From an uncultured Holophagales bacterium (GTDB lineage Bacteria; Acidobacteriota; Thermoanaerobaculia; Multivoradales; UBA5704), in NCBI GenBank assembly GCA_963842525.1, contig CAWJGT010000003.1, forward strand, positions 1,184,001-1,248,000: 64,000 nt of DNA. Reading direction: 5' to 3'. Shown here one piece after another: positions 1-64,000 of this stretch (positions are counted from its first letter, which is position 1; each line of letters opens with the position of its first letter). A program made the position numbers and the translations under genes. The notes beneath the pieces are model-generated. The model ran no database searches. It was not told where the DNA came from and saw nothing but the letters and a program-made list of their open reading frames with translations.

Positions 1-285
1 CCGATGCGGACCCAGGGGCTCGACGGTGCTCGCAATCAGGCCCTTGCCGAAGGTGCGCGCGTCCACGCCGTGGAAGGCATGGTCGAAGGTCAGATTGTAG
101 AGGGTCTCGGCCACGACGGCGTCGGAGAGAGCCATCAGCTCCAGGGCCTGCGACTCCTGCCGGACGAGCCGCATCCGGATCTGGAGCGAGGCGGCCAGCA
201 GGGCCAGCGCGATCGAGAGGAGGGTGACCACGACCAGCGCTGTGAGCAGGGCAAAGCCCGATTCAGCGCGGCGCCGGCTTACCAT
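1..285 (-). CDS. PilX/GspK-like minor (pseudo)pilin, runs off window edge
   Basis: Translated by hand (not in ORF track): MVSRRRAESG|FALLTALVVVTLLSIALALL. Prepilin-type cleavage site without Glu+5, typical of PilX/GspK. ATG overlaps the end of the upstream gene. Confidence 0.7.
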   Translation of the reverse strand, partial: MVSRRRAESGFALLTALVVVTLLSIALALLAASLQIRMRLVRQESQALELMALSDAVVAETLYNLTFDHAFHGVDARTFGKGLIASTVEPLGPHR

Positions 286-785
286 CCAGCCCCCAGACCG
301 GCGCCGCGGGTCGCCACGAGGAGCGTCTCGGTCCGCTCCTGCTCGAACGGACCGCGGGCGGACGGCGCATTGGGCAGGGGATTACGCCGCAGCGCCCGGG
401 CGCGATAGACGATCCTCACGATGACAAGGCTCGATCCGTCCGCGATGCACTCCCAGGAGCGCACGCCGCGCAGCAAGGGGGTCTCCCCACGCCACAGGAC
501 ATCTTCTTCCTTGCGGTAGACGGCGGCGCCCGCCGGACCCGGCAGCCGCAGCTCGCTCATCCGCCCGAAAGCATCGCGGAGGATGATGGCTTGTGTCGCC
601 GCCTGGATGTCGCCGCGCAGGCGGGCGCGGACCAGCGGCAGGGGAGACTCGATCTGCTCGGCCGCGGAGTCGGCGAGCATCTGGGAGGTCTCCATCAGGA
701 TCTGCGCGGCAAGGGCGAGCGCCAGAGACATCACCACCAGGGCGACGAGCAGCTCGACCAGGCTGAAACCGCTCTCGCGCCTCAC
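279..785 (-). CDS. Minor pilin/pseudopilin (PilW/GspJ-like)
   Basis: GTG start with GTGA overlap; MRRESG|FSLVELLVALVVMSLAL is a type IV prepilin N-methyl motif. Confidence 0.8.
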   Translation of the reverse strand: MRRESGFSLVELLVALVVMSLALALAAQILMETSQMLADSAAEQIESPLPLVRARLRGDIQAATQAIILRDAFGRMSELRLPGPAGAAVYRKEEDVLWRGETPLLRGVRSWECIADGSSLVIVRIVYRARALRRNPLPNAPSARGPFEQERTETLLVATRGAGLGAGW

Positions 786-1147
786 GTGGGAGGCCTCCAG
801 ATCAGGGTCTCGATCGAGCGCTCTCTGACCTTCCCCTCGATGCGCCAGAGGGTTCGCACGGAGACGCGGTAGAGCCCGGGCGGATGGCCCGCCGGCCCGA
901 CGTCCACCCAGATCGTCCGGTCGCCGGCCGCATCGATCCGCTGGGAGGCGAGAGGCAGGGCACCGGCCCGTAACGCCTCGAGCGTCCCTTCCAGTCCGTG
1001 GAGCGCTTCCCTCTGCGCCTGCAAGCGGCGCTGGATCCCGGGCTGCTGCGCCACCAGCCCCATCCCCATCAGCAGCGCAATCATGACGATCGTCGTTGCG
1101 ATGAGGGCCTCGATGAGTGTGAAGCCCTGGGTGGAGGAACGGTGCAT
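782..1147 (-). CDS. Minor pilin/pseudopilin (PilV/GspI-like)
   Basis: MHRSSTQG|FTLIEALIATTIVMIALL prepilin motif; 121 aa. Confidence 0.8.
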   Translation of the reverse strand: MHRSSTQGFTLIEALIATTIVMIALLMGMGLVAQQPGIQRRLQAQREALHGLEGTLEALRAGALPLASQRIDAAGDRTIWVDVGPAGHPPGLYRVSVRTLWRIEGKVRERSIETLIWRPPT

Positions 1148-1191
1148 GAAAGGAATCCCTGCCCGAGGGTAACACGGCAGGGGAGGACCAA

Positions 1192-1410
1192 AGAGGGTGT
1201 TTGGAAGACTCTGCTGGGGGCGTCGCCTTGGCCCCTCACCCCCGGCCCCTCTCCCATCCGCCCTCCCTTCCCCCCGGGAGAGGGGGAGAAATGCATGATC
1301 AGGAAACTCCTGGGTGCGGGCTCCCCTCTCCCGGGCGGGTGTGAGTGCGGATGGGAGAGGGGCCGGGGGTGAGGGGTCAGGGCTCGCGCAGGAATTTCCA
1401 GACACCCTCT
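1192..1410. mobile_element. MITE-like element with 15-bp terminal inverted repeats enclosing REP-like palindromes
   Basis: AGAGGGTGTTTGGAA (1192-1206) vs TTCCAGACACCCTCT (1396-1410), 14/15 match; internal CCCTCACCCCCGGCCCCTCTCCCATCCG ... GGATGGGAGAGGGGCCGGGGGTGAGGGG. Confidence 0.65.
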
Positions 1411-1481
1411 AAAAGGATCGGGGCGGCCGCATGAGGGCCGCCCCGGCTGGACTGACTGCTCTACTGGAGAAACAGGTTGAT

Positions 1482-2030
1482 CTACGACGCCGACTCGCGA
1501 GCGCGCTCGCGGATCGTGCTCCAGATCAGCCAGACACCGATCAGGACGAGGGCGAAGGGCCAGAGGTCCAGGAGCCATTCGATGTCGATGATGAGGTAGC
1601 GGTCGGCGATTGCGAAGGCGCCGATCACGGTCAGGATCAGGCCCGCGGCCAGACCACCCTGGCCCGGCTTCGGGCCCTTGGGACGGTCGAGCAGCCCGAG
1701 GTCCTGGGCATAGCCGTAGTTGATCAGCACCGCCTGCCGGTAGGCGTCGATGATGTTGAAGAGAGCGAAGAAGATCGCCGCGAACACGAAGATCGGACTG
1801 TCGGTCCGATCGGCGAGGCCGATCATGGTGAAAAAGATCAGGAAGAAGGTCAACCCCCGCAGGTAAAGCCCGTTGTAGACATGCCCCACGCCCGGGAAGA
1901 GGGAGAGGAACGCGGCGAGCGAAGGGTTTTTCGCGTCGACCGGCCGGATTGCAGCCGCCGCGGGGTTCGGAATGGGTGGCGGAGGGGCCCCTTCCATCTG
2001 GGGAGGCCAGGGGTTTTCGGCTGGGTTCAT
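1482..2030 (-). CDS. Membrane protein (TM2-like N-terminus, LiaF/DUF5668-like C-terminus), ECF operon member
   Basis: KNPSLAAFLSLFPGVGHVYNG and LWPFALVLIGVWLI motifs; several TM helices. Confidence 0.7.
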   Translation of the reverse strand: MNPAENPWPPQMEGAPPPPIPNPAAAAIRPVDAKNPSLAAFLSLFPGVGHVYNGLYLRGLTFFLIFFTMIGLADRTDSPIFVFAAIFFALFNIIDAYRQAVLINYGYAQDLGLLDRPKGPKPGQGGLAAGLILTVIGAFAIADRYLIIDIEWLLDLWPFALVLIGVWLIWSTIRERARESAS

Positions 2031-2051
2031 GGCAATCTCCTTTGCGTCTCG

Positions 2052-2693
2052 TTAAGGTTCATCCGGGAACAGGCCCCGGGTCATTTCGGTCACACGGCTT
2101 TTCAAATCCTCGACCGACGTCGAGAGCGCCTCGCGGGTGGCGTCGTAGCGCTCGGTAACTCCCTCGGCCCCTTTGGAGACACCGTCCTCGAGGCGCTCCA
2201 GCGGGATCTCGATCTCGGTCCCGGTCTTTTGCCAGACCTGCCGCAGCTCCTGGGACAGCGAGCCCGCCGCCTTGCGTCCCAGCTCCAGCGGGTCGCCGAG
2301 GAGCTGCATGGCGAGGACGGCCAGGAGATAGCTGGCGGCCACGGCGTAGCGCGAGCTGCGCACCCAGACGGGGAGCTCGCGCGGCGGCGGCTCCCCGGCA
2401 ACGGACGCCTGGCGCGGCAGGTCCCGCAATCGGCTTCTCAGGTGCGGGGGCATGGACAGGGCCGGCATGCGGAGCCGGGGCTCGAGCCCTTCCCCCTCCG
2501 TCGCCGGGATGGAGCGCAATCTCTCCCGCATCCGCTCCGGCAGAGGCAGGCGCACCGCGGAAGCCTTATCCATCGCGGCGGCGAAGGCGGCGCACTCCGG
2601 GCAGCTCCGGCGGTGAGGATGGTCGGCCCCCTGCGCTCCCTGAGGAAGCTCGGCGCGGTAACGGCGGCAGCCCCGGCTCAACCCCCTCAACAT
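2052..2693 (-). CDS. Putative zinc-binding anti-sigma factor
   Basis: HRRSCPEC (HxxxCxxC ZAS motif), one TM helix; start overlaps the end of the ECF sigma gene. Confidence 0.7.
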   Translation of the reverse strand: MLRGLSRGCRRYRAELPQGAQGADHPHRRSCPECAAFAAAMDKASAVRLPLPERMRERLRSIPATEGEGLEPRLRMPALSMPPHLRSRLRDLPRQASVAGEPPPRELPVWVRSSRYAVAASYLLAVLAMQLLGDPLELGRKAAGSLSQELRQVWQKTGTEIEIPLERLEDGVSKGAEGVTERYDATREALSTSVEDLKSRVTEMTRGLFPDEP

Positions 2694-3298
2694 GACGCCT
2701 CCCGTGCGGCGGGCTCCGCCTTCGGCGCCCAACGGGAGCGGTATCGCGCCGTCACCCGCTCCGCCAGGTCCAGGCGGGCGCGGTGGAGGCGCGACTTGAC
2801 CGTCCCCACGGGGACTTCCAGATAGACCGCTGTCTCCTCCAGGCTCCAGCCCTGGAGGTCGCGCAGCAGCACCACCTCGGCGAGGTCTTCCGGCATCTCC
2901 TCCAGGGCGCGATAGACCGCCCGCAGCTCCTCCCGGGTCTGCGCCTCCGCCTGGACGTCGTCGACCGCGGGGACGTACCGCAGCACCTCCTCCGACACGG
3001 CGGTCGACCGCCGCTCCTGCCGCATCCGGCGGTAGTGGTCGATGCACAGGTTGCGCGAGAGCCGCAAGGTCCAGGCGACCAGGGGGGCATCCCCCCGGTA
3101 GAGGCGTAGGTTCTGGTACAGACGCAGAAAAATTTCCTGCGTGAGATCCTCCGCCTCCTGGGCCGAGCCGGCGAAGTGGAACGCCAGGTTGTAGAGCTTC
3201 TCGCCGTAGAGATCGAGGATCTCGTCCCAGGCCTCCGCCTGTCCGGCGGCGGCGCGCCGGGCGAGGAGGAGGTCGGGAGTGGGCACGGGCATGAGCAT
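2687..3298 (-). CDS. ECF sigma-70 factor (RpoE/SigW-like)
   Basis: AEDLTQEIFLRLY region 2, NLCIDHYR, VPVGTVKSRLHRAR region 4. Confidence 0.92.
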   Translation of the reverse strand: MLMPVPTPDLLLARRAAAGQAEAWDEILDLYGEKLYNLAFHFAGSAQEAEDLTQEIFLRLYQNLRLYRGDAPLVAWTLRLSRNLCIDHYRRMRQERRSTAVSEEVLRYVPAVDDVQAEAQTREELRAVYRALEEMPEDLAEVVLLRDLQGWSLEETAVYLEVPVGTVKSRLHRARLDLAERVTARYRSRWAPKAEPAAREASC

Positions 3299-3425
3299 GA
3301 GGGTGTCCTTTCTCTCCAAGACGAGAGGGAGGGGGAAAAGGTTCGCAGAGCACTGTCTCCTGGCAAATCTTTTGCTTTCTTCAATAGGCTGCTACGCTGG
3401 AAGACCTGAGAGAGGAGGACCGACG

Positions 3426-5027
3426 ATGCGTTGCCGGATGCTCCACCGCCTATCCCTCTTCGCCGCCGCGACTCTCGCCTGGATCGCTGTGGGTGCCGTG
3501 CCCGGCCATGCGGCGGTGCCGGCCGGCTTCACCGACATCCTGGTGACGAGCGTGGGAGCCCCCACCGCCATCACCTTCACCCCGGATGGCCGGCTGCTCA
3601 TCACCCAGAAGACGGGCAGCCTGCGGGTCTTTCAGGGTGGGCTGCTCGGGACGCCGGCGCTCACCATCCCCGCGGCCAGCATCTGCACGGCGTCCGAGCA
3701 GGGGCTCCTGGGCGTCGCCGTCCATCCGTCGTTCGCCTCGAACCGGTTCATCTATCTCTTCTACACCTTCAGCAGCCTGGCGGACTCGGTCTGCGTAAAC
3801 CGGGTCTCCCGCTTCACCCTGCCGGACTCGAACGTCGTCAATCCGGCGACCGAGCTCGTCCTGGTCGACAACATGCCTTCGCCGGCAGGGAACCACAATG
3901 CCGGCGACGTGCACTTCGGCAAGGACGGCTACCTCTACATCTCGATCGGGGAAGGTGGGATCAGCAGCGCGGCGCGCAACCAGCACGTGCTGACCGGCAA
4001 GATCCTGCGCATCACGGACAGGGCGGCATCCCGCCGACCAATCCGTTCCAGGGGGCGGGGACGGCGCGCTGCAACGTCACCGGGAGCACGACGGCTGGCA
4101 ACAGATGTCAGGAGACGTTCGCCTGGGGGTTCCGCAACCCGTTCCGCTTCGCTTTCGATCCCAATGCCGCCGGCACCCGCTTCTTCATCAACGACGTGGG
4201 GCAGGGCACTTGGGAGGAGATCGACGAGGCGCAGGCAGGGGCGGACTACGGCTGGAACTGCCGTGAGGGGGCGCACACCAACAACACCTCGGGCGCCTGC
4301 TCGCCGACCCCGCCGGCGCAGGTCGCCCCGATCTTCGACTACGCGCACGGTGTCGAGCATTCCAGGGACGACAAGCCCCACCAACTGCAACTCGATCACC
4401 GGCGGCGCCTTCGTGCCCAACGGCTGTGGGCGGGCTTCGACGGCTCCTACTTGTTCAGCCGACTTCATCTGCGGCGAGATCTTCAAGCTGACCAGTCCGG
4501 CGCTACTTGGTCGGCCTCAGGATTTTGGCCACGAGTCTGGGCGGCAGAGCGCGGTCCATATGACCTTCGGACCCCATGGCAACGATCAGGCTCTCTACTA
4601 CACCACCTTTGCCGGCGGCGGCCAGGTGCGAGTCATCGCTGCCGCACCTCCACCCGACGACTTCTTCACCCTCACTCCCTGCCGGGTGGCCGACACCCGG
4701 GATGCCGCGGGACCCTACGGTGGGCCCGCCCTTGCCGCGGGCTCGTGGCGGACCTTCGTGCTCAACGGTGTGTGCGGGATTCCGCCGACTGCCAGGGCTG
4801 TAGCGGTCAACCTGACCGTCATTGCTCCGACGGCCGGGGGGCACCTCATTCTCTATCCGGGCGGCACACCCGCGCCGCCGACCAGCACGATCAATTTCGC
4901 CTTGGGAGCGACGCGCGCCAACAACGCCGTGGCCCTCCTGGGAGCGGCTGGAGACGTGGGCGTGCTCAACGGCATGGCCTCCGGCTCCGTGCACTTCGCG
5001 CTCGACGTGGTGGGATACTTCGAGTAA
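3426..5027 (+). pseudogene. PQQ-dependent glucose/sorbosone dehydrogenase-family protein, copy 1, multiple frameshifts
   Basis: Near-identical to 5043-6641 (EQGLLG, HNAG, GKILRI), but the frame shifts near 4020 and several times between ~4360 and ~4545. Confidence 0.8.
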
Positions 5028-5042
5028 TCGGGAGGGACGACG

Positions 5043-6641
5043 ATGCCTTGCCGGATGCTCCGCCGCCTGTCCGTCTTTGTCGCCGCGGCTCTCGCCTGGA
5101 TCGCTGTGGGCGCTGTGCCCGGCCGCGCGGCGATGCCGGCCGACTTCACGGATACCCTGGTGACGAGCGTGGGGGTGCCCACCGCCATCGTCTTCACTCC
5201 GGACGGCCGCCTCCTGATCACGCAGCAGACGGGCAGTCTGCGGGTCTATCAGGGCGGGGTGCTGCTCGCGACGCCCGCGCTCACGTTCCCTGTGACCAAC
5301 ATCTGCACGGTGTCGGAGCAGGGGCTCCTGGGCGTCGAAGTCCATCCGGCCTTCACCTCCAACCAATTCATCTATCTCTTCTATACCTTCAAGCAGCCCG
5401 GCGGTACCTGCGTCAACCGGGTCTCCCGTTTCACCCTGCCAGCCTCGAACGTCATCAATCCCGCGACCGAGCTCGTCCTGATCGACAACATGCCTTCAAC
5501 GCACGGCAACCACAACGCCGGGGACCTGCACTTCGGCAAGGACGGCTTTCTCTACGTCTCGATCGGGGAAGGCGGGGTCAGCGAAGCGGCTCGCAACGAG
5601 CACGTCCTGAGCGGCAAGATCCTGCGCATCACGGACAGCGGCGGCATCCCGCCGACCAACCCGTTCCAGGGGCTGGGAACGGCCCGCTGCAACGTCACCG
5701 GGAGCACGACGCCCGGCAACAGGTGCCAGGAGACGTTCGCCTGGGGGTTGCGCAACCCCTTTCGATTCGCGATGGATCCGAACGCCGCCGGGACCCGCTT
5801 TTTCATCAACGACGTGGGGCACGGCGCCTACGAGGAGATCGACAACGGCCAGGCCGGCGCCGACTACGGCTGGAACTGCCGCGAGGCGGCGCACACCCAC
5901 AGCACCACCGGCCAATGCTCGCCGACGCCTCCAGGCATGGTCGATCCGCTCTTCGAGTACACGCACCACACCATCGTCCCGGGGACGAGCAGCACCAACT
6001 GCAACTCGATCACCGGCGGCGCCTTCGTGCCCAACGGCGTCTGGCCGGGATTCGACGGCTCCTATCTGTTCGCCGATTTCATCTGCGGCTCGATTTTCAA
6101 GCTGACCAACGTGGGAGGCGCGTGGTCCGCCTCGGACTTCGTCACCGGCCTGGGTAACGGCAGCGCGGTCCACCTGCTCTTCGGTCCCCACGGCAGCGGC
6201 CGGGCGCTCTACTACACGACCTACGCTGGCGGCGGCCAGGTGCGGCGCATCGCTTTCGAGCCTCCGCCTCTCGTCTTCTTCTCCGTCACCCCCTGCCGCG
6301 TGGCCGACACCCGGAATGCGCCTGGGCCTCAGGGCGGTCCGGCGCTGACAGCGGGTGTCCCACGGAACTTCACCGTCCGGGGAAGCTGCGCGGTCCCCGC
6401 CACGGCCAAGGCGGTGGCAGTCAACGTGACCGTGATCTCGCCCGCGGCCGCCGGGTCCCTGTTTGTCCATCCGACCGATGCCGCGATGCCGGCGGCCAAC
6501 ACGGTCAGCTTCAGGGCGGGCCAGACGCGCGCCAACAATGCGGTCCTGCGCCTGGGAGCCGCCGGTGACCTCCGGGTGCTGTGCAGCATGCCCGGGGGCT
6601 CGGCGCACTTCGCGCTCGACGTGGTGGGGTATTTTGAATAA
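5043..6641 (+). CDS. Secreted PQQ-dependent sugar dehydrogenase (GSDH family) with C-terminal PCRVADTR/RANN domain, copy 2
   Basis: Signal peptide; EQGLLG, HNAGDLHFGKDG, GLRNPFR, NDVG..EEI, DYGW motifs. Confidence 0.88.
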   Translation: MPCRMLRRLSVFVAAALAWIAVGAVPGRAAMPADFTDTLVTSVGVPTAIVFTPDGRLLITQQTGSLRVYQGGVLLATPALTFPVTNICTVSEQGLLGVEVHPAFTSNQFIYLFYTFKQPGGTCVNRVSRFTLPASNVINPATELVLIDNMPSTHGNHNAGDLHFGKDGFLYVSIGEGGVSEAARNEHVLSGKILRITDSGGIPPTNPFQGLGTARCNVTGSTTPGNRCQETFAWGLRNPFRFAMDPNAAGTRFFINDVGHGAYEEIDNGQAGADYGWNCREAAHTHSTTGQCSPTPPGMVDPLFEYTHHTIVPGTSSTNCNSITGGAFVPNGVWPGFDGSYLFADFICGSIFKLTNVGGAWSASDFVTGLGNGSAVHLLFGPHGSGRALYYTTYAGGGQVRRIAFEPPPLVFFSVTPCRVADTRNAPGPQGGPALTAGVPRNFTVRGSCAVPATAKAVAVNVTVISPAAAGSLFVHPTDAAMPAANTVSFRAGQTRANNAVLRLGAAGDLRVLCSMPGGSAHFALDVVGYFE

Positions 6642-6647
6642 AAGCGT

Positions 6648-6678
6648 CGAATAGGGCGGGGACAAGCCCCGCCCCTAC
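6648..6678. repeat. GTAG-type REP hairpin between convergent genes
   Basis: Minus strand GTAGGGGCGGGGCTTGTCCCCGCCCTA forms a GC-rich stem. Confidence 0.6.
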
Positions 6679-7148
6679 TCTTTCTCTTCGACCAGCAGGC
6701 CGAGGAGGTCCGAAGCCGCGATGATGCCGACCACGCGGTCCTCGCGGGTCACCAGCAGCCGGTGGACGTGGTTCTCGACCATGGCTTCGGCGATCTCGGA
6801 GACCGGCGTCTCCTCGCGGACGGTGAAGACCGAGGGAGTCATGATTGCGCCGACGGTCAGCTCCGCTTCGTCCAAACGGAGCTCCTCGAGGTCCTCCCGG
6901 CTCATCGCCTCTTCCCACTCCGCGACGAAGTAGCTCGCGCGGTCGCCGTCCGCACCGTCCTCCTTGACCAGCGCGGTGACGATGTCGGTCACCGACACGA
7001 CGCCGACCAGCTTGCCGGAGCCGTCCTCCACGGGCGCACCCGAGATCTCGTTCTCGACCAGGAAGTTCGCGAGGTCCCGCACCGTCAGGTCGTCTCGTAC
7101 GGTAAGGACCGCAGGGTTCATCAGATCGCTGGCAGTGATCGGCCTCAC
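6675..7148 (-). CDS. CBS domain pair protein
   Basis: ASDLMN...ISGAPV..G.LVGVVSVTD and IMT...VHRLLV...VVGII motifs. Confidence 0.88.
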   Translation of the reverse strand: MRPITASDLMNPAVLTVRDDLTVRDLANFLVENEISGAPVEDGSGKLVGVVSVTDIVTALVKEDGADGDRASYFVAEWEEAMSREDLEELRLDEAELTVGAIMTPSVFTVREETPVSEIAEAMVENHVHRLLVTREDRVVGIIAASDLLGLLVEEKE

Positions 7149-7221
7149 GCAGCCTCCGTTCGTTCATTCGCCCCGCAGCAGGGTGGGACGAGCACAAGGG
7201 TACATTAGAATCCGCCCGGCC

Positions 7222-8229
7222 ATGGACAATCTCTGCCATACCCTGGTCGGCGCGGCTCTGGGCAAGGCGGGCCTGGAGAGGCGGACGCCCCTCGCCACCG
7301 CGACGCTGCTGATCGGCGCCAACCTCCCGGACGTGGACGTATTTGCCTACGCCTGGGGAGCGGAGACGGCGCTTGCCTTCCGCCGCGGCTGGACCCACGG
7401 CCTGCCGGCCCTCGTGCTCTGGCCGTTCGTCCTGACCGGGATGATGCTGGCCTGGGACCGGCTTGTCCGCCGAAGGCCACGCCCGGATGCCCCGGATGCC
7501 GAGCCGGCCCGGCCGCGCGCCCTGCTCTTCCTCGCCACGGTCGCCATCCTGACCCATCCGTTCCTCGACTGGCTGAACACCTACGGCATGCGCTGGTGGA
7601 TGCCGTTCCGCAACACCTGGTCGTACGGCGACGCTCTCTTCATCGTCGACCCGTGGATCTGGCTCGCTCTCCTGACGGGCGTCCTCGTCTCGCTCTACCG
7701 GCGGCGGAGGACCCGGCCGCGGCCGGAGCGGCCGGCCCGGGTCGCCCTCGCCGCGGTCGGTGCGTACATCCTCCTGATGGGGACCTCCCAGCTCACTGCC
7801 CGTACCGTGGTGGATTCGGACCTGGCGCGGGCCGGGGAGCCGCCGTCACGGACCATGGCCGGGCCTCTTCCCGTCACGCCGTTGCGCCGCCAGATCGTGG
7901 CGGAGACCGGCGCCGGCTACCTGCTGGGGACGGTGGAGTGGGGGAGGCGCCCCGCCTTCGAGCGCACCGGCGCCGTGCCGAAGAACGCCTCCCATCCAGC
8001 CGTGGCCGCCGCGGCACGCACCCGCGAAGGCGGCATCTTCCTCCACTGGGCCCGCTTCCCCTTCTTCCTCGTCGAGGAGCAACCCCGGAGCTGGATCGTC
8101 TACATGGTGGACGCGCGCTACACGATCAACCCGGGCACCGGCTTCGGGCAGATGCGGGTGGAAGTGCCACGGCCGGCTCTCCCCGCGCTCAATACCGCAA
8201 CAGCGCCGCCACCTCGCCCGCCTGGCTGA
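7222..8229 (+). CDS. Inner-membrane metal-dependent hydrolase (YdjM/YfhP-like)
   Basis: MDNLCH, NLPDVD, RRGWTHG, THPFLDWLNTYG, FIVDP motifs. Confidence 0.85.
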   Translation: MDNLCHTLVGAALGKAGLERRTPLATATLLIGANLPDVDVFAYAWGAETALAFRRGWTHGLPALVLWPFVLTGMMLAWDRLVRRRPRPDAPDAEPARPRALLFLATVAILTHPFLDWLNTYGMRWWMPFRNTWSYGDALFIVDPWIWLALLTGVLVSLYRRRRTRPRPERPARVALAAVGAYILLMGTSQLTARTVVDSDLARAGEPPSRTMAGPLPVTPLRRQIVAETGAGYLLGTVEWGRRPAFERTGAVPKNASHPAVAAAARTREGGIFLHWARFPFFLVEEQPRSWIVYMVDARYTINPGTGFGQMRVEVPRPALPALNTATAPPPRPPG

Positions 8230-9280
8230 GGCCCTCAATCGGATCGACGAAGTCCGCTTCGGCGCTGGTGAGGGCGAGGATCTCGACCAGCTCGTTCACC
8301 AGGTCGACCTTGAAGACGTCCTCGGACTTGCAGACCGGGCACTTCTCGAGGCTGCCGGCCGAGAGGTTCTCGCACTCGCGGCAGCGGACGCCGGGGATGC
8401 GCGCGTTGCGGATGACGGCCATCTTCTCGACCCGGCCGACCGCCGCGGCCTTGAGGACGTCCACGGGGCCGGTCACCGCCAAGCCGCCGCGGCAATACTC
8501 GGCCTTGATGCGTTCCCAAAGCTGCGTCTCCGCCTCGCGCTCGGCTTCGGTGAACAGCTCGAATGCTGCTTCAAAGACCGAATCGTCGCCGGCGCCCAGG
8601 TCGACGTTCTTCCGGCCCACCAGCTTGGCGGCCAGCGGAGGCGTCAGGGCGCCCTCGATCTCCAGCATCGTCTCCTGCGAGCCGACCAGCAGCAGGCGGC
8701 CGAACTCCTCCTTCTGATCGAGCTCGGTCAGGAAGTCGACGATCTCCTTGGCGTAGTGCATCAGCTCGTTGCTGCGCCGCCGGTCGTAACGCTTCTGTGA
8801 CCAGCCGCCCTTCTTCACGCTGTTCTTCACATCCCCTTTGATGCGGGCATCCTGATCGGGCCGCGCCGAGGTGACGAAGAAGACCCGGGAGGCCGTATTG
8901 TCCGCCGCCACCACGACGAAGTTCTCGTACTCGTCCTGGAGCTCGGCGATGGGCCGGATGTAGGGCGAGGAGTCGACCCAGATGTAGTCCTGGCCCGAGA
9001 CCGTGAGAGGGAAGGCGCGCACGAAATCGAGCGCCCAGCAGAGGAAGAGGGCGACCCCCTCCGTCGTCCAGGTGTGCTCGGCCAGCCATTTTTCGGCGAG
9101 CTTGAGGTTCTCCTCGAAGTGCTCCAGCTCTACCTGATTGTCCGCCAGAAGCGCCCGCAGGCTGTCGATCCGCGGCTTCAGACCGTCCAGCGACTCCGGG
9201 GCCGCGAGGTACAGGCTCACGAACGCACGCTCGGGCCCCGAGGTCTGGGCAAGCTCGCGCAAGTCGATATTGTTGAACAA
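8189..9280 (-). CDS. Bacterial archaeo-eukaryotic release factor (baeRF/eRF1-like) with C4 zinc ribbon
   Basis: TTG start after GGAGGAG; FVSLYL N-domain, KKGGWSQKRYDRRR loop, GLAVTG, CREC...CPVC, GEVAALLRY C-terminus. Confidence 0.85.
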   Translation of the reverse strand: MFNNIDLRELAQTSGPERAFVSLYLAAPESLDGLKPRIDSLRALLADNQVELEHFEENLKLAEKWLAEHTWTTEGVALFLCWALDFVRAFPLTVSGQDYIWVDSSPYIRPIAELQDEYENFVVVAADNTASRVFFVTSARPDQDARIKGDVKNSVKKGGWSQKRYDRRRSNELMHYAKEIVDFLTELDQKEEFGRLLLVGSQETMLEIEGALTPPLAAKLVGRKNVDLGAGDDSVFEAAFELFTEAEREAETQLWERIKAEYCRGGLAVTGPVDVLKAAAVGRVEKMAVIRNARIPGVRCRECENLSAGSLEKCPVCKSEDVFKVDLVNELVEILALTSAEADFVDPIEGLSQAGEVAALLRY

Positions 9281-9491
9281 GCGATCTCCTCCTCCCGCCT
9301 CCGGGCGGTGTGCGGCTGGCGCGAGCTGCAAGAAGCCGGCCAGGATGGGCATCCTGTAAAGGAACCGTAAACATTCTTTTTACAACAACTTGAAGACCCT
9401 GCCGGGCACCCTTGCGTAGAAAGAACCTAGCGGCGGGGCGGGACCGTGGATGAGCCTCGGGTCGGCGTCTCCGCTGCGGAAACCCCTCATC

Positions 9492-11684
9492 ATGCGGACG
9501 CTCACCCTGTTGTGCGCCGTTCACTGGCTCCTCGCCTTGGCGGCCTCGGCGCGCGCCCTCGCGGCGGACCAGCCCCTTCTGGAGGCGCGGGCCATTTCGG
9601 CTCCGATCGTTCTCGATGGCTGGCTGCGGGAGCCGGTCTGGAGCGAGGCGCCCGCTGCCGCGGGCTTCGTGCAGCGGGAGCCACAGGCCGGAGCGCCCGC
9701 CAGCGAGACCACCGAGGTGCGGATCGCCTACACCCCGTCGACCCTCTACATCGGCATCCGCGCCCTCGACTCGCAGCCGCGGGCTGTGGTGGCGCGCGAG
9801 ATGACGCCGGACGCCGACGTCACCAGCGACGACTCGGTCTCGGTGGTCCTCGACACCTTCCTCGACCGCCGCAACGGCTACTTCTTCGCCACCAACGCCA
9901 ACGGCGTGCGGACCGACGGGCTGATCACCAACGAAGGAGACGTCTTCGACATGGAATGGGACGGCCTCTGGGAGGTCGCGGCCCGGCGCACCGAGGACGG
10001 CTGGTCCGCCGAGATGGCGATTCCGTTCTCGACCTTCCGCTTCGATCCCGCGAAAGACGCGTGGGGGATGAACGTCCGCCGGCTGGTGCGCCGCAAGGCC
10101 GAGGAGGCCACCTGGGCGCCGCTCCCGCTCGAAGCCGACATCGCGCGCATGTCGCTCGCCGGCCGCCTCGCCGGGATCACCGGCATCTCGCCGGGTCTCG
10201 GCCTGCGCGTCAAGCCGTTCGCCGTGGCCTCGGGCCGCGAGTCGGCGCCTTCCCGGAAAGCCCTGGCACCTGGGACGGCCCCTGGGACGGAGCCGGAGTC
10301 CGTCACCGGTCAGGAGAGCGGGCTCGACCTCAAGTGGGGTGTCGGCCGTGGGCTGGCGCTCGACCTGACGGTCCATACGGACTTCGCCGAGTCCGAGGCG
10401 GACGAGCAGCAGGTCAATCTGTCTCGCTTCTCTCTGTTCCTGCCGGAGAAGCGCGAGTTCTTCCTGGAGAACGCCGGCATCTTCGACTTCGGGCCGCGCA
10501 CGCCATTCGGCCCCCAGCTCTTCCGGCCGTTCTTCTCGCGGCGCATCGGCCTCGGCGGCGACGGCCAGCCGGTCCCCATCGAATGGGGAGCACGCCTCAG
10601 TGGACGCACCGGTCCCTGGAGCGTCGGCCTGCTCGACGTCCAGACCGAGCCCTCCGCCGGCCGTACAGGTTCCGGGGAGAATTGGGGCGTCGCGCGCCTC
10701 CAGCGCCGGCTCGGCGACCGGGCGAGCCTCGGCGTGCTGTCGACCCGGCACGACGGACCCGAGGGGACCAGCCTCCTCTACGGCGTGGACGGCGACTACC
10801 AGCCCACCTCGCGGCTCAAGGTGCGGAGCTTCTGGGCGATGTCCGACGATCCCACCCAGGGGAGCGACATGGCGGGCGGCCTCGGCGCCGTCTACCGCGG
10901 CCCGAAGTGGCGCTGGAGCCTCGACACTCTGGAGATCGGCGACGGCTTCGATCCTGAGATGGGCTTCCTGTTGCGCAAGGGCATCCGGCGCTACGCCTCC
11001 AGCCTGACCTGGGTGCCGCGGCCGGCGATCCCGCACGTCCGCAACCTCTACCTCGAGGGGCGGAACGAGGTCTATACCAATCTCGCGGGCGAAATCGATT
11101 CGATGTACACCGGCCTGGACCTCTTCTCCCTGCGGACCAAGTCGGACGACGTCTTCGGCGTCTACTCGTTCCATACCTTCGAGCGGCTGGACGAGCCCTT
11201 CGAGATGCACCGCGGGGCCGAAGTCCCTGCCGGAGAGCATCGCTTCGATCAGGCTGGAGTCTGGTTCGAGACCAATGCCTCGCGGCCGGTGTCGGTCAAC
11301 GCCTGGGCGGAAGGAGGAGCCTTCTACGACGGTGACCGGATGTCACACGGCGTGACCCTGCGGCTGAACCCCGGCCGGCATTTCCGCTCGCAGACGAGCT
11401 GGAGCCACAACGACATCGACCTGCCGTCCGGCGCCTTCGCCACCAACCTCGTCCGGCAGCGGCTCCAGTACGCCTTCACACCGGAGCTCTCGACCGCCGC
11501 CCTGGTGCAGTGGAGCGACGCGGCCGAGCTCCTGGGAGCCAACCTCCGCCTCGGCTGGACCTACCGTCCCGGCGCCGACCTCTTCCTGGTCCTCAATCAG
11601 ACCTGGGACGCGCCAGGCCTGGGCAGCCGCACGATGCGCGACCGGCAGGCGATTTTGAAGCTGACGTATCTGTTCGCGGTGTAG
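9492..11684 (+). CDS. CBM9-like sugar-binding + DUF5916 outer-membrane barrel protein
   Basis: Signal peptide; IVLDGWLREPVW, GWSAEMAIPF, TDFAESEAD, EKREFFLEN, FFSRRIG. Confidence 0.85.
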   Translation: MRTLTLLCAVHWLLALAASARALAADQPLLEARAISAPIVLDGWLREPVWSEAPAAAGFVQREPQAGAPASETTEVRIAYTPSTLYIGIRALDSQPRAVVAREMTPDADVTSDDSVSVVLDTFLDRRNGYFFATNANGVRTDGLITNEGDVFDMEWDGLWEVAARRTEDGWSAEMAIPFSTFRFDPAKDAWGMNVRRLVRRKAEEATWAPLPLEADIARMSLAGRLAGITGISPGLGLRVKPFAVASGRESAPSRKALAPGTAPGTEPESVTGQESGLDLKWGVGRGLALDLTVHTDFAESEADEQQVNLSRFSLFLPEKREFFLENAGIFDFGPRTPFGPQLFRPFFSRRIGLGGDGQPVPIEWGARLSGRTGPWSVGLLDVQTEPSAGRTGSGENWGVARLQRRLGDRASLGVLSTRHDGPEGTSLLYGVDGDYQPTSRLKVRSFWAMSDDPTQGSDMAGGLGAVYRGPKWRWSLDTLEIGDGFDPEMGFLLRKGIRRYASSLTWVPRPAIPHVRNLYLEGRNEVYTNLAGEIDSMYTGLDLFSLRTKSDDVFGVYSFHTFERLDEPFEMHRGAEVPAGEHRFDQAGVWFETNASRPVSVNAWAEGGAFYDGDRMSHGVTLRLNPGRHFRSQTSWSHNDIDLPSGAFATNLVRQRLQYAFTPELSTAALVQWSDAAELLGANLRLGWTYRPGADLFLVLNQTWDAPGLGSRTMRDRQAILKLTYLFAV

Positions 11685-11787
11685 GCCCTGTGTCGCACCA
11701 GAGCCGCGCGCCCAGCCGGTCTAGGTCTGCATGCAGATACTTCTCCGTCGCTTGCCCGACCCGGGCAACCTTGGATATGTTTCCGGG

Positions 11788-13239
11788 ATGCCGCTCATTG
11801 CAGACACCATCACAGCCTTTCCCATGCCTCCAAATGCATACCCGCCTGTGCCAGGCGGTGGTTTGGTGGCGACTCTGGTCGATCGTGTTGCGGTGGACCC
11901 GTTCAATGCGCTCGCTACGGGGATCTTCATCCTGGCAATCGTGCATACATTCTTGGCGGCACGGTTCGCCGTGCTGGCCCATAGCGTCCAGAGCCGGGCC
12001 GACAGGCGTTCGCGTTCCGAAGGCCGGCCGGCGGTACCCAGCGTCCTCGCGGAGCTCTTGCATTTCCTTGGGGAGGTCGAGGTCGTGTTCGGGCTCTGGG
12101 CTATTCCTCTTCTCGCCGCCCTGGTGGCCTATGGCGGATGGCACCAGGCGACGCATTACCTGAACGACACTGTAAACTACACGGAACCGCTGTTCGTAAT
12201 CGTGATCATGGCCCTCGCTTCCACCCGGCCGATCGTCGGCCTGGCAGAATCGTCTCTGCGCCGTATCGCGGCTTTGGGCGGCCGCACACCTGGTGCCTGG
12301 TGGTTTGTGATCCTGACGATCGGACCTGTGCTGGGATCGTTCATCACCGAGCCGGCCGCAATGACGATCTGTGCGCTCCTGCTTGGACGGCAGTTTTACG
12401 ACCTCAATCCCAGCCCACGGTTGAAGTACGCGACTCTGGGGCTGCTATTCGTCAATGTCTCTGTCGGGGGTACGCTTACGCATTTCGCAGCGCCGCCTGT
12501 TCTGATGGTGGCACGGCCGTGGGGCTGGGACACTCTGTTCATGCTTAGGCATTTCGGATGGCGTGCGATGATCGCCGTGGCCGGATCGACTCTGATCTAT
12601 TCCTTGATCTTTCGGCGCGAGTTTCGGCGGTTGGCCTCGCGTCCGCCTGTACCGGATATCGAGCAGCCCGAACGTCCTGACGGCGCGAGCAAGCCCGCGG
12701 CGCTCCTGCCGGTGCCGATCTGGGTGACGGTGATCCATGTGCTCTTCATGGCCTGGACCGTGCTGAATGCGCACTACCCGGCTCTCTTCATCGGTGGATT
12801 CCTCTTCTTCCTGGGCTTCTTGCGGGCCACCGCGGCCTATCAGAGCCAGGTCGACTTGAAAGCACCCTTGCTGGTGGGCTTCTTTCTCGGCGGGCTGGTG
12901 ATCCACGGGGGTCTTCAGGCCTGGTGGATCGCGCCGGTGCTCGCGAGTCTGTCCGAGACACCGCTGTTCTTCGGGGCTACCGTGCTCACCGCGTTCAACG
13001 ACAATGCCCTGATCACTTATCTTGCCACGCTCGTGCCCAATCTCAGCGAGTCTTTGAAGGTGGCGGTGGTGGGAGGGGCAGTCACGGGCGGCGGCTTGAC
13101 GGTGATTGCGAATGCCCCGAATCCGGCCGGCCAGGCGATCCTGGGCCGATTCTTTGGCGGTGTGATCGAGCCGCTCAAGCTGGTGCTTGCGGCTCTCATT
13201 CCTACGTTGGTGGCGATCTTGATATTCCAAGCGCTGTAG
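11788..13239 (+). CDS. Putative Na+/H+ antiporter (DUF1504 family)
   Basis: LGEVEVVFGLW, GSFITEPAAMT, GGTLTHFAAPP, GGGLTVIANAPNPAG; polytopic. Confidence 0.85.
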   Translation: MPLIADTITAFPMPPNAYPPVPGGGLVATLVDRVAVDPFNALATGIFILAIVHTFLAARFAVLAHSVQSRADRRSRSEGRPAVPSVLAELLHFLGEVEVVFGLWAIPLLAALVAYGGWHQATHYLNDTVNYTEPLFVIVIMALASTRPIVGLAESSLRRIAALGGRTPGAWWFVILTIGPVLGSFITEPAAMTICALLLGRQFYDLNPSPRLKYATLGLLFVNVSVGGTLTHFAAPPVLMVARPWGWDTLFMLRHFGWRAMIAVAGSTLIYSLIFRREFRRLASRPPVPDIEQPERPDGASKPAALLPVPIWVTVIHVLFMAWTVLNAHYPALFIGGFLFFLGFLRATAAYQSQVDLKAPLLVGFFLGGLVIHGGLQAWWIAPVLASLSETPLFFGATVLTAFNDNALITYLATLVPNLSESLKVAVVGGAVTGGGLTVIANAPNPAGQAILGRFFGGVIEPLKLVLAALIPTLVAILIFQAL

Positions 13240-13256
13240 CCCGAGAAAAGGACCTG

Positions 13257-14171
13257 ATGGTCAACGAGACGGTCATTGCGGCGAGGCAGCTCGCCAAACA
13301 CTACGGCGGCGTCCGCGCGGTGGAAGGGCTGACCCTCGAGGTGCGCCGTGGCGAGGTCTACGGTTTCCTCGGGCGTAATGGTGCGGGCAAGACGACGACG
13401 ATCCGCATGCTGCTCGGGCTCATCCGGCCGACCTCCGGAGAGGTCACGCTGTTCGGCGTTCGCAGGCCGCGGAGCGGGGCCCGTGCCTTTGCGAAGATCG
13501 GCTATCTTGTCGAGATTGCCACGGCGTATCCAAACCTCACGGTGCGTGAGAATCTGGAGGTCCAGCGGCGCCTGATGCGCTCGCCGCCGTCAGCCGTCGA
13601 TGACGTCATCGAACTGCTGCATCTCGGAGCTTACGCGGACCGCAGGGCCGGCGCGCTCTCGCTCGGCAACAAGCAGCTTCTTTCGCTCGCTCGCGCGCTG
13701 CTGCACTCCCCCGAGCTGGTTGTCCTTGACGAGCCCGCCAACGCGCTCGACCCCGCGGGCATCGTCCGGGTGCGTGAGCTTCTGCGTGCTCTCGCAAGCC
13801 AGCGCGGTGTGACCGTGTTCATGTCGAGCCACATCCTCTCCGAGGTCGCGCATCTGGCCGACCGCATCGGCATCATTCATGAGGGGCGGCTTTTGGAGGA
13901 CCTCGCCATGGGCGAGCTCCAGGCGCGCAGCCGCAGCTACCTCGAGGTGCGCGTGTCCGATCTGCCCCGTGCCCGGGCACTCCTCGCGGAGCGGCTCGGA
14001 GCCGTGCGGATCGTTGAGCAGAGTGGGACGCTGCAGGTCTTCGGGGGAGCCGAGCTCGGTCCGGAGGTTGCGCGCGCGGTGGTGCAAGCCGGGCTGGATC
14101 TGCATTCCCTCACTCCTGTGGTCGAGGATCTCGAGTCGTACTTCCTGCGGCTGACGGGAGGCGAGGCGTGA
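13257..14171 (+). CDS. ABC transporter ATP-binding protein (BcrA/lantibiotic immunity type)
   Basis: GRNGAGKTT Walker A, LSLGNKQ signature, LDEP Walker B, SSH. Confidence 0.92.
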   Translation: MVNETVIAARQLAKHYGGVRAVEGLTLEVRRGEVYGFLGRNGAGKTTTIRMLLGLIRPTSGEVTLFGVRRPRSGARAFAKIGYLVEIATAYPNLTVRENLEVQRRLMRSPPSAVDDVIELLHLGAYADRRAGALSLGNKQLLSLARALLHSPELVVLDEPANALDPAGIVRVRELLRALASQRGVTVFMSSHILSEVAHLADRIGIIHEGRLLEDLAMGELQARSRSYLEVRVSDLPRARALLAERLGAVRIVEQSGTLQVFGGAELGPEVARAVVQAGLDLHSLTPVVEDLESYFLRLTGGEA

Positions 14172-14953
14172 CGCTCGCGACGGTCGCCGGCACGGAGTTG
14201 CTGAAGTTGCGACGCAGCAAGGTCACGTGGCTCACGTGGCTTGCGTTCTCCATCGCACCTCTGGTCGACGGTCTGTTCATGTGGATCCTCAAGGAGCCCG
14301 ACCGTGCCCGCGCACTCGGTCTGCTCGGCGCCAAGGCACAGATCGCCGGCGGGTCGGCGGATTGGCCGACGTTCGCCGCGGTGCTCGCACAGATGACGGG
14401 CGTGGGCGGGATGATCCTCACCGCGGTGATCACTGCGTATGTGTTCGGGCGGGAATATGCCGACGGCACGGCGAAGAACATGCTCGCGCTTCCGGTGCGG
14501 CGCGAGTCGTTCGTCCTCGCCAAGCTGGTGGTGGTGGCGCTGTGGTTCGCCGTGGTGGTGGCCGCGATGTTCGTCGAGGGTGTGGCCATCGGGCTCGCGC
14601 TCGATCTGCCGGGCTTCTCGCCGGGGCTTCTCAGCCGGGCGGTGCGCGACGTCGCGCTCTCCGCGGCCATGTGCTACCTGCTCGTCCCGCCGGTGGCGTG
14701 GATCGCGACGCTGGGACGCGGTTATCTTCCACCGCTCGGATTCGCGATTTTCACCCTCGTGCTCGGCAACGTCTTTGCGGCCACGGGCTGGGGGAAGTGG
14801 TTCCCCTACGCGATCGTGCCGCTCTATACCGGTATTGCGGGTCCCCGCGTGAGCCTGTTGGAGCCGGGCAGCTATGTGGTCGTGCTGCTGCTGTTCGCCG
14901 CCGGCGTCGCGGCTACTGTATGGCAGGTGCGCTCCGCTGATGACACGCAATAG
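14168..14953 (+). CDS. ABC-2 type permease
   Basis: ELLKLRRS start, FGREYADGTAK, ~6 TM helices; GTGA overlap with ATPase. Confidence 0.88.
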   Translation: MTLATVAGTELLKLRRSKVTWLTWLAFSIAPLVDGLFMWILKEPDRARALGLLGAKAQIAGGSADWPTFAAVLAQMTGVGGMILTAVITAYVFGREYADGTAKNMLALPVRRESFVLAKLVVVALWFAVVVAAMFVEGVAIGLALDLPGFSPGLLSRAVRDVALSAAMCYLLVPPVAWIATLGRGYLPPLGFAIFTLVLGNVFAATGWGKWFPYAIVPLYTGIAGPRVSLLEPGSYVVVLLLFAAGVAATVWQVRSADDTQ

Positions 14954-15076
14954 GGGATAGCTTCGGTAGGCCGGGCGGCCTTCCGAGGAGACCGTTCGCG
15001 GGCCAGCGCCTTGCGACCTCCGGCCGCCCTCGCGTAAAGCCCGCCCATCATGGCTCGGGATGACGTGGTGCGAGGG

Positions 15077-15556
15077 CTAGCGATGCTCAACCTTCACGCC
15101 GAACGCAGCAGCCCTTTCGGTGAGCTCGGACAGGAGATGCTTTGCCGCCGGCAGGAGGACTATCCGCCCGCCGAATGGGTGCGGTCGCCTCAGCTCGATA
15201 TCAACGACAGGCGAGCTCTTCCCTTCGAAGGCTCCGTTGATCACAACGCGCTGAACGTCCGGCCACCCGATGATCTCTTCGCGCAGATAGCTCGACACCC
15301 GAATGTTGTCAGCGTTGAGCGACACCTTCTTTAGACGCAGGCTCACCCTGAATGTGAAAAATAGCATGAGCAGCAGCAAGCCGAGGAGCAGAGTCTTGCC
15401 CCAGATTGGCGCCACGCTCGGATTCCATCGGAGCTTCGGTGACTCCGTGAACGCCAGAAAGTTGAAGTAGCTCATCAGCCCCAAACCGAGAGGCCACCCG
15501 AGCTTCACCAGTGGTGTCGTTAGGCCAGTGATTTGTACTTCAGTAGAATCGACCAT
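15077..15556 (-). CDS. Hypothetical membrane protein (2 TM + PH-like soluble part)
   Basis: Two hydrophobic stretches; lower GC than flanks. Confidence 0.55.
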   Translation of the reverse strand: MVDSTEVQITGLTTPLVKLGWPLGLGLMSYFNFLAFTESPKLRWNPSVAPIWGKTLLLGLLLLMLFFTFRVSLRLKKVSLNADNIRVSSYLREEIIGWPDVQRVVINGAFEGKSSPVVDIELRRPHPFGGRIVLLPAAKHLLSELTERAAAFGVKVEHR

Positions 15557-15775
15557 GTCGCAACACCGAAGACACACCCCCGCCAGACTGCCTATCGCAA
15601 GTCGGCGCTGTCGAGGCTTCGCGGAAGCAGTCCACGATCTCTCCTGTCCTCAAGGGCTTGTGGAAGGCTACATCGCTTTCGATTCCGCGTCAACGCTGTT
15701 GATGGGGAGATGCGGTTGAGAGGGACTTCGACGTGCTCCGCGTGGTGCCCTCATCCAGTAGGATCGGCTACGCCC

Positions 15776-16924
15776 ATGCGCTCTCTCACCCACATTCTGA
15801 TCGCCGGTGGCGGTATCGGTGGCCTGACGGCCGCCATCGCTCTGCGCTGCGCCGGCTTCGCGGTCCGCGTGTTCGAGCGCGCTCCGGAGATCCGCGAGGT
15901 CGGAGCGGGGCTCACCCTCCAGAGCAACGCCATCCTCGCCCTGCGGCGGATCGGTCTCGAGGAGGCGGCCGTGGCGAGCGGACGGGTGGTGGAGCGGGGG
16001 AGCATACGGGCGCCGGATGGCCGGTTCCTTTCCCGGGCTGATGTGCGCGAGGTCTCCCGTGAGGTCGGAGCGCCGAGCGTGGCGATCCACCGCGCGACGC
16101 TTCAGCGTCTCCTCCTGGAGGCTGCCGGTCCCGGCATCGTCGAGACCGGCCGGGAGGTCGCAGGCTATGAAATAAGGAAGGACGGGGTGGCCGTCCGCTT
16201 CCTGGACGGGAGCCGGGAGAACGGCTCCCTCCTTGTTGGCGCCGACGGCCTTCGCTCGGCCGTGCGCGCCCAGCTCCTGGCGGACGGCGAGCCGCTCTAC
16301 GCCGGATACACCTCCTGGCGCGGCGTGACGCCGGAGAGAGGCCCATCACCGAACGAGACGTCCGAGACCTGGGGCGCGGGCAGGCGCTTCGGCATCGTGC
16401 CGATCGAGCGCGGCCGGGTCTACTGGTTCGCCACCCTCAACACTCCCGCGGGAGGCCGCGACGAGCCCGGGCAGGCCCGCGCCGCGCTGCTGCGCCTTTT
16501 CGGAGGCTGGCACCCGCCGATCGCCTCACTCCTGGAGGCCACTCCCGAGGAGGCCATCCTGCGCAACGACATCCTCCACCGGATGCCGGTCTCGCGGTGG
16601 GGCGAGGGGCGGATGACCCTGCTCGGTGACGCTGCCCATCCCATGACACCCAACCTCGGACAGGGCGCCTGCCAGGCCATCGAAGATGCCGTCGTGCTCG
16701 CCGGAAGCCTGCGGGACGCTGCCGATCCGATCGCGGCGCTACGGCAGTATGAGGCCCGGCGCATCGCCCGCGCCAACGGCTTCGTCCTCGGCGCACTGCG
16801 GCTCGGCCTCATTGCCCAATGGGAGAACGGCACCGCGCGCTGGCTACGCGACCGCCTCGTCGCCTTGACGCCCGCCAGCGTCATGCACCGCCGGCTGGTC
16901 GGCTCGCTCGCGTTCGAAGGGTGA
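15776..16924 (+). CDS. FAD-dependent monooxygenase
   Basis: IAGGGIGG, LVGADGLRSAVR, LLGDAAHPMTPNLGQGACQAIED. Confidence 0.93.
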   Translation: MRSLTHILIAGGGIGGLTAAIALRCAGFAVRVFERAPEIREVGAGLTLQSNAILALRRIGLEEAAVASGRVVERGSIRAPDGRFLSRADVREVSREVGAPSVAIHRATLQRLLLEAAGPGIVETGREVAGYEIRKDGVAVRFLDGSRENGSLLVGADGLRSAVRAQLLADGEPLYAGYTSWRGVTPERGPSPNETSETWGAGRRFGIVPIERGRVYWFATLNTPAGGRDEPGQARAALLRLFGGWHPPIASLLEATPEEAILRNDILHRMPVSRWGEGRMTLLGDAAHPMTPNLGQGACQAIEDAVVLAGSLRDAADPIAALRQYEARRIARANGFVLGALRLGLIAQWENGTARWLRDRLVALTPASVMHRRLVGSLAFEG

Positions 16925-16925
16925 A

Positions 16926-17423
16926 TCAACGCCGCGGCTCGGGCCGCTCGACCTGCGGCACGTGCCCGCGCTTGTAGACCATCACGGTACGTTGGAATTC
17001 GATGATCACGATGCCGTCCTGGTTGGTGCCCGTGGTCTTGAGCTTCACGATGCCGAGGTGCGGGCGCGAATGGGACTCGCGCGTCTCCAGGACCTCGCTC
17101 TGGGCGTAGACGGTGTCGCCCTCGAAGAGCGGGTGGGGGAGGCGGACCTCGTCCCAGCCGAGATTGATGCCATTCATGGAGACGTCGTTGACCGAAAGAC
17201 CGGTGACCAGCGCCAGGGTGAAGGTCGAGTCCACCAGCGGCCGTCCCCACTCGGTTTGGGCCGCGTAGGCGGCATCGAAATGAATGGGGTTGTTGTTGAC
17301 CGTCAGCAGGGTGAACCAGATGTTGTCCGCCTGGGTGACGGTCCGGCCGAGAGGATGGCGGTAGATATCCCCGACCTCGAAGTCCTCGTAGACGCGACCG
17401 GTCCAACCTTCCTTGACGCTCAT
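16926..17423 (-). CDS. MaoC-family dehydratase, copy 1
   Basis: YEDFEVGD, GRTVTQADN, NPIHFD, FEGDT hot-dog fold motifs. Confidence 0.9.
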   Translation of the reverse strand: MSVKEGWTGRVYEDFEVGDIYRHPLGRTVTQADNIWFTLLTVNNNPIHFDAAYAAQTEWGRPLVDSTFTLALVTGLSVNDVSMNGINLGWDEVRLPHPLFEGDTVYAQSEVLETRESHSRPHLGIVKLKTTGTNQDGIVIIEFQRTVMVYKRGHVPQVERPEPRR

Positions 17424-18070
17424 GACGGCTGCGGCCTCCCGGCGGGATCAGGGCGGCGCAGCCTTCGGCCCACGGCCCAGAAGAGGCCGGCGACGAGGAG
17501 GACGAGGCCGAAGACCAGCGCCACGTTGTCGAGCCGCGCCGCGGTCGCGCCGGTCAGGGCGTAGATCAGGGCGGCGGGGAGGCTGCCGGCGACGGTGGCG
17601 GCGATCATCCGGCCCCAGCCCAGGGGTGAGGCGCCGGCGAGCACGGCCACGGTTTCGGCGAGGATCGGCACCGGACGGGTGACGAGGATCGCCAGGTCTC
17701 CCCACTGCCGGAGCAGGGCGCCGGCCCGCTGGCGCTCGTCTTCGGGCACCAGCCGGGCGTAGAGGGCGCCGCCCCGGCGGCCGATCGCGAACCCGAAGAG
17801 GCCCGCACCCACCGCTCCCGCCAGGGACAGCAGCGTGCCGCCCACCACGCCGAAGAGAGCTCCGTGCGCGATCATCACCAGGCTCGACGGCACCGGCAGC
17901 ACCACGTCGACGATCAGCAGGCCGATCCCGATCAACGCCGCTGTCGTGCCACCCCTTGACAGCCAGGGCGACGGATCGGTCAACAGCGGCACATGGAGAG
18001 CCTCGGCCAGCCCGAAGAGGGCGAGGAAGAGCGCCATCATCGCGCCGGTGAGCAACCAGAACCTTTTCAT
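17420..18070 (-). CDS. DedA/VTT (SNARE-associated) membrane protein
   Basis: DVVLPVPSS, TRPVPILAET motifs; ATGA coupling to MaoC. Confidence 0.85.
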   Translation of the reverse strand: MKRFWLLTGAMMALFLALFGLAEALHVPLLTDPSPWLSRGGTTAALIGIGLLIVDVVLPVPSSLVMIAHGALFGVVGGTLLSLAGAVGAGLFGFAIGRRGGALYARLVPEDERQRAGALLRQWGDLAILVTRPVPILAETVAVLAGASPLGWGRMIAATVAGSLPAALIYALTGATAARLDNVALVFGLVLLVAGLFWAVGRRLRRPDPAGRPQPS

Positions 18071-18325
18071 GCCTGCGCTCCCGGACGGAACGGCACGCTC
18101 AGGCTGGTCGAGCTGATAGATCCTCGTTTCGAGCCCCTGGATGCGGGCCTCGATCCGCGCAACCTCCTCTTCGCTCTTGCCAGTCTTTTCCTTTTGGAGG
18201 TCGTCGATCCGCTGCCGCAGGTATTTGACGCGGTCGCGGAAGTAGGTGAATCCGTCGAAGACGCGGATCGCCGCCTGGGCCGTGACGGACGAGCTGTTGA
18301 AGGTGGGCAGGCGTCTCGTGTCCGG
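18071..18325 (-). pseudogene. Start-less coiled-coil gene fragment in frame with the VTT gene
   Basis: Frame reads TFNSSSVTAQAAIRVFDGFTYFRDRVKYLRQRIDDLQKEKTGKSEEEVARIEARIQGLETRIYQL, preceded by TGA with no start codon. Confidence 0.4.
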
Positions 18326-18696
18326 TCATCGGGTGCGTTCCTTTCCGAAGGACCCGACGATTCTAAGCCAGGAGTCGATGGACTGCTGACCTGGTGAGCC
18401 GATGAGCTTATTGGGGGGCCGGTGCGGGAGCGGCGCCGCTCGCCGGACGCTGCGGGGTGCTGCCGCCCACAGGCGGTGTCGCGCCACTTCCGGCAGGCGC
18501 CGGGGGGCTGGCGGGCGGGGTCGAGCTGGGGGATGCCGTGGAGCCGCCGGTGGTCGTCGAGGGTCTGGTGGGCGCGGGCGCCGGCGTGCTCGGCGCGGGG
18601 GGGGACGGCGCAGGCATGGTCAGCCTCTGGCTCAGGTCGCCGCGGCGCGCTGTTTCGGCCTGCGTCTGCGCGGCGAGGCGCGCGCGGCGCTCTTCG
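18321..18696 (-). repeat. Duplicated 3' end and downstream flank of the last family A gene (paralogous to ~23741-24067)
   Basis: 18556-18695 matches 23928-24067 almost exactly; 18321-18370 matches 23741-23790. Confidence 0.85.
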
Positions 18697-18699
18697 TCG

Positions 18700-18898
18700 C
18701 GAGCGGCCGGGTTGTTGGCTGGGCGAGCATTCGGACGCCCGAGGGGAAGATCCTCTCCCGGGCCGGCATGGGCGAGGTCTCCCGCGAGGTCGATGCGCCC
18801 AGCGTCCAGCTTCGGGACGGGACCCGGGCAGCATCCTGGTGGGAGCCGAGGGCATCCGCTCCGCCGTCCGCGGCCAGCTCCTGGACGACGGCGAGCCT
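18700..18898 (+). pseudogene. Internally deleted fragment of an FAD monooxygenase paralogue
   Basis: ASIRTPEGKILSRAGMGEVSREVDAPSV and ILVGAEGIRSAVRGQLLDDGEP mirror GSIRAPDGRFLSRADVREVSREVGAPSV and LLVGADGLRSAVRAQLLADGEP of 15776-16924. Confidence 0.75.
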
Positions 18899-18932
18899 AT
18901 CTCGGCAGGCCCTGGTGCGGTATCTTGTAGGT

Positions 18933-19427
18933 ATGACCAAGCCGCGCGTCTATGTTGAGACTACGATACCGAGCTTCTACCACGAGACACGCACCGCACC
19001 CGATGTTGTGGTCCGTCGGGATTGGACCCGCCAGTGGTGGGAGGGGGCGCCCGATCAGTACGAGCTGGTCACCAGCCCAGCGGTGCTCGACGAGTTGGCG
19101 GGTGGCTTGCCGGAGAGAGGAGCGATGCGCCTTGCTCTGGTGCGTGACCTGCCTCTCCTACCCATCGAGCCGGCCATCACGGAAATCGTGCAGACGTATA
19201 TTCAATACAAACTGATGCCGGCTGACCCTGGTGGTGACGCCATGCACCTGGCGCTGGCCTCCTACCATAAGTGCGACTTTCTACTGACTTGGAATTGCCG
19301 GCATCTTGCGAACGCGAACAAGTTTGGGCATATTCGCCGAGTCAACACGATGCTCGGTCTGTTCGTGCCCGTGTTGGCGACGCCTCTGGAATTGCTGGGA
19401 GATGACGATGAAACAGACCAAGAGTGA
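18933..19427 (+). CDS. PIN-domain (VapC-like) toxin
   Basis: VYVETTIPS, VLDEL, DAMHLALA, LLTWNCRHLAN acidic PIN motifs. Confidence 0.85.
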   Translation: MTKPRVYVETTIPSFYHETRTAPDVVVRRDWTRQWWEGAPDQYELVTSPAVLDELAGGLPERGAMRLALVRDLPLLPIEPAITEIVQTYIQYKLMPADPGGDAMHLALASYHKCDFLLTWNCRHLANANKFGHIRRVNTMLGLFVPVLATPLELLGDDDETDQE

Positions 19428-19599
19428 TCCGGTTATCGAGGAGGTCCGAGAGATCCGTCATCGCATCTCGGAACGCTTCAATCACGATCCTGCCAAGCTG
19501 GTGGCCTACTACATGGAGCTGCAGAAGCAGTACAAAGACCGACTCATCCAGACTGAGGAGAGCCCGAGCCCAGAGCGGGCCGAATCCAAAGCTGTCTGA
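19408..19599 (+). CDS. Small putative antitoxin downstream of PIN toxin
   Basis: DPVIEEVREIRHRISERFNHD; overlaps toxin end; paralogous to 56469-56678. Confidence 0.7.
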   Translation: MKQTKSDPVIEEVREIRHRISERFNHDPAKLVAYYMELQKQYKDRLIQTEESPSPERAESKAV

Positions 19600-19809
19600 A
19601 AAGCGCCCTTACCGCGGCTCCGGCCGCTCCTCCCGATCAGAGCTTCAGAAGAGGAGGGAGGGGGCGGAGGGGCGGGCGGTAGCATCGTCCACCCGGAGAG
19701 CCGCAGCGAAGCAGCGACCGCGCTTCAAGGGGCAGACAGGTCAACCAGGGGGGATAGAGGGAAGCGTGGCCGCAGCGGCGGCCAGTCGCCTTTAGGCGGC
19801 TCCCATATT

Positions 19810-22800
19810 TCAAGCCTCCGGCTCTGCCGGAGGTATCTGACTCGCGAATGGTGTCGCCTCGGGATGGAACGGTGCACCGGATGCCTGGAACGCCGCCCAG
19901 TAGAACTGAGTGTGGAAGCGGGCGATCGAACGGAGGTCGCGGCGTGCAAGCGTCGCGGCGATTCCCAACGGCGCCGATTCCAAATAGCGATACAGGAACT
20001 GCATGAACAGCATCGAGGCCTCATCATCGATGACCCAGAGCGGCGCGAGCACACACCGCGCGCCCGCGGCCAGGAAAATCCCGGACATGCCGAGCGGATC
20101 AAGCCCGTCGGTGGCGCTCCGCCCGACCTCACATGCGGAGAGGACGACGCCGGAGTACCCCCGACCGGCACGCAGCAGACGGGCGGCGCTCAGGCGTCCG
20201 TCCGCCAGCGCGAGCACTGACTGCGACGGGAACGCGGCGTTGAAAAGCCCATGACAGGCGAAGTGCAGCCACCCTGACGCCGCGGCGCGCTGGAGGACAC
20301 GCTCTGCGGTGGCGGCGGAGCCGACGAGCGGATTGTCGAACACGCCTCCGTATTGGTCAATGAGGGTCTTCGCCTCACGTTGCGCCCCCGGAAGCGAATC
20401 ATCGGGATCGCCGACGAGCAGGCCGCCGCGGTGGACGACGATTGCGGCGTGCGCGCGCTGCATCGCGCCGAGCGATGGAGCGGTACCTACGAAGAACGAT
20501 TCGTCGAGCGGCGCGTGCGTCTCCGGATCCGCGACCGCGTGGAGCGGTACGCCGACCCACTTCCCCGACGGAACGAAGACTACACGCCCATCAGCTTGGG
20601 GCAGGTGGTCCTTCCAGATCGGAAAGAGGAGGTCGCCGGCCGAGCGGAGCAGGTTGTCAATGAGTGACGGGTCAGGGCGCGGCGTGCCGCTCTCCGGATA
20701 GAGCTCACGGATCATGGCGTCGATCGCACGCAACTCCCTTGCCGGAAGAAAGGCGCGCGAAACCGCATCTCGGTTCCGGAAGATGATGTGCGTACCAGCG
20801 TCTGTTTCGCAGAGCTCGATGAGGAGATCGATATTCTCTGTAGACACGCCCGGCGCGAGCTTCAGATTGGCCTCCGCCCATTCCGAATCGATCGCTGCAA
20901 TTTGATCACAGACCGCCTGATGTTCCTCACGGGCGCGATACAGCGGCGTTGTCGCTCCTTCCGGCATGCGCCCGAAGTGCAGATCGGCCGAAGCGATCGC
21001 GAGCACGTTCGAACGCACGCTCCAATGCATCCCGGAGCGCACGCGGCACGTGGGGGCCCGGCGGCGGCACTCCTTCGCGTCGGAGGAGCAACAAGCCGCT
21101 ATCGCGGCCCAACTCGCAGACGCGGCTCGCAGTCCAGAGGTCGCCTTCCTCGAAGAAGAACTGTGCCATCGCAAGCAGCGAGGAGTTATGCGTGCGCATA
21201 ATAGATGCGACGTCCTGCGCTCCAGGGCTCTTGTCGATCTGCTCCTGTAGGCTCATCCAGAACGCCTTGAAGACCTCCGCCGCGTCAGCGCGACGGCCGT
21301 CGAGCACGGCCAGCCGTGCGCGCAGCGCCGTTGCTGTCACGCGCATGAGCTCGTTGCCGTGCGTTTCGATGTCGGTAAGGGCGCTTGCCAGCATCGTCGT
21401 CGTAGCGCGCAGATCGGAATCCTCGCCGGAGCGAACCTTCACGACGAGAGAATCCAATAAATGCGTCGTAAGAGTTGTCTGAAAGTGCGCGGCGGCCCAA
21501 GGGTCGTCGTGCTGCTTCGCCAGCGCGACCGCTTCGTTCAGTTTCGCGATGCCCTCGGCAAAGCGCCCCTGGCCGAGGCGGAGCAGGCCGAGGTTCCCGG
21601 TCGCGCGCACTTCGACCCGAAGCTCGCGGGAACGGTGCGCCATGCGGATGCACTCCTCATAGGCGGCCTCGGCGTTGGCGAAATGGCCGTGTTCGCGCAT
21701 CAGATTTCCGAGGTTGTGCTGGACCCAAATCACGCCTTGGTATCCGGTTTCCGACATGAGCCGGATCGCTTGGCGGTACGACGAAGCGGCTTCCTCGAAC
21801 CGCCCCAGACGATGTAGGATCTCGCCGCGTAGAGCGATGACCTCGCCGCGCAGAGTCTTGCGACCGGTCAACCGGTAGTGGAGAGTGACTCGGGTCGCGT
21901 CGCGCCCATCGTCCGACTCTAGTCGGTCGAGCAGGCCGAGAGCCTGTTCGATTTCGGCGAGCGACTCGAGGAACCGCGCGAACTGCAGCAGGCAATGCGC
22001 GCGGAGAAAGCGATATGTAGCTGCAGGTCCGACGTCGTTCGGAATCGGCAGATCCCGAAGGATCTCCCACGCGTCGGCGAAGCGATCCTTCAAGACGAGC
22101 TCCGCGACCTCGACCAGCCCCCGCAGGTCCGGCTCGGTTATCGGCTCCTCGTCGCCCGCACGGGCATTGAGCATCTCGATGAGCGTACGCGCCCGCTCCC
22201 AGTATGGCAAGTATTCCTCGTCCGATGGCCCTTCGGGAAACTGAGCGAGCGTCTCTTCAATCATCTTCCGGCCGCGCGCGACGTTTGCTTCGTTGATGTG
22301 AATTGTGGCGATCGCAAGAATGGCGGGAATCGTGTGTTCCGGCGACGTGGCGAGTACTCGCAGGCCGTCGAGTCGCTCGATCACGGCATTACGGTCGGGC
22401 AGGCCACCGGTGCTGAGAACCTCGGCGAAATGTGAGCCGAGGAGATACCCGCAAAGGTGAAGAGCGCCGCGGATGTCACCTCGCTGCTCCGCCAGATGCG
22501 ACCCTTTCCACAAAGCGTTCGCCGCTCCCGTGAAGTCGCGGCGATCTTCGCAGGCGTAGCCGAGATGCTCCAACGCGTACAGCAGAAGCTCGCGTTCATC
22601 CTCTTGCAAATCAGACTTTGCCTCCAGAGTCCCCACAGCGAGTTGTAGAAGCGGCGTGTACACGTAGGCCGTCTCGACTGGCCATGTGCGCTGATGGATT
22701 CGTGCGAGGTGGTATGCGGAGAATGCTAGCCCGCGCCTGGTATTCGCCTCGGCGTAGATTCGGGTGAGTTGTATTAGGAAGGACAGTAGCTCGTCCTCAC

Positions 22801-23095
22801 GGTCGAAGAATGCGGTCGCCTCTGCAATAAGCTGCGTCGGTTCGAATGAAAGAAGGGGAGGCATGAGCCCTGACGCTGCAATGTCCCGATAGACTTTGTC
22901 CGCCAAACCACCACGCCCGACCATCGGCCGCAGGATCTCGCGCATCTGATCCAGTAGCTTACGCATGGTAACGACCCTTGTTCCAGGGTGCACGAGCCCC
23001 GACGTTGCAATGTCCCGATGGACCTTGTCCGCCAAACTGTCACGCCCGACCATTGGCCGCAGCAGCTTGCGCATCCGACCCAGTAGCTTACGCAT
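19810..23095 (-). CDS. TPR + CHAT (caspase-like) protease, apparently one gene split by a frameshift near 21000-21060
   Basis: TPRs (HNLGNLMREHGHFANAEAAY, GNLGLLRLGQGRFAEG) in 20927-23095; CHAT dyad HFACHG and LSACEVG plus LWVIDD and YWAAF in 19810-21174. Confidence 0.8.
22838..23095 (-). repeat. Two tandem 129-bp (43-aa) repeats at the N-terminus of TPR-CHAT
   Basis: MRKLLGRMRKLLRPMVGRDSLADKVHRDIATSGL vs MRKLLDQMREILRPMVGRGGLADKVYRDIAASGL. Confidence 0.85.
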
Positions 23096-23167
23096 GGCAA
23101 AGGTCCTCGTTCCACAATAGGCGCCACCGAGCGCCGGCTGGTTCGGTCGCTGGCATTTGAAGATTGA

Positions 23168-23665
23168 TCAGTGCTGCGGCGTCGGCCGCTCGACCCGCGG
23201 CACGTGGCCGCGCTTGTAGACCATGATGGTGCGTTGGAACTCGATGACCACGACGCCGTCCTGGTTGGTGCCCGTGGTCTTGATCTTCACGATGCCGAGG
23301 TTCGGGCGCGAGCGCGATTCGCGGGTCTCCAAGACCTCGCTCTGTGCGTAGACGGTGTCGCCTTCGAAGAGCGGGTGGGGGAGGCGGACCTCGTCCCAGC
23401 CGAGGTTGATGCCGTTCATGGAGACGTCGTTGACCGAGAGGCCGGTGACGAGCGCCAGGGTGAAGGTCGAGTCCACCAGAGGCCGACCCCACTCGGTGCG
23501 GGCGGCGTAGGCGGCATCGAAGTGGATGGGATTGTTGTTGACCGTCAGGAGGGTGAACCAGATGTTGTCCGCCTGGGTGACGGTCCGGCCGAGGGGGTGG
23601 CGATAGACATCCCCGACCTCGAAGTCTTCATAGACGCGGCCGGTCCAGCCTTCCTTGACGCTCAT
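23168..23665 (-). CDS. MaoC-family dehydratase, copy 2
   Basis: Same 498-bp length and nearly identical protein to 16926-17423. Confidence 0.88.
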   Translation of the reverse strand: MSVKEGWTGRVYEDFEVGDVYRHPLGRTVTQADNIWFTLLTVNNNPIHFDAAYAARTEWGRPLVDSTFTLALVTGLSVNDVSMNGINLGWDEVRLPHPLFEGDTVYAQSEVLETRESRSRPNLGIVKIKTTGTNQDGVVVIEFQRTIMVYKRGHVPRVERPTPQH

Positions 23666-23819
23666 GACGGCTGCGGCCTCCCGGCGGGATCGGCAGGGCG
23701 CAGCGCCACGAGCCGTTTCAGGATGCCGTCCTGCGTCTCGTCGGTCATCGGGTCGGTTCCTTTCCGAAGGACCCGGCGATTCTAAACCAAAAATCGTAAG
23801 GGCTTGGAAGGTGATGTGC

Positions 23820-25174
23820 TCACCATGCGGGGGTGGTGCTGGTGGAGCTGGCGGGCGTCGTAGGGCTGGCGGGCGTCGTAGGGCTGGCGGGCGTCGTAGG
23901 GCTGGCGGGCGTCGTAGGGCTGGCAGGCGTCGAGGGTCTGGTGGGCGCGGGCGCCGGCGTGCTCGGCGCGGGGGGGACGGCGCAGGCATGGTCAGCCTCT
24001 GGCTCAGGTCGCCGCGGCGCGCTGTTTCGGCCTGCGTCTGCGCGGCGAGGCGCGCGCGGCGCTCTTCCGTGGCGATGCGCATCTCGGCTTCGGGGTTGAG
24101 GGTGTTGACGCGGATGCGGTCGACGGCGCCCTGGCCCGCGAGGCGTTCGAGGGGCAGATAATCGGTCTTGAACACCAGCTCCACGGAGGAGCTCAGGTCG
24201 AGGTCGGTGTTCATCTCTTCCGTGGTCTGGGTGCGCTGGGTGGATACATAGCCGATGGTGTTCTTGACCTTCACATCCATACCCCAGAAGCTGGCCTTGG
24301 CTTCTGCTTCGTTGCGCAGGTCGAAGCTGCTGCCCCGATCGTCGGCCGCGGCGCTGCGGGTGTCGATATGGAAGCGCATGGCGGCATGCAGACGGCCGCT
24401 CTCGATGACGATCCGCTGCAGGCCGAGCATGACCATGGTGGAGAGCATCTGTTGGCGGTTGCGCGCGAGCGCGCCGCGGGCCATCGGCACCAGGCTTTCC
24501 GGATCGCCGCCGGGCAGCGCATCCTGGGGCCCCAGGCCGAGCGCCGTGCGCAACGCCCCTTCGGCAGGCATGGAGGCGCCGGGGCGCAGGCGCAGCCGCG
24601 TCCCGGCATCGCGCTCCTCCTGCTCCTCCGGCGTCAGGGGCTGGCCGGGCTCGGCGAACGGATCGCTCTCTCCTTCGACCACGAAGGCGCCGGGAAAGCG
24701 TTCGGCGAGCCAGCCGCGCGCGCCGTTCACGCCGACGTTGGCATCGGCGAACCCCTCGGTGGAGGCCGCCACGTTGCGGATCAGCTCCACGTACGAGCTG
24801 AGCTGCTGCTGGTTGGTGTCCACCAGAGCCTTGAACACGCCGGTGATCAGCTCGGTGACGAAGCGTGGAAAGGAGACCGCGTTGAGGATCTCCCGCGTGG
24901 TGCCGGCCACACGCTGGGGCGCGACGCCGCTGAATTCGCTGCCGGCGCTCTGGGCGCGGGCGAGCGCCGGGCGTGGTGGTGCCGTGGCAGTGGCGGCGTC
25001 GGACTCGGCGGCGAGCGCCAGCGCGGCGGAGCCGATCCTGACCAATCCCTGGGCGAGCTCGCGGCGCGTCGACGGATCGAGGCCCTGGAAGCCCGTGCTG
25101 GCGGTGAGCAGATCACGGATCGCGCCGCGCACCTGGGCAGGCGGTTGCTCCGGCCGTTCCAGGACGCCGGCCAT
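23820..25174 (-). CDS. Unknown family A protein 4 (helical N-part, long beta-hairpin, Pro/Thr tail); frameshift in G-run near 23970
   Basis: VSFPRFVTELITGVFKALVD, RQQMLSTMVMLGLQRIVIESG, VELVFKTDYLPL shared with three paralogues; restoring G8 gives the tail PASPTT x4 ...TPAW* ending at 23820. Confidence 0.8.
23850..23925. repeat. 18-bp tandem repeat x4 (GGCGGGCGTCGTAGGGCT)
   Basis: Direct inspection; encodes PASPTT on the minus strand. Confidence 0.9.
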
Positions 25175-25178
25175 GGCG

Positions 25179-26114
25179 TCACCCGGCCAGGGCGGCCCAG
25201 GGGGATTCGCCGCGCGCCGGCGGCGGCGCAGGGGCTGCCGATTCGCCGAGAGCGAGCGAGGCCTCCAGCCAATCCACCGCCGCCGGGATTACAGGGTGAT
25301 TGAGGCTCACCAGCGGTTTGCCGCCCTGCTCCAGGAAGGGAGCGGCCTCGGCGAGCCAGGACAGGAGCGTCATGCCCGCCTGGCCGCGGCGCACGTGCAG
25401 CGCAGGATCCATGCGCGGCCGGCGCGCCAGGCGCGCGACCGCGGCCACCACGCCCCAGACGTCGCGCGCGCCGAAGGCGCTTTTCACGGCGCGGTGGGCG
25501 AGGATCGCCAGGGCCTGCTTGACGGCCGCCAGGACCTCCTGCGCCAGGAACACGGTGAGCCCGCTGCTGACGCGCACCAGGTTGGCCAGCAGCCGCTGGG
25601 CCGCGGCGCGCACCCGCGCCTGCTGCGCCACGCCGCCCCAATCCGAATTGCTGGCCTGCTCGTCGAGCTTGTAGAGGGCCTCGCACAGGTCGATCAGCCG
25701 GTCTTCGAATTCCCGGTTGGGCGGCTGCTCCGAGTGATCGATCCCACCCGGTGCGCCGAACAGCGCGGAGAAGAACCCGCGCCGCTCGGCTTCGTTCGCC
25801 CGCTCGTTGCGCTGCCGCCAGAGCTCCTGCAGGAGACGAGCCGCCTCGCCCAGGTCGACGGCAAGGCTGCCGCTGCGGGCGAGCCGCGTCAGCGCCTCCG
25901 CGGCGCCGAGCACGTCCGCATCCTCCAGCTCGGAGGCCAGATAGAGCGTGGCAATGGCGCGGAGCTGCGCCTGGTCCACGACCGCGCCGGCGGACGGCGG
26001 CAATTCGATGGCATCGATCTCGTCGAGGGCGAATGCAACGGTGTGCGCCTGGGCGACGAGCTGCTCGGCGCGCTGCAGGGCGATCTCGAGGGCGGGATCG
26101 AGGTCGCGGGTCAT
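25179..26114 (-). CDS. Unknown helical family B protein 2
   Basis: ATGA-coupled start MTRDLDP; EAERRGFF, PNREFEDRL, VRAAAQRLLANL, FGARDVWGVV match the C-half of 29749-31470. Confidence 0.8.
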   Translation of the reverse strand: MTRDLDPALEIALQRAEQLVAQAHTVAFALDEIDAIELPPSAGAVVDQAQLRAIATLYLASELEDADVLGAAEALTRLARSGSLAVDLGEAARLLQELWRQRNERANEAERRGFFSALFGAPGGIDHSEQPPNREFEDRLIDLCEALYKLDEQASNSDWGGVAQQARVRAAAQRLLANLVRVSSGLTVFLAQEVLAAVKQALAILAHRAVKSAFGARDVWGVVAAVARLARRPRMDPALHVRRGQAGMTLLSWLAEAAPFLEQGGKPLVSLNHPVIPAAVDWLEASLALGESAAPAPPPARGESPWAALAG

Positions 26115-27331
26115 GGCCGGCTTCCGGAGGCAGCGGCGGTGCCGCGGGCGTTGGGGTTGAACGGCGTGGAGTTGCCCTGGATCACGGACATCATCTCCGG
26201 CGTGGCCATCTTTTCGAGCGGCAGGTAGTCGCTCTTGAAGTTGACCCGCACCTCGCCCGAGAGCCTGGCCTTGACCTCGGCCTTGGACTCGCTGGTCTCG
26301 TCCACCGCGGAGCCGACGGTGGCCACGTGCTCCTGCTCGCCTTCGAAGCTGGCGGATGCGTCCCAGGGTGACATCCACCCGCCGTAGCTGACACTGACGC
26401 TCTGGCGGTAGCGTTGCGCCGAGCGGTCCTGCATCGACGCCGTGTAGCGCCGTTTCGCCTTGTCCTCAGCCCTCATGTCGAAAACCACCTTGGCGTTGAT
26501 GGTGCCGTCCGTGACGACGATGCGATTGATGCCGAGCATCACCATGGAAGAGAGGAGCTGTTGGCGCGATTTAGCCATCTGGAGCCGCGCCGCGGTCACG
26601 ATCTTGAGCTCGGCGTTGGGATCGGAGACGTCGGTCACCGGCGGCTCGACGCCCAGCTCCCGGCTGATCTCCTGCAGCCGCTGCTCCGGATCGTCGCCGC
26701 GGGCGACCAGTTGAGTCGTGGTCGGGGCCGCTTCGCCCTCTTCCGCCAGCCCTCCCGAGCCCGCGTTGACCTCGACTTCCAGCGTGTCCGGAAAACGCTC
26801 GGCGAGCCAGTCGCGCCCGGCTCCCACCGAGATGTTGTCGGCCATGAACTGATCGACGGTCTTGGCCACGTTGGCGATCAGCTCGCCATAGGCGCGCATC
26901 TGCTCGATGGACGACTCGACGATGGCTTGAAACACATTTTTGATCAAGCCGCCGACGAACTTGGGGAAGTCCACCTTCTGCACCAGCGCGCCGAACTGCT
27001 CGACGCCTTCGCGCACGGCGCCGGCCTTGAATTTCTCGCCTACCAAGCCGGGCGACTCCGAGAGGTTGCGCTTGGTGGCTTCCACCGGGTCTTCCTCGTC
27101 CGCCTGCGCGCGGGCCACGGGCGCCGGCGGCGGAGCCGCGGCCGGCTCGAGCACGCCGTTGGGATTCGCGATGTAGGAGAGAATCTTGACCATGTCCCGG
27201 GCGAGCTGCTGCTGCTCGGCCGCGCCGAGCCGCGAGAAGGCGGGGACCGAGGTGAGCAGCTCGCGCACCTGCGGCCGCACGGCCTCCAGGGCCTGCGGCG
27301 TCGTCCAGGGCGCATTGGCGGGCGCTGCCAT
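26111..27331 (-). CDS. Unknown family A protein 3
   Basis: VDFPKFVGGLIKNVFQAIVESSIEQM, RQQLLSSMVMLGINRIVVTDG, GEVRVNFKSDYLPLEKM. Confidence 0.85.
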   Translation of the reverse strand: MAAPANAPWTTPQALEAVRPQVRELLTSVPAFSRLGAAEQQQLARDMVKILSYIANPNGVLEPAAAPPPAPVARAQADEEDPVEATKRNLSESPGLVGEKFKAGAVREGVEQFGALVQKVDFPKFVGGLIKNVFQAIVESSIEQMRAYGELIANVAKTVDQFMADNISVGAGRDWLAERFPDTLEVEVNAGSGGLAEEGEAAPTTTQLVARGDDPEQRLQEISRELGVEPPVTDVSDPNAELKIVTAARLQMAKSRQQLLSSMVMLGINRIVVTDGTINAKVVFDMRAEDKAKRRYTASMQDRSAQRYRQSVSVSYGGWMSPWDASASFEGEQEHVATVGSAVDETSESKAEVKARLSGEVRVNFKSDYLPLEKMATPEMMSVIQGNSTPFNPNARGTAAASGSRP

Positions 27332-27351
27332 GATGTTTCACCTCCCTGCGG

Positions 27352-28650
27352 TCATTGGGCCGGCGTTCCCGGGGGGGCCGCCGGGGCGGCGCCGCCCGGC
27401 GCCTGCGGGGTGCGCGCCGAAGGCACCACGTTGGGATCGACCGGCTGCGAATGGCCCTGGATGGCGGCGATCATGCCGGGCGTCGCCATCTTTTCGAGCG
27501 GCAGGTAGTCGCTCTTGAAATTGACTTCCACGTTGCCGGCGAGCTGGGCGCGCGTCGTCAGCGTGGATTCGGAGGCTTCCGAAGCCGTGCTCATGGCGGT
27601 CATGATCGGTTTTTCGGCGTACTTGTACTTGCCCTTGGAGTAGTAGTCCGAATTCCATTCGGATTGGAGGCCCTTGTCCTTGTCCCACGAGCTCTTGCCA
27701 GTCCTCGTGCCGCCCCTGTCCCACTCTCCCTCGCGGTCCCGCGTCCGGGCGATCTGTCCGTCCTCGGTTGCATAGTCGTAGGCGGTGGCGCTGCGCGCGA
27801 GCTTGCGGGCGTCGCGGGCCTGGAAGTCGTACAGGATCTTGGCCTGGATCCGCCCGTCGGTGACCACGATGCGGTTGATGCCCATGAGCACCAGGCTTGC
27901 CAGGAGCTGCTGGCGCTGGCGCGCGAGCTGTGTGCGCGCGGCGGTGACCAGCGCGAGCTCCGCGGTCTCGTCCGACAGGTCCATGCTCTTCAATTGGCCG
28001 TCCTGGAAATCCAGCGCACCATTGACCCGGCGCAACGCGGCGCTGTCGTCCACACCGTCGCGCAGCCGCAGGCGCGGGCCGGGGCTGTCGGAAAAATCAT
28101 CCGTGCCGATCTCGAACAGGTCGGGGAATTTTTCCACCATGTGGTCGCGCCCCTGGTTGGGTGTGACATTGTCCTCGCGGAAGCTCTCCAGGGACTTGGC
28201 CACCTGCCCGACCATGTTGGAATAGGCCTCCATCTGCTCGATCGAGGACTTGACGATGGCATGGAAAACCCCTTCGATCAGGCCGGCGACGAAGGTCGGG
28301 AAGTTGACCTGCTTCAGGAACAGGTCGGCGACCGCGGCGCCTTCGCGCGCCGCGCCGGCCGCGAAATCCTTATTGCCGATATCCTCGACGGCCTCCCAGC
28401 CCTTCTCGGACGTAGCATCCACTTCGCCGGCGAGGGCGCGGGCGGGCGGCGCGCCGGCTCCGCCTGGCAAGGTGTTGCCGGGGATGCCTTCCGGCGCCGC
28501 CAGGTAGTCGGCGATCAGCGCCGTGTCGTGAGCGATCTGCTGCTGCTGGGCCGCGGGCAGGCTGGCAAACGCGGATGACCGGGTGAGCAGCGTCTTGACG
28601 GCCTGGCGGACCTCGGGTCGCGGCGTCGGCGCGGGAGCGGTGGCAGGCAT
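27352..28650 (-). CDS. Unknown family A protein 2
   Basis: VNFPTFVAGLIEGVFHAIVKSSIEQM, RQQLLASLVLMGINRIVVTDG, GNVEVNFKSDYLPLEKM. Confidence 0.85.
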   Translation of the reverse strand: MPATAPAPTPRPEVRQAVKTLLTRSSAFASLPAAQQQQIAHDTALIADYLAAPEGIPGNTLPGGAGAPPARALAGEVDATSEKGWEAVEDIGNKDFAAGAAREGAAVADLFLKQVNFPTFVAGLIEGVFHAIVKSSIEQMEAYSNMVGQVAKSLESFREDNVTPNQGRDHMVEKFPDLFEIGTDDFSDSPGPRLRLRDGVDDSAALRRVNGALDFQDGQLKSMDLSDETAELALVTAARTQLARQRQQLLASLVLMGINRIVVTDGRIQAKILYDFQARDARKLARSATAYDYATEDGQIARTRDREGEWDRGGTRTGKSSWDKDKGLQSEWNSDYYSKGKYKYAEKPIMTAMSTASEASESTLTTRAQLAGNVEVNFKSDYLPLEKMATPGMIAAIQGHSQPVDPNVVPSARTPQAPGGAAPAAPPGTPAQ

Positions 28651-28674
28651 GACGATCACCTCGCAGGAAGAAAA

Positions 28675-29721
28675 TCAGGCCGCAATGGGACGCCCTGAGG
28701 CGCGCTGCAGCGCCTGCGGCGGCACTTCGAATTCGACCGGGCGCAGGTAGAGGCCCACGCGCGGCGGCATTGTGGCGCTGGTGCGCACGCTGAGGATCGA
28801 GAAACGCCCCGGCCAGACGTCGTCCTCCGGCGTGAAGGCCGCCAGCCAGCGCTCCAGGGCCGTGAGCTCGCGCGGACGCTCGCTCAAGCCCAGCGTCAGC
28901 AGGGAGAGGAACTCGGCCGGCAGGTCGGGGATCATGCCCAGCAGCACGTAGATTTCGAGCTCGACCCCGTCGGGCGACCGGCCGACGCCGATCAGCGTGG
29001 CCTGGGCCGGCAGGTCGAAGCGTCCGCCGAGCGCGAGCCCGAGGATCTGCAGGAGGCCGGGCATGCGCTGGCCGAGCCCGAGCGCATCGAGCAGCGGCTG
29101 CAGATCGGCGAGGCGCAACGGCCGCGGATGGGCGAAGGTGAGCCGCTGGCCGCCCGCATCGCGTTGCGCCGCGAGGGTGGTGAACAGCGGCACCAGCCCG
29201 GGCATGACCGAAAGCGCCGTCGACGCGACGCCGAAGAGCCCCATGGGCAGCGCGTCGATCTGTCCGGGTCCGGTCTCGTAGTACACCTTCGACGAGAAGA
29301 GCCCGTCGCGGTCATGGCCGGTGCCGAAGAAGGCGCCGTAATGGAGGTTCGATCCGGAGCCGAAGCCGCGCCAGGGCTCGCTGCGCTCGTCGAACCAGTG
29401 CAGGGCTTCGCGTCCGAAGAAGCTGCCCACCAGCCGGCGCATCTCGCGCGTCGCTTCGTCGCGCCGGTCCAGGCCCGAGGCCTCGGGCCCCAGCGGTTGC
29501 AGGTTGAAACGCAACGTGCCGGGCTGCAGCTCCGAATAGGACGGCTCGATGGGCGCCGCGCCGGGCGTCAGGGCATTGTCCGCATAACGCGGGTCGCCCT
29601 CGGGGAGAGTGAAGGTGCGGTCGAGCAGCCCCCGCATCGTAGGTGTGGGATCGGCGGTGCCGAGCCGCTGGGCCGCATGGCTCAGAAGGTTCGCCACCCG
29701 TGAAGCCAGTGCCTTTGCCAT
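28675..29721 (-). CDS. Putative DMATS/ABBA-type aromatic prenyltransferase-like protein
   Basis: LTPGAAPIEPSYS...LRFNLQP resembles the DMATS DGxPxExS...RxxxEP motif; KVYY and VGLYLRP strands; 348 aa; fold assignment by eye only. Confidence 0.5.
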   Translation of the reverse strand: MAKALASRVANLLSHAAQRLGTADPTPTMRGLLDRTFTLPEGDPRYADNALTPGAAPIEPSYSELQPGTLRFNLQPLGPEASGLDRRDEATREMRRLVGSFFGREALHWFDERSEPWRGFGSGSNLHYGAFFGTGHDRDGLFSSKVYYETGPGQIDALPMGLFGVASTALSVMPGLVPLFTTLAAQRDAGGQRLTFAHPRPLRLADLQPLLDALGLGQRMPGLLQILGLALGGRFDLPAQATLIGVGRSPDGVELEIYVLLGMIPDLPAEFLSLLTLGLSERPRELTALERWLAAFTPEDDVWPGRFSILSVRTSATMPPRVGLYLRPVEFEVPPQALQRASGRPIAA

Positions 29722-29748
29722 GATGTTCCTCCGTGTCTCCTGTGGCGC

Positions 29749-31470
29749 TCAGTGGCGCGTCATGCCCATGCCCAGCCCGAGCCCGGGCAATCCCGCCTGC
29801 TCCAGCATGTCGCGGGCGATCGAGGGGATCTGTACCGGCCGGGAGGTCATCACCGGCGATTCGCGCGGCTGCGACAGCTCCTCGACGCGGTCGTCGGACG
29901 TTGCGGTGTCGGCGAGCCACAGCTCGCAGGCGTTGACCAGGTCGTAGTCGGTGGGCTTGGTGGTGGCCTTCGGGCCGGCCGTCGACGGATACGCCGACAG
30001 CACCTCGTCGAGGTCGACGATGCGCGAGCTGGCCGGCCGGTTGAAGCGCTCCACGTTGTTGCCCAGCCAGGCGGTGATGATGGCGCCGCACGTCGCCAGC
30101 GTCCGGTAGCGTGCGCTGTTGCGGGCGCCGCCCAGCTCCAGCGTCGCCACTTGGTCGATCACCTGCCACATGTCGCGCGCCCCGTACGCGCCCATGACCT
30201 CCGGGTCGCCGAGGAGGTTGATCATCATTTGAATCTGGTCGCGCAGCTCGCGCGCGGCGAAGAAGGCCATCCCATACCCGTGCGACGACAGGTTGAGCGC
30301 GAGGTCGCGGGCCGCCTTGCGCACCTGCTGCTGGCTCAACGCGCCCGGCACGCGGTCGCGTACGTAATGATCGACCGTGCCCTGGCGCACCAGCTTGGAG
30401 ACCGAGGAGACGAAGCGGATCCACAGGTCGTTGAACTCCCGGTTCGTATTGCCGTTGCCGTCGCCGCCCGGGATTCCCAAGGTCAGCGCGTAGAAGTTGC
30501 GCCGCTCGGCCTCGGAGATCCGGTTCGGCGTGCTCTTCCAATAGTCATAGAGCATCCTGCCGGCCTTGCCGCTGCCGATGGGGAGCATGCCGTTTTGCGA
30601 CAGCTCGACCAGCTTTTCCACCACGGAGAAGGCTTTCAGCTCGTCGAACATCGCCGCGCAGATGATCGGCCCCATCAGCTTCACATTCTCGGACTGAATT
30701 TGATAATCGGTCGCATCGTTGAGGTCCGGCAACGAGATCCCGATGTCGGTGAACGGTTTTTCGACGCCTTCTCCCTGGATGGCGTCCAGGCATTCGTTGA
30801 CGCGCCGCTTGAGCTGCGGCTCGTCGGCCGTGATGCCCTTGCTGCGCAGACAACGGACGACCTGCGCGAGCTCGGCGGTGTCGACCACTCCAGCCACTTT
30901 GTCATCGTCGCTCTTGTCGCCCACGTCTTCGAGGATGGAAAGGACCAGCTTCGCCAGCTCGAAGCCGTCCTGTGTCTCGCCGAAGGCCGCATAGAAAGCT
31001 CTACTGAACCGGCCGTGCTCAGGGTCCGTCTTGTCTGCCACGATTTCAGGATCACCTGACTTGGGGGTAGGCTGCACGGTCAGGCGCGGGAGCCGAGCCC
31101 GATCGATCGCCAGCAGGCCGAGGACCAGCGAGACGGTGACGACGTCCTCGAACTCCAGGGCAGCCTTGGGAGCAGCCTTGGGGATGGCCTGCAGCTTTCC
31201 CTGGTCATGATTCACCAGGGTCTTGTCGGGAAGGACGCCGCTCAGGTTGAGGTAGTCGCGAGCGGCGACGTACAGCGGGTCGGCCACCTCGAGCTTCGGG
31301 GCCACGGCCAGGCGTTTGAGGAGCTTTTCGATCCGTTCGAGGTTCTCGTTCTCTTCCTTCGTCAGCGGCACCTTCTTTTTGAGGCGGTCCCTGTCGATCC
31401 GCAGAGTTTCTCGCTCCTCTTCGTCGCGCGCTACGAGGTCATGGAAAACGATGTCGGTCACGGCGGCCAT
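29749..31470 (-). CDS. Unknown helical family B protein 1 (573 aa, N-terminal extension)
   Basis: Long ORF with RBS; EAERRNFY, NREFNDLW, VRKAARDLALNL, YGARDMWQVI motifs. Confidence 0.85.
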   Translation of the reverse strand: MAAVTDIVFHDLVARDEEERETLRIDRDRLKKKVPLTKEENENLERIEKLLKRLAVAPKLEVADPLYVAARDYLNLSGVLPDKTLVNHDQGKLQAIPKAAPKAALEFEDVVTVSLVLGLLAIDRARLPRLTVQPTPKSGDPEIVADKTDPEHGRFSRAFYAAFGETQDGFELAKLVLSILEDVGDKSDDDKVAGVVDTAELAQVVRCLRSKGITADEPQLKRRVNECLDAIQGEGVEKPFTDIGISLPDLNDATDYQIQSENVKLMGPIICAAMFDELKAFSVVEKLVELSQNGMLPIGSGKAGRMLYDYWKSTPNRISEAERRNFYALTLGIPGGDGNGNTNREFNDLWIRFVSSVSKLVRQGTVDHYVRDRVPGALSQQQVRKAARDLALNLSSHGYGMAFFAARELRDQIQMMINLLGDPEVMGAYGARDMWQVIDQVATLELGGARNSARYRTLATCGAIITAWLGNNVERFNRPASSRIVDLDEVLSAYPSTAGPKATTKPTDYDLVNACELWLADTATSDDRVEELSQPRESPVMTSRPVQIPSIARDMLEQAGLPGLGLGMGMTRH

Positions 31471-31499
31471 TTTGCATCTCCTTGCTTTCAGGGTTCAGT

Positions 31500-32933
31500 T
31501 CATTCCTCGTCGACAGAGTACGCGTCCTCCGGGAGGGAGCTGTCGATGAAGGCGTCCAACGCCTGCAGCGCCGCATGGGAATCGAGCACTCCCGCGCCGC
31601 ACCCCGCGGGCGCCGGAGCCGGAAAGGGAGCGGCCGATTCCATCAGCAGGCTGCGCAGGCAAGCGCCGTCGACCGGCGTCGCGCGGCGCCGGGCGCGGGA
31701 GACCATCAGCGCCGCCGTGGCGGCCACGAAGGGTGCGGCGAAGCTGGTGCCGGTGGCAAGTTGGTACTCCGTGAGCGCGAGGGTGCGGACGCGCTCGCCC
31801 GGCGCGCACAGGGCCACATGCCCGCCGCGGGTGGAAAACGTGCTGGGTATGCCGCGCTCGCCGGCCGAGCCCACGGCGATCACGCCCGGATAGGCGGCCG
31901 GCCAGTAGCGCGTCTCCTTGCCGTTGTTGCCGCTCGCGGCCACCAGGATGCAGCCGTGATCGAGGGCGTACTCCACGACGTCCCGGTGCGGCTTCGGGCT
32001 TCCCGGCTCGAGGCTCGCGTCGTCCGTGCCGAAGCTCATGTTGATGACCTTGGCGCCCAGGTCCACTGCCATTTTCATGGCCATGTCAAGGTCGCTGATG
32101 GCGCCGATGCCGACGGCGTTCGTCTTGCCGGGGAAGCGCGCCGCGCCGAGCCCGCGCAACGGCAGGATGCAGGCCTCGCCGGCCAGGCCGGGCGGCATCG
32201 CCACGCCGAGCGCGCCGATGATGCCGGCGCAGCCCATGCCATGGCCGACGAAACGGTCCACCGGGCTCGCATCCGCCCGCGACGAGTCGCCCAGGAGCTC
32301 GAGCCCGAGCGCCACGTCCGAGCGGCCGAGCTGCACGGTGTCGTAGCCGGCGCGCAGCCGCCCCGCCAGCTCGGGATGGTCCGGCGCCACACCGCTGTCC
32401 ACCACCGCAACGATCACCGCGGGATCGCCCTGCTCGTAGGCGAGCGCCTCCGCCGCGTGCACCTGCTGCCAGGGCGCCCATTCCAGCTCGTTCTCGGCGC
32501 CGGCCGACAGCTCGAAGGGGGTGACGCAGCAATAGTTGGGCGAAGCGGCCTCCACGATGGCGACCTGGCTGAGCGAGTCCACCAGCGGCTCGATCGCGGT
32601 GCCCGCGGGCACGTCGATGCGGAAGGTGCGGGCGAGGCCGAAGATCTGCTCGCGGTCGTCGAAGCCCTGATGCCGCTCGCCGGGCCGGCCGAGGCTCGCG
32701 GCTGCCGCGTGCACCCGCGCCACCCGCAGGCCGCCGGCGAAGTGGCGCACGATGCGGTCCACCACGCCGCCGTCCAGCTTTTCTCTGGCGGGCAGGTACC
32801 CGGGGCGCACGTCCAGGGCCGTCGGGATCGCTTCGGGAGCCTCGCCCAGCGCGAGCTTCAGCACCACGCTGCCCGGCAGGCAGTAGGCGCGTCCGTGGGT
32901 GGCCCAGGGCATGGCGAGCGCGCTGGATTTCAT
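31500..32933 (-). CDS. S8 subtilisin-like serine peptidase, no signal peptide
   Basis: Triad VAVVDSG / GHGMGCAG / TGTSFAAP; oxyanion AASGN; ATGA coupling. Confidence 0.93.
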   Translation of the reverse strand: MKSSALAMPWATHGRAYCLPGSVVLKLALGEAPEAIPTALDVRPGYLPAREKLDGGVVDRIVRHFAGGLRVARVHAAAASLGRPGERHQGFDDREQIFGLARTFRIDVPAGTAIEPLVDSLSQVAIVEAASPNYCCVTPFELSAGAENELEWAPWQQVHAAEALAYEQGDPAVIVAVVDSGVAPDHPELAGRLRAGYDTVQLGRSDVALGLELLGDSSRADASPVDRFVGHGMGCAGIIGALGVAMPPGLAGEACILPLRGLGAARFPGKTNAVGIGAISDLDMAMKMAVDLGAKVINMSFGTDDASLEPGSPKPHRDVVEYALDHGCILVAASGNNGKETRYWPAAYPGVIAVGSAGERGIPSTFSTRGGHVALCAPGERVRTLALTEYQLATGTSFAAPFVAATAALMVSRARRRATPVDGACLRSLLMESAAPFPAPAPAGCGAGVLDSHAALQALDAFIDSSLPEDAYSVDEE

Positions 32934-33737
32934 AACGCACCTCCTGGGTCGCCCGACCCTCTGGTGCCATTGCCGCCGTTGCCGCCGCGCCAGAAAGGGC
33001 GCAGATCGAAGGCCATGGCGGCGGCCCGCTGCGGTGCGGGCTCGACGACGAGCTCGCCGGCCATCTGGTGCGCCAGCGGCGCGATCACCAGCTCGCGCTC
33101 GTCGGCGCGCACCACGCTCACGGGCTCTCCTCCCACCGTGACGCGCGGCAGGCCCTCCTTCATCAGGTTCCGGCCGCGGATGCGCACCAGGTTGGGCAGG
33201 CCCGCGGCCTCCTCGTGCGACGGCGGCACCGGCAGCACGTGCTCCACCAGCGGCGCCGAGGCGCGCTCCAGGGCGTTGCGCAGGCGGTCCACCGGCAGGT
33301 TGGTGACGCGCCCCACGGTGCGCGAATCCCCCCGCTCTTCGATCTCGCGCAGCTTCGACACGGTGCGCACGCCCACCCATTCGAGCCGGCGCCGCTCGTC
33401 CTCTGAGAGGTCGTCCTTGAGCTCGTCGATCGATCTCTCCTGGGGGTCTTCCGAGAAGGCGATGGCGTTCTCCTCGATCATCGGCCGCGTGATGGCGGCG
33501 AATTCGAGATGGAAGACGCTCGCTTCCTTGTCGCTGGCGCTCGCCGGCCGGATGCGGATCTCCGAGCGGGCAAACTCCACGTGGGCGCGCAGGTCGAGCT
33601 TGATGTCACGGATGGCGAAAGTGAGCGGAAGGTCGAGGTTGCGCGCCTTGACCGCCATCGCCGTCTGGGCGTTGTCGAGCTGGCTCTGCACCGCCTGGAT
33701 GAAGTGCTCCAGAGGCAGGGTGGAGTCAGAAGCTCAC
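32930..33737 (-). CDS. Trypco/Pepco-like N-domain + helix-hairpin + IPT/TIG domain protein (start uncertain)
   Basis: LEHFIQAVQSQLDNAQ...LTFAIRDIKLDLRAHV; LSEDERRRLEWVGVRTVSKL; VRIRGRNL..PRVTVGG; open frame begins directly after the TGA of the upstream gene. Confidence 0.65.
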
Positions 33738-33982
33738 GAGGCCTCCCTTTTCGCCCAGACGACGTGCAGGCGAGCCGGCGGCGTGTCGAAGACGGTGCGG
33801 GTGATGGTGCGCGGCACGTCGCCGAGCAGCTCGATCTCGTCCCCCGCGCGATGCCACGCGACCTCGATGGGAAGGTCGACCTCAATGGCCTGCACCAGGA
33901 GGCCCGGCGCCGCGGCCAGGGCGTCCAACGTGCCCGCGGCCACCTCGGCGAGCATGTTGGCGAGGGTGCGGCGAGCGGTCAT
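33734..33982 (-). CDS. Small unknown protein (82 aa) of the operon
   Basis: ATGA-coupled; MTARRTLANMLAEVAAG...IEVDLPIEV...DVPRTITRTVFD. Confidence 0.7.
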   Translation of the reverse strand: MTARRTLANMLAEVAAGTLDALAAAPGLLVQAIEVDLPIEVAWHRAGDEIELLGDVPRTITRTVFDTPPARLHVVWAKREAS

Positions 33983-35043
33983 CGCGTGCCTCCGGCGGGC
34001 GGTGCGGCAGGTGCCGGCGGGGTGGCAGGCGCCGTTTCGGGTGCTGCCGGCGGTGCTGCCGGTCGTGGTGCGGTGATACTGGCCGCGGCCCGCGCGTGCC
34101 GTTCCAGCAGGGTGCGCTTGGCTTCGTCGACGAAGCGGTCGAGGGGGACCGTCTCGCTGGCGAAGTTGATCTTCACCTCGCCGAAGAGCTCGGCCTTGAG
34201 CTCGCTGTCGGTCTGTGCGTTGACGCCCACCGTGGACACCTTGGTGGAGGGCAGCGAAAACGTGCGGCTGCCGCGCCGGCCCCACTCGCTGCCGCTACCG
34301 CCCGGATCGTCCGACACCGCATAGTCCACCTTGGCGTGGTCGGCCGCCGCGGCGCGAAAGCGCAGCCGTGCGCCGATGCTGCCGTCCTTCACCACGACGC
34401 GGTGCATGCCGAGCAGGACCATGGTCGACAGGGTCTGCAGCCGGTTGCGCGCCACGCGCTCGCGTGCCCGCGGCACGAGCTGCTCTTCGACGAGCTCGGG
34501 CGTCAGCTCCTCGCCGGCGAGCCCGAAGTCGGCCAGCCATTCGGGCGGCGGGGGAGCTTCTTCGTCTTCGGCGGCCTGCTTGCGAGGCAGGACGCGCGGG
34601 GACTCCGCGTCCCGCAGCAGGACGAGGTCGTGCGGATATTGCTCCACCAGCCAATCGCGAGCCTGGTTGAGCGAAACGTTTTCCTGGGTAAACTGATCGA
34701 TCGGCTTGGCGACCGCCGCCACGAGGTCGGCAAAGCTTTCCATCTGGCGGATGGCGGAATCGACGATCGCGTCGAAAGTACCGTGCACCAGCGAGGCGAC
34801 GAACTCGGGAAAATCCAATTCATCAGACAGCGCCCCCGCGCGCCGGCCGATCGTCTCGGTCGCCGCCTCCCGCTTGGAGCCCGAACCGTTCCCGTCAAAG
34901 GTTGGCTCCGGTGAGGCCGGCTCGGGCTCGTCGATCTCCCGCCCGAAGGCATCGCGCGCCAGCGACTGCGCAACAGGCGCCGCCTCGGCCCGGCGCACGG
35001 CCGGCGGCGGCGGAGGCAGTCTCTTGTCGTTCCCGTGGGCCAC
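33979..35043 (-). CDS. Unknown family A protein 1 (lacks helical leader)
   Basis: LDFPEFVASLVHGTFDAIVDSAIRQM, LSTMVLLGMHRVVVKDG, GEVKINFASETVPL. Confidence 0.85.
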   Translation of the reverse strand: MAHGNDKRLPPPPPAVRRAEAAPVAQSLARDAFGREIDEPEPASPEPTFDGNGSGSKREAATETIGRRAGALSDELDFPEFVASLVHGTFDAIVDSAIRQMESFADLVAAVAKPIDQFTQENVSLNQARDWLVEQYPHDLVLLRDAESPRVLPRKQAAEDEEAPPPPEWLADFGLAGEELTPELVEEQLVPRARERVARNRLQTLSTMVLLGMHRVVVKDGSIGARLRFRAAAADHAKVDYAVSDDPGGSGSEWGRRGSRTFSLPSTKVSTVGVNAQTDSELKAELFGEVKINFASETVPLDRFVDEAKRTLLERHARAAASITAPRPAAPPAAPETAPATPPAPAAPPAGGTR

Positions 35044-35064
35044 GTTCGGCTCCGTTCCTTCGGA

Positions 35065-38000
35065 TCAGTGAACCAACGCCGTCTGCCACCTGCTGCGGCG
35101 CTCGAGCTGTCCATCACCGTAAAGGGTCAATTCGGTAATTCCCAACGGCGTAGAGCCGTCCGGCGCCGTGAAGCGGTACTCGATCTGCACCTTCAGCGTC
35201 GAGATCCCCGCACCGTTCGTGCCCGGCGGCACGGGCTCGTCCAGGATGCGGGCGTGCACGTCGAGCGTGACGCTGTTGGCATTGCGAGCCTCGCCCGCGG
35301 CGATGCGGATGTTGCCGACGCCGCCCGATTCGAACTCCCAATCGACCGTCAGCGGCAGGCTGGCGGGACCGTCGCTTCCTTCCACATAGGGCCAGTCGCT
35401 CAGCCGCACCGTTGGCGTAATGCAGGACGCTGCGCCCGGCGCCACTCCCGGCGGCCGTTTGAAGCCGCGCAACTGGTCGAGCTGCCAGCGGATGTTGCCG
35501 GCCGCTCCCTCCACGCGCTCGATCGCAGCGCCTGGGAACAGGGGAGGTACGATGGCGCCGGTCGCCTCGTCGAGAGCGACGGCGCGGCGTATCTGCTGGT
35601 GGAGAGGCGCCCCGTTGCTCGGCGCCGGCGCGGCCTGCGCGAGCGCCAGCGACTGAGCGGCGGTTGCCTGCACGGCTTCGAAGACCTGGATCGGCAACAC
35701 GCCGAGCCCCACGCCCAGGCCGAAGGTGACGCCCTGGAAGCGCCACGAGGTATCGAACAACGCCTGGGCGCTGACCGAAACGCCCAGATCCACTTCCACC
35801 CCGGTCGCCCAACTGATGCCGGAGAAGCTCTCGATGCCGCCGGAGACAATGGTGAACTGGAGCTCCACCGACGCGCTTGCGAGGATGAGGCCGGTGCGAA
35901 TGTCGAACTGGCCGTAGAAGCCGATCTCGTCGTCGGGCGCGAAGATGATGCCCGCGCCCCCTCCGCCGCCGACCAGGATGAAGCCGACGTTCGCCGTCGG
36001 GCCGATGGCGATGCTCACGTTGTAGCGGTTCGCCGCCGCGCGCACCATCGCGACCAGCGCCGACGCGGGGAACAGCGCGGCGAGCGCTACCTCCCTTTCC
36101 CACCACGACGCCTCGTCCGTCGGCGGAAAGCGAGCCGGACGGCGCTCGGTCCCCAGGGCGCGCACTACGCCCCGGCCTTGTGGCAGTGTCGGCGCGGCGC
36201 TCGCGGCGCTGGCCAGCGGCGCCGAAGGACCGAGAAATGCCTGGAGGTCCTCGGCAGGCACCCCCTGAGAGAGCAGGCGGGTTACGAGCTCCACTAGGCT
36301 GGGGCCGATCTCGCCGGCCCGGGCGATGACCTGCTCGGCGCTCGCCGCGCTGAAGGCGCGAGCGCTCTGGACCACCTGCACCGCGGGGAGGCTGGCCGCC
36401 ATAGCATAACCGCGTGGCGTGGTCTGACGGTTGGGCGTGTAGCGACGGGCGTACGGGATACCATTCTCATCGCTGCCGGCGTGCGAAATCTGCACATTCA
36501 CCGCCCCTGTGGGCGAAACGGTCACGCGGTCCTCGTACTCGCGCACGAAGCTCTCCCACGTCAGGATGTAGCGGCTGCCCCTATTGTGGGTTCCCAGATT
36601 GGGACCGAGCGTACCGATCGTAGGAGCCGGACCAAAATCCCAGGGATCGGCGATGCGCACAAAGGTGTCGGAGCCGTCCGGCGCGCCGTCGCTGTACATG
36701 CCGGTGACGACGATGGCATGGCCGTTACCGGATCGCGCTATGCCGATCCACAGCGGGCCGCACGTTTCCAGCAGATTGCGAAAGGCGTCGAGGGAGTAGG
36801 ACTGGGGCTCTTCATACGCGAGCCCGATATCGATTGCAAACTGCTGCCGCTCGCTGGCATAGAAATTGGTTGTGGTGGTACGACCCTGGCTCACGGCAAC
36901 GTATTCGGGCGTCACCGTTCGATGATCCCGCCAGCCCAGAACCATGGCCGCCGCGGTAGCCCAGCAGGAATTGCCGGTCGGCTGGTTAATGAGATTCACA
37001 TCCCAGTTGATCGAGAAGGACTCGTTTGCCAGCGGACGCGCGACGCTGCGGCTGGCTGCCATGGCATAACCGGCTGGTGCGGTCTGACGGTTTGGCACAT
37101 GGCTGCCGATGCCGCCCGCGTGCAGGATCTGCACATTCACCGCGCCCGTGGGCGAAACGCTGGAGCGGTTCTGGTACTCGCGCACGAAAGTGTCCCATGT
37201 CAGGATGTAGCGGCTACCCGTGTTGTGTGTCCTAAGATTGGGGCCGAGGGTGCCAACCGGAGCCGGACCGAAGTCCCAGGGATCGGTGATGCGGACGTAA
37301 GTGTCGGAACCGTCAGGCGCGCCGTCGCTGTACATGCCGGTGACGACGACGACATGGCCGCCGCGGCCTCGCTGTACGCTCACCCAGAGCGGCCCGCACC
37401 TTTCGAGCATGTCGCGAAAGCCCTCGATGCTATAGGACTTGGGCGCCTCGTAGATGAGCCCGACCTCCTCGGCGAACAGCCTCCGATCGTCGCGATCCAG
37501 CCCATTCTGCAGTGTGCGGCCGGCTACTTGACCAATGTATTGGGGGTCGACCGACGCATCGTCTCGCCAACCGAGCACCATCGCTGCGGCGGTGGCCCAG
37601 CAAGACATATCGGTCGGCTGGTTGATGGGCTGCACGCCGTCCCAGTTGATCGAGAAAGACTCATTCGCCAGCGCCATGGGCGCCGGCGTGCTCGCGGAAA
37701 CTGGCGGCGGAGGAGGCGCCAGCGGACCGAAGCCGTCGTCGTAAGCCGGCGCGGCGGCCGGCGCGTGGCCATTACCGCCGGGGGCCGCGGGCGCCGGTCT
37801 CATGGCGCCTGCCGCAGGCTCCTGACCGGGAGCAGCGGCGTCGCCGGCCCACTCCAGCGCGCTCTTGCCATCGGCACCGTAGCCTGCCGCGCGCTGCTGG
37901 CGGCTCGGCACCACCCTCACCCGTTTGAGGCTCCGTCCGGTCAAACCCTGGAGCGAGATGTACGGGCTTCCCTCGCTCGGCATCACCGCCACCTGCGGCG

Positions 38001-38319
38001 CCGTGCCGTTGCGCTCCGGCATGGTGGCGAGGCCGAAATAGAGGCGGCCCTGGCCGATGAAGCGTGCCAGCACCTCGGGCGGTACGACATAGATCGCCTC
38101 GCCGCGCGGCACCAGCAGCGGCCCGCCGGCGCGGCTGGAATAGAAGTTGCCGCCGGTGCGCTCCGCCTTCTTGTCAGGGCGGAACAAGGAAGGGTCCGTC
38201 GCGACCGCCACCTCGGCGCGCTGGGGCGATCCGTCCGTACGGATCGTGAAACCGAGCATCGGAAACCGGTCGCTGACCTCGAGCCGGTTGGGACGAATCT
38301 GAGCGGCCATGACCATCAC
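35065..38319 (-). CDS. 1084-aa modular protein with two papain-like (AvrRpt2/C39-like) cysteine protease domains
   Basis: Twice: QPT.xSCWA, GPLW, GH(V/A)(V/I)VVTGM, DPW (Cys-His-Asp intact); separate N- and C-terminal domains and a Gly-rich beta module. Confidence 0.85.
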   Translation of the reverse strand: MMVMAAQIRPNRLEVSDRFPMLGFTIRTDGSPQRAEVAVATDPSLFRPDKKAERTGGNFYSSRAGGPLLVPRGEAIYVVPPEVLARFIGQGRLYFGLATMPERNGTAPQVAVMPSEGSPYISLQGLTGRSLKRVRVVPSRQQRAAGYGADGKSALEWAGDAAAPGQEPAAGAMRPAPAAPGGNGHAPAAAPAYDDGFGPLAPPPPPVSASTPAPMALANESFSINWDGVQPINQPTDMSCWATAAAMVLGWRDDASVDPQYIGQVAGRTLQNGLDRDDRRLFAEEVGLIYEAPKSYSIEGFRDMLERCGPLWVSVQRGRGGHVVVVTGMYSDGAPDGSDTYVRITDPWDFGPAPVGTLGPNLRTHNTGSRYILTWDTFVREYQNRSSVSPTGAVNVQILHAGGIGSHVPNRQTAPAGYAMAASRSVARPLANESFSINWDVNLINQPTGNSCWATAAAMVLGWRDHRTVTPEYVAVSQGRTTTTNFYASERQQFAIDIGLAYEEPQSYSLDAFRNLLETCGPLWIGIARSGNGHAIVVTGMYSDGAPDGSDTFVRIADPWDFGPAPTIGTLGPNLGTHNRGSRYILTWESFVREYEDRVTVSPTGAVNVQISHAGSDENGIPYARRYTPNRQTTPRGYAMAASLPAVQVVQSARAFSAASAEQVIARAGEIGPSLVELVTRLLSQGVPAEDLQAFLGPSAPLASAASAAPTLPQGRGVVRALGTERRPARFPPTDEASWWEREVALAALFPASALVAMVRAAANRYNVSIAIGPTANVGFILVGGGGGAGIIFAPDDEIGFYGQFDIRTGLILASASVELQFTIVSGGIESFSGISWATGVEVDLGVSVSAQALFDTSWRFQGVTFGLGVGLGVLPIQVFEAVQATAAQSLALAQAAPAPSNGAPLHQQIRRAVALDEATGAIVPPLFPGAAIERVEGAAGNIRWQLDQLRGFKRPPGVAPGAASCITPTVRLSDWPYVEGSDGPASLPLTVDWEFESGGVGNIRIAAGEARNANSVTLDVHARILDEPVPPGTNGAGISTLKVQIEYRFTAPDGSTPLGITELTLYGDGQLERRSRWQTALVH
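36391..37665 (-). repeat. Intragenic tandem duplication of the ~640-bp protease module
   Basis: Both units run from LANESFSINWD to GYAMAAS. Confidence 0.88.
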
Positions 38320-38696
38320 CTCTTCCGGGTTGAGAGTTGGACGGGCACCATGGAAAGATCGCTCGCGTCATCGCGGCGGACGTCCACGGCCCGGCGTTCG
38401 AAATCGGGCAGCGAGCGCAGGACCGTCGCGAGCGGATCCGGCGCGTCCGCGACGTCAGTGATCAGTCCGTTGTCGGTCTCGTACTGGCCTACCGCGTTGT
38501 GCAGCATCGTGGCGAACAGCTTGGCGTGGGTCGGCCCCATCGCAATGCGGGTGTGCAGCATGACGTTCGACACCTCCGGCTGGAGCTGGCCGAAATCGAT
38601 CAGGAATTCGTAGGGGTTGTGCCCCACCTCGAAATAGTTGGTATAGCGGGCCAGCGGCGCGCGCGCGGAGCGGGTGGATGGACGTTTGATCGGCAT
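38316..38696 (-). CDS. DUF3467-like protein, first gene of the sigma-54 operon
   Basis: YTNYFEVGHNPYEFLIDFGQ...RIAMGPTHAKLF...YE...G pattern. Confidence 0.75.
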   Translation of the reverse strand: MPIKRPSTRSARAPLARYTNYFEVGHNPYEFLIDFGQLQPEVSNVMLHTRIAMGPTHAKLFATMLHNAVGQYETDNGLITDVADAPDPLATVLRSLPDFERRAVDVRRDDASDLSMVPVQLSTRKR

Positions 38697-38727
38697 GCTC
38701 GGCTCGTGTCCTCGCCGCCTCCAGAGG

Positions 38728-38744
38728 GGCAAGCCGCATGCCAG
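38728..38744 (-). promoter_or_regulatory. Sigma-54 -24/-12 promoter
   Basis: Minus strand CTGGCATGCGGCTTGC: GG-N10-GC matching TGGCAC-N5-TTGC, ~32 bp upstream of the ATG. Confidence 0.85.
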
Positions 38745-38759
38745 CCGGGCGGCCGACGC

Positions 38760-38867
38760 CAACCGCTTGTTGCAATTGAGTTTCCGGCGCGCGGGGCGGC
38801 ACGCGGCGTCACGCGGCGTCACGCGAAGGTGTCGCACAGGGACGAGCAGAGGGTTACAGGTGTGACA
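38760..38867. promoter_or_regulatory. Putative IHF site and upstream activator sequences
   Basis: Minus CAACAAGCGGTTG with adjacent AT tract (2 mismatches to WATCAAN4TTR); repeated YGTCRCRC at ~38807, 38817, 38830 and inverted at 38860. Confidence 0.5.
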
Positions 38868-39797
38868 CTACGCCGACCGATCGATATGGTATTTCGCCAG
38901 CTTGCGGTAGAGGGTCATCCGCGACCAGTTCAAGCTCTTGGCCGCCTCCGCCTTGTTCCATTTCGTCTGTTCGAGCGCTCCCAGGAGCTGGTCCCGTTCA
39001 CTCGGCGCGCTGGCCCGATAGCGCAGGAACATGTTTTGGAATACCGGCGGCAGGTCGGCAAGGCCGATGCCTCCGCTGGGCGGATCGATGAAGATCGCTT
39101 CCACCAGGTTGCGCAGCTCGCGCACGTTGCCCGGCCAATCATGGGCCAGCAGGCAGCGGATCAGCTCGCCGTCGGGTGCGCCGACCGCGCGGCGGTCGCG
39201 GAGGTTCAATTCCTCGGTGGCATGGCGGAACAGCAGCGGGATGTCTTCCGGGCGTTCTTTCAGCGCCGGCAGATCCAGCCGCGCCACGTTGAGCCGGTAA
39301 AAGAGGTCGGTCCGAAAGCCACCGCTCTGCATCAGGGATTCGAGCGGCAGGTTGGTGGCGGCGATCACGCGCAGGTCCACGGCAACGGTCCGTCCCGCGC
39401 CCACCGGCGTGACCTCGTGGGTCTCCAGCACGCGCAGCAGCTTCGGCTGGGCGTGCAGTCTCATCTCGCCGATCTCGTCGAGGAAGAGCGTTCCGCCGTC
39501 CGCCTGGACCACATGCCCCTTGCAGGCGCTCACCGCTCCTGTGAACGCGCCGCGTTCATGGCCGAAGAGCTCCGACTCGATCAGGCTGTCCGGCAACGCC
39601 GCGCAGTTGACGGCGACGAATGGGCGGCGGGCGCGCGGGCCCAATGCATGGAGCGTCCGCGCGACCCGTTCCTTACCCGTCCCGGTGGCACCCGTGATCA
39701 GAACGGTCGCCGGCGAGCGGGCGACCTTCGGCAGATAGGCCCGCAGCGCGGCCATTGCCGGACTGATTCCCACGACCATCTCCACAAGATCGGCCAT
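38868..39797 (-). CDS. Sigma-54 enhancer-binding protein (AAA+ and Fis HTH) without N-terminal sensor domain
   Basis: GATGTGKE, ESELFGHERGAFTGA, LFLDEIG, FRTDLFYRL, WPGNVREL, SRMTLYRKL; only 309 aa. Confidence 0.95.
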   Translation of the reverse strand: MADLVEMVVGISPAMAALRAYLPKVARSPATVLITGATGTGKERVARTLHALGPRARRPFVAVNCAALPDSLIESELFGHERGAFTGAVSACKGHVVQADGGTLFLDEIGEMRLHAQPKLLRVLETHEVTPVGAGRTVAVDLRVIAATNLPLESLMQSGGFRTDLFYRLNVARLDLPALKERPEDIPLLFRHATEELNLRDRRAVGAPDGELIRCLLAHDWPGNVRELRNLVEAIFIDPPSGGIGLADLPPVFQNMFLRYRASAPSERDQLLGALEQTKWNKAEAAKSLNWSRMTLYRKLAKYHIDRSA

Positions 39798-39811
39798 GTT
39801 GGGTGCTTTCC

Positions 39812-39847
39812 GTGCGACAACCTAGGACATTTTCGAACCTGCGTCAA
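39812..39847 (-). promoter_or_regulatory. Putative sigma-70 promoter of the EBP gene with overlapping TGTCGCAC site
   Basis: Minus TTGACG-N17-TAGGTT, overlapping by one base with TGTCGCAC, identical to the motif at 38830. Confidence 0.5.
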
Positions 39848-39924
39848 TCCGCGTAATCCATGCAAGCCGCCTGAACGCGGCGACTCCTTGGGTTTCGCCA
39901 GGACCCGCCGGATTCTGACCGGTT

Positions 39925-39992
39925 CCCCCCTCTCCCGTTCGGGGCGGGGGGGTGCGGGACGCACGGGAGAGGGGGGTTAGGGGGTGAGGGGC
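39925..39992. repeat. REP-like palindrome (CCCCCTCTCCC...GGGAGAGGGGG..GGGGTGAGGGG)
   Basis: Same motif family as the inside of 1192-1410. Confidence 0.65.
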
Positions 39993-40727
39993 CTACCGGC
40001 TCCAGTAGGTCCGGACTCCGTAGACGAGGACCGCCACGGAGAAGGCGCCGCAGACGAATCCCCAGAACCAGTAGGGCAGGAAGAGGACCTGCTGCATCTG
40101 CATGACATCCGATGGATAGATGCCGGCCGCCCGTGCGAAGAGGTAGTCGGCCCGCGAGAAGACGCTCAGGGCGAGTTGGACCCCCACGAAGACAACCAGC
40201 CACTGCGCGTGCTCCGGCGTGCTCCGGGCTACGGTGAACAAGCAGATCGCGGCGAGCAGGCCGACGAAGCCGAAGCCGAAGACGTTGCGCACCACCAGGA
40301 CCTCGGCGGCGACGAGCAGGAGGCCCAGACCCACGAGACAGGCGCGGGCTCCGTGCCCGGTCTTCCCCAGGGAAAAACAGACCGCCGCCGCCACCGCAGG
40401 CCCCACCAGTCCTCCCGCCATCGTCAACGCCTGCCGGATGCGGCCGAAGCCGTCGACGCTGAGGTGCGCTACGCCGGCTCCATTCAGCCACATTTCGAGG
40501 CGGTCGAACCTGCCGCCGAGGAGCAGGGTCGTGATCCCATGCCCCATCTCGTGCGCCAGGGTCGAGAGCAGGAGGAGCGGGCGGGCGAGGACCCGGCCGT
40601 ACGGAATCAGATACAACACCAGGGTGGCGGCGGCGCTCGCGAGGAGGACCGTCCGCGGGCTGACGGCCGACTGCGCCGCGACCGCCTGGTCGAGCAGAGA
40701 GGGCGAAGGGTTTTCTTGCGGGATCAT
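39993..40727 (-). CDS. M50B-like membrane metallopeptidase
   Basis: TLAHEMGHG, MAGGLVGP, SD motif; multiple TM helices. Confidence 0.85.
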   Translation of the reverse strand: MIPQENPSPSLLDQAVAAQSAVSPRTVLLASAAATLVLYLIPYGRVLARPLLLLSTLAHEMGHGITTLLLGGRFDRLEMWLNGAGVAHLSVDGFGRIRQALTMAGGLVGPAVAAAVCFSLGKTGHGARACLVGLGLLLVAAEVLVVRNVFGFGFVGLLAAICLFTVARSTPEHAQWLVVFVGVQLALSVFSRADYLFARAAGIYPSDVMQMQQVLFLPYWFWGFVCGAFSVAVLVYGVRTYWSR

Positions 40728-40751
40728 GGAATGCTCCCTGGAGAGTCCGGC

Positions 40752-41480
40752 CTAGTCGGTCCGCGCGTAGACCGGGGCCAGGAAGGCCGCCTCGAAGTCC
40801 GGGCCGATCGTGGGAATCCGGAAGGCGACCTGCCAGTAGACGGCCTCGTCGCGGCCGAGGTCCGTCCCCGGCAGGTCGGGCGGGATCTCGAAGGCCAGAC
40901 GCACCTCCTTCAGCCGGTCCTCGGGCACCGGGATCTCGGTCATCTGCCGGTAGATCGCCACCGGCTCCAGGGAGACATGCTCGCCGCCTTCTCCCGTGCC
41001 GGCGACCCGCTCGTCGCGGACACAGCGCAGGATCACCTGGACCGACCCGATGGGCTCCAGGGCCGGCCGGGTGACCAGCACCCCTTCCAGCCGGCCGCCG
41101 ACGAAGACGGGGAATGTCGTCCATTGCATGCGCGGCCGGATGCGGCGGGACGCCTGCCACAGCTTGAGGAGGATGTCGAAGACGATCACGACCCCGAGAA
41201 CGTCGAGGAGCACGATGACATTCTCCAGGAGGACGCTGGACGAGACGAGGCCGAGGTTGGCGAGCGCGATCAGGCCCAGCAGGCCCAGCCGTGCGAGGAA
41301 TGGGTGGCCGGTGTCCAGCGCGTAGTCCGGCTCCTGCCCCGCGGGCTGCCAGGAGTAGTCCGTAGCCCAGGGGCCGTCGCCGCCCGGGCCAGAGGCGGAC
41401 CGCTTCCCGGCCGGCCGGACCGCCAACCGGGACGGGACATACAACCGCTGAGGCTCGCGCAGCTCCTGGATCGGCTCCAT
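40752..41480 (-). CDS. Hypothetical membrane protein (2 TM + arrestin-like beta domain)
   Basis: AAGGAG RBS, MEPIQ start, FEIPPDLPGT..VYW pattern. Confidence 0.6.
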   Translation of the reverse strand: MEPIQELREPQRLYVPSRLAVRPAGKRSASGPGGDGPWATDYSWQPAGQEPDYALDTGHPFLARLGLLGLIALANLGLVSSSVLLENVIVLLDVLGVVIVFDILLKLWQASRRIRPRMQWTTFPVFVGGRLEGVLVTRPALEPIGSVQVILRCVRDERVAGTGEGGEHVSLEPVAIYRQMTEIPVPEDRLKEVRLAFEIPPDLPGTDLGRDEAVYWQVAFRIPTIGPDFEAAFLAPVYARTD

Positions 41481-41568
41481 GCTCTCCTTGGGACGCCGCC
41501 GAGGCGCCTCCGCGGCGGCAATCCTACAGGAGTCGGCCGAGTGCGGTAGGCTCTGGCTCAGGAGGGCT

Positions 41569-42000
41569 ATGGACATCGAGACCGGGAACATCCAAGGCGT
41601 CGGCCCCGAGGACCGCGTGGTGCTGTTCGACGGGGTCTGCAACCTCTGCAACGGCTGGGTGCGGTTCCTGATCAAGCGGGATCGGAAGGCCCGGTTGCGC
41701 CTGGCGTCGGTGCAGTCGGACGCCGGCAAGGCGATCCTCGCGGCATGCGGGCTGCCCACCGATCAATATGACACCATGGTGTTCGTCGAGAAGGGCCGGG
41801 CGTACGTCAAGTCCACGGCCTTCCTGCGTGTGGTCCGCTACTTTCCCTGGCCGTGGCCGTTGCTGTCCGCGGGCCGCATCGTGCCGCGACCGGTCCGGGA
41901 TTGGCTGTATGACCGGGTCGCCTTGAACCGCTATGCCCTGTTCGGCCGCACGGAAGCCTGCATGGTGCCCACGGCGGACATCCGGCGCCGGTTCCTCTGA
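41569..42000 (+). CDS. DCC-family (DUF393) thiol-disulfide oxidoreductase
   Basis: VLFDGVCNLCNG, RDWLYDRVALNRYALFG. Confidence 0.92.
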   Translation: MDIETGNIQGVGPEDRVVLFDGVCNLCNGWVRFLIKRDRKARLRLASVQSDAGKAILAACGLPTDQYDTMVFVEKGRAYVKSTAFLRVVRYFPWPWPLLSAGRIVPRPVRDWLYDRVALNRYALFGRTEACMVPTADIRRRFL

Positions 42001-42018
42001 TCGCGATAGTCTCTGACC

Positions 42019-42949
42019 GTGCCGACCTCACGAACCGATTCCCCTCTGTCCCCGTGTGTCCTGGTCGTCAAGACGCCGGTCGCCTCCCGCAAGCGGGTGG
42101 TGGACCGGCTCGCGAGCACCGGCCGGAGGCTCGCCGGCCAGGTAGCGGACGCGGCGAGCGAGCAGGAGCTCGACGATCGCCGCCTTGCAGGAGGCCCTCG
42201 CCCGTCTGGGGGTCACGCCTGTCACGGTCTCCGTCGATGCGCTCGACGCCAAGGCGCGCCGTGCTCTCGCCGGCGCCCGCCTCGTCATCTCGGCCGGCGG
42301 CGACGGGACCCTTCTCGCCGCCTCGCACTGGGTGACCGGGGGCACCCTGCTCGGCGTCAACTCCGCGCCGCGTTCGAGCGTGGGCTACATGTCGATCGCC
42401 CGGCGCGCCAACCTGGCCCGCGTCCTGGCGCGGATCGTGAGCGGAGCGCTGCAGCCGCAGCAGGTCGCCCGCATCGAGGTCGAGCTCGAGGGAGAGCTCC
42501 TGCCGCCGGCGCTCAACGACGTTCTCATCGCGCACGAGCAGCCGGCGGCGACCAGCCGCTACCGGCTGCACCTCGGCCGCCGCGCGGAGGAACACCGCAG
42601 CTCCGGGTTGTGGGTCGCGACGGCCGTGGGCTCGACGGCGGGAATCCGTTCCGCGGGCGGCCAGGCGATGGCGCTCGGCGACCGCCGGCTCCAGTTCCGC
42701 GCCCGCGAGCTCTACCGCGCGCACGGCCGCGGCGCGATCCTGGAATCCGGCTTCGTGGAGCCGGACCAGAAGCTGGTCGTCGAGTCCGCCATGGAGGCGG
42801 GCTGGCTCTTCATCGACGGTGCGCGGATGGCAATCCGCTTTCCCTTCGGCGCCCGCGCGACCTTCCGCGTCGCCGAGCAGCCGCTCTTCCTTTTCGCGGA
42901 CCCGGCGCGCTGGGCGCCTGGTGAGGGTCTTCAGCAGCCTCGCGAATAG
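42019..42949 (+). CDS. nadK: NAD(+) kinase-like protein, frameshift near 42170-42185
   Basis: GGDGTLL, ALNDV, SSGLWVATAVGSTA, IDG; N-terminus lies in a different frame. Confidence 0.75.
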
Positions 42950-43822
42950 AACCAGGCTGTGGGCTTGCCGTCTTGGTCCCACGCGGGGATCCAGCCGCTC
43001 GCGACGACCGGCGGGGTGCCTCCTTCACAGGGGCTCTGCTCCAGCACCTCGACCTTGAACCAGAGCATGTCGCCGTCCCGGCGGGCCTCCAGCACCTTGG
43101 CAGGGACCTCCCGGCCCGCCTCGCGGGGCACCGGCGCCTCGACGGCCGGAGCCTTCAGGTCCGGAGCTTCCCGGAGCCGGGTATCCCAGGCGTCGGTGAG
43201 CCAGTTGAGCCGGTTCATCACCAGCTCTTCCAGCGGGAAATAGCGGCCCGCGGCCCCGAGGTCCATCCAGGCGCGGCCCCCTTCGCGCAGACCCACCAGG
43301 TACCAGGTGCCCTGCTGGCCATAGACGGTGACCGACTCCTCCTCGTAGGCATGCTCCCGGGTTTCGAACCGGGAGAGCGATTCCGGCGGCACGGTCACGA
43401 GGCCCAGGAGCGCATTCGAGGTCCCTGGGGCCGGGAAGCTCGGGCGGAACCGGTTGCGTGTCCTGGACGGGGGTCGGAGCCGGAGCAGGACCAGGAGCAG
43501 GAGCGCCATCGGCAACCTCGATGTCGTGCCGTTCGACCCGCTGCACGCCGACGAACCAGATCGACGCGGCTCCCGCCAGCAGCGCAACCAAAGCGGCGGG
43601 GAGGAGGGTGGACGGCGCCAGACGGAGCGCCAGCAGGATCCCGGCGGCAAGCCCGGCAAAGGCGCCGCCGAAACCGAGCAGCGCGACCGTCGCACCGCCG
43701 GCCATGCCCGCATCCGGGGGGACGAAAAACCGCGCAGCCAGGATGCCGCCCAGCATGAAGCCGAGCATCGTGAGGCCCAACGTCAAAAGAGTCCCGAAGA
43801 GGAGGCGTTTCATGGGATTCAT
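42931..43822 (-). CDS. Hypothetical membrane-anchored protein with SH3-like C-part, frameshift near 43430
   Basis: TM N-terminus in 43025-43822 frame; globular C-terminus (WYLVG..GRAW, GWIPAW) in 42931 frame. Confidence 0.55.
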
Positions 43823-43942
43823 AATACCTCCTCGTGGAAGCGGAGGAGTCCTACGACGGGGCCTGCGGGCTGCTTTGGCTGCACTGCCGGCGAGGGGATA
43901 AAGGGCCGCCGGGCCCGCGGAGCAGACCCGGCGGTCGATGAC

Positions 43943-44908
43943 CTACTGGCAGGTATGAATGCAGCTCGTCCAGTCGGTCCCGTAGTCGGCGGGATCGAGG
44001 CAGCGGGTGCTTCCCGATACGGCCGCGCCACTGCAGCAAGAAGTCTGGGAGAGGGTGTCGTCGACCCCTCCGGACGGTGCGCAACTGCCCGTGGGCACGG
44101 AGCCGCAGATGTGGAAGCAGCTTGCCCAGGTCGTCCCGTAGTCCGCCGGATTGGTGCAGTAGGTGCTGCCGTTCACGGCTACGCCGCTGCAGCAGCTCGT
44201 GTTCGAGAGGGTGTCGTCCACGCCGCCGTCCGGGATGCAGGACGTGGTTGGCGGGTACCGGTTCTGCGAGCACTGGAGAGCGGAGCGGTCGTCGGTCTCC
44301 AGCGACCGCGCCCCTGACCCGAAGTAGGTGGCGGACATGGTGGGGGCGGGCGCCGAGGACACCTCTGTGTGATGGATGCCCAGGGCGTGGCCGAACTCAT
44401 GGGCGGCGACGGACCAGGTGTCATAGTTGCTGCCGTTGGTCGTCCACGTCACGGCGTTGTTGAAAGTGATATCCGACTCCACGAGCACCTGCCCGGGCTG
44501 CTGCAGGACCAGCGCTGTGAGGGCAAGGCAACTGCCGGAGCAGCCCACGCCCGTGCCCCAGGACGCTGTGTTGACCCCGTCGAGGGAGAACCCGGCCGCG
44601 GTCCTCCCCCGGTAGGTCGGAGAGTGATTGGCGTTGAGCACGAAGGTCCACACGTTCATGGCGTTATACAGGGCTGCATCCTTGCCGGAGCCCTGGTTCG
44701 CGACGTTGTGGTACCAGTTGGTATTGGCGGCATTCCAGTGGACGAACCCGTTGGCATCGTTGCACGTCACCAGGAATCCGCTGGTCTGCCACCCGCTGTT
44801 GAAGTTCTGGATGAGCCGGTACGCGTGGGAAGGTGCGGCCGAGCCAAGCAGCGCTGCCAGCACGGCACAGGTCGTGAGCCGGGTCGATGTCTTCGCGAGC
44901 TTCATCAC
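43943..44908 (-). CDS. Secreted matrixin-like (metzincin) metalloprotease with two Cys-rich C-terminal repeats
   Basis: Signal peptide; HEFGHALGIHH, Met-turn PTM; C..GGVDDTLS.TSCCSG.AV.GST.C..PADYGT.W.SC.H.C twice. Confidence 0.88.
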   Translation of the reverse strand: MMKLAKTSTRLTTCAVLAALLGSAAPSHAYRLIQNFNSGWQTSGFLVTCNDANGFVHWNAANTNWYHNVANQGSGKDAALYNAMNVWTFVLNANHSPTYRGRTAAGFSLDGVNTASWGTGVGCSGSCLALTALVLQQPGQVLVESDITFNNAVTWTTNGSNYDTWSVAAHEFGHALGIHHTEVSSAPAPTMSATYFGSGARSLETDDRSALQCSQNRYPPTTSCIPDGGVDDTLSNTSCCSGVAVNGSTYCTNPADYGTTWASCFHICGSVPTGSCAPSGGVDDTLSQTSCCSGAAVSGSTRCLDPADYGTDWTSCIHTCQ

Positions 44909-45501
44909 TGTGCCTCCTTGCGGGCGTCCTGGCGGTCCGCGATCGACCGGATCGACCGGATCATGGCGTCGAGCAGAAGCCCCTTGGCCCCGCCCGGAGG
45001 ATCGACGAACCCGAGAGCGTCCGGATGGAGCGGATGCCGGTTCGCCTGGCTGATGGCCCGCAGGCCGTCACGGGCTTTCACCACCTCGAAAACGCCCTGT
45101 GAGTGATCGACCACCGTGCGGGCTCCGGGGGCTCCCGGCAGGTCGCCCTCGTCCAGGAACAGCAGGTAGGGCTTGCCCGGGACCAGCTCGGCCCCGGCGA
45201 CGATCAGGGCTGTGAGGTCGCCGACGGACCCGCCCATGAGGGTCACCGTGAAGACGGTGTCCCTGGGGTCGCCCTTGAGGACATCGGTGGCCTTGACGCG
45301 GACGTCTGTGAGGATGAAGGTCTCTGTCTCATTCCAGTACGAATGGGCGTCGAGGACCTCGCCTACGACGACGGTCGCGTTGCTCGCGACCAGGCCGTCC
45401 AGGCTCTGGCGGATCAGCGTGGATGCGCTCGACGGTGCGACAGCGCCCGCGGTCATCGCCAGGACCAGGGCACCTCGCAGCACTCTGCTTCTCAACTGCA
45501 T
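44905..45501 (-). CDS. Secreted partner protein of the matrixin (pro-domain/OB-fold-like)
   Basis: Signal peptide; LDGLVASNATVVVGEV, DVLKG, GG.VG, GKPYLLFL; GTGA coupling. Confidence 0.75.
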   Translation of the reverse strand: MQLRSRVLRGALVLAMTAGAVAPSSASTLIRQSLDGLVASNATVVVGEVLDAHSYWNETETFILTDVRVKATDVLKGDPRDTVFTVTLMGGSVGDLTALIVAGAELVPGKPYLLFLDEGDLPGAPGARTVVDHSQGVFEVVKARDGLRAISQANRHPLHPDALGFVDPPGGAKGLLLDAMIRSIRSIADRQDARKEAQ

Positions 45502-45699
45502 GACACCTCCTTAGGGCAGATCAGCCCTACGGTTAAACGGCAACCAAGAATTTGCGTTGCCCTTCTAATAGCGAGGTGCCTATGGAAGTGAAAAGCGGGA
45601 CAAGGGCTCCGTAGCCCGCCACGGAGGTTCTCAACGGAGAGTACGCCGAGGATCCGGGGGAGCCGCAATGCCTGCGAGGAGCGACGGCGGCAGCCAGCC

Positions 45700-46130
45700 G
45701 GCTGCGACGACGCGCTGCCGCTCGGCGTCGACCAGCCGGCGGATCCTCTCGACCCGGCGAGCATCGGGTCGAGGAGGAGCCAATTCGCATCGCGATAGCC
45801 GAGGTCGATGGCGGTATCGAGGGCGCGGAGCGCTGCGTCCTCGCGTCCGAAACCCGCTTCGAGGAGCGCCTCGTCGAGTGCGCCGTCGGGCCACTCGTCG
45901 CCTTGGGCGGGCACCATCTGGTAACCCCGGCCCCTGGCCCGGGCCGGAAACGTGCAAGAGCGTGAGCCTCTCCGAAGCATGAAGCTCTGTTTTACGCCCG
46001 CGGGACAGGCTGTTGGTCACGGCTGCTCGCGCCTTGGATCGGCCTGGGCCGCCGCTGCTTCGGCTACTACCTGGTCACGGCACAGAAACGCTGAAGCCGG
46101 CAGAGCCCCGGCCGAGGCCGGGGCTTGGCC
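45700..46130 (-). pseudogene. Remnant of a TPR-type C-terminus
   Basis: GREDAALRALDTAIDLGYRDANWLLLDPMLA resembles the terminal TPR of kinase/TolB-like proteins; no intact ORF. Confidence 0.4.
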
Positions 46131-46138
46131 GCCTCACG

Positions 46139-47455
46139 TCAGGCTTTGAGCCGGGACGAGTTGCTCAGGACGGCCGACATCGCATCCAGCTCATTGGTCC
46201 GGCAGAGGAACGTCCATGCTTCGACTGAATCGATGTTGGGTGCGAACAAACACTCAGAGCACCCGTTCGACTCACAGGTCAAAAGGAAAGGATCACCAAA
46301 GCCGGGCAGCGACTGGCCAGGCTCGATTCCCCACAACGCCTCCCAAATCGCTACCGCGGCTCGGCGATCCGTGCAGCCAACCCAGTCTGGATTCAACTGG
46401 CTGGCTTGATTGGCATTCCATGCTGCTTCGGCAGTCTTCTCGAAGGGTTCGTCATAGGTGGCTCCGACGACATTGCGGTACCGCGACAGGAAGCGGAGCA
46501 ACCCACCCCGCCCTGTGGATTCGTCGCTCGTGAAGTCTCCGAGGGGGCTCTTGCCGAACTGGAAGCTGAAGGGGGGTTCCTGGACGACCTCCGAGGGTCC
46601 GGGAAAGAATGGATTCTGAACCGCGCCGACGACGTTGTGCAACAGTGTCTCCGGCTCGATAGTCACACCGGAGAATGAAACATTCGGCCGCAGCGCGACG
46701 AGCTCTGCAAGGCCGGCGATGAGCAGGCCTTGCTCCTGGGTGATGACACACTGCAGGTACGGATTCTTGCCGTCCAGGGGAGTCGCGGTGTCCCGCACGA
46801 GCCACACGGTCTGACTCGGATGGGCCAGGTTGTTGGCCAGCGGCAGGTAGTTTCCCTGATTGCTTGCCGGCGGTGTGATCCACTCGGACCACCAGCGATA
46901 GGAATCCTCTGCGGCCTTCGCGCAAATCGAGGGGTCAGCCTGGGGCACCACCCGAGACAACTCGGTGCCCATGCGGGCGAGGCGGGCCGACAGAGCCAGG
47001 TACAGCCCGTTCACCACCGTGTTCTGCACCGGGTTCTGGCCCGCGAGGTCGGTGTTGTAGCAGCCCCCCGCCGGCAGGCCCTGGACCGGAGGGAAGGCCG
47101 CCCAGGCTCTGCTCTGCAAACGGCGCCAGACCTCCCACGCAGAGGACAGGTAGCAAGGCTCCTGATAGCGTTGGTAGGCCTGAATCAGGGCCAGCCCCCA
47201 CCAGCCGTGGTCGTCGAACCAGTTGGCGGCGGAGTTGAAGCCTTTGGGGAAGACTTTCTCAAAGCCGTCGTTGACCATACCCTTGAGCGGCTCCAGGAGC
47301 TGCGGGTCGCCGCCCACCGCCGACCAGTGCTCTGCGAAGGTCAGCGCTGCGCCCAGGGCATTCCCCACCCACCAGTATTTTGGGTCCTCTTCGGTTCCTA
47401 CATAGGTTTTCCAGGCATCGTCGAAACGATCGAAGACCTCTCTCACATCGCACAT
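46139..47455 (-). CDS. GH76-like glycoside hydrolase
   Basis: AGGAGG RBS; YWWVGN, WFDDHGWWGLA catalytic DD, NTVVNGLY. Confidence 0.7.
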   Translation of the reverse strand: MCDVREVFDRFDDAWKTYVGTEEDPKYWWVGNALGAALTFAEHWSAVGGDPQLLEPLKGMVNDGFEKVFPKGFNSAANWFDDHGWWGLALIQAYQRYQEPCYLSSAWEVWRRLQSRAWAAFPPVQGLPAGGCYNTDLAGQNPVQNTVVNGLYLALSARLARMGTELSRVVPQADPSICAKAAEDSYRWWSEWITPPASNQGNYLPLANNLAHPSQTVWLVRDTATPLDGKNPYLQCVITQEQGLLIAGLAELVALRPNVSFSGVTIEPETLLHNVVGAVQNPFFPGPSEVVQEPPFSFQFGKSPLGDFTSDESTGRGGLLRFLSRYRNVVGATYDEPFEKTAEAAWNANQASQLNPDWVGCTDRRAAVAIWEALWGIEPGQSLPGFGDPFLLTCESNGCSECLFAPNIDSVEAWTFLCRTNELDAMSAVLSNSSRLKA

Positions 47456-47559
47456 GTCGACCTCCTTTCGGGTCCTGGAGAGGACGCGCAGACCGCGCGT
47501 CAATCCAGTCATCCGCGTCTTCCAGTGGCAGGTGGCCGCGCGTTGGTACCTGTTCGCCA

Positions 47560-47730
47560 TCGGCTATATGGCCGCGATCCACTCTTTGGCGATAACCTCT
47601 TCCTCATCCCGTTGGCTCTTGTGATTTCGACGCCTGTCCAGGCAGGAGAGGAAATCGGCTGGCGCGGTTATGCGCATCGACCTGATCGTGATCGCTCCCC
47701 TGATGATGCTGGTCACCATCTGGGGCCTGG
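47560..47730 (+). pseudogene. Fragment of CPBP/Abi intramembrane protease
   Basis: QAGEEIGWRGYA motif without an intact gene. Confidence 0.45.
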
Positions 47731-47872
47731 TCGCGGGCTTCAGGAGGCGTCAAGCGTCTGAAGCCGGATGAGCCGCGGGCTCGGGCTGTGGGGGATGGCG
47801 CACCTTGTCTCTTGGACGCCTCGAACGTGCGAGGCGGGCTCAGTTGAACCACACAGTCCAAGGGAGGGTTGC

Positions 47873-48115
47873 ATGAAGAGGCAGAGACGTCTTTGGGTGG
47901 CGTTGTTCATTCTCGCGCTGGCGCTGGGCATCACGGGCTTCCCGGACCGGAGCGCCGACGCGGTGTACTGCCAGAGCTACAGCTCCTGCGAGCACACCTG
48001 CATGCCCCGGGAGGAGGCCTGCCTGGCGGGATTGACGCACCCGGAGTGCGGCGGGGATCCGACCTGCTGCTACGCCAAAGTCAGCCTGTGCTATCAGTGC
48101 TGCATCTGGTATTAG
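47873..48115 (+). CDS. Small secreted 10-Cys peptide
   Basis: GGAGG RBS; signal peptide ending ADA; mature 50 aa with 10 Cys. Confidence 0.7.
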   Translation: MKRQRRLWVALFILALALGITGFPDRSADAVYCQSYSSCEHTCMPREEACLAGLTHPECGGDPTCCYAKVSLCYQCCIWY

Positions 48116-48161
48116 GAGCAGCACACCGCCGGCGCGCCATGGTCGGGTATACTGCCCGGCC

Positions 48162-50451
48162 GTGCGCGCCACGGTCCGACCGATTCTCTTCCTCACCTTC
48201 GCGGCCACCGGCTTTTCCGCCCTGACGCTCCAGGTCGTCTGGCAACGCGTGCTGTCGCTGCATGCCGGCATCGACCTGCTGGCGGCGACCACGGTCGTCA
48301 CGGCGTTCATGGCCGGCCTCGGCCTCGGCAGCCTCGCCGGCGGAGCCATCGCGGACCGCCTGGGGGCGAAGCGTTCGTTGCTGGTCTTCGCGCTGTTCGA
48401 ACGCGGCCATCGGCGTGTTCGCCTGGTTCAGCCTCTGGCTCTTCTACGACGTCTACCGCCGGTTCGTGGCGGAGCTCGATTCGGCCGTCGCGATGTTCGC
48501 CTTCCACTTCCTGCTGCTCGTCATCCCGACGACGCTGATGGGCCTGTCGCTGCCGCTGCTCGCGCGCGGTGCCGTTGCCGCCTCCCGCGAGATCGCGCCT
48601 CTGGTCGGCCGGCTGTACGCCGTCAACACGCTCGGTGCCGCGGTCGGCGCGGCAGTGGCCGGTTGGTGGCTGCTCGGGCAGTTTGGATTCATCGCCACCG
48701 TGCGGATCGCCGCTACGCTGAACCTTACCGCCGCGGCAGTGGTCCTGCTGCTGTGGAGAGCCGCTGGAGCGGGCTCGCCGGACACCTCTCGCTCCGAGAG
48801 CTCAGCAGGGTCGACCGACGGGGTCGTCGGGACCCGGGAGCGGTTGTGGCCGTGGTTCCTCATGTACGGCCTCACCGGTGCGGTCGCGATCGGGCTCGAG
48901 GTCGTCTACTTCCGCGTGATCGATGCCATCTGGCGCAACAACTCCTACACGTTTGCGACCGTGCTGGCCATCTACCTGCTGCTGTTCGGTCTGGGCGCGA
49001 GCCTGGGAGCGCGGCGGGCGGGGAGGGTGGAGCGGCCGGATCGGTGGTTCCTGTTGCTCCAGCTCGGGGTCGGCGCGAGCTCGCTGCTGGGCATGCTCGT
49101 TCTCCTGCATCCGCCGCGCGTCCTGGGCATCGAAGAATTCGTCACCCGCTACTACACGAGCGGCGGCTTCATGCACGGTGAGTACGCGATCCGGAGCGCG
49201 GACGACGCCTGGCGGCTGATCTATGCGCACGTCGTCGCGCCGCTGCTGGTGATGGGCGCGCCGGTCCTGCTCATGGGTGCTTCCTTTCCGTTCATCCAGG
49301 CTCTGGTGGCGCGGCGGCTCGACTCGCTCGGCCGGCGCACGGGCACGCTCCTCTTCTCGAATATCTGCGGCAATGTCCTCGGCGGTGCGCTGACCGGTTT
49401 CGTGCTCCTCGACCGGCTCGGCACCGCGGGCACGCTGCAGCTCCTGGCGGGCGTCCTGATCCTGCCCGGCCTGGCGGCGGCCGCGCGGCTCTCGACGCCT
49501 CGCCGGCGCATCGCGGGTGCGCTCGGCGTCGTCGGCCTGATGGGCGCCTGCATGCTCGCTTTTCCATCAAACGAGCGCTTCTGGTCGTTCTTTCACAGCG
49601 TTCCCCACGAGCGATTCGACCTCGCGGAGGACCGTGCCTGTGTGACCAGCCTCGTGGACCAGGGCGAGGAAACCTCCCTTTACATCAACGGCATGTGGCA
49701 GAACGGTCATCCCTACGACTTCTTCCATATCCTGATCGGTGTCCTGCCGTCGCTCATGCACGAGCGCCCGGAGCGCGGATTGGCCGTAGGCCTGGGGATC
49801 GGCTCGACCGCGTATTCGATGGCGCAGGACCCGCGGATCGGGCGCGTCGACTGCGTCGAGATCTGCGGCGGCGAGCAGCGCCTCATCGGGACGTTGGCCG
49901 GCCGCGGATCGATCACGAGCCAGCGTCTGCTGACAGATCCGCGGATTCACCTCGTCACCGCGGACGGCCGCCGCTGGCTCCTCGCGCGGCCGGAGCCGTA
50001 CGACGTGATCGTCGTCGACGTGGTCCGGCCGACCACGGCCTACTCCGGCAATCTCTACTCCCTGGAGTTCTACGAGCTCGTCGCGAGCCGCCTTTCCGAA
50101 GGCGGCCTGTTCGTCCAATGGGTCGCCACCGAGCGCGTCCTCAACAGCATCCGCCGGGTGTTCCCCTACGTCGCGATCGGCAACGTACCCGACTACTTCG
50201 CCTCCCGCTTCATCGTCGCCAGCAACCAGCCCATGCTCCTGGACGGCCCCACGCTGCGAGGGCGGCTCGCGGGCGTAGACTTGGCGTCCTCGTTCAATCC
50301 GCAGCAGGCGCGGCGGCTGGTCGAGTTCTTCGAGAACGAGAAACCCCTCCGGCGCCTGCGGGAGCGGGGCAGGGTGGCTGCGCTGCCGGAAGAGCGCTTC
50401 AACCACGACCTCCACCCGCGGGACGAATACTTTCTCAACAACGCCTGGTAG
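48162..50451 (+). CDS. Fused membrane/spermidine synthase-like SAM-dependent protein, frameshift near 48400
   Basis: QVVWQRVL, FMAGLGLGS, GRLYAVNTLGA, VGLGIGST, ADGRRWL, YDVIVVD, NLYSLEFY. Confidence 0.85.
50237..50332 (+). repeat. Direct repeat copy 1 (3' part of spermidine synthase-like gene)
   Basis: TCCTGGACGGCCCCACGCTGCGAGGGCGGCTCGCGGGC... matches 53904-53999. Confidence 0.8.
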
Positions 50452-50662
50452 CGTTCCCCTGTGAGACCTTGAAGACCCATAGGCCGTGCGCGCGCTCGCG
50501 TTCCTCATGGCTGGCCACGTGAGCCATCACCTGGCCATCCTGGGCGAGAGGTATGGATTGGGGAGTTGAGCGCCGCGCCGACGAGGGGAGGAGATCATCA
50601 CTTGCGAGACCGCTGGTGATATAATCCGTCCTGGGCAAGCAGTATACAGGTGGGGATAAACC

Positions 50663-53197
50663 ATGCGGACCTTCCAAAAAGCCAGCCCTGCCCGGTCGAA
50701 GACGGAATCTGCGCCAGCTCATCACACACATGCCCCTCTGTGCTTGCCGAGTGCTGAAAAACGCGAAGTGGGTTCGTCCGGCGCGGCAGGATCTCGCTTC
50801 GCTCACGATTTCAGCCGGATCCCTCTGCATCATCCTCCCGCACGCGCGACTCAGAAGAAACCAGCCTTCAACAGGGCGGAGGAGGAAGATGAGCAGAAAG
50901 CCGAGGCGCCGGAAGAGGTGGAAGAAACCAGCTCCGACCCCGAGGTGGACGATGCGGCCGACGAGGTGATGCTGATGGCTGAGCCGGTGCCCGGCGGCTC
51001 TGGCTCGATGCCTGAGGTCGCCGATGGCGACGAAGCCCACGAGATCGAGGCTGATCGCGCCGCCGACGAGGTGGTGCGGCGCCTGGACGATCCACGATCC
51101 CGCGCAGACACCCGTGTCCGGCACACGGCGCAGGCCCCTGCTTCGGGCATGTCCGGGCTGAGCGTCGGACGACCCATGTCGTCCGATCTCCGTGGGGGCT
51201 TCGAGCGAGCATTCGGCTGGGACTTCTCAGGAGTGCGGTTGCACACCGGGCCGGCGTCCGCCAACGTCGCCGCTCGCCTCGGTGCCCGCGCGTTCACCCG
51301 CGGCCGTGACGTCGTCTTCGGCAGCAAGGTCTCCGATCCCGAGGCAAGTGGCCACCGCCGGCTCCTGGCGCACGAGCTGACGCACGTTGTCCAGCAGGAG
51401 ATGGGTACGCGTTCGGTCGCATCGCTCCTCTCCTCGGCCCTGTCGCCGGTCTCGTCCCCACGAGCTCAGGCGGCGCCTCTCGTCACCAACGTGGTGACCT
51501 CGGCGGCCGAGCTGGGCGTCGGCGGCGATGCCATCAACGCGACCGCGACCGTCGGCGGCGCCGGCACCCGTCTGACGTGGACCATCAACCCGGGCGGCGC
51601 CGCTCCTGCCGGCGTGACGGTCATCGGCAGTGGCCGTCGCGTGCGCATCCGCGCGGCGCAGCCGGGTGGCGGCGCCGTCGTCGGTGGAACCCCCATTACG
51701 GTCCGCTCCGAGGTAACCGGTACCCCGGGGGATTTTTTCGACGCGCCGCCGGTCACCCTGGTGCAGGTGGTGAGCGCCAACTACACTGCTGCGCCTGCGC
51801 TCGCTGGCGTGCCGTCGCTCGCCCCCGGCGCCCCGCCGCTCAACAGCGCCGAGCCCAACCGCGACGGCATCGCTGGCAACACAGCAGTCGTCGCCGCCGT
51901 CACTGCACCCGCGGGCCGACCCATCACCGTCGCGTTCCGCCGTTCGCTCGGAGCGAGGCTCGCCGGCACGACGATCACCCCCGGCAGGCAAACCGGCGAC
52001 ATCGGCCTGCGCATCATCGACACCGCTACCCGTGCCCGGCTCGACGAAACGCAGCCGGCGACCGCAGGGCCCGCGGCGCTGATGGCGGACCTGACAGTCA
52101 ACGCCGTCCCGACGCGGGTGAGGTCGCTGACCGGCGGCGGCGCCGTCGGTCCTTACGGGGTGCTGAATACGATCAATTTTGCCGCGTCGGACAACTTGCA
52201 CCTGCCGCTTACGCGCATCGTCGGCGAGCTCATCACCGGCGTGCGCGATGACTTCAACATCGCGCCGCCCAATGGCGCCTTCAATCCTGCCTTCCTTCTC
52301 GCGCTCGCGGTTCCCGCAAACACGTGGAATGACCAGCTCGGCACGCCTTCGGGGATCCTCAACACCGCCGATGGCCTCCCAGCCATCGACGTCAACCGTT
52401 TCGTCGGACCAGGCGTCCCGCGCCTGCCGCGGCGGTTGACCTACCGGCAGCGCTTCCAGTACGCCTCGTGGCAGGGCGCCGGCGCCGTGGTCAGCAGAAC
52501 GATCGCCGACGGTCAGCACATCCGCTCGCTGATCGGGTCGCCGGCCGCCTTCCGGTTCAGGACCGAGCATCGCTTCGGCGGTGTCGCCGCGCCGCCGCGC
52601 AACGAGCCCTACGTCGGACCACCGCTCATCGTCCTCTCCAACGTCGTGGCCACCCCGACCGCTGCTGGCGCGACCGGCCTCGCTGCCGACGGCGTCGCCA
52701 CCGCCAACCTCGCGGTGACCTCGGGCGTGGCGGGCCGCACCGTAAACTGGAGCATCCTCAACGGGGACACGTCGATCACCGCTGGCAACCCCGCGGCGCT
52801 GCCGGCGACCGCGACGCTGCAGGCGGGCATCCGCACCGGCAGCTTCCGCGTACGCGCCGCCGACTCGATCTTCCCCAACCGCCGCGTCGACGGGCGCATT
52901 CGGGTCGTGCCGGTACGTCTGCGCAACCTGCGCGCGGCACCGGACCGCGTGCCAGTCGGCACGCTCTCCACCAACGTGACCGTCGATGCCGAGCCGGGTG
53001 GCCGCACTCTGAGCTGGACGGTAGATGCGGTGGCCGCGGCCGCTGGCGTGACCGTCTCACCCGCTGTGACCGGTCCGGGGAACGCGATGAACGTGACGGT
53101 CACCCGCCCGCCGGCGTTCACTGGCCGCGCCACCGTCACCGCGGCCGACTCGGTATTGGCTGCGCGCACGGGAACGGTGCGGATCCGGTTCCTATGA
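50663..53197 (+). CDS. DUF4157 (eCIS-associated) domain protein with beta-rich Ig-like C-terminal region
   Basis: HDFSRI, EIEADRAADEV, FGWDFSGVRLHT, ARAFTRGRDVVFG, LLAHELTHVVQQ. Confidence 0.88.
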   Translation: MRTFQKASPARSKTESAPAHHTHAPLCLPSAEKREVGSSGAAGSRFAHDFSRIPLHHPPARATQKKPAFNRAEEEDEQKAEAPEEVEETSSDPEVDDAADEVMLMAEPVPGGSGSMPEVADGDEAHEIEADRAADEVVRRLDDPRSRADTRVRHTAQAPASGMSGLSVGRPMSSDLRGGFERAFGWDFSGVRLHTGPASANVAARLGARAFTRGRDVVFGSKVSDPEASGHRRLLAHELTHVVQQEMGTRSVASLLSSALSPVSSPRAQAAPLVTNVVTSAAELGVGGDAINATATVGGAGTRLTWTINPGGAAPAGVTVIGSGRRVRIRAAQPGGGAVVGGTPITVRSEVTGTPGDFFDAPPVTLVQVVSANYTAAPALAGVPSLAPGAPPLNSAEPNRDGIAGNTAVVAAVTAPAGRPITVAFRRSLGARLAGTTITPGRQTGDIGLRIIDTATRARLDETQPATAGPAALMADLTVNAVPTRVRSLTGGGAVGPYGVLNTINFAASDNLHLPLTRIVGELITGVRDDFNIAPPNGAFNPAFLLALAVPANTWNDQLGTPSGILNTADGLPAIDVNRFVGPGVPRLPRRLTYRQRFQYASWQGAGAVVSRTIADGQHIRSLIGSPAAFRFRTEHRFGGVAAPPRNEPYVGPPLIVLSNVVATPTAAGATGLAADGVATANLAVTSGVAGRTVNWSILNGDTSITAGNPAALPATATLQAGIRTGSFRVRAADSIFPNRRVDGRIRVVPVRLRNLRAAPDRVPVGTLSTNVTVDAEPGGRTLSWTVDAVAAAAGVTVSPAVTGPGNAMNVTVTRPPAFTGRATVTAADSVLAARTGTVRIRFL

Positions 53198-53895
53198 ATG
53201 TCCGCCCGCCCGAGCTGCATGAAGGGGCTGTGGACCTGGCCGCGGATGATCTCCGCGTGAGCGCCGGTTTTCGAGTCGTCACCGGTGAGCTGCTCGCCGG
53301 TGGGCCGGTCGAGCTGGAGTTTTTCGTCAAGAGTCTCGGGTTGCGCCCGCTTCAACTCGCGGTGAGCGGCGACCGCATGCGCCAGAGGCCTGGGCAATTC
53401 AGCTTCGCGGCAATGTTCGAGGGCTCATCCCTCGCAGACCCGATGGCCGCCTCGCCATACATGGGCGGCCCGTTGGGGGTCGTGCAGGTATCGACCGACA
53501 GGCCCTGGCACCAACCGCTGGTGTTGAACCAGTTCATCCGCCTCGAAGACACACCGGGGCGTCTTGTGCAGGGAGCCGCCGGCCGGCTTGATCTGGCGTG
53601 CCGCCGGCCGCTTTCTCTCGCTGCCACGGACGCTGCCGCGCTGGCGCAGGATGGGGCGCAGGTCGTGGCTGTTGACCTCGCCTTGGATCTGCGTCGCGAC
53701 GACACGGCCTTGGCGGCGTTGGTGGCCCGCCTCTTTGACGAGGTCATGCACGGTCCGCTGGCCTTGCGCGAGCGGCCTCTCGCCTTGCTACTCTCCATGC
53801 GGACGGCAGCGCACGCCCAGATTGATGCCCTGACCCGCCACCCGGATCCGTCCGTGGCAAATCGCGCGCGCCAGGTTTTCGCGATATCCACGTAG
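53194..53895 (+). CDS. Hypothetical protein translationally coupled to the DUF4157 gene
   Basis: ATGA overlap; MNVRPPELHEG; C-terminal HEAT-like HPDPSVANRA. Confidence 0.7.
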   Translation: MNVRPPELHEGAVDLAADDLRVSAGFRVVTGELLAGGPVELEFFVKSLGLRPLQLAVSGDRMRQRPGQFSFAAMFEGSSLADPMAASPYMGGPLGVVQVSTDRPWHQPLVLNQFIRLEDTPGRLVQGAAGRLDLACRRPLSLAATDAAALAQDGAQVVAVDLALDLRRDDTALAALVARLFDEVMHGPLALRERPLALLLSMRTAAHAQIDALTRHPDPSVANRARQVFAIST

Positions 53896-53903
53896 TGCGC
53901 CAA

Positions 53904-54013
53904 TCCTGGATGGCCCCACGCTGCAAGAGCGGCTCGCGGGCATGGACCTGGAGGCCTCGTTCAACCTGCAGCAGGCGCGGCGGCTGGTGAGCTACTTCGC
54001 CGGCCCGCTTTGA
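53904..54013 (+). pseudogene. Direct repeat copy 2: orphan 3' end of the spermidine synthase-like gene
   Basis: Reads LDGPTLQERLAGMDLEASFNLQQARRLVSYFAGPL* vs LDGPTLRGRLAGVDLASSFNPQQARRLVEFF. Confidence 0.75.
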
Positions 54014-54059
54014 GCGCGGAGCGCGCGAAGATCATTCTCTGGGCTGCTGAGGCATCCTC

Positions 54060-54536
54060 TTACGGTTCGGACGTGTCGACGGGGCCGCGCCGCAGGAACC
54101 GCGCGAGCCGAAGCAAGAGGCCCTTCTGGTCGTCCCCGTTCTCCGTGCAGACGAGGACCGTATTCTCCCCTGCGATCGTGCCCACCACCTCGGGCCAATG
54201 CAACAGGTCGATGGCCATGGCCACGATCCGGGCCGTCCCGGACCGCGTCCTGACCAGGGTCTGGTAGGGCCCCGCGGTCTTGAACGCCTCGACGAAGTCG
54301 GTGAACCGCCCCAGGTCCCACTCCTCCGACACCCCGGGCTCGAGGACATAGCGGCCATTGGAGCGGTGGACCCCCAGCTCCCGCAGGTCGCGGCTGATAC
54401 TCGGCTGCGTCGCCTGGACCGACTGCTCCCGCAGCTTCCTCACCAGGTCCGCCTGGCTCCGGATCGGCTTCTTCTCCCGCAGGAGCTGAAGGATCGCCTT
54501 CCGGCGCAGCGCGCGAACCTCTGGATTGCTTGGCAT
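54060..54536 (-). CDS. argR: ArgR-family repressor
   Basis: SQADLV, ATQPSISRDLRELG winged HTH; GTIAGENT oligomerisation motif. Confidence 0.85.
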   Translation of the reverse strand: MPSNPEVRALRRKAILQLLREKKPIRSQADLVRKLREQSVQATQPSISRDLRELGVHRSNGRYVLEPGVSEEWDLGRFTDFVEAFKTAGPYQTLVRTRSGTARIVAMAIDLLHWPEVVGTIAGENTVLVCTENGDDQKGLLLRLARFLRRGPVDTSEP

Positions 54537-54597
54537 GATGATGCTCCTTGTAATGCGAATACTGTAGAATAGAGAACCAAAAACTTCAATCCCCCCC

Positions 54598-54634
54598 TTG
54601 ACAAGCCCCTCCCGGACATGAATACTAATTCACG
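54598..54634 (+). promoter_or_regulatory. Sigma-70 promoter overlapped by an ARG box
   Basis: TTGACA (54598)-N17-AATACT; palindrome TGAAT-ACTA-ATTCA at 54619-54632. Confidence 0.75.
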
Positions 54635-54714
54635 TTGGATTCAGTGGCAACACCCCGGAGCCGATCCAGGCGCCGGATATTCGAGCCCGGCAAGGGCTCC
54701 TGAGAGGAGAAGCG

Positions 54715-55113
54715 ATGTCGAAGGAAACCACGTACGCGGGGCTGTTGGGGGACTGGCGGCGGATCCTGACCGCCATTATTGCCAACCTCGGCCAGCTTCC
54801 GGACCTGCAGGGATTCGTCAACCGGCTCGAGGCGCTGCTGAACCGGGGGTACGATCTCACCCGGCAGCAGGCGGCGTACACCGCCGGCAAGCAGGAGACC
54901 TCCAAGCAGCTCAAAGAGGTGATGAAGGAGGGCGACCGGCTGGCGACCGTGCTGCGGAAGTCGTTGCAGTCGCACTACGGTCCCGACGCGGAGAAGCTCG
55001 CCGAGTTCGGCCTGCAGCCGTTCCGCGGCCGCAAGCCGAAGGAGGAGCCGAAGCCCGCGAATCCGCCCGCGCCTGAGGCCACCGCGCCGCCTGCCAACGA
55101 AGCCACCCGCTAA
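54715..55113 (+). CDS. Small alpha-helical hypothetical protein
   Basis: GAGGA RBS; 132 aa, helical with LAEFGLQPF motif and Pro-rich tail. Confidence 0.8.
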   Translation: MSKETTYAGLLGDWRRILTAIIANLGQLPDLQGFVNRLEALLNRGYDLTRQQAAYTAGKQETSKQLKEVMKEGDRLATVLRKSLQSHYGPDAEKLAEFGLQPFRGRKPKEEPKPANPPAPEATAPPANEATR

Positions 55114-55125
55114 CCACCACACCCC

Positions 55126-55162
55126 GGGGGGACGTGCCCGCGCACGTCCCCCCGCCCTTTCC
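55126..55162 (+). terminator. Intrinsic terminator-like hairpin
   Basis: GGGGGGACGTG-loop-CACGTCCCCCC followed by a pyrimidine tract. Confidence 0.55.
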
Positions 55163-55194
55163 TCCGCCCCGCCCTCCCTGAAGCGCGTTCCACG

Positions 55195-55620
55195 GAGTTT
55201 TCCAACCGCGTGAGGAGTTTGCCAACGGCTCGCCGCGTTTTCCGACGGGCTGCCGGAAACTCCGGCTCGCCGTCGGAAAAAAGAAACGCGCTGCCGCCTT
55301 TTCCGACAGTCTGCCGCGTTTTCCGGCGCGCCGCCGGAAAATTAAAACGGCCTGCCGCGTTTTCCAACGCTCTGCCGGAAACTCCGGCGCGCCGTCGGAA
55401 AAGAGAAACGCGCCGTCGCGTTTTCCGACGCTTTGCCGCGTTCTCCAACAGCCTGCCGGAAACTCCGGCGGGTCGTCGGAAAACAAAAACGCGCCGCCGC
55501 GATTTCCAACGGCCCGCCGCTTTTTCCGGCGCGCCGTCGGAGATTCCGGCAGGCCGTCGGAAAATCAAAACGGGCTGCCGCGTTTTCCAACGGGCCGCCG
55601 GAAATTCCAACGGGCCGTCT
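55195..55620. repeat. Degenerate 20/21-bp tandem repeat array (~20 units)
   Basis: Units such as TGCCGCGTTTTCCAACGCTC, TGCCGGAAACTCCGGCGCGC, CGTCGGAAAAGAGAAACGCGC. Confidence 0.8.
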
Positions 55621-55732
55621 TCGCGAGAGCCACCCGCGACAGCGGGACCCGCCCCCCTCTGAAAGGCCCGGCAACTTGGCTCCGCAAGCTCCGGGGGAGG
55701 AGCGTTCTGAGCCCATCGACAACCTGTAGCCT

Positions 55733-55800
55733 TAGGGGGTGTCTCGAAAGTTCTGCTGCCGGCGTCGCCGGGAAACCTCACCCCCGGTCACTCCCCCTTC
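55733..55800. mobile_element. Partial second copy of the MITE end
   Basis: TAGGGGGTGTCTCGAAAG followed by CCTCACCCCCGG, resembling 1192-1250. Confidence 0.4.
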
Positions 55801-55990
55801 AACACCGCTGGCGCCGTGAGGGCAGTGTCCGGAGCGCTCTCAGCCCTCGGGCTCAGTCATCCCGCTCCAGGCCCGACCCACGCCGAAGCGTGCCGTCTGG
55901 GGAGCCGGCTCTTCTCGCCGTAGAAGAGAATTTGCGCCCATCGGTGACCTCGGGCTAGCTCGAAGCACCCAGAAGGAGTAGAATGGGCGC

Positions 55991-56476
55991 ATGCGCCCGA
56001 CGGTCTACATCGAGACAAGCATCATAAGCTACTTGGCGGCGTATCCAAGTCGGGATCTTATTACCGCTGCACACCAGCAGATTGCGCATACATGGTGGCA
56101 GGTACGCCGTCCGGAGTTTTCGATCTTTGTGTCGCAGGTTGTGCTGGACGAGTCAGCGGCAGGTGATCCCCAGATGGCGAGCAAGCGCATCGAGATCTTG
56201 ACCAATGTACCTCTGTTGGAGGTTACTCCAGAGGTGGCCGAATTGGCAGCAACGCTCATCATGAGGCTACCCCTACCTCCGCGTGCGGGAGCCGACGCGG
56301 CGCATATCGCCGTGGCAGCGTACCACGGCATGAACTTTTTGCTGACTTGGAACTGCACGCATATCGCGAATGCGGTTCTACGGCCAAAAATTGAGAAAAT
56401 CTGTAGAGAGCAAGGATACTCAGCTCCGGTGCTGTGCACACCGGAAGAACTTGTAGGAGATGCAGACAATGGCTAA
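55991..56476 (+). CDS. PIN-domain (VapC-like) toxin
   Basis: VYIETSIIS, VLDES, DAAHIAVA, LLTWNCTHIAN. Confidence 0.87.
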   Translation: MRPTVYIETSIISYLAAYPSRDLITAAHQQIAHTWWQVRRPEFSIFVSQVVLDESAAGDPQMASKRIEILTNVPLLEVTPEVAELAATLIMRLPLPPRAGADAAHIAVAAYHGMNFLLTWNCTHIANAVLRPKIEKICREQGYSAPVLCTPEELVGDADNG

Positions 56477-56678
56477 AGACCATTCTCCTGTTGAGGTATG
56501 GCACGATCCGATCGTGGCCGGGGTGCGGCAGGCCCGAGAGGCGCTTTTTGCCGCCGCAAACTACGACATTCACGAATTTTGCCGGCGTCTCTCAGACAGG
56601 CAATCGACCTCCGGCCATGCTGTCGTGAAGCGTGGCAGCACTTCCATTGAAAACTCTTTGGGGGAGACGCTCGGCTAA
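56469..56678 (+). CDS. Small putative antitoxin
   Basis: HDPIVAGVRQAREALFAAANYD; overlaps toxin end; its stop lies within the attC core. Confidence 0.7.
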   Translation: MAKDHSPVEVWHDPIVAGVRQAREALFAAANYDIHEFCRRLSDRQSTSGHAVVKRGSTSIENSLGETLG

Positions 56679-56735
56679 CACGGCTGTTGCAGCGGATGGC
56701 TTCGCCACCGCTGAACAGCAAATCCGTGTTAGGGC
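56673..56735 (+). mobile_element. attC site
   Basis: GGCTAAC ACGG CTGTT G CAGCGG A TGGC TTC GCCA CCGCTG AACAG CAAAT CCGT GTTAGGG: R''/R' cores, L boxes and extrahelical bases. Confidence 0.8.
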
Positions 56736-57086
56736 CCCTATCCCGATTAGGCGGCGGCCGATGACGATTAGACCGACTCTCGCCCTGACATAGGTGCACT
56801 AAAGAAATGTTACCCTTTCTTACGAGATTCAAGGTAGCACGGCTCACCGCGGCGCTTAAGAGTTCGCGTCAGGAGAATCACAAGAACTTCGGTTCAGAGG
56901 AGACAAACGAGAGGAACAACACGGCACGTCCCTGATACGTCTATATCGAAGATTCTGGTGCGTGAGAACCGTGATAGTTGCGTCGACAGTCGTGCCGATT
57001 TTGCACCAGGCTCTATCGCTTTGGTGTTGATAGACATGAGCGTAGTATCCCAGAAAGCTTCGATACATCGGAGATGCGGACAGGCC

Positions 57087-59153
57087 ATGGCTAGAGAGAA
57101 ACAAAACCCACGGTATGATGATCTTATCTCTAAGATAAAAAATAATCGTGCCGTTGCATTGCTCTTGGTTGTGGGACTAGCCATAAGCTCGCTGGCGTTG
57201 TTCATCGAAGCTTCTGCCAAGATATACAATCTGGTCGACAAGCTAATTCAGGTGCGTCCGGGCACGCCTCCCCTTACCTTGGTCATCGACGATAGCGCGC
57301 CAACTGGCATAACTGGCATTGATTGGTCAATCATCAATACTTCGGACAAGAACCTTGAACTGACATCTATAGTAGCTATTCAGCTTGTCAATGTAGACCT
57401 ATGCCGGGGCTGCCTTTTGAAGGACAGGATAAAGCTAGCCCTCAGGTTGGGTAGCCGCGTCAAAGGGGGACAATCGGTCGAAGGCAAGATGGAGTGGGGT
57501 CCTACGCGTATTTTTGGGGATGTTGGTGTGTATTATCTTACTCCTGGGGAGAGCGCCCCTTTCTCTCTCCAAATAGCTGCGCCAGGTAACGTCGGAAGCG
57601 TGTTTCACCTGAAGCTCTTAGCTAATGATCTTAAGCGCGGCGATCGAATAACTGTGATACCTCCTTATCTTTTTTATTATGTTGGACCTCCAGACTATCC
57701 CTCCGCATCCCTCCGAGCAATAACCTTCACTTCCTGGTTAACCGAGAGTGACTCCTATCTACGCTTAAACGCGGCTAGAGGCCTCGGCGTCCTTAAGGAT
57801 ACGAGAGGAGAAGAAGCTCTTATTAAAGCTTTACAGCGGGATACCGTTTCAAGTGTTCGGGCTGCTGCAGCTCAAAGCCTTTCTCGCTTTAAAAGCGAGA
57901 GGTCTTTTTCGGCTTTACTCAATACTCTATTGCGATTTCACGCTGCCCCTGGCTTCAATGAGTACCAGGAAGCGGAGGTAAGGCGGGCGGCAGCAGCGGC
58001 ACTCGGTGATCGACAAGACCGAAGAGCAGTGCCGTATCTCTTGGAGGCATGGAGAAGCGACCCTGGATTACTGGTTGCAAATACGGCGGTAGAATCAGTC
58101 GTAAAGCTTGATCCTCCTGGAGCCTATGAGACTCTTACGACAATCCTAGCAAATTATGACTCTCGAGCGCCCGAAGAACACCATAGCCGTGGATTCATAG
58201 TTTCCGCGATTGGACACTTATCCGATGATAGAGCTGCCGATGTTCTGATAGATCAATTGTTTTGCAGCGATCGCTCTTCGCAATCTGCCGCAGCTGACGC
58301 TTTGGGCAGTGAAAGTGTTAAGTGTGTTGAGGCACTTATGGCAGTGGCGAAACGAGGGCTCGATCCATGGTCTCGACAGAAGGCGATTCGTGCGCTGGGA
58401 GAGTTGCAGGCTGAACGTGCTCTCAACCTCCTTAGGATGATATCTTCTTCCGATACTGACGAAGACCTGCGGCGCACAGCTAAAGAGGCTATTCAAGACA
58501 TAAATGATGGCGTCGCCTCAAACGTTAAAAGAGATGACAATACTGGCTGTGGAGAGCACATTGAGCAAGTGGTGAGGGAAAGTCAACGTTTCCAAATCCG
58601 TTCTCAAATTGGTATACCAAAGTTGTCCCTCCGTCATACTTGCGACGATCCCGATCTAATGGAGACAGTCCAAATAATTGAAGCGCTTGGAGTTAGGGTT
58701 CAGCCAACGCAAGTCGCAACGGAAGAAGCCGCTATGTTTCCGGAAACTAATGGTGAGTTTACCTATCCGGAGCCACTGAGAGGAGAGGCCGAGAAGGTCC
58801 TTGCAGCAGTCCAAGGGAAATTTCGCGTGCCGATTCGCCTAGTTGAGTGGAGTGTCAGCACTATGAGGCTAACTTGGCACTGTAAGCCTGGCATTATAAT
58901 GTTCGCTAAACAGAAATCAGACCAATTAGACAAAGTAGTAGAGCACTTAAGAGATCGATCCTGGGCAATTTCATTGAGCTATAGCGAGAATTGGGGTGAC
59001 GAGCCCTTTATTCTTTCACAGAAGGATGACTTGTCTGCCAAGTTAGCCAGAGATCTTGAGCGATTCGGACGAGTTGAGGTGAGGCTCGCACCTAAGGGTT
59101 TGCTGCAAGCAGGCAACGTCCCGGTGCTTTACTGGGTGGACCGAACCAAATAG
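57087..59153 (+). CDS. Membrane-anchored HEAT-repeat (PBS-lyase-like) protein, low GC
   Basis: One N-terminal TM; LRLNAARGLG, VRAAAAQSLS, VRRAAAAALG, RQKAIRALG repeats. Confidence 0.8.
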   Translation: MAREKQNPRYDDLISKIKNNRAVALLLVVGLAISSLALFIEASAKIYNLVDKLIQVRPGTPPLTLVIDDSAPTGITGIDWSIINTSDKNLELTSIVAIQLVNVDLCRGCLLKDRIKLALRLGSRVKGGQSVEGKMEWGPTRIFGDVGVYYLTPGESAPFSLQIAAPGNVGSVFHLKLLANDLKRGDRITVIPPYLFYYVGPPDYPSASLRAITFTSWLTESDSYLRLNAARGLGVLKDTRGEEALIKALQRDTVSSVRAAAAQSLSRFKSERSFSALLNTLLRFHAAPGFNEYQEAEVRRAAAAALGDRQDRRAVPYLLEAWRSDPGLLVANTAVESVVKLDPPGAYETLTTILANYDSRAPEEHHSRGFIVSAIGHLSDDRAADVLIDQLFCSDRSSQSAAADALGSESVKCVEALMAVAKRGLDPWSRQKAIRALGELQAERALNLLRMISSSDTDEDLRRTAKEAIQDINDGVASNVKRDDNTGCGEHIEQVVRESQRFQIRSQIGIPKLSLRHTCDDPDLMETVQIIEALGVRVQPTQVATEEAAMFPETNGEFTYPEPLRGEAEKVLAAVQGKFRVPIRLVEWSVSTMRLTWHCKPGIIMFAKQKSDQLDKVVEHLRDRSWAISLSYSENWGDEPFILSQKDDLSAKLARDLERFGRVEVRLAPKGLLQAGNVPVLYWVDRTK

Positions 59154-59335
59154 GGTTCAGCCTAACTAATTAGCCGAGTGGCCGGGAGCCTCGTTGAGCC
59201 AGGCTGAGGCCCCAGGTGGCCAGAGGAGCCGATCGTGGTCCCGGAGGTTTCCTGCCAACCGGTAGATCCGTTGTAGAATAAAGAAAGGCGCGCAGTGGAA
59301 CCATAGCTATATACGCGAGCAGGAAACCTTGGTTC

Positions 59336-59397
59336 GGCCAACCAAGCGGCTCCAGCGGACGGCTGGCGCCGCGCGCTGAGCCGCCACAGCGTTGCTG
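59336..59397 (+). mobile_element. attC-like site
   Basis: GGCCAAC CAA GCGGCT C CAGCG ... CGCTG AGCCGC CACAGC GTTGCTG; R' slightly degenerate. Confidence 0.65.
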
Positions 59398-59907
59398 CCG
59401 GCAGAAGGTGCGAATCGCGGTACACGTTGCTACTTGGTGGAGGACAGAATGGCAGAGCGTAAGATTTTAAGCCATTTGGAGATTGCCTACTCCTCGATCC
59501 GTGTCTTTGCCGAGGATGGCAGGTCCCGCAATCCAAAGTAAGCGGGGAGGTCTGGAGACGAATCCAAGAAATAAGAAGATTGCACCACATTGAGGCCTAG
59601 GTCACACTGGCTTCTCCCCGAGCGTCACGACTATTGCGCCGTGATCGATCTCTCGGGACCGGGGCCGTCATGGCGATCGGCAAGGAAGGTCCTGGCTGCG
59701 GAACTGCTGCGGAGGTAGGGGCGGCAGTAAACCCGTGCCCTGCCAAATCTGCTGTCGCCCCTACCGGGGCTTGGAAATACTTTGTCTCCTTTTACCCGCG
59801 GTAAAGGCCCCGGAGGGGCCCACGGCATGTAGCCCGGGGTCAGACGCGACGAAGGAGCGGCGCCGTCTCTCTGGATCGCACTCGCGGTGAAATCCCGCCG
59901 TGAGTGC

Positions 59908-60879
59908 TCAACAGTACCCGATCCTCCGGTACCAATCCACCGCATCCCGCAGCGTCTCGCCGAGCGGCCGCGGCGCCGCGCCGAGCGCCGTCTGTAGCGG
60001 ATTCGGCGTCATCGGATAGCTCTCGTTGACCAGCAGCAGGCTCAGGGTAGGCCAGGGGGAGGGCCGGCCTGTCAGGGCACAGAAGGCTTCGGTCCACCAG
60101 GAGGCGGCGAGGCCGAGGCCGACGGGGGTGTGCAGGCGGGGTGGAGGCACGCCGCCGATCGCACAGAGGCGGGCTGTCAGCTCGTCGACGGTCAGGTTGT
60201 GGCCGCAGAGCGGAATGCGCTCGGCGAAACGCTCCTTTTCGACCGCGGAGACTAAGCCGGCCGCCACGTCTCGGACATCGACGGCGTTGAGGATGTGGCG
60301 GACCAGGGCGGCGACCTCGCCGGCGAGGAGCTGGGGGACCAGGCAGAGGTTGCGCGGTTTCAGGTCCCAGGGACCGAAGCAGGTGGTGGGGTTGACGACG
60401 ACCGCCGGCAGGCCCTGACGCGCGGCGGCCAGGACGAGGTTTTCGATCCTTTCCTTGACGGCGAAGTAGGGGTGGCGCCGTGCGAGGCCGGCCGCGATCG
60501 GGTCTCCTCCGGTCCGCGGGCGCGGCAGGGTGACGAACGAGCTCACGTAGGCGAGGCGGGCGTTGTGGTCCGCGACGGCGTCGAGAAGCTGGCGGGTGCG
60601 CTTCTCGGCGCGCTCCAGGAGGGTTGCGGGCGGCTCTTGGAAGAGGTGGAGGGGGTAGGGCGCGGCGGCGTCGACGACGAGGTCGTGTCCCGGGAGCCAG
60701 GCCCGGAGCTGCCCGGGCCGGTCGGCGTCGCCGCGGGCCGGGCGCACGGCGAGCCCTTCGAGGTTGGCCGGGGCCGCGGCGCGGCGGGTGACCGCGGTGA
60801 CCTCGTGGCCGCGGGCGAGGAGCTCCCGCACGACGGCGTTGCCCACGTGTCCGGTCGCACCCAGGACCAGGGCTCGCAT
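59908..60879 (-). CDS. NAD-dependent epimerase/dehydratase (HpnA-like extended SDR)
   Basis: VLGATGHVG, YFAVK (YxxxK), VVNPTTCFGP, VDVRDVA. Confidence 0.9.
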   Translation of the reverse strand: MRALVLGATGHVGNAVVRELLARGHEVTAVTRRAAAPANLEGLAVRPARGDADRPGQLRAWLPGHDLVVDAAAPYPLHLFQEPPATLLERAEKRTRQLLDAVADHNARLAYVSSFVTLPRPRTGGDPIAAGLARRHPYFAVKERIENLVLAAARQGLPAVVVNPTTCFGPWDLKPRNLCLVPQLLAGEVAALVRHILNAVDVRDVAAGLVSAVEKERFAERIPLCGHNLTVDELTARLCAIGGVPPPRLHTPVGLGLAASWWTEAFCALTGRPSPWPTLSLLLVNESYPMTPNPLQTALGAAPRPLGETLRDAVDWYRRIGYC

Positions 60880-60901
60880 CGGAGGTCTCGCGGGGGTGGG
60901 T

Positions 60902-63900
60902 CTACCGGCGCGCGAGCCCCGCGGCCTTGCGTCCGGTTTTGGGCGGCGACAGCTCGGCGAGCAGGGCGCGGGCGTCGCGCAGGTCGCGGACGTCGAGGTC
61001 GGCGAAGCGGCCGGCGGCTTCGGCGAGGAGCATGCGCGCTTCCGCGCCCTGTCCCTGGGCCTGGAGCAGCCGGCCGAGGCTGACCTCGGCGCGCAGCTCC
61101 AGGAGGCGCATGCCGCGGCGGCCGGCGATCTCGACCGCGCGGCGGAAGCAGGCTTCGGCCGCGGCCCCCTGGTGGCGGCGCGCCAGGGTCTCGCCCTTGA
61201 GCCGCAGGAGCTCGGCTTCGTAGAAGCTGTCCACGTTTTCCGCCGCCAGGGCGAGCGCCTCCTCGGCGGTCTCCTGCGCTTCGTCGAGCCGTCCGGCGGC
61301 CAGGAGCGCCTCGACCAGGTAGCCGAGCCAGTAGGTCAGCGGCAGTTTCTGCTCGATGGCGTGGAAGAAGGCAACGCCTTCGCGGATCTTCGCGATCCCC
61401 TCGTGCGGTTTGCCCTGGAGCGTCCGCACCCAGCCGTGGCCGATCTTGCCGAGAGCCAGCCAGAAGGGGAACCGGTACTCGCTCGACAGCGCCATGGCGC
61501 GCTCGGCCAGCTCGCCGGCCTTCTCGACGTCCCGCAGCTCGTGCTGGTGCATCATCGAGAAGACGAAGCAGCGGGCGAGCGACATCGGATCGGCGAGCTG
61601 CTCGGCGAGGTCGAGCGCCTTCTGTTCCCTCTCCACGGCCTCGTCGATGCGGCCCGAAAGGACGTGCAGCCACTCGACCTGGACGTTCGAGAAGATGCCG
61701 ACGTCGTCGCTGAAGCTCTGGATGAGGAGCTGGTGCTGGCCGGGATCGTAGCGCTCGAAGACGCGGTCGAAGTGGTCCCGCGAAGCCCGGAAGTCGCCCA
61801 GGTAGAAGGTCGTGATGCCGGCCGCGAAGTGGGCGGCGATCTCGAGGATCGGGTTGCCGGAGCTCTGGGCGTAGGCCAGGAGCTGGTCGGCGAATTCCAC
61901 GGTCGGCCCGCGGTAGCTGCGGGCGAGGTTGAACACCCAGAGCCCGTAGAGGACGGGGAAGAGCTCCGGCGGGTTGCCGAGGAGCGCACAGAGCTCGCGC
62001 GCTCGTGCGTACGCCTGTTCCACCTCCTCCGCGGCATAGCCCCTGGTGCCGATCAGGACGGCGCCCAGGGCCGAGCGCAGCGCCACCTCGCGGCGGATGC
62101 GGTCCTCGTGCTCGGGCAGGGTGAGGAGCAGCTCGATCGCCTTGCGGAAGTACTGGATTGCCTCCAGGTAGGCTGAGCGCTCGGTGGCGCGCTGGCCGGC
62201 GAGCTGGAGGTAGTGGACCGCCCGGTCCGGCATCCCGGCTTCCTCGAAATGGTAGGCCAGAAGCTCCGGCGCGATGTCGAGGGAGTCGAGGACGCGCTCC
62301 TCGACGAGCCGGGCGATCTGGAGATGGATGCGCCGGCGCTGGCTGCGGAGCAGCGACTGGTAGGCGGCGTCCTGGATGAGGGCGTGCTTGAACACGTAGA
62401 ACGGCGGATCGCCCCGGCGGTAAACCAGCTCGGCGGTCTCCAGGCGGCCGAGCTCGCGCTGCAGGGAGGTCTGGTCGAGCGGCGAGAGGGCGGCGAGGAT
62501 CTGGAAGGAGAAGCGCCGGCCCACGGTCGCGGCGAGCTGGGCGACCTCCTTGGCCGTCCCCAGGCGGTCGAGCCGGGCGGCGAGCGAGTCACGCAGGGTG
62601 GCCGGGATGCTCAACGGGCGCAGCGGCTCGGCGAGCTCCCAGCGGTCCCCTTGGTCGACGAGCACCCCCGATTCGAGGATGCTCTTGGTCATCTCTTCGA
62701 CGTACAGCGGGACACCGTCGGTCTTCTCGACGAGATGGCTCAGCACCTCGTCGGGCAGCGGCCTTCCGCCGGTCAGCCCGGCGACCATCTGCTCGATCTG
62801 CGGGGTCTCGAAGCGCTGCAGGGTCAGCCGGGTGAGGTGCGGGCGCTCCTTCCAGGGCAGGTCGAAGCTCGGGCCGGGTGGTGAGCAGCGCGAGGACCGG
62901 CGCCGACTCGACACGCTCGAGCGCGAGGTCCAGGAACTGGCGGGTCGAGGGATCGATCCAGTGGAGGTCCTCGATCACCAGGACGGCCGGTTTCTCCTGT
63001 CCCATCCGCACCAGGATGTCGCACAGGGCCTCGAGCGTCCTCTCCTTCTGGAGCTGCGGGGTGAGCTGCAGCGGCGGATACCGGCCGTCCAGGGGGAGCG
63101 AGAGGAAGGGCGCCAGCAGCGGCATGGTCTCGGCCAGGGGAAATTCGAGCCCGGCGAGGCCCGCCTCCAGCTTCTCCAGCCTCTGGTCAACAGAGTCCTC
63201 GCGCTGGAACCGCAGCCACTTCTGCGTCCCCTCGATCAGGGGATGGAGCGCGCTGTTCTGGGTGAAAGGCGAGCAGCGGCAGACCCACCAGGCGCCGGCC
63301 TCGGGGCTGACCATCTCGCGCAGGGTATGGACGAGCCGCGACTTGCCGATCCCCGCCTCGCCCGAGACGAGCACGACCTGGCCGCGCCATTGCGCGCAGG
63401 CTGCGAACCGCTCGAGCAGGGTGCCGAGCGGGCGCCTGCGGCCGACGAGCGGGCTCAAGCCCTGCCGGACGGCGTGCTCGAAGCGTCCCTGGATGCCGCT
63501 TTCGCCGAGCACGCGGTAGACCTCGACCGGCTGTGAAACCTCCTTGAGGCTCTGCGGCCCCAGAGGCTCCAGGGAGAAGAGGCCCTGCACCAGCTCGTGC
63601 GTGGCGGCGCTCATGACCACGTTGCCGGGCGCCGCGACCTCCTGCAGGCGCGCCGCCAGGTTGGGCGTCTGGCCGAGAGCCAGTTGCTCGCGCCGGCTCG
63701 TGCTGCCGATGATTCCGGTCACCACCGGGCCGGTGTGGATGCCCACGCGCACCGCCAGGCCGGTCCCGATCCGGCCGGCGACCCGGTCGGACAGCTCACC
63801 GAGGGCACCGACGATCTCCAGGCCCGCATGGACGGCCCGGCGAGCATCGTCCTCGTGTGCGGTGGGGTAGCCGAAGTAGACCAGGATGCCGTCGCCGAGG

Positions 63901-64000
63901 TATTGGGCGATGTGCCCGTCGTAGCGCTCGATCACCGCGCCCGCCGCGGCCTGGTAGTCGCGGATGACCTCGCGCAGCTCCTCCGGATCGAGGTTCCCCG
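60902..64000 (-). CDS. Adenylate/guanylate cyclase + AAA ATPase + TPR protein, 5' end outside window, frameshift near 62866
   Basis: YLGDGILVYFGYP, RVGIHTG, PNLAARLQ; GEAGIGKSRL, IEDLHWIDPST; GVPLYVEE, FKHALIQDAAY, LLELRA. Confidence 0.9.

Follow-up and report, generated by a model that had tools for sequence, protein, structure and literature searches.

A conserved linker motif as a candidate processing site for the S8 subtilase of a 13-gene bacterial cassette

The window analysed here, a whole stretch of 64,000 nt from whose first letter all positions are counted, contains a cassette of 13 genes on the minus strand (the strand of every feature given below) in which a short Ala-rich peptide recurs in several proteins alongside a gene for an S8 subtilase. 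The question raised by this locus is whether the peptide is a shared site of proteolysis by that subtilase, as the original prediction held, or has some other origin. Comparison of related loci showed this gene order to be shared by 60 public loci, which belong to at least five phyla, and no published description of the cassette was found in the literature. The first cassette gene (38868..39797) encodes a sigma-54 enhancer-binding protein (Pfam Sigma54_activat, 215 bits, and HTH_8) with an AAA+ domain, a Fis-type HTH and no sensor domain. A gene of this type lies upstream of the cassette in those related loci that extend that far, and the cassette appears to be under sigma-54 control. A crude scan of the 13 cassette genes detected no hydrophobic N-terminal segment or membrane helix, and no immunity gene was recognised in the cassette.

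Conservation of the motif in the family A proteins

Four cassette genes are paralogues, termed family A: famA1 (23870..25174), famA2 (26111..27331; 406 aa), famA3 (27352..28659; 435 aa) and famA4 (33979..35043; 354 aa). The 3′ end of famA1 is uncertain because the open frame continues through a tandem repeat into the next gene. The motif sites, with an arrow following P1, are LARAQ↓S in famA1 (24947..24964; P1 Gln75), VARAQ↓A in famA2 (27101..27118; P1 Gln76), PARAL↓A in famA3 (28429..28446; P1 Leu76) and VAQSL↓A in famA4 (34957..34974; P1 Leu28). FamA4 is without the N-terminal helical domain, about 24 residues preceding its motif. The orthologue consensus is L-A-R-A-Q↓N-A-G-S-E-F-S-G for famA1 and P-A-M-A-L↓A-R-D-A-F-G-R-E for famA4.

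All ten peptide strings from which the shared site had been proposed were present where expected, with DNA coordinates agreeing to within about 20 bases: PALARAQS (famA1, residue 69), PVARAQA (famA2, 71), PPARALAG (famA3, 71) and PVAQSLAR (famA4, 23) and, in the 1084-aa protein described below, PMALANESF (214), VARPLANESF (426), SARAFS (652), VVRALG (718), AQSLALA (888) and RAVALD (912). The pattern drawn from them, A.A[LQF][ASG], fits only 4 of the 10 literally, while a profile derived from homologues fits 9, the exception being PMAL↓A with Pro at P4. This pattern was too narrow in places, as Met is common at P1 and P2 may be G, S, T or P, and too loose elsewhere. The refined motif is [L/V/P/T]-A-x-[A/G/S]-[L/Q/M(/F)], then A/N/D/S.

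A total of 228 family A sites were counted in the 60 loci and the window. P4 was A in 182 and S in 27; P2 was A in 173, G in 25, T in 16 and S in 9 (223 for A/G/T/S); and P1 was L in 121, M in 57 and Q in 47 (225 for L/M/Q), while P3 and the flanking linker were free to vary. These counts are not independent events, because the orthologues are related, and are slightly contaminated, because in some sequences the automatic site picker settled on a look-alike (I-A-D-Y-L-A or L-A-Q-A-M-V) within the N-terminal helix. Information content in famA1 to famA3 was maximal at P4 (3.6 to 3.7 bits), P2 (3.1 to 3.4 bits) and P1 (2.9 to 3.1 bits) and lower at P3 (1.6 to 1.8 bits) and in the upstream linker (0.8 to 2.0 bits). 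Among 38 famA2 orthologues, P-L-A-R-A-Q was in register after a linker of hypervariable length and sequence, and the site was retained in all four paralogues across the 60 loci, in agreement with the original view that position would be the main evidence. A representative set of 150 sequences at most 50% identical was reduced to 133 testable members, 11 being without the anchor and 6 without the N-terminal region; the core matched in 84 of these (63%) as against 11.4% of shuffled regions.

Chance matches were estimated in two ways. Shuffling of each family A protein gave 0.28 to 0.41 strict matches per protein. The genome background was 0.73 per 1000 aa for the strict pattern and 0.93 for the refined core in 7,337 open frames of at least 400 aa, which include spurious frames because all six frames were used; per 11-residue window, the background of the motif was about 1%. 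The family A matrix also matched sites in a protein of roughly 305 aa and ordinary helices, such as A-E-A-L-A-Y in S8, and a match to it alone is therefore not specific. Position in homologues is the decisive evidence for the motif, and the comparisons support a conserved short linear element common to the four paralogues and to the module joints of the large protein. A Lys-rich distant relative at locus L062, a minimal cassette of S8, a 573-like gene and one family A gene (22 to 26% identity), has G-L-A-R-P-F↓A-T-D about 40 residues before the DFPKFV block. Another relative, L061, lacks both the N-terminal region and the motif, and S8 is absent within 10 kb.

In the structure model of famA2, a confident N-terminal three-helix domain (residues 12-55) is joined by a disordered linker (62-81) to a helical core (82-266), after which comes a long beta-hairpin (269-369). 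Residues 65-79, which hold the motif, are coil with a pLDDT under 50 between the confident N-terminal domain and the core and form the only long low-confidence segment in the N-terminal half of the model; the predicted placement in a disordered linker before a folded domain was thus borne out for famA2, the protein to which this result applies. The sole structural matches of the family A model were long-hairpin parts of pores and ring collars (TM 0.1-0.3), and VIA-align of the model returned nothing at Z 5 or more. Alternating polarity was seen in a crude plot of the hairpin, which is itself known from the model alone. The model suggests that assembly of the family A proteins may be licensed by a protease. 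Removal of a pro-piece allows oligomerisation of anthrax protective antigen, binary toxin B components and aerolysin, which resembles the proposed assembly; the likeness of family A to beta-barrel pore formers covers the hairpin only, at these low TM values, and there is no sequence relationship.

A signal peptidase I site of the Ala-x-Ala type was considered and rejected. No family A protein has a strongly hydrophobic 19-residue window (maximum 1.05-1.49), and the most hydrophobic windows lie in the core and not at the N-terminus.

Module joints of the 1084-aa protein

In the 1084-aa modular protein (35065..38319), an N-terminal domain and a Pro/Ala linker are followed by two Peptidase_C70 modules, then by a small helical and a Gly-rich beta module, and last by a C-terminal domain. 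The Peptidase_C70 match extends over two stretches (189.7 bits; cut-off 19), each repeat shows the catalytic Cys-Trp and Gly-His motifs as SCW and GH, and the sequence NESF(S)INWD is the start of a C70 module. APMAL↓A (37666..37683; P1 Leu217) and VARPL↓A (37027..37044; P1 Leu430) precede the NWD Trp of C70 modules 1 and 2, respectively, by 9 residues, and SARAF↓S (36349..36366; P1 Phe656) follows module 2. The Gly-rich beta module is flanked by VVRAL↓G upstream (36151..36168; P1 Leu722) and by AQSL↓A and LALAQ↓A downstream (35632..35658; P1 Leu891 and Gln895), and for this module in orthologues an upstream match was present in 6 of 7 and a downstream match likewise in 6 of 7. RAVAL↓D (35569..35586; P1 Leu916) precedes the C-terminal domain, similar sites being seen by eye in L058 and L031.

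The joints were scanned with a matrix made from family A sites only, taking the best match within 22 residues upstream of each module start. A score of 6.7 was reached at 20 of 54 C70, 15 of 28 Amidase_2 and 5 of 11 C92 starts, compared with 6.1% of random 22-residue windows, and a score of 4 at 38 of 54, 21 of 28 and 9 of 11 starts, respectively, compared with 13.3%. Only 20 C70 starts passed the stricter score, as V, S, L or G often occupies P4 at these starts. The motif was thereby enriched five to nine times over random windows before Peptidase_C70, Amidase_2 and Peptidase_C92. Before C70 modules, the distance from P1 to the NWD Trp is constant at 8-9 residues, and the motif was read by eye at all five joints of L055. 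The motif-bearing linkers also contain other short conserved peptides (YDDGFGP and D..MGIEGP).

Module sets differ among orthologues (Amidase_2, C70, C92, Trypsin_2 and DUF3238), with number and kind varying by locus. C70 was absent from 8 of the 14 large-protein orthologues scanned (L002, L005, L006, L017, L032, L048, L049 and L055), and Trypsin_2 was present in 3 of the 14 only (L011, L055 and L056); the family A motifs were kept in all C70-free loci. Such interchange of modules between loci is as expected for units that act separately. With several autonomous domains joined in varying combinations in one reading frame, the protein is a candidate polyprotein substrate, and its earlier description as a set of modules held good, these being separable enzyme modules.

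The modules include proteases (C70 here and trypsin-like in relatives), a point missed by the original prediction. These are rival processing enzymes, yet they are absent from many loci that keep the motif.

The subtilase and the remaining cassette genes

The S8 subtilase (31500..32933) has 477 aa when read from MKSSALAMPW, the open frame continuing to 33380, and matches Pfam Peptidase_S8 (PF00082) at 129.7 bits, the cut-off being 21.8. The catalytic residues D179, H231 and S397 and the oxyanion residue N336 were invariant in 49 of 49 aligned sequences. S8 was present in all 57 loci that extend far enough upstream and is the only protease common to all of them. The motif co-occurred with the protease in these 57 loci, and L062 has both while L061 has neither, one case of each. 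Conservation of P4, P2 and P1 with a free P3 is expected of a substrate strand lying in the subtilase cleft, and this combination was found at the motif. On these sequence comparisons, S8 is the candidate processing enzyme of the cassette.

The N-terminal pro-region of S8 is about 140 aa long, showed no match to Pfam Inhibitor_I9 and ends here in SPNY..VTPF↓E, its presumed own junction; pro-region ends are of the forms ..V-T-P-F↓E, ..I-G-L↓D or ..V-P-M↓D. By analogy, this junction may share its kind of P1 residue with the motif, while P4 is V/T/M, unlike the Ala of the motif. Assignment of S8 as a type VII secretion mycosin was rejected, as the score for TIGR03921, the best-named subfamily match, was 149.6 bits and below the equivalog cut-off of 278.75.

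The stop codon of a conserved 253-aa gene (32930..33691), with a relative in 54 of the 60 loci, overlaps the S8 start codon (ATGA). A small conserved gene of about 82 aa (33734..33982) has a relative in 45 of 60, and neither of these proteins matched Pfam. A 573-aa protein without a family name (29749..31470) is encoded next to S8 both in the window and in L062. Family searches with the 348-aa protein (28675..29721) were without a match; its position is conserved across loci. The protein of about 305 aa (25179..26096), with its start placed at MTRDLDP, also has no family name. The position of the DUF3467 protein (38316..38837; Pfam DUF3467, 49 bits) is likewise conserved, and its open frame is probably over-extended at the 5′ end.

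Processing, binding or chance

We judge it slightly better than an even chance, with a probability of about 0.55, that the motif is a shared processing site, cut by the cassette S8 in a proteolytic maturation step of the 13-gene cassette. The proposal that S8 processes the motif-bearing proteins stood in so far as the motif is conserved and S8 is constant with an intact active site; cutting at the motif, S8 as the cutter and the roles of the products are what we infer. A cytoplasmic S8 subtilase would first free itself of its own pro-region and then cut each of the four family A proteins after the Leu, Gln or Met of its exposed linker; the piece lost from the N-terminus would comprise the helical domain and linker in famA1 to famA3 (roughly 70 residues) and about 28 residues in famA4. 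The same motif would be cut at each joint of the large protein, releasing the enzyme modules as separate units (papain-like C70 in this cassette; peptidoglycan amidases, C92 and trypsin-like enzymes in relatives). N-terminal removal would license the family A cores, with their roughly 45-residue beta-hairpin, to form a large beta-barrel-like assembly.

Conservation alone cannot tell binding from cutting, and the motif might be an uncut docking or recognition peptide, a tag for binding by a cassette chaperone or for loading into an assembly. Six or more cassette proteins without a named function could be receptors, and YDDGFGP and D..MGIEGP, in the same linkers, are not cut-site-like. A docking role is nevertheless rather unlikely, as it is difficult to see why a single polypeptide would carry a separate tag ahead of each module if these did not come apart, a P4/P2/P1 pattern with a free P3 and with P1 restricted to L/M/Q/F is typical of protease subsites, and a subtilase with a conserved active site is always present. 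Cutting by another enzyme, be it a housekeeping protease or the C70 or trypsin-like modules, which would then process themselves as well as family A, would accord with the fixed distance of 8-9 residues between the motif and each C70 module. AvrRpt2-type proteases process themselves N-terminally, and papain-like enzymes favour a hydrophobic P2, which Leu or Met would provide for a cut one residue further on. The set of modules differs from locus to locus, however, and the motif does not; with 8 of 14 orthologues lacking C70, Trypsin_2 in 3 of 14 only and the family A motifs persisting in all, this source of cutting seems more doubtful still.

The least probable reading is that the motif is a by-product of Ala-rich, high-GC linkers or part of the following fold, with no recognition role. 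Ala-rich tetrapeptides are common in the genome (0.73-0.93 per 1000 aa), and the matrix does match ordinary helices. Against this, the motif is a conserved island in a hypervariable linker, is kept in the Lys-rich L062, exceeds the shuffled regions (63% versus 11.4%), is modelled as disordered and stands ahead of folds unrelated to one another (the family A core, C70, Amidase_2, C92 and the Gly-rich module), and this reading is disfavoured as highly improbable.

The preferred reading, cutting by the cassette S8, has partial likenesses among known systems. Phage prohead maturation proteases (T4 gp21 and HK97) cut numerous structural and internal proteins at a short motif that these have in common, whereas capsid and tail genes are absent from the cassette. 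The S8-PTS polymorphic toxins of Gram-positive bacteria, as described, also have a subtilase tied genomically to a protein whose enzyme or toxin domains are interchangeable, and a predicted cleavage motif beside the variable part, but with three components bearing signal peptides, a dibasic motif, a single toxin domain at the C-terminus and an immunity gene (PMC9424270). The cassette differs in having 13 genes, an Ala-x-Ala-Leu/Gln/Met motif, several central modules and four hairpin paralogues. Csp subtilases of clostridial spores are described as autoprocessing and then removing the N-terminal inhibitory pro-peptide of pro-SleC, a peptidoglycan (cortex) hydrolase (PMC11300598). The Csp system differs in its single substrate and spore-specific setting. 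We know of no Csp motif shared across several structural proteins.

The malaria egress protease SUB1 is reported to cut many substrates, including MSP1/6/7 and the papain-like SERA, at I/L/V/T-x-G/A-polar, then an acidic or hydroxyl residue, as in KITAQ↓DDEES (PMC3378952). SUB1 is eukaryotic, is secreted into the vacuole and disfavours Leu at P1, the commonest P1 in the cassette; cleavage is shown there and proposed for the cassette, and no orthology is claimed. The likeness lies in one subtilase with a short motif common to several substrates and in the motif itself, with an aliphatic P4, Gly/Ala at P2 and often Gln at P1 (KITAQ↓DDEES compared with VARAQ↓ADEED in the cassette), as given for Plasmodium in PMC3378952. 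Some of the SUB1 substrates described there carry a papain-like domain in their centre, which is freed by a cut on either side (PMC3378952).

Position of the motif in the family A proteins

The four family A paralogues are encoded on the minus strand: famA4 at 33979-35043, famA3 at 27352-28659, famA2 at 26111-27331 and famA1 from 25174 downwards, within an open frame spanning 23168-25174. They share 31 to 34% mutual identity (four copies compared), and a genome search detected these four copies only. The original prediction had proposed a shared subtilase recognition site on the basis of ten quoted strings; all ten were found where they had been placed, but only four fitted the literal pattern under which they were grouped. 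Shuffling gave 0.28 to 0.41 strict matches expected per family A protein, and the strict pattern occurred at a density of 0.73 per 1,000 residues in the long open frames of this genome; hence, one occurrence of the motif means little and its position in homologues is decisive. These high chance rates bore out the view, already taken in that prediction, that position is the main evidence.

Positional conservation was observed in all four paralogue groups, with the site at the end of a variable linker. The segment following the N-terminal domain ranged from a few to ∼50 residues among 38 famA2 orthologues and could not be aligned, and it ended in register with P-L-A-R-A-Q. At 228 automatically located family A sites, P4 was mainly Ala (182) or Ser (27), P2 was mainly Ala (173), Gly (25), Thr (16) or Ser (9), P1 was Leu (121), Met (57), Gln (47), Phe (2) or His (1), and P1′ was mainly Ala, Asn, Asp or Ser. 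The core, a simple version of this pattern, was matched by 56 of 59 sites in famA1, 56 of 59 in famA2, 53 of 61 in famA3 and 38 of 49 in famA4, with several of the misses arising where a similar stretch in the N-terminal helix had been picked in error. In famA1, a first automatic motif search had instead picked up a conserved helix within the N-terminal domain; narrower windows were then utilized, and some wrong picks remain. Information content for famA1 to famA3 was 3.6 to 3.7 bits at P4, 3.1 to 3.4 bits at P2 and 2.9 to 3.1 bits at P1, with 1.6 to 1.8 bits at P3 and 0.8 to 2.0 bits at the ten preceding residues. When 150 diverse representatives were examined, of which 133 were testable, the core was matched in 84 versus 11.4% of shuffled regions. 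The density of matches per protein was not decisive, as the family A matrix also matched ordinary helices in the S8 subtilase and in the ∼305-aa protein of the cassette.

The string PVAQSLAR of famA4 was placed by a multiple alignment against the N-terminal helix of the other paralogues, an assignment that the orthologues showed to be wrong. FamA4 has no N-terminal domain, and its site is as far from the core of the protein as are the sites of the other paralogues, with the orthologue consensus P-A-M-A-L↓A-R-D-A-F-G-R-E (the arrow marks the candidate cut). Two further ideas were discarded. Covariation of P1 among sites was not independent evidence, as the Met-rich pattern was confined to one 14-row clade in a quick tree and thus represents a single event. 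A signal-peptidase reading of Ala-x-Ala was rejected because a crude scan showed no hydrophobic segment at the N terminus; the scan also detected no strongly hydrophobic segment in any cassette protein.

A famA2 model for which 38 close orthologues served as input was of low quality (pLDDT, 50.8), and a model from 131 sequences of all four paralogue groups (pLDDT, 78) was utilized instead. This model contained a confident three-helix N-terminal domain (residues 12 to 55), a low-confidence coil encompassing the motif (residues 65 to 79), and a helical core followed by a two-stranded beta-hairpin of ∼45 residues per strand. Matches by structure were confined to long hairpins in pore stems and ring collars, all at TM scores of 0.1 to 0.3; among them were those of anthrax protective antigen, binary-toxin B components, lysenin, aerolysin, FliF and phage tail parts. 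A second aligner, which does not rely on Foldseek, gave no match with a Z score of ≥5. By analogy, cutting might license the assembly of family A proteins into a beta-barrel.

Motif matches at the module joints of the large protein

The 1084-aa protein (35065-38319, minus strand) carries two Peptidase_C70 repeats of the AvrRpt2-type, papain-like class according to Pfam. Among 14 orthologues scanned with Pfam, the N-terminal domain was conserved while the middle was variable, consisting of Amidase_2 (one to three copies), Peptidase_C70 (zero to three), Peptidase_C92, Trypsin_2 and DUF3238 modules; this was not a random sample, as eight of the 14 had been chosen for showing no C70 in a search with a simple pattern. 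Five large proteins were read by eye and had the motif ahead of each module, with the joints of one related locus (L055) reading NARSL↓E, VARAQ↓S, SSHAL↓E, PARAQ↓Q and TARAQ↓T. The joints were then scored with a matrix built from the family A sites alone, taking the best match at most 22 residues upstream of each module start. Scores of ≥6.7 and ≥4 were obtained for 20 and 38 of 54 C70 starts, 15 and 21 of 28 Amidase_2 starts and 5 and 9 of 11 C92 starts, respectively, as compared to 6.1% and 13.3% of random 22-residue windows. Ahead of C70, P1 was located 8 to 9 residues before the Trp of an NWD sequence, which identifies the NESF of the quoted strings as the start of the C70 module. Two other quoted strings, VVRALG and AQSLALA, flank a Gly-rich beta module; a motif match was present on each side of such a module in six of seven cases, whatever its place in the protein. 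When the last 480 residues of the large proteins were aligned, differences in architecture made the result unreadable. These results indicated that the motif is real, positionally conserved and common to five cassette proteins, namely the four family A proteins and the large protein, and it can be used as a marker for module limits in these highly variable large proteins.

Other short conserved peptides recurred in the linkers of the large proteins. In each of the six proteins read (those of the window, L011, L031, L055, L056 and L058), the N-terminal domain was followed by Y-D-D-G-F-G-P (∼37723-37743, minus strand), with the version in L056 being Y-D-D-G-F-D. A further sequence, D-x-D/E-x-M/R-G-I-E-G-P, occurred between two motif sites ahead of Amidase_2 modules. 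The C70 modules ended in P-x-G-Y-A-M/Q/L followed by Ala (∼36440-36470 and 37050-37080, minus strand; here AGYAM↓AAS), a peptide that was also scored by the family A matrix and that may be a second cut freeing a short spacer.

The candidate processing enzyme

A subtilase of family S8 (Pfam) is encoded on the minus strand in an open frame of 31500-33380 with a likely start at 32933. An S8 gene was present in all 57 related loci whose contigs extend to its position (contig ends truncate the remaining three), and the catalytic Asp, His and Ser and the oxyanion Asn were invariant in 49 of 49 sequences. The N-terminal region of ∼140 residues had no match to Pfam I9 and ended in SPNY..VTPF↓E, or in ..IGL↓D or ..VPM↓D in other clades. 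This end may, by analogy with subtilisin pro-peptides, be the enzyme's own pro-peptide junction, with a P1 residue of the kind found in the motif. Like the motif, the junction of the subtilisin pro-peptide reads Ala-x-Ala-aromatic followed by Ala, which makes it a partial precedent.

Judged from the sequences, the motif is best read as a processing site, shared by these proteins, of the S8 subtilase encoded alongside them, with a probability of roughly 0.55. Cleavage by some other protease is improbable: although the modules of the large protein include candidate enzymes, C70 was absent from eight of the 14 large proteins of the nonrandom sample and a trypsin-like module was present in only three, while the family A motifs were kept in all 14 loci, with or without such modules, which argues against the module proteases as the general processing enzyme. 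An unlikely reading, though a less remote one, is that the motif is a docking peptide that is left uncut. Two loci bear on the link between motif and S8. L062 (G010, contig 3, 1171000-1190999), from an organism related to that of the window, is a distant, minimal form of the cassette and contains S8, a 573-like gene, one family A gene and then genes for four unknown proteins of 300 to 710 aa; its Lys-rich family A protein has G-L-A-R-P-F↓A-T-D at the homologous place. Another relative, in contrast, has a family A protein lacking both the N-terminal region and the motif and has no S8 within 10 kb. With one case of each kind, the co-occurrence of motif and S8 is only suggestive.

Should S8 prove to cut at the motif, a defined peptide substrate is to hand, the mature N termini of four structural proteins and the released enzyme modules become predictable, and there is an immediate experimental handle on a widespread, undescribed cassette. 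The system would be a bacterial example of one subtilase activating both structural proteins and a polyprotein of cell wall enzymes through a single motif. A wider reading, doubtful when all its parts are taken jointly, is that the cassette is a self-contained, sigma-54-switched maturation cascade of a kind undescribed in bacteria. A single cytoplasmic subtilase would recognize one motif, remove pro-pieces from the four hairpin paralogues, which would then form a giant mixed beta-barrel conduit, and cut the polymorphic polyprotein into cell wall hydrolases and proteases that would exit through this conduit. The use would be programmed lysis or a new export route, and the cascade would have spread horizontally over at least five phyla.

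Phage prohead proteases and furin-activated pore formers are partial precedents for such logic, and the cascade, if true, would be the bacterial equivalent of egress driven by SUB1 or of phage prohead maturation. The closest resemblance in logic is to the malaria subtilase SUB1, for which PMC3378952 describes a consensus of I/L/V/T-x-G/A-polar followed by acidic or hydroxyl residues, common to many substrates, including the papain-like SERA proteins. S8-linked polymorphic toxin systems (S8-PTS), predicted with a dibasic site in PMC9424270, and the Csp subtilases, which activate pro-SleC according to PMC11300598, are also partial precedents. The literature search found no description of the cassette, and the nearest account was that of S8-PTS (PMC9424270).

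Distribution and surroundings of the cassette

Over 2,400 relatives of famA2 were detected, all of them lacking a functional name, and a profile of all four paralogues detected 2,209 representative clusters. With the 573-aa protein as query and one genome per species, 60 related loci were obtained from Burkholderia, Massilia, Dyella, many sphingomonads, Erythrobacter, Desulfobulbus, Cellulomonas, Amycolatopsis, a Phycisphaeraceae genome and a Cytophagia genome. Gene order was constant for the genes that each contig covers, the exceptions being a few over-long open frames mislabelled by a crude gene caller. The cassette (23168-39797 in the window) was not found in five of five genomes of the window's own genus. 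In a quick tree, the window's copy was sister to that of Desulfobulbus, and the actinobacterial copies nested among those of sphingomonads. The patchy distribution and this placement point to horizontal transfer.

Pfam names only part of the cassette's genes. Searches of Pfam, NCBIfam, PADLOC and PHROGs gave no match for the 573-, 348- and ∼305-aa proteins, and the last three gave none for family A. Sequence searches of solved structures gave chance-level rows or none, and a profile of the 348-aa protein detected no relative by sequence among these structures. A protein atlas returned only unnamed clusters and DUF2589, the latter at 0.78 and no more than a lead. Between famA4 and S8 are genes for a 253-aa protein (32930-33691, minus strand) and an ∼82-aa protein (33734-33982, minus strand), with relatives in 54 and 45 of 60 loci, respectively, and no Pfam match; the stop of the former overlaps the S8 start codon (ATGA).

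Upstream, Pfam identified a sigma-54 enhancer-binding protein (38868-39797) and a DUF3467 protein (38316-38837), both on the minus strand. A sigma-54-type −24/−12 element, TGGCAT-N5-TTGC (38728-38743, minus strand), is located downstream of the gene for the enhancer-binding protein and ahead of the probable true start of DUF3467. A strict element was present at the equivalent place in 17 of 42 related loci; a loose pattern over the whole window gave fewer matches than expected by chance.

At the other end, the famA1 open frame (23168-25174) runs without a stop through a tandem repeat (23847-23947; 5.6 copies of an 18-base unit reading PALRRP) into a gene for a MaoC/RipB-like enoyl-CoA hydratase. 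No such hydratase gene followed famA1 in any of the 60 loci, and the run-through may be due to a frameshift or to the true end being hidden in another frame. Directly downstream, genes for a CHAT-domain protease and a large TPR protein (19810-23095, minus strand) are probably a separate system, since neither belongs to the set of genes conserved among the 60 loci. Elsewhere, the G+C content fell to 0.53 to 0.55 at 56001-60000, compared with 0.63 to 0.72 in the rest of the window.

Follow-up and report, generated by a model that had tools for sequence, protein, structure and literature searches.

Gene content of the locus

The window, that is, the whole 64-kb stretch of DNA that was analysed, carries on its minus strand a predicted 13-gene operon that is tightly packed, with intergenic gaps of -4 to 42 nt, horizontally mobile and equipped with its own sigma-54 activator. 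The gene order is sigma-54 activator, DUF3467 protein, multi-peptidase/cell-wall hydrolase, family A, 82-aa protein, TIG-like protein and S8 protease, followed by family B, DMATS-fold prenyltransferase, A, A, B and A; all features described below lie on the minus strand. The first gene (38868..39797) encodes a 309-aa activator with AAA+ and Fis-type HTH domains (Pfam Sigma54_activat, E 5e-64; HTH_8, E 4e-13) and without a sensor domain. A homologue that is 61-73% identical is found directly upstream of the cassette in all three other genomes checked. Pattern matching identified a putative sigma-54-type -24/-12 promoter element (TGGCAT-N5-TTGC, 38729..38743) about 33 nt ahead of the start codon of the DUF3467 gene. 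This element is one of only two matches with at most one mismatch in the window, where the pattern overall is not enriched (40 observed vs 60.8 expected at up to two mismatches). Similar elements occur upstream of the DUF3467 gene in two of three other loci, while the pattern did not locate the gene itself in the third. As judged from these comparisons, both the activator and the promoter element are conserved. The DUF3467 protein (126 aa, 38316..38696; Pfam E 3.6e-13, above the cut-off) is encoded just upstream of the cassette in three of the five genomes searched.

The next gene (35065..38319) encodes a giant protein of 1084 aa that matches Peptidase_C70 in two stretches (Pfam E 2.9e-56). 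It comprises a conserved N-terminal domain, two papain-like C70 domains and a Gly-rich C-terminal part without known family; the Cys/His/Asp motifs of the C70 domains lie at 240/322/346 and 452/535/558. Pfam recognised only the peptidase domains and no cell-wall hydrolase domain in the giant protein of the window; its equivalent in Burkholderia pyrrocinia combines Amidase_2, Peptidase_C92 and Peptidase_C70. A small protein of 82 aa (33734..33982), which the initial annotation did not mention, overlaps the stop of the preceding family A gene with its start by 4 nt. It has no Pfam family; among the 80 related loci, tblastn detected it in 45, each time at the equivalent place. The following 253-aa protein (32930..33691), whose stop overlaps the start of the S8 gene by 4 nt, contains a C-terminal IPT/TIG-like part. 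It has no Pfam match itself, but TIG is weakly matched by one of 28 orthologues and by a cyanobacterial counterpart (E 8e-4). A colinear but weak alignment was obtained between the N-terminus of the 253-aa protein and Trypco2 (hhalign E 0.018, probability 2.5%). The S8 subtilase (31500..32933; 477 aa from the ATG at 32933; Pfam Peptidase_S8, E 1.7e-37) displays the catalytic triad motifs D180, H231 and S397, and its best NCBIfam match is mycosin, at 149.6 bits under a cut-off of 278.75. Family B consists of a long paralogue of 573 aa without known family (29749..31470) and a short one of 311 aa (25179..26114), whose start overlaps the stop of A2 by 4 nt; the two are 29% identical over 230 aa (E 3e-22).

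Family A paralogues

Four family A genes are present: A1 (23820..25174), A2 (26111..27331, 406 aa), which is the most conserved copy and the one that was modelled, A3 (27352..28659, 435 aa), whose insert is the longest of the four and has a Tyr-rich tip, and A4 (33979..35043, 354 aa), which lacks the leader and was called A1 in the initial annotation. The core of A1 is intact, while its Pro/Ser/Thr-rich tail, which stops at 23820, lies in a different frame that is entered at a run of seven C (23970..23976). As assembled, the frame from 25174 spans 668 codons and runs on into the adjacent downstream gene, which encodes a MaoC hydratase. A second copy of the stretch with the C7 run, 5.4 kb away, has C8.

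Pairwise identity among the paralogues is 30-42%, with A2 matching the other copies at 42, 32 and 30%, and the four-way alignment gives 31-34% relative to the first sequence. A family profile search of the whole 9.95-Mb genome detected exactly these four sites (E 3e-145 to 9e-81), the A4 match (E 8.8e-81) covering positions 66-372 only. By these measures, the paralogy is far beyond chance. The alignment contains invariant residues in every block that had been proposed from inspection, including R..(L/M).E..P, Q.L...V..G..R.V...G and V...F.(S/T)...PL. The F-P-x-F-V..L....F.A.V block is likewise present, with the invariant Q located six residues past the V instead of three. Also in agreement with the initial reading, a leader of about 45 aa (VR..(V/I)(R/K).LL...) was found in three copies and is mostly missing from 33979-35043, as seen in the alignment and in the profile match starting at 66. 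The Ser/Thr/Gly-rich insert between the conserved strands is real; its length varies among paralogues and is almost constant inside each orthologue group. The family comprises 1382 clusters at 50% identity. In the tree, the paralogues of each cassette position group in a separate clade (support 99-100) and the internal branching is common to the four clades, which indicates that the duplications predate the spread of the cassette and that the four genes evolve as a unit. We infer that A1 to A4 are non-redundant subunits of one machine.

Predicted structure of family A

The AlphaFold2 model of A2 was built from a 78-row alignment (mean pLDDT 71.7, pTM 0.49). The leader forms a helical hairpin, predicted with confidence, and is connected by a disordered linker, in which an (L/V)-A-R-A-(Q/L) motif is conserved, to a helix bundle (residues 104-265) with pLDDT above 90 for much of its span. 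The inhibitory pro-domain role that the initial annotation assigned to this leader is hypothetical. Two conserved strands, 276-294 and 345-365, are modelled at pLDDT of about 65-75 on either side of the insert, which would be the source of most of a barrel and is modelled at pLDDT below 50. The proposal of a bundle with an extendable hairpin is partly supported, by the helices and the strand pair, but the insert itself is of low confidence. The modelled monomer is not a compact globular fold without a hairpin. The long beta-hairpin (residues 276-365) corresponds to 26237..26506. Column-averaged hydropathy of its arms was compared with 500 shuffles per paralogue, and the period-2 signal exceeded all shuffles in three paralogues, A2 included, and 497 of 500 in the fourth. 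The tip residue Trp319 of A2 (26375-26377) is kept in 57/62 A2 orthologues, and a tip Trp occurs in 57/59 A1 and 51/52 A4 orthologues; the insert alignment of the A3 orthologue group has no conserved tip Trp. Among 78 diverse family members, 61 carry the residue, and in distant cassette variants only 38/56 copies have a Trp inside the insert. The predicted plan thus comprises a helical-hairpin leader (mostly absent in A4), a flexible linker, a helix bundle, a long amphipathic beta-hairpin with an aromatic tip and a disordered, Pro/Ala/Ser/Thr-rich and hypervariable tail without a conserved aromatic acceptor.

Assembly of family A into a pore or tube is plausible, if unproven. The amphipathic arms measure 25-40 residues, far beyond what a bilayer requires, and the hydrophobic face could pack against protein rather than lipid. 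In addition, A2 orthologues are 60-77% identical across phyla, a degree of conservation that would be unusual in a pore-forming effector and would suit a structural assembly equally well. It is conceivable, though distinctly unlikely, that A and B proteins form a cytoplasmic or cell-associated shell, filament or tube instead of a membrane pore, with the hydrophobic face packing protein to protein or lining a lipid- or gas-facing surface and the proteases serving in maturation, much like those of capsid or gas-vesicle-like assemblies. Very high conservation and fixed subunit positions are typical of architectural proteins, and the length of the arms and the absence of transmembrane and signal segments point the same way. 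Phi29-type lower collar proteins (Foldseek E 0.04-0.3) and flagellin (Z 3.3), tube builders that have helical domains with a beta-hairpin or insert, were also matched weakly, but at noise level. No resemblance to known shell, capsid or gas-vesicle families was seen, and such an assembly would leave the cell-wall hydrolase and the prenyltransferase without a role.

Relation to known families

Family A has no relatives in Pfam, NCBIfam, PADLOC or PDB and appears to be an undescribed protein type; structure searches found no pore-former fold relatives. The loose resemblance to DUF2589/Trypco suggested by the initial annotation was not supported: Pfam assigns DUF2589 to none of 78 members, and profile-profile probabilities stay below 1%. 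For DUF2589, hhalign gave 0.15-0.6%, two runs aligning different segments. In a language-model look-up, it was the only named family listed, at rank 12 with a score of 0.78, below the trust line of the tool. The DUF2589 and Trypco2 models found nothing in the genome. By eye, DUF2589 (PF11655) proteins share with family A a long helix that begins with an (L/F)-P motif and is followed by a strand, and a Ser/Thr-rich hairpin with a G-W-G-P-like tip whose last strand precedes L-P; they measure about 180-290 aa and a sequence search returned no solved structure.

Pepco is a beta-barrel pore that is activated once a neighbouring protease removes its charged Pro-rich C-terminal tail (Evans et al., bioRxiv 10.1101/2025.11.14.688446). 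Like family A, Pepco (Trypco1/Trypco2) is cytoplasmic and has no signal peptide, ends in a Pro-rich disordered tail and shares its operon with a serine or cysteine protease; in both, one or more amphipathic helices precede a beta-hairpin of which one face is charged and the other hydrophobic. However, Pepco is a single gene of about 117 aa beside a sensor-protease, whereas family A proteins of 350-435 aa come as four fixed paralogues that have a leader and a five-helix bundle and whose hairpin is much longer. Their cassette, which is under sigma-54 control and has no sensor domain, also encodes a giant hydrolase and a prenyltransferase. Sequence and profile comparisons revealed no similarity between the two.

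Beta-pore-forming toxins of the aerolysin/alpha-haemolysin type, among which proteolytic activation is common, also present an alternating polar/hydrophobic hairpin with Ser/Thr-rich flanks. They are secreted and act from outside, while family A has no signal peptide and a helical rather than beta-rich body, and no fold or sequence match was obtained. Tripartite alpha-pore-forming toxins are encoded by several operon paralogues with a helix bundle and a beta-hairpin, an arrangement that family A recalls, and two of 78 members weakly match HlyE in Pfam (best E 0.0072). Nevertheless, a role of family A as multi-component toxins of the ClyA/Hbl/Nhe kind, built from a helix bundle and a beta-tongue, secreted and aimed at other cells, is highly improbable: ClyA-family chains give no structural match of useful score, signal peptides and secretion genes are absent, and the hairpin far exceeds the length of a beta-tongue.

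The prenyltransferase-fold protein

The 348-aa protein encoded at 28675..29721 was identified by AlphaFold2 and Foldseek as an aromatic (DMATS/ABBA-type) prenyltransferase-fold protein. Its model (pLDDT 93.2, pTM 0.90) contains five alpha-alpha-beta-beta repeats, and 128 Foldseek matches were obtained at E <= 0.001, led by CymD (6os3, E 1.7e-12, TM 0.72) and followed by DMATS1, PriB, IptA and 5-/6-DMATS. Of 31 orthologues, 15 match Pfam Trp_DMAT, and only weakly (best E 1.8e-4). We are confident that the modelled protein has the DMATS-type fold. The PT-barrel is shared at high confidence with the indole prenyltransferases CymD, PriB, IptA and DMATS1, at about 13-18% identity, under the Pfam threshold. 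Those enzymes take free Trp, small indoles or peptides as substrates and belong to natural-product clusters, unlike the 348-aa protein, which sits among structural paralogues and proteases.

The prenyltransferase could make a small molecule rather than modify the A proteins. In a reading of this kind, the prenyltransferase, the S8 protease and the C39/C70-like peptidases would process an A-derived peptide or make a prenylated small molecule, with the A proteins as precursors or scaffolds. ABBA prenyltransferases belong to natural-product metabolism, leader peptides are cleaved by papain-like C39-type domains, the tails of the A proteins are hypervariable and the S8 protein has a below-threshold similarity to the cyanobactin proteases PatA/PatG (E 8.7e-25, 87.5 bits vs a cut-off of 421). 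We consider this reading very unlikely, as the conserved part of A, with about 300 residues and present as four fixed paralogues, resembles no precursor peptide, and the variable tails are of low complexity and offer no conserved aromatic acceptor. Furthermore, no transporter, cyclase or other tailoring genes are conserved downstream of the cassette, where the largest cluster of genes covers seven loci.

Distribution of the cassette

Ten cassette genes keep one and the same order in 50 of the 80 loci, which represent many phyla. The other 30 comprise four that lack only the C70 match, 11 ordered sub-runs truncated by contig ends and 15 distant variants with the same cassette backbone. Within the phylum, one of 400 other genomes has any match at E <= 1e-10, and Actinomycetota rows are nested among Pseudomonadota rows in the tree. 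Searches of 50,697 phage records returned no match, and phage genes are absent at the cassette. A crude hydropathy scan detected no N-terminal signal-like segment or strong transmembrane helix in any cassette protein (highest 19-residue score, 1.9). A reduced variant of 14.4 kb on a cyanobacterial plasmid, a single distinct locus, retains S8, B-like, A-like, TIG and peptidoglycan-binding proteins; the prenyltransferase was not found there and the hairpin tip has no Trp.

The patchy, horizontal distribution and the cytoplasmic look of all cassette proteins would also suit a module for anti-phage defence, abortive infection or programmed death, whose proteases unleash the A proteins to kill the infected cell. 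This would be the same protease-licensed pore chemistry put to a different purpose, modelled on Pepco, EACC1 and bacterial gasdermin. Protease-plus-effector logic is widespread in defence, Pepco being a beta-barrel activated through tail removal, and a TPR-CHAT pair adjoins the cassette in the window. Yet TPR-CHAT genes are missing from all 80 related loci, PADLOC returned nothing but generic subtilase/IetS-like matches on the S8 protein, and control lies with a dedicated sigma-54 activator, STAND-, Avs- or CARF-like sensors being absent. A cassette of thirteen genes, six of them fixed paralogues in sets of four and two, is far heavier than known protease-effector pairs, and conservation across phyla is very high. 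A defence role is unlikely.

Proposed function

The reading that we tentatively prefer, with a probability of roughly 0.4, is that the cassette is a self-contained device that breaches the envelope for lysis or export, acting through a barrel or tube of A hairpins. After induction, the S8 subtilase, the papain-like C70 domains or both would trim the leader or tail of the A proteins, a step for which the tail removal of Pepco offers a precedent. Hairpins of different A subunits would then line up laterally to form a hetero-oligomeric beta-barrel or tube. The hydrophobic face of this assembly would enter the cytoplasmic membrane from inside, and prenylation of the tip Trp by the DMATS-type prenyltransferase may drive insertion. 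Through the opening, the giant cell-wall hydrolase/peptidase, itself devoid of a signal peptide, would then gain access to the wall. Holin-endolysin cassettes likewise encode a membrane opener together with a signal-less cell-wall hydrolase, a functional analogy only that draws on the Amidase_2 domain of the Burkholderia homologue; holins are small alpha-helical membrane proteins and have no homologue in the cassette. No published description of family A or of the cassette was found in the literature searched, and the gene context, a fixed cassette built around family A, represents a new result.

Gene content and order of the cassette

The family A proteins carry a long hairpin and are fixed members of a sigma-54-linked operon of 13 genes, which also encodes proteases of two types, an enzyme with the DMATS fold and a hydrolase that is polymorphic. 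Because the window has a G+C content of about 68%, genes were called from third-position G+C first and then by homology. All genes of the cassette lie on the minus strand, with intergenic gaps of -4 to 42 nt. In transcription order, the run begins with a sigma-54 activator that has no sensor domain (38868-39797), a DUF3467 protein (38316-38696) and a giant protein of 1084 aa with two Peptidase_C70 domains (35065-38319). These are followed by the family A copy A4 (33979-35043), an 82-aa protein (33734-33982), a 253-aa protein (32930-33691) and an S8 subtilase (31500-32933). The last six genes encode B-long (29749-31470), a 348-aa protein (28675-29721), the family A copies A3 (27352-28659) and A2 (26111-27331), B-short (25179-26114) and finally A1 (25174 down to ~23820). 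B-long and B-short are paralogues of each other (29% identity over 230 aa, E 3e-22). Elsewhere in the window, G+C is 0.53-0.55 at 56001-60000, compared with ~0.68 for the remainder, and this segment could represent either a foreign island or an RNA operon.

Conservation and control of the cassette

The arrangement is shared with many other genomes. A pattern scan using one genome per species returned 80 loci that encode relatives, to which the proteins of the window were mapped by tblastn. Fifty of these loci contain C70, A4, 253-aa, S8, B-long, 348-aa, A3, A2, B-short and A1 in the same order and on the same strand, and in four more only the C70 match is missing. Ordered sub-runs ended by contig ends account for 11 loci, and the other 15 are more distant variants (33-38% identity) that keep the same backbone with four or five A copies. 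In 45/80 loci, the 82-aa gene separates A4 from the 253-aa gene, and no conserved 14th gene follows A1. The carriers include Alpha-, Beta- and Gammaproteobacteria, Desulfobulbus, Actinomycetota, Acidobacteriota, Planctomycetota and others.

The sigma-54 activator lies directly upstream of the cassette in all three genomes examined, and a DUF3467 gene is found upstream in three of five. A sigma-54 -24/-12 element is located 33 nt ahead of the DUF3467 start, with similar elements at two other loci. The cassette activator consists of AAA+ and HTH parts only and has no receiver or sensor domain. This is a PspF-like arrangement, in which activity is set by a partner protein, and DUF3467 or another cassette protein could be the partner that controls the activator. 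In one distant subgroup (loci L065, L066, L068, L070 and L072), the last A gene is followed directly by a gene for a protein of ~1380 aa, and the opposite strand carries a sigma-54 activator ~5 kb downstream; the same parts seem to have been rearranged here.

The A1 tail and its neighbouring genes

The family A core of A1 aligns with those of the other copies, as the initial annotation had it, but the gene does not form one clean frame. The frame that starts at 25174 runs for 668 codons into a MaoC gene; a C7 run (23970-23976) leads into a different frame, which encodes the Pro/Ser/Thr-rich tail that ends at 23820. A 140-nt stretch of this tail (24067-23928) is repeated 5.4 kb downstream at 18695-18555, identical save for C8 in place of C7, and the duplication also takes in 23733-23789 and 18311-18370. 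The downstream tail copy is in frame (open frame 18896-18408) and is an orphan, with no A core upstream. Between the two tail copies lie genes for a MaoC-like hydratase (23168-23665), a TPR protein (20927-23095) and a CHAT-domain protease (19810-21174), as well as a PIN-domain ORF on the plus strand (18402-19427). After the orphan copy come a second MaoC-like hydratase (16926-17423) and a VTT/DedA-family membrane protein (17420-18070), which are probable markers of the neighbourhood that originally lay downstream of the cassette. The MaoC, TPR, CHAT, PIN, VTT/DedA and second MaoC genes are absent from all 80 related loci, and the block at 18402-23665 therefore lies outside the cassette proper. 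It has the look of an inserted module resembling a conflict system. Since the duplicated tail flanks genes that are absent from the 80 loci, the block looks as if DNA had been inserted or duplicated into the A1 tail, or as if the region had been misassembled.

Paralogy and distribution of family A

That the four A proteins are paralogues, as initially proposed, is borne out by their cores, which align end to end with invariant residues in each of the motif blocks named at that stage. One of those motifs, written as V..Q, is real but was wrongly spaced, since the V and the Q are separated by five residues. The helical leader had been described as missing from one copy (A4, then numbered A1), and this is confirmed by a profile match to A4 that begins only at profile position 66. 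A2 is 42% identical to A3, 32% to A4 and 30% to A1. The proteins are 354-435 aa long and contain a helix bundle; all four have a low-complexity C-terminal tail of Pro/Ala/Ser/Thr, which varies freely from one orthologue to the next.

A profile built from 78 members matches the 9.95-Mb genome in exactly four places, all of them in the cassette (E 3e-145 to 9e-81). A word-indexed search in which 8000 candidates were scored returned 2424 proteins at E <= 0.001; the best 120 of these 2424 relatives are 64-100% identical, lack any Pfam domain and, if they carry a name, are labelled 'hypothetical'. Among 1.84 billion cluster representatives searched exhaustively with HMMER, 1382 match at E <= 0.001, with 830 of them at <= 1e-10 and 213 at <= 1e-30. 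Within the organism's own phylum, only one of 400 other sampled genomes has a match at E <= 1e-10, and a partial one, while the A1 tail DNA has no real similarity in any of 20 close relatives. On these counts, family A is widespread but patchy. When 75 A proteins are placed in a tree, the copies of each positional paralogue form one clade (support 99-100) and the same branching is repeated inside all four clades. The A quartet is of old origin and travels between phyla as a block.

Pfam, NCBIfam and PADLOC scans at normal thresholds assign no family to the A, B, 253-aa, 82-aa or 348-aa proteins. When the 78 A members were scanned against Pfam at E <= 10, DUF6683 was matched on the leader in 15 (best E 3.3e-4) and the rest was scattered noise. 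Sequence-profile searches of the PDB were uninformative for A, whose best match was Nephrocystin-1 at E 0.025, and for the 348-aa protein, DUF2589 and B, and a language-model look-up of B-long returned no match. Longer A members carry no informative fused domains (one of 12 has a methyltransferase, probably through read-through), and searches for short homologues of the hairpin half recovered fragments only, none with a Pfam family. Phage records contained no match. The search of sequencing runs listed no RNA run and four soil-metagenome DNA runs with 5-9% of words.

Predicted fold and amphipathic hairpin

The AlphaFold2 model of A2, based on a 78-row alignment, has a mean pLDDT of 71.7 and a pTM of 0.49. 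It comprises a helical hairpin (residues 12-55, pLDDT about 90-95), a disordered stretch of low pLDDT (residues 61-100), a set of helices at residues 104-265 with pLDDT above 90 in many blocks, two of them long (122-156 and 238-265), and strands at residues 276-294 and 345-365 (pLDDT about 60-75) that bracket an insert predicted with pLDDT below 50 (residues 292-351). The whole A2 model has no Foldseek match in the PDB at E <= 0.001, the best being an integrative FliF-YlxF model (E 8.4e-3, TM 0.11). The wide VIA search reached a best Z of 5.2, with every top row limited to the N-terminal hairpin (residues 5-68), a second look with VIA reached 4.8, and the viral predicted structures of BFVD gave nothing convincing (best E 5.6e-3).

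Within each orthologue group, the length of the insert in the alignment is nearly constant; the insert is a defined structure and not a random linker. Column-averaged hydropathy alternates with a period of two along both arms of the hairpin, which places Ala/Val/Ile/Phe/Tyr on one face and Lys/Glu/Asp/Arg/Ser on the other. The alternating pattern previously noticed in the insert thus stands up to a shuffling test: for A1, A2 and A4, the period-2 hydropathy moment is 1.16-1.32, compared with 0.62-0.65 for shuffled sequences, and is reached by 0 of 500 shuffles, while for A3 it is 0.87 against 0.57 and is reached by 3 of 500. The tip of the hairpin is a conserved G-x-W, with the Trp present in 57/59 A1, 57/62 A2 and 51/52 A4 orthologues; across 78 diverse A members, it is found in 61 and is replaced by Tyr or Phe in 12 others. 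The tip of A3 is Tyr-rich and has no conserved Trp.

Comparison with known families and pore formers

A loose resemblance to the DUF2589 and Trypco folds had been suggested at the outset. Membership of family A in DUF2589 or Trypco2/Pepco failed all sequence and profile tests run. For DUF2589 (PF11655), none of the 78 A members has a Pfam match even at E <= 10, and the model has no match in the window's genome, although it finds true members in 3/301 genomes. In hhalign comparisons, the 78-row A alignment scored 0.15% and 0.57% probability against 5 and 26 DUF2589 sequences, respectively, over 11-15 columns located in different segments in the two runs, the DUF2589 alignments being shallow (Neff about 3). 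A sequence search found no solved DUF2589 structure. The DUF2589 link is best treated as a lead, drawn from a likeness in element order seen by eye and a language-model score of 0.78. Trypco2 (PF19631) fares no better: its model is without a match in the organism's own genome (true members occur in 8/301 genomes), it is not among the families matched by the 78 A members, and its hhalign probability is 0.25%.

Trypco2/Pepco proteins also differ in build, being small (about 100-120 aa), single-domain and encoded beside a protease, in contrast to family A with its 354-435 aa and helix bundle. The protease of the cassette is in the same operon but not adjacent to every A copy, unlike the pairing of Pepco with a neighbouring protease. 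Pepco is the nearest working precedent for the mechanism considered here for family A. Pepco is described in a preprint as a 117-aa protein that forms a pre-assembled 9-10-mer beta-barrel, charged in the lumen and hydrophobic on the outside, with amphipathic helices at its base, and that becomes toxic once the neighbouring protease cuts off its charged, Pro-rich C-terminal tail (bioRxiv 10.1101/2025.11.14.688446).

Family A shares with beta-pore-forming toxins of the aerolysin and haemolysin type an amphipathic hairpin pattern of the membrane-insertion kind. Aerolysin or haemolysin chains are not among the Foldseek PDB, VIA wide or VIA second-look matches of the whole A2 model. Weak Pfam matches to HlyE occur in 2/78 A members (best E 0.0072), and ClyA-family chains are absent from the structure searches with the whole A2 model.

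Enzymes and other partners encoded with family A

The 348-aa protein is modelled with high confidence (pLDDT 93.2, pTM 0.90) as five alpha-alpha-beta-beta repeats, which constitute a PT-barrel fold. Its best Foldseek match is CymD (E 1.7e-12, TM 0.72), followed by DMATS1, PriB, IptA, 5-/6-DMATS and TleC, and 128 PDB matches at E <= 0.001 have indole prenyltransferases on top. The Pfam model Trp_DMAT does not match the window protein at gathering score and gives weak matches in 15/31 of its orthologues (best E 1.8e-4). E115, R187 and R327 are invariant, and Y148, R86, R95, R118, R234, R282 and R321 nearly so. The S8 protein (PF00082, E 1.7e-37) carries the Asp/His/Ser triad motifs VVDSG, HGMG and GTSFA at residues 177, 231 and 395.

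Both C70 domains of the giant protein (AvrRpt2-like papain fold; PF12385, E 2.9e-56) contain the Cys/His/Asp motifs SCWAT, GH(V/A)(V/I)VVTG and (T/A)DPWD. Elsewhere its composition changes: compared with two C70 domains in the window, other loci have up to four C70-like segments, and the counterpart in the Burkholderia pyrrocinia cassette (pBPJTT, locus 1144-4908) combines Amidase_2 (E 3.8e-25), Peptidase_C92 and one C70. Since the domain sets differ between B. pyrrocinia and the window, the first structural gene encodes a polymorphic carrier of cell-wall-hydrolase and peptidase domains. The B. pyrrocinia cassette is located on an 880-kb replicon, where the NCBI labels read sigma-54 regulator, DUF3467, 'N-acetylmuramoyl-L-alanine amidase', S8 peptidase and hypotheticals.

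A crude hydropathy scan found no signal-like N-terminus or convincing transmembrane helix in any cassette protein. In hhalign, the N-terminus of the 253-aa protein resembles Trypco2 with E 0.018 and 2.5% probability, and the 82-aa protein does so with E 0.021 over 26 columns; these similarities are leads only, and profile-profile comparison finds no similarity between the 82-aa and 253-aa proteins.

A reduced variant on Tolypothrix/Microchaete plasmids, which counts as one distinct locus and has anecdotal value only, encodes an S8 protein, a peptidoglycan-binding protein, a B-like protein, one A-like protein, a small protein and a TIG protein. In Tolypothrix sp. PCC 7712 (plasmid positions 135168-149584), it also includes an alpha/beta hydrolase and two proteins of no known kind. 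A prenyltransferase has no match within the 14.4 kb of this variant, and the tip of its A-like hairpin has Phe/Tyr/Gly and no Trp.

A possible mechanism and its implications

One reading of the cassette is that the A proteins would be matured by proteolysis and would assemble via their hairpins into a hetero-oligomeric barrel or tube. The barrel or tube would enter the cytoplasmic membrane from inside, and the signal-less hydrolase would thereby gain access to the wall. Prenylation of the tip Trp may be the trigger for insertion of the barrel or tube. To this sequence of events as a whole, we assign a probability of roughly 40%. The main points against it are as follows. Assembly is neither predicted nor observed; the score of 0.01 (mark 0.42) given to three copies of A2 residues 100-395 in an oligomer prediction, where the fold of the partner itself was uncertain, speaks neither for nor against binding. 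Moreover, the hairpin arms are much longer than a bilayer, A3 has no Trp and the giant protein of the window shows peptidase domains only. The very high conservation would suit an architectural role for the A proteins equally well.

A fuller version, in which the DMATS-fold enzyme prenylates the tip Trp and the lipidated hairpins of the four different A subunits form a hetero-oligomeric beta-barrel that opens the cytoplasmic membrane from the inside and passes the signal-less hydrolase, seems improbable to us. If true, the enzyme would be an indole prenyltransferase acting on a protein, and the cassette would be a machine of a new class for breaching the envelope or exporting proteins, turned on by a sigma-54 activator of its own and passed between phyla as a unit of 13 genes.

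Family A comprises more than 1000 clusters at 50% identity, in Pseudomonadota, Actinomycetota, Acidobacteriota, Planctomycetota and other phyla, yet has no name, domain model or structure. The fixed partnership of A with a subtilase, an indole-type prenyltransferase, a polymorphic cell-wall hydrolase/peptidase and a private sigma-54 activator has no counterpart among described systems for secretion, lysis, defence or biosynthesis. Within open PubMed Central papers and bioRxiv, no published description of the cassette was found, and a full-text search of these sources found no paper joining Peptidase_C70 with a prenyltransferase. Should the hairpins form a membrane barrel, the cassette would represent a new bacterial way to breach the cell's own envelope or that of a neighbour, and should the tip Trp be prenylated, folded proteins would join metabolites and short peptides as substrates of aromatic prenylation. 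The question can be tested directly: compact and self-regulated, the cassette is found in culturable, non-pathogenic genera, with Sphingomonas, Phenylobacterium and Cellulomonas strains among its harmless carriers.
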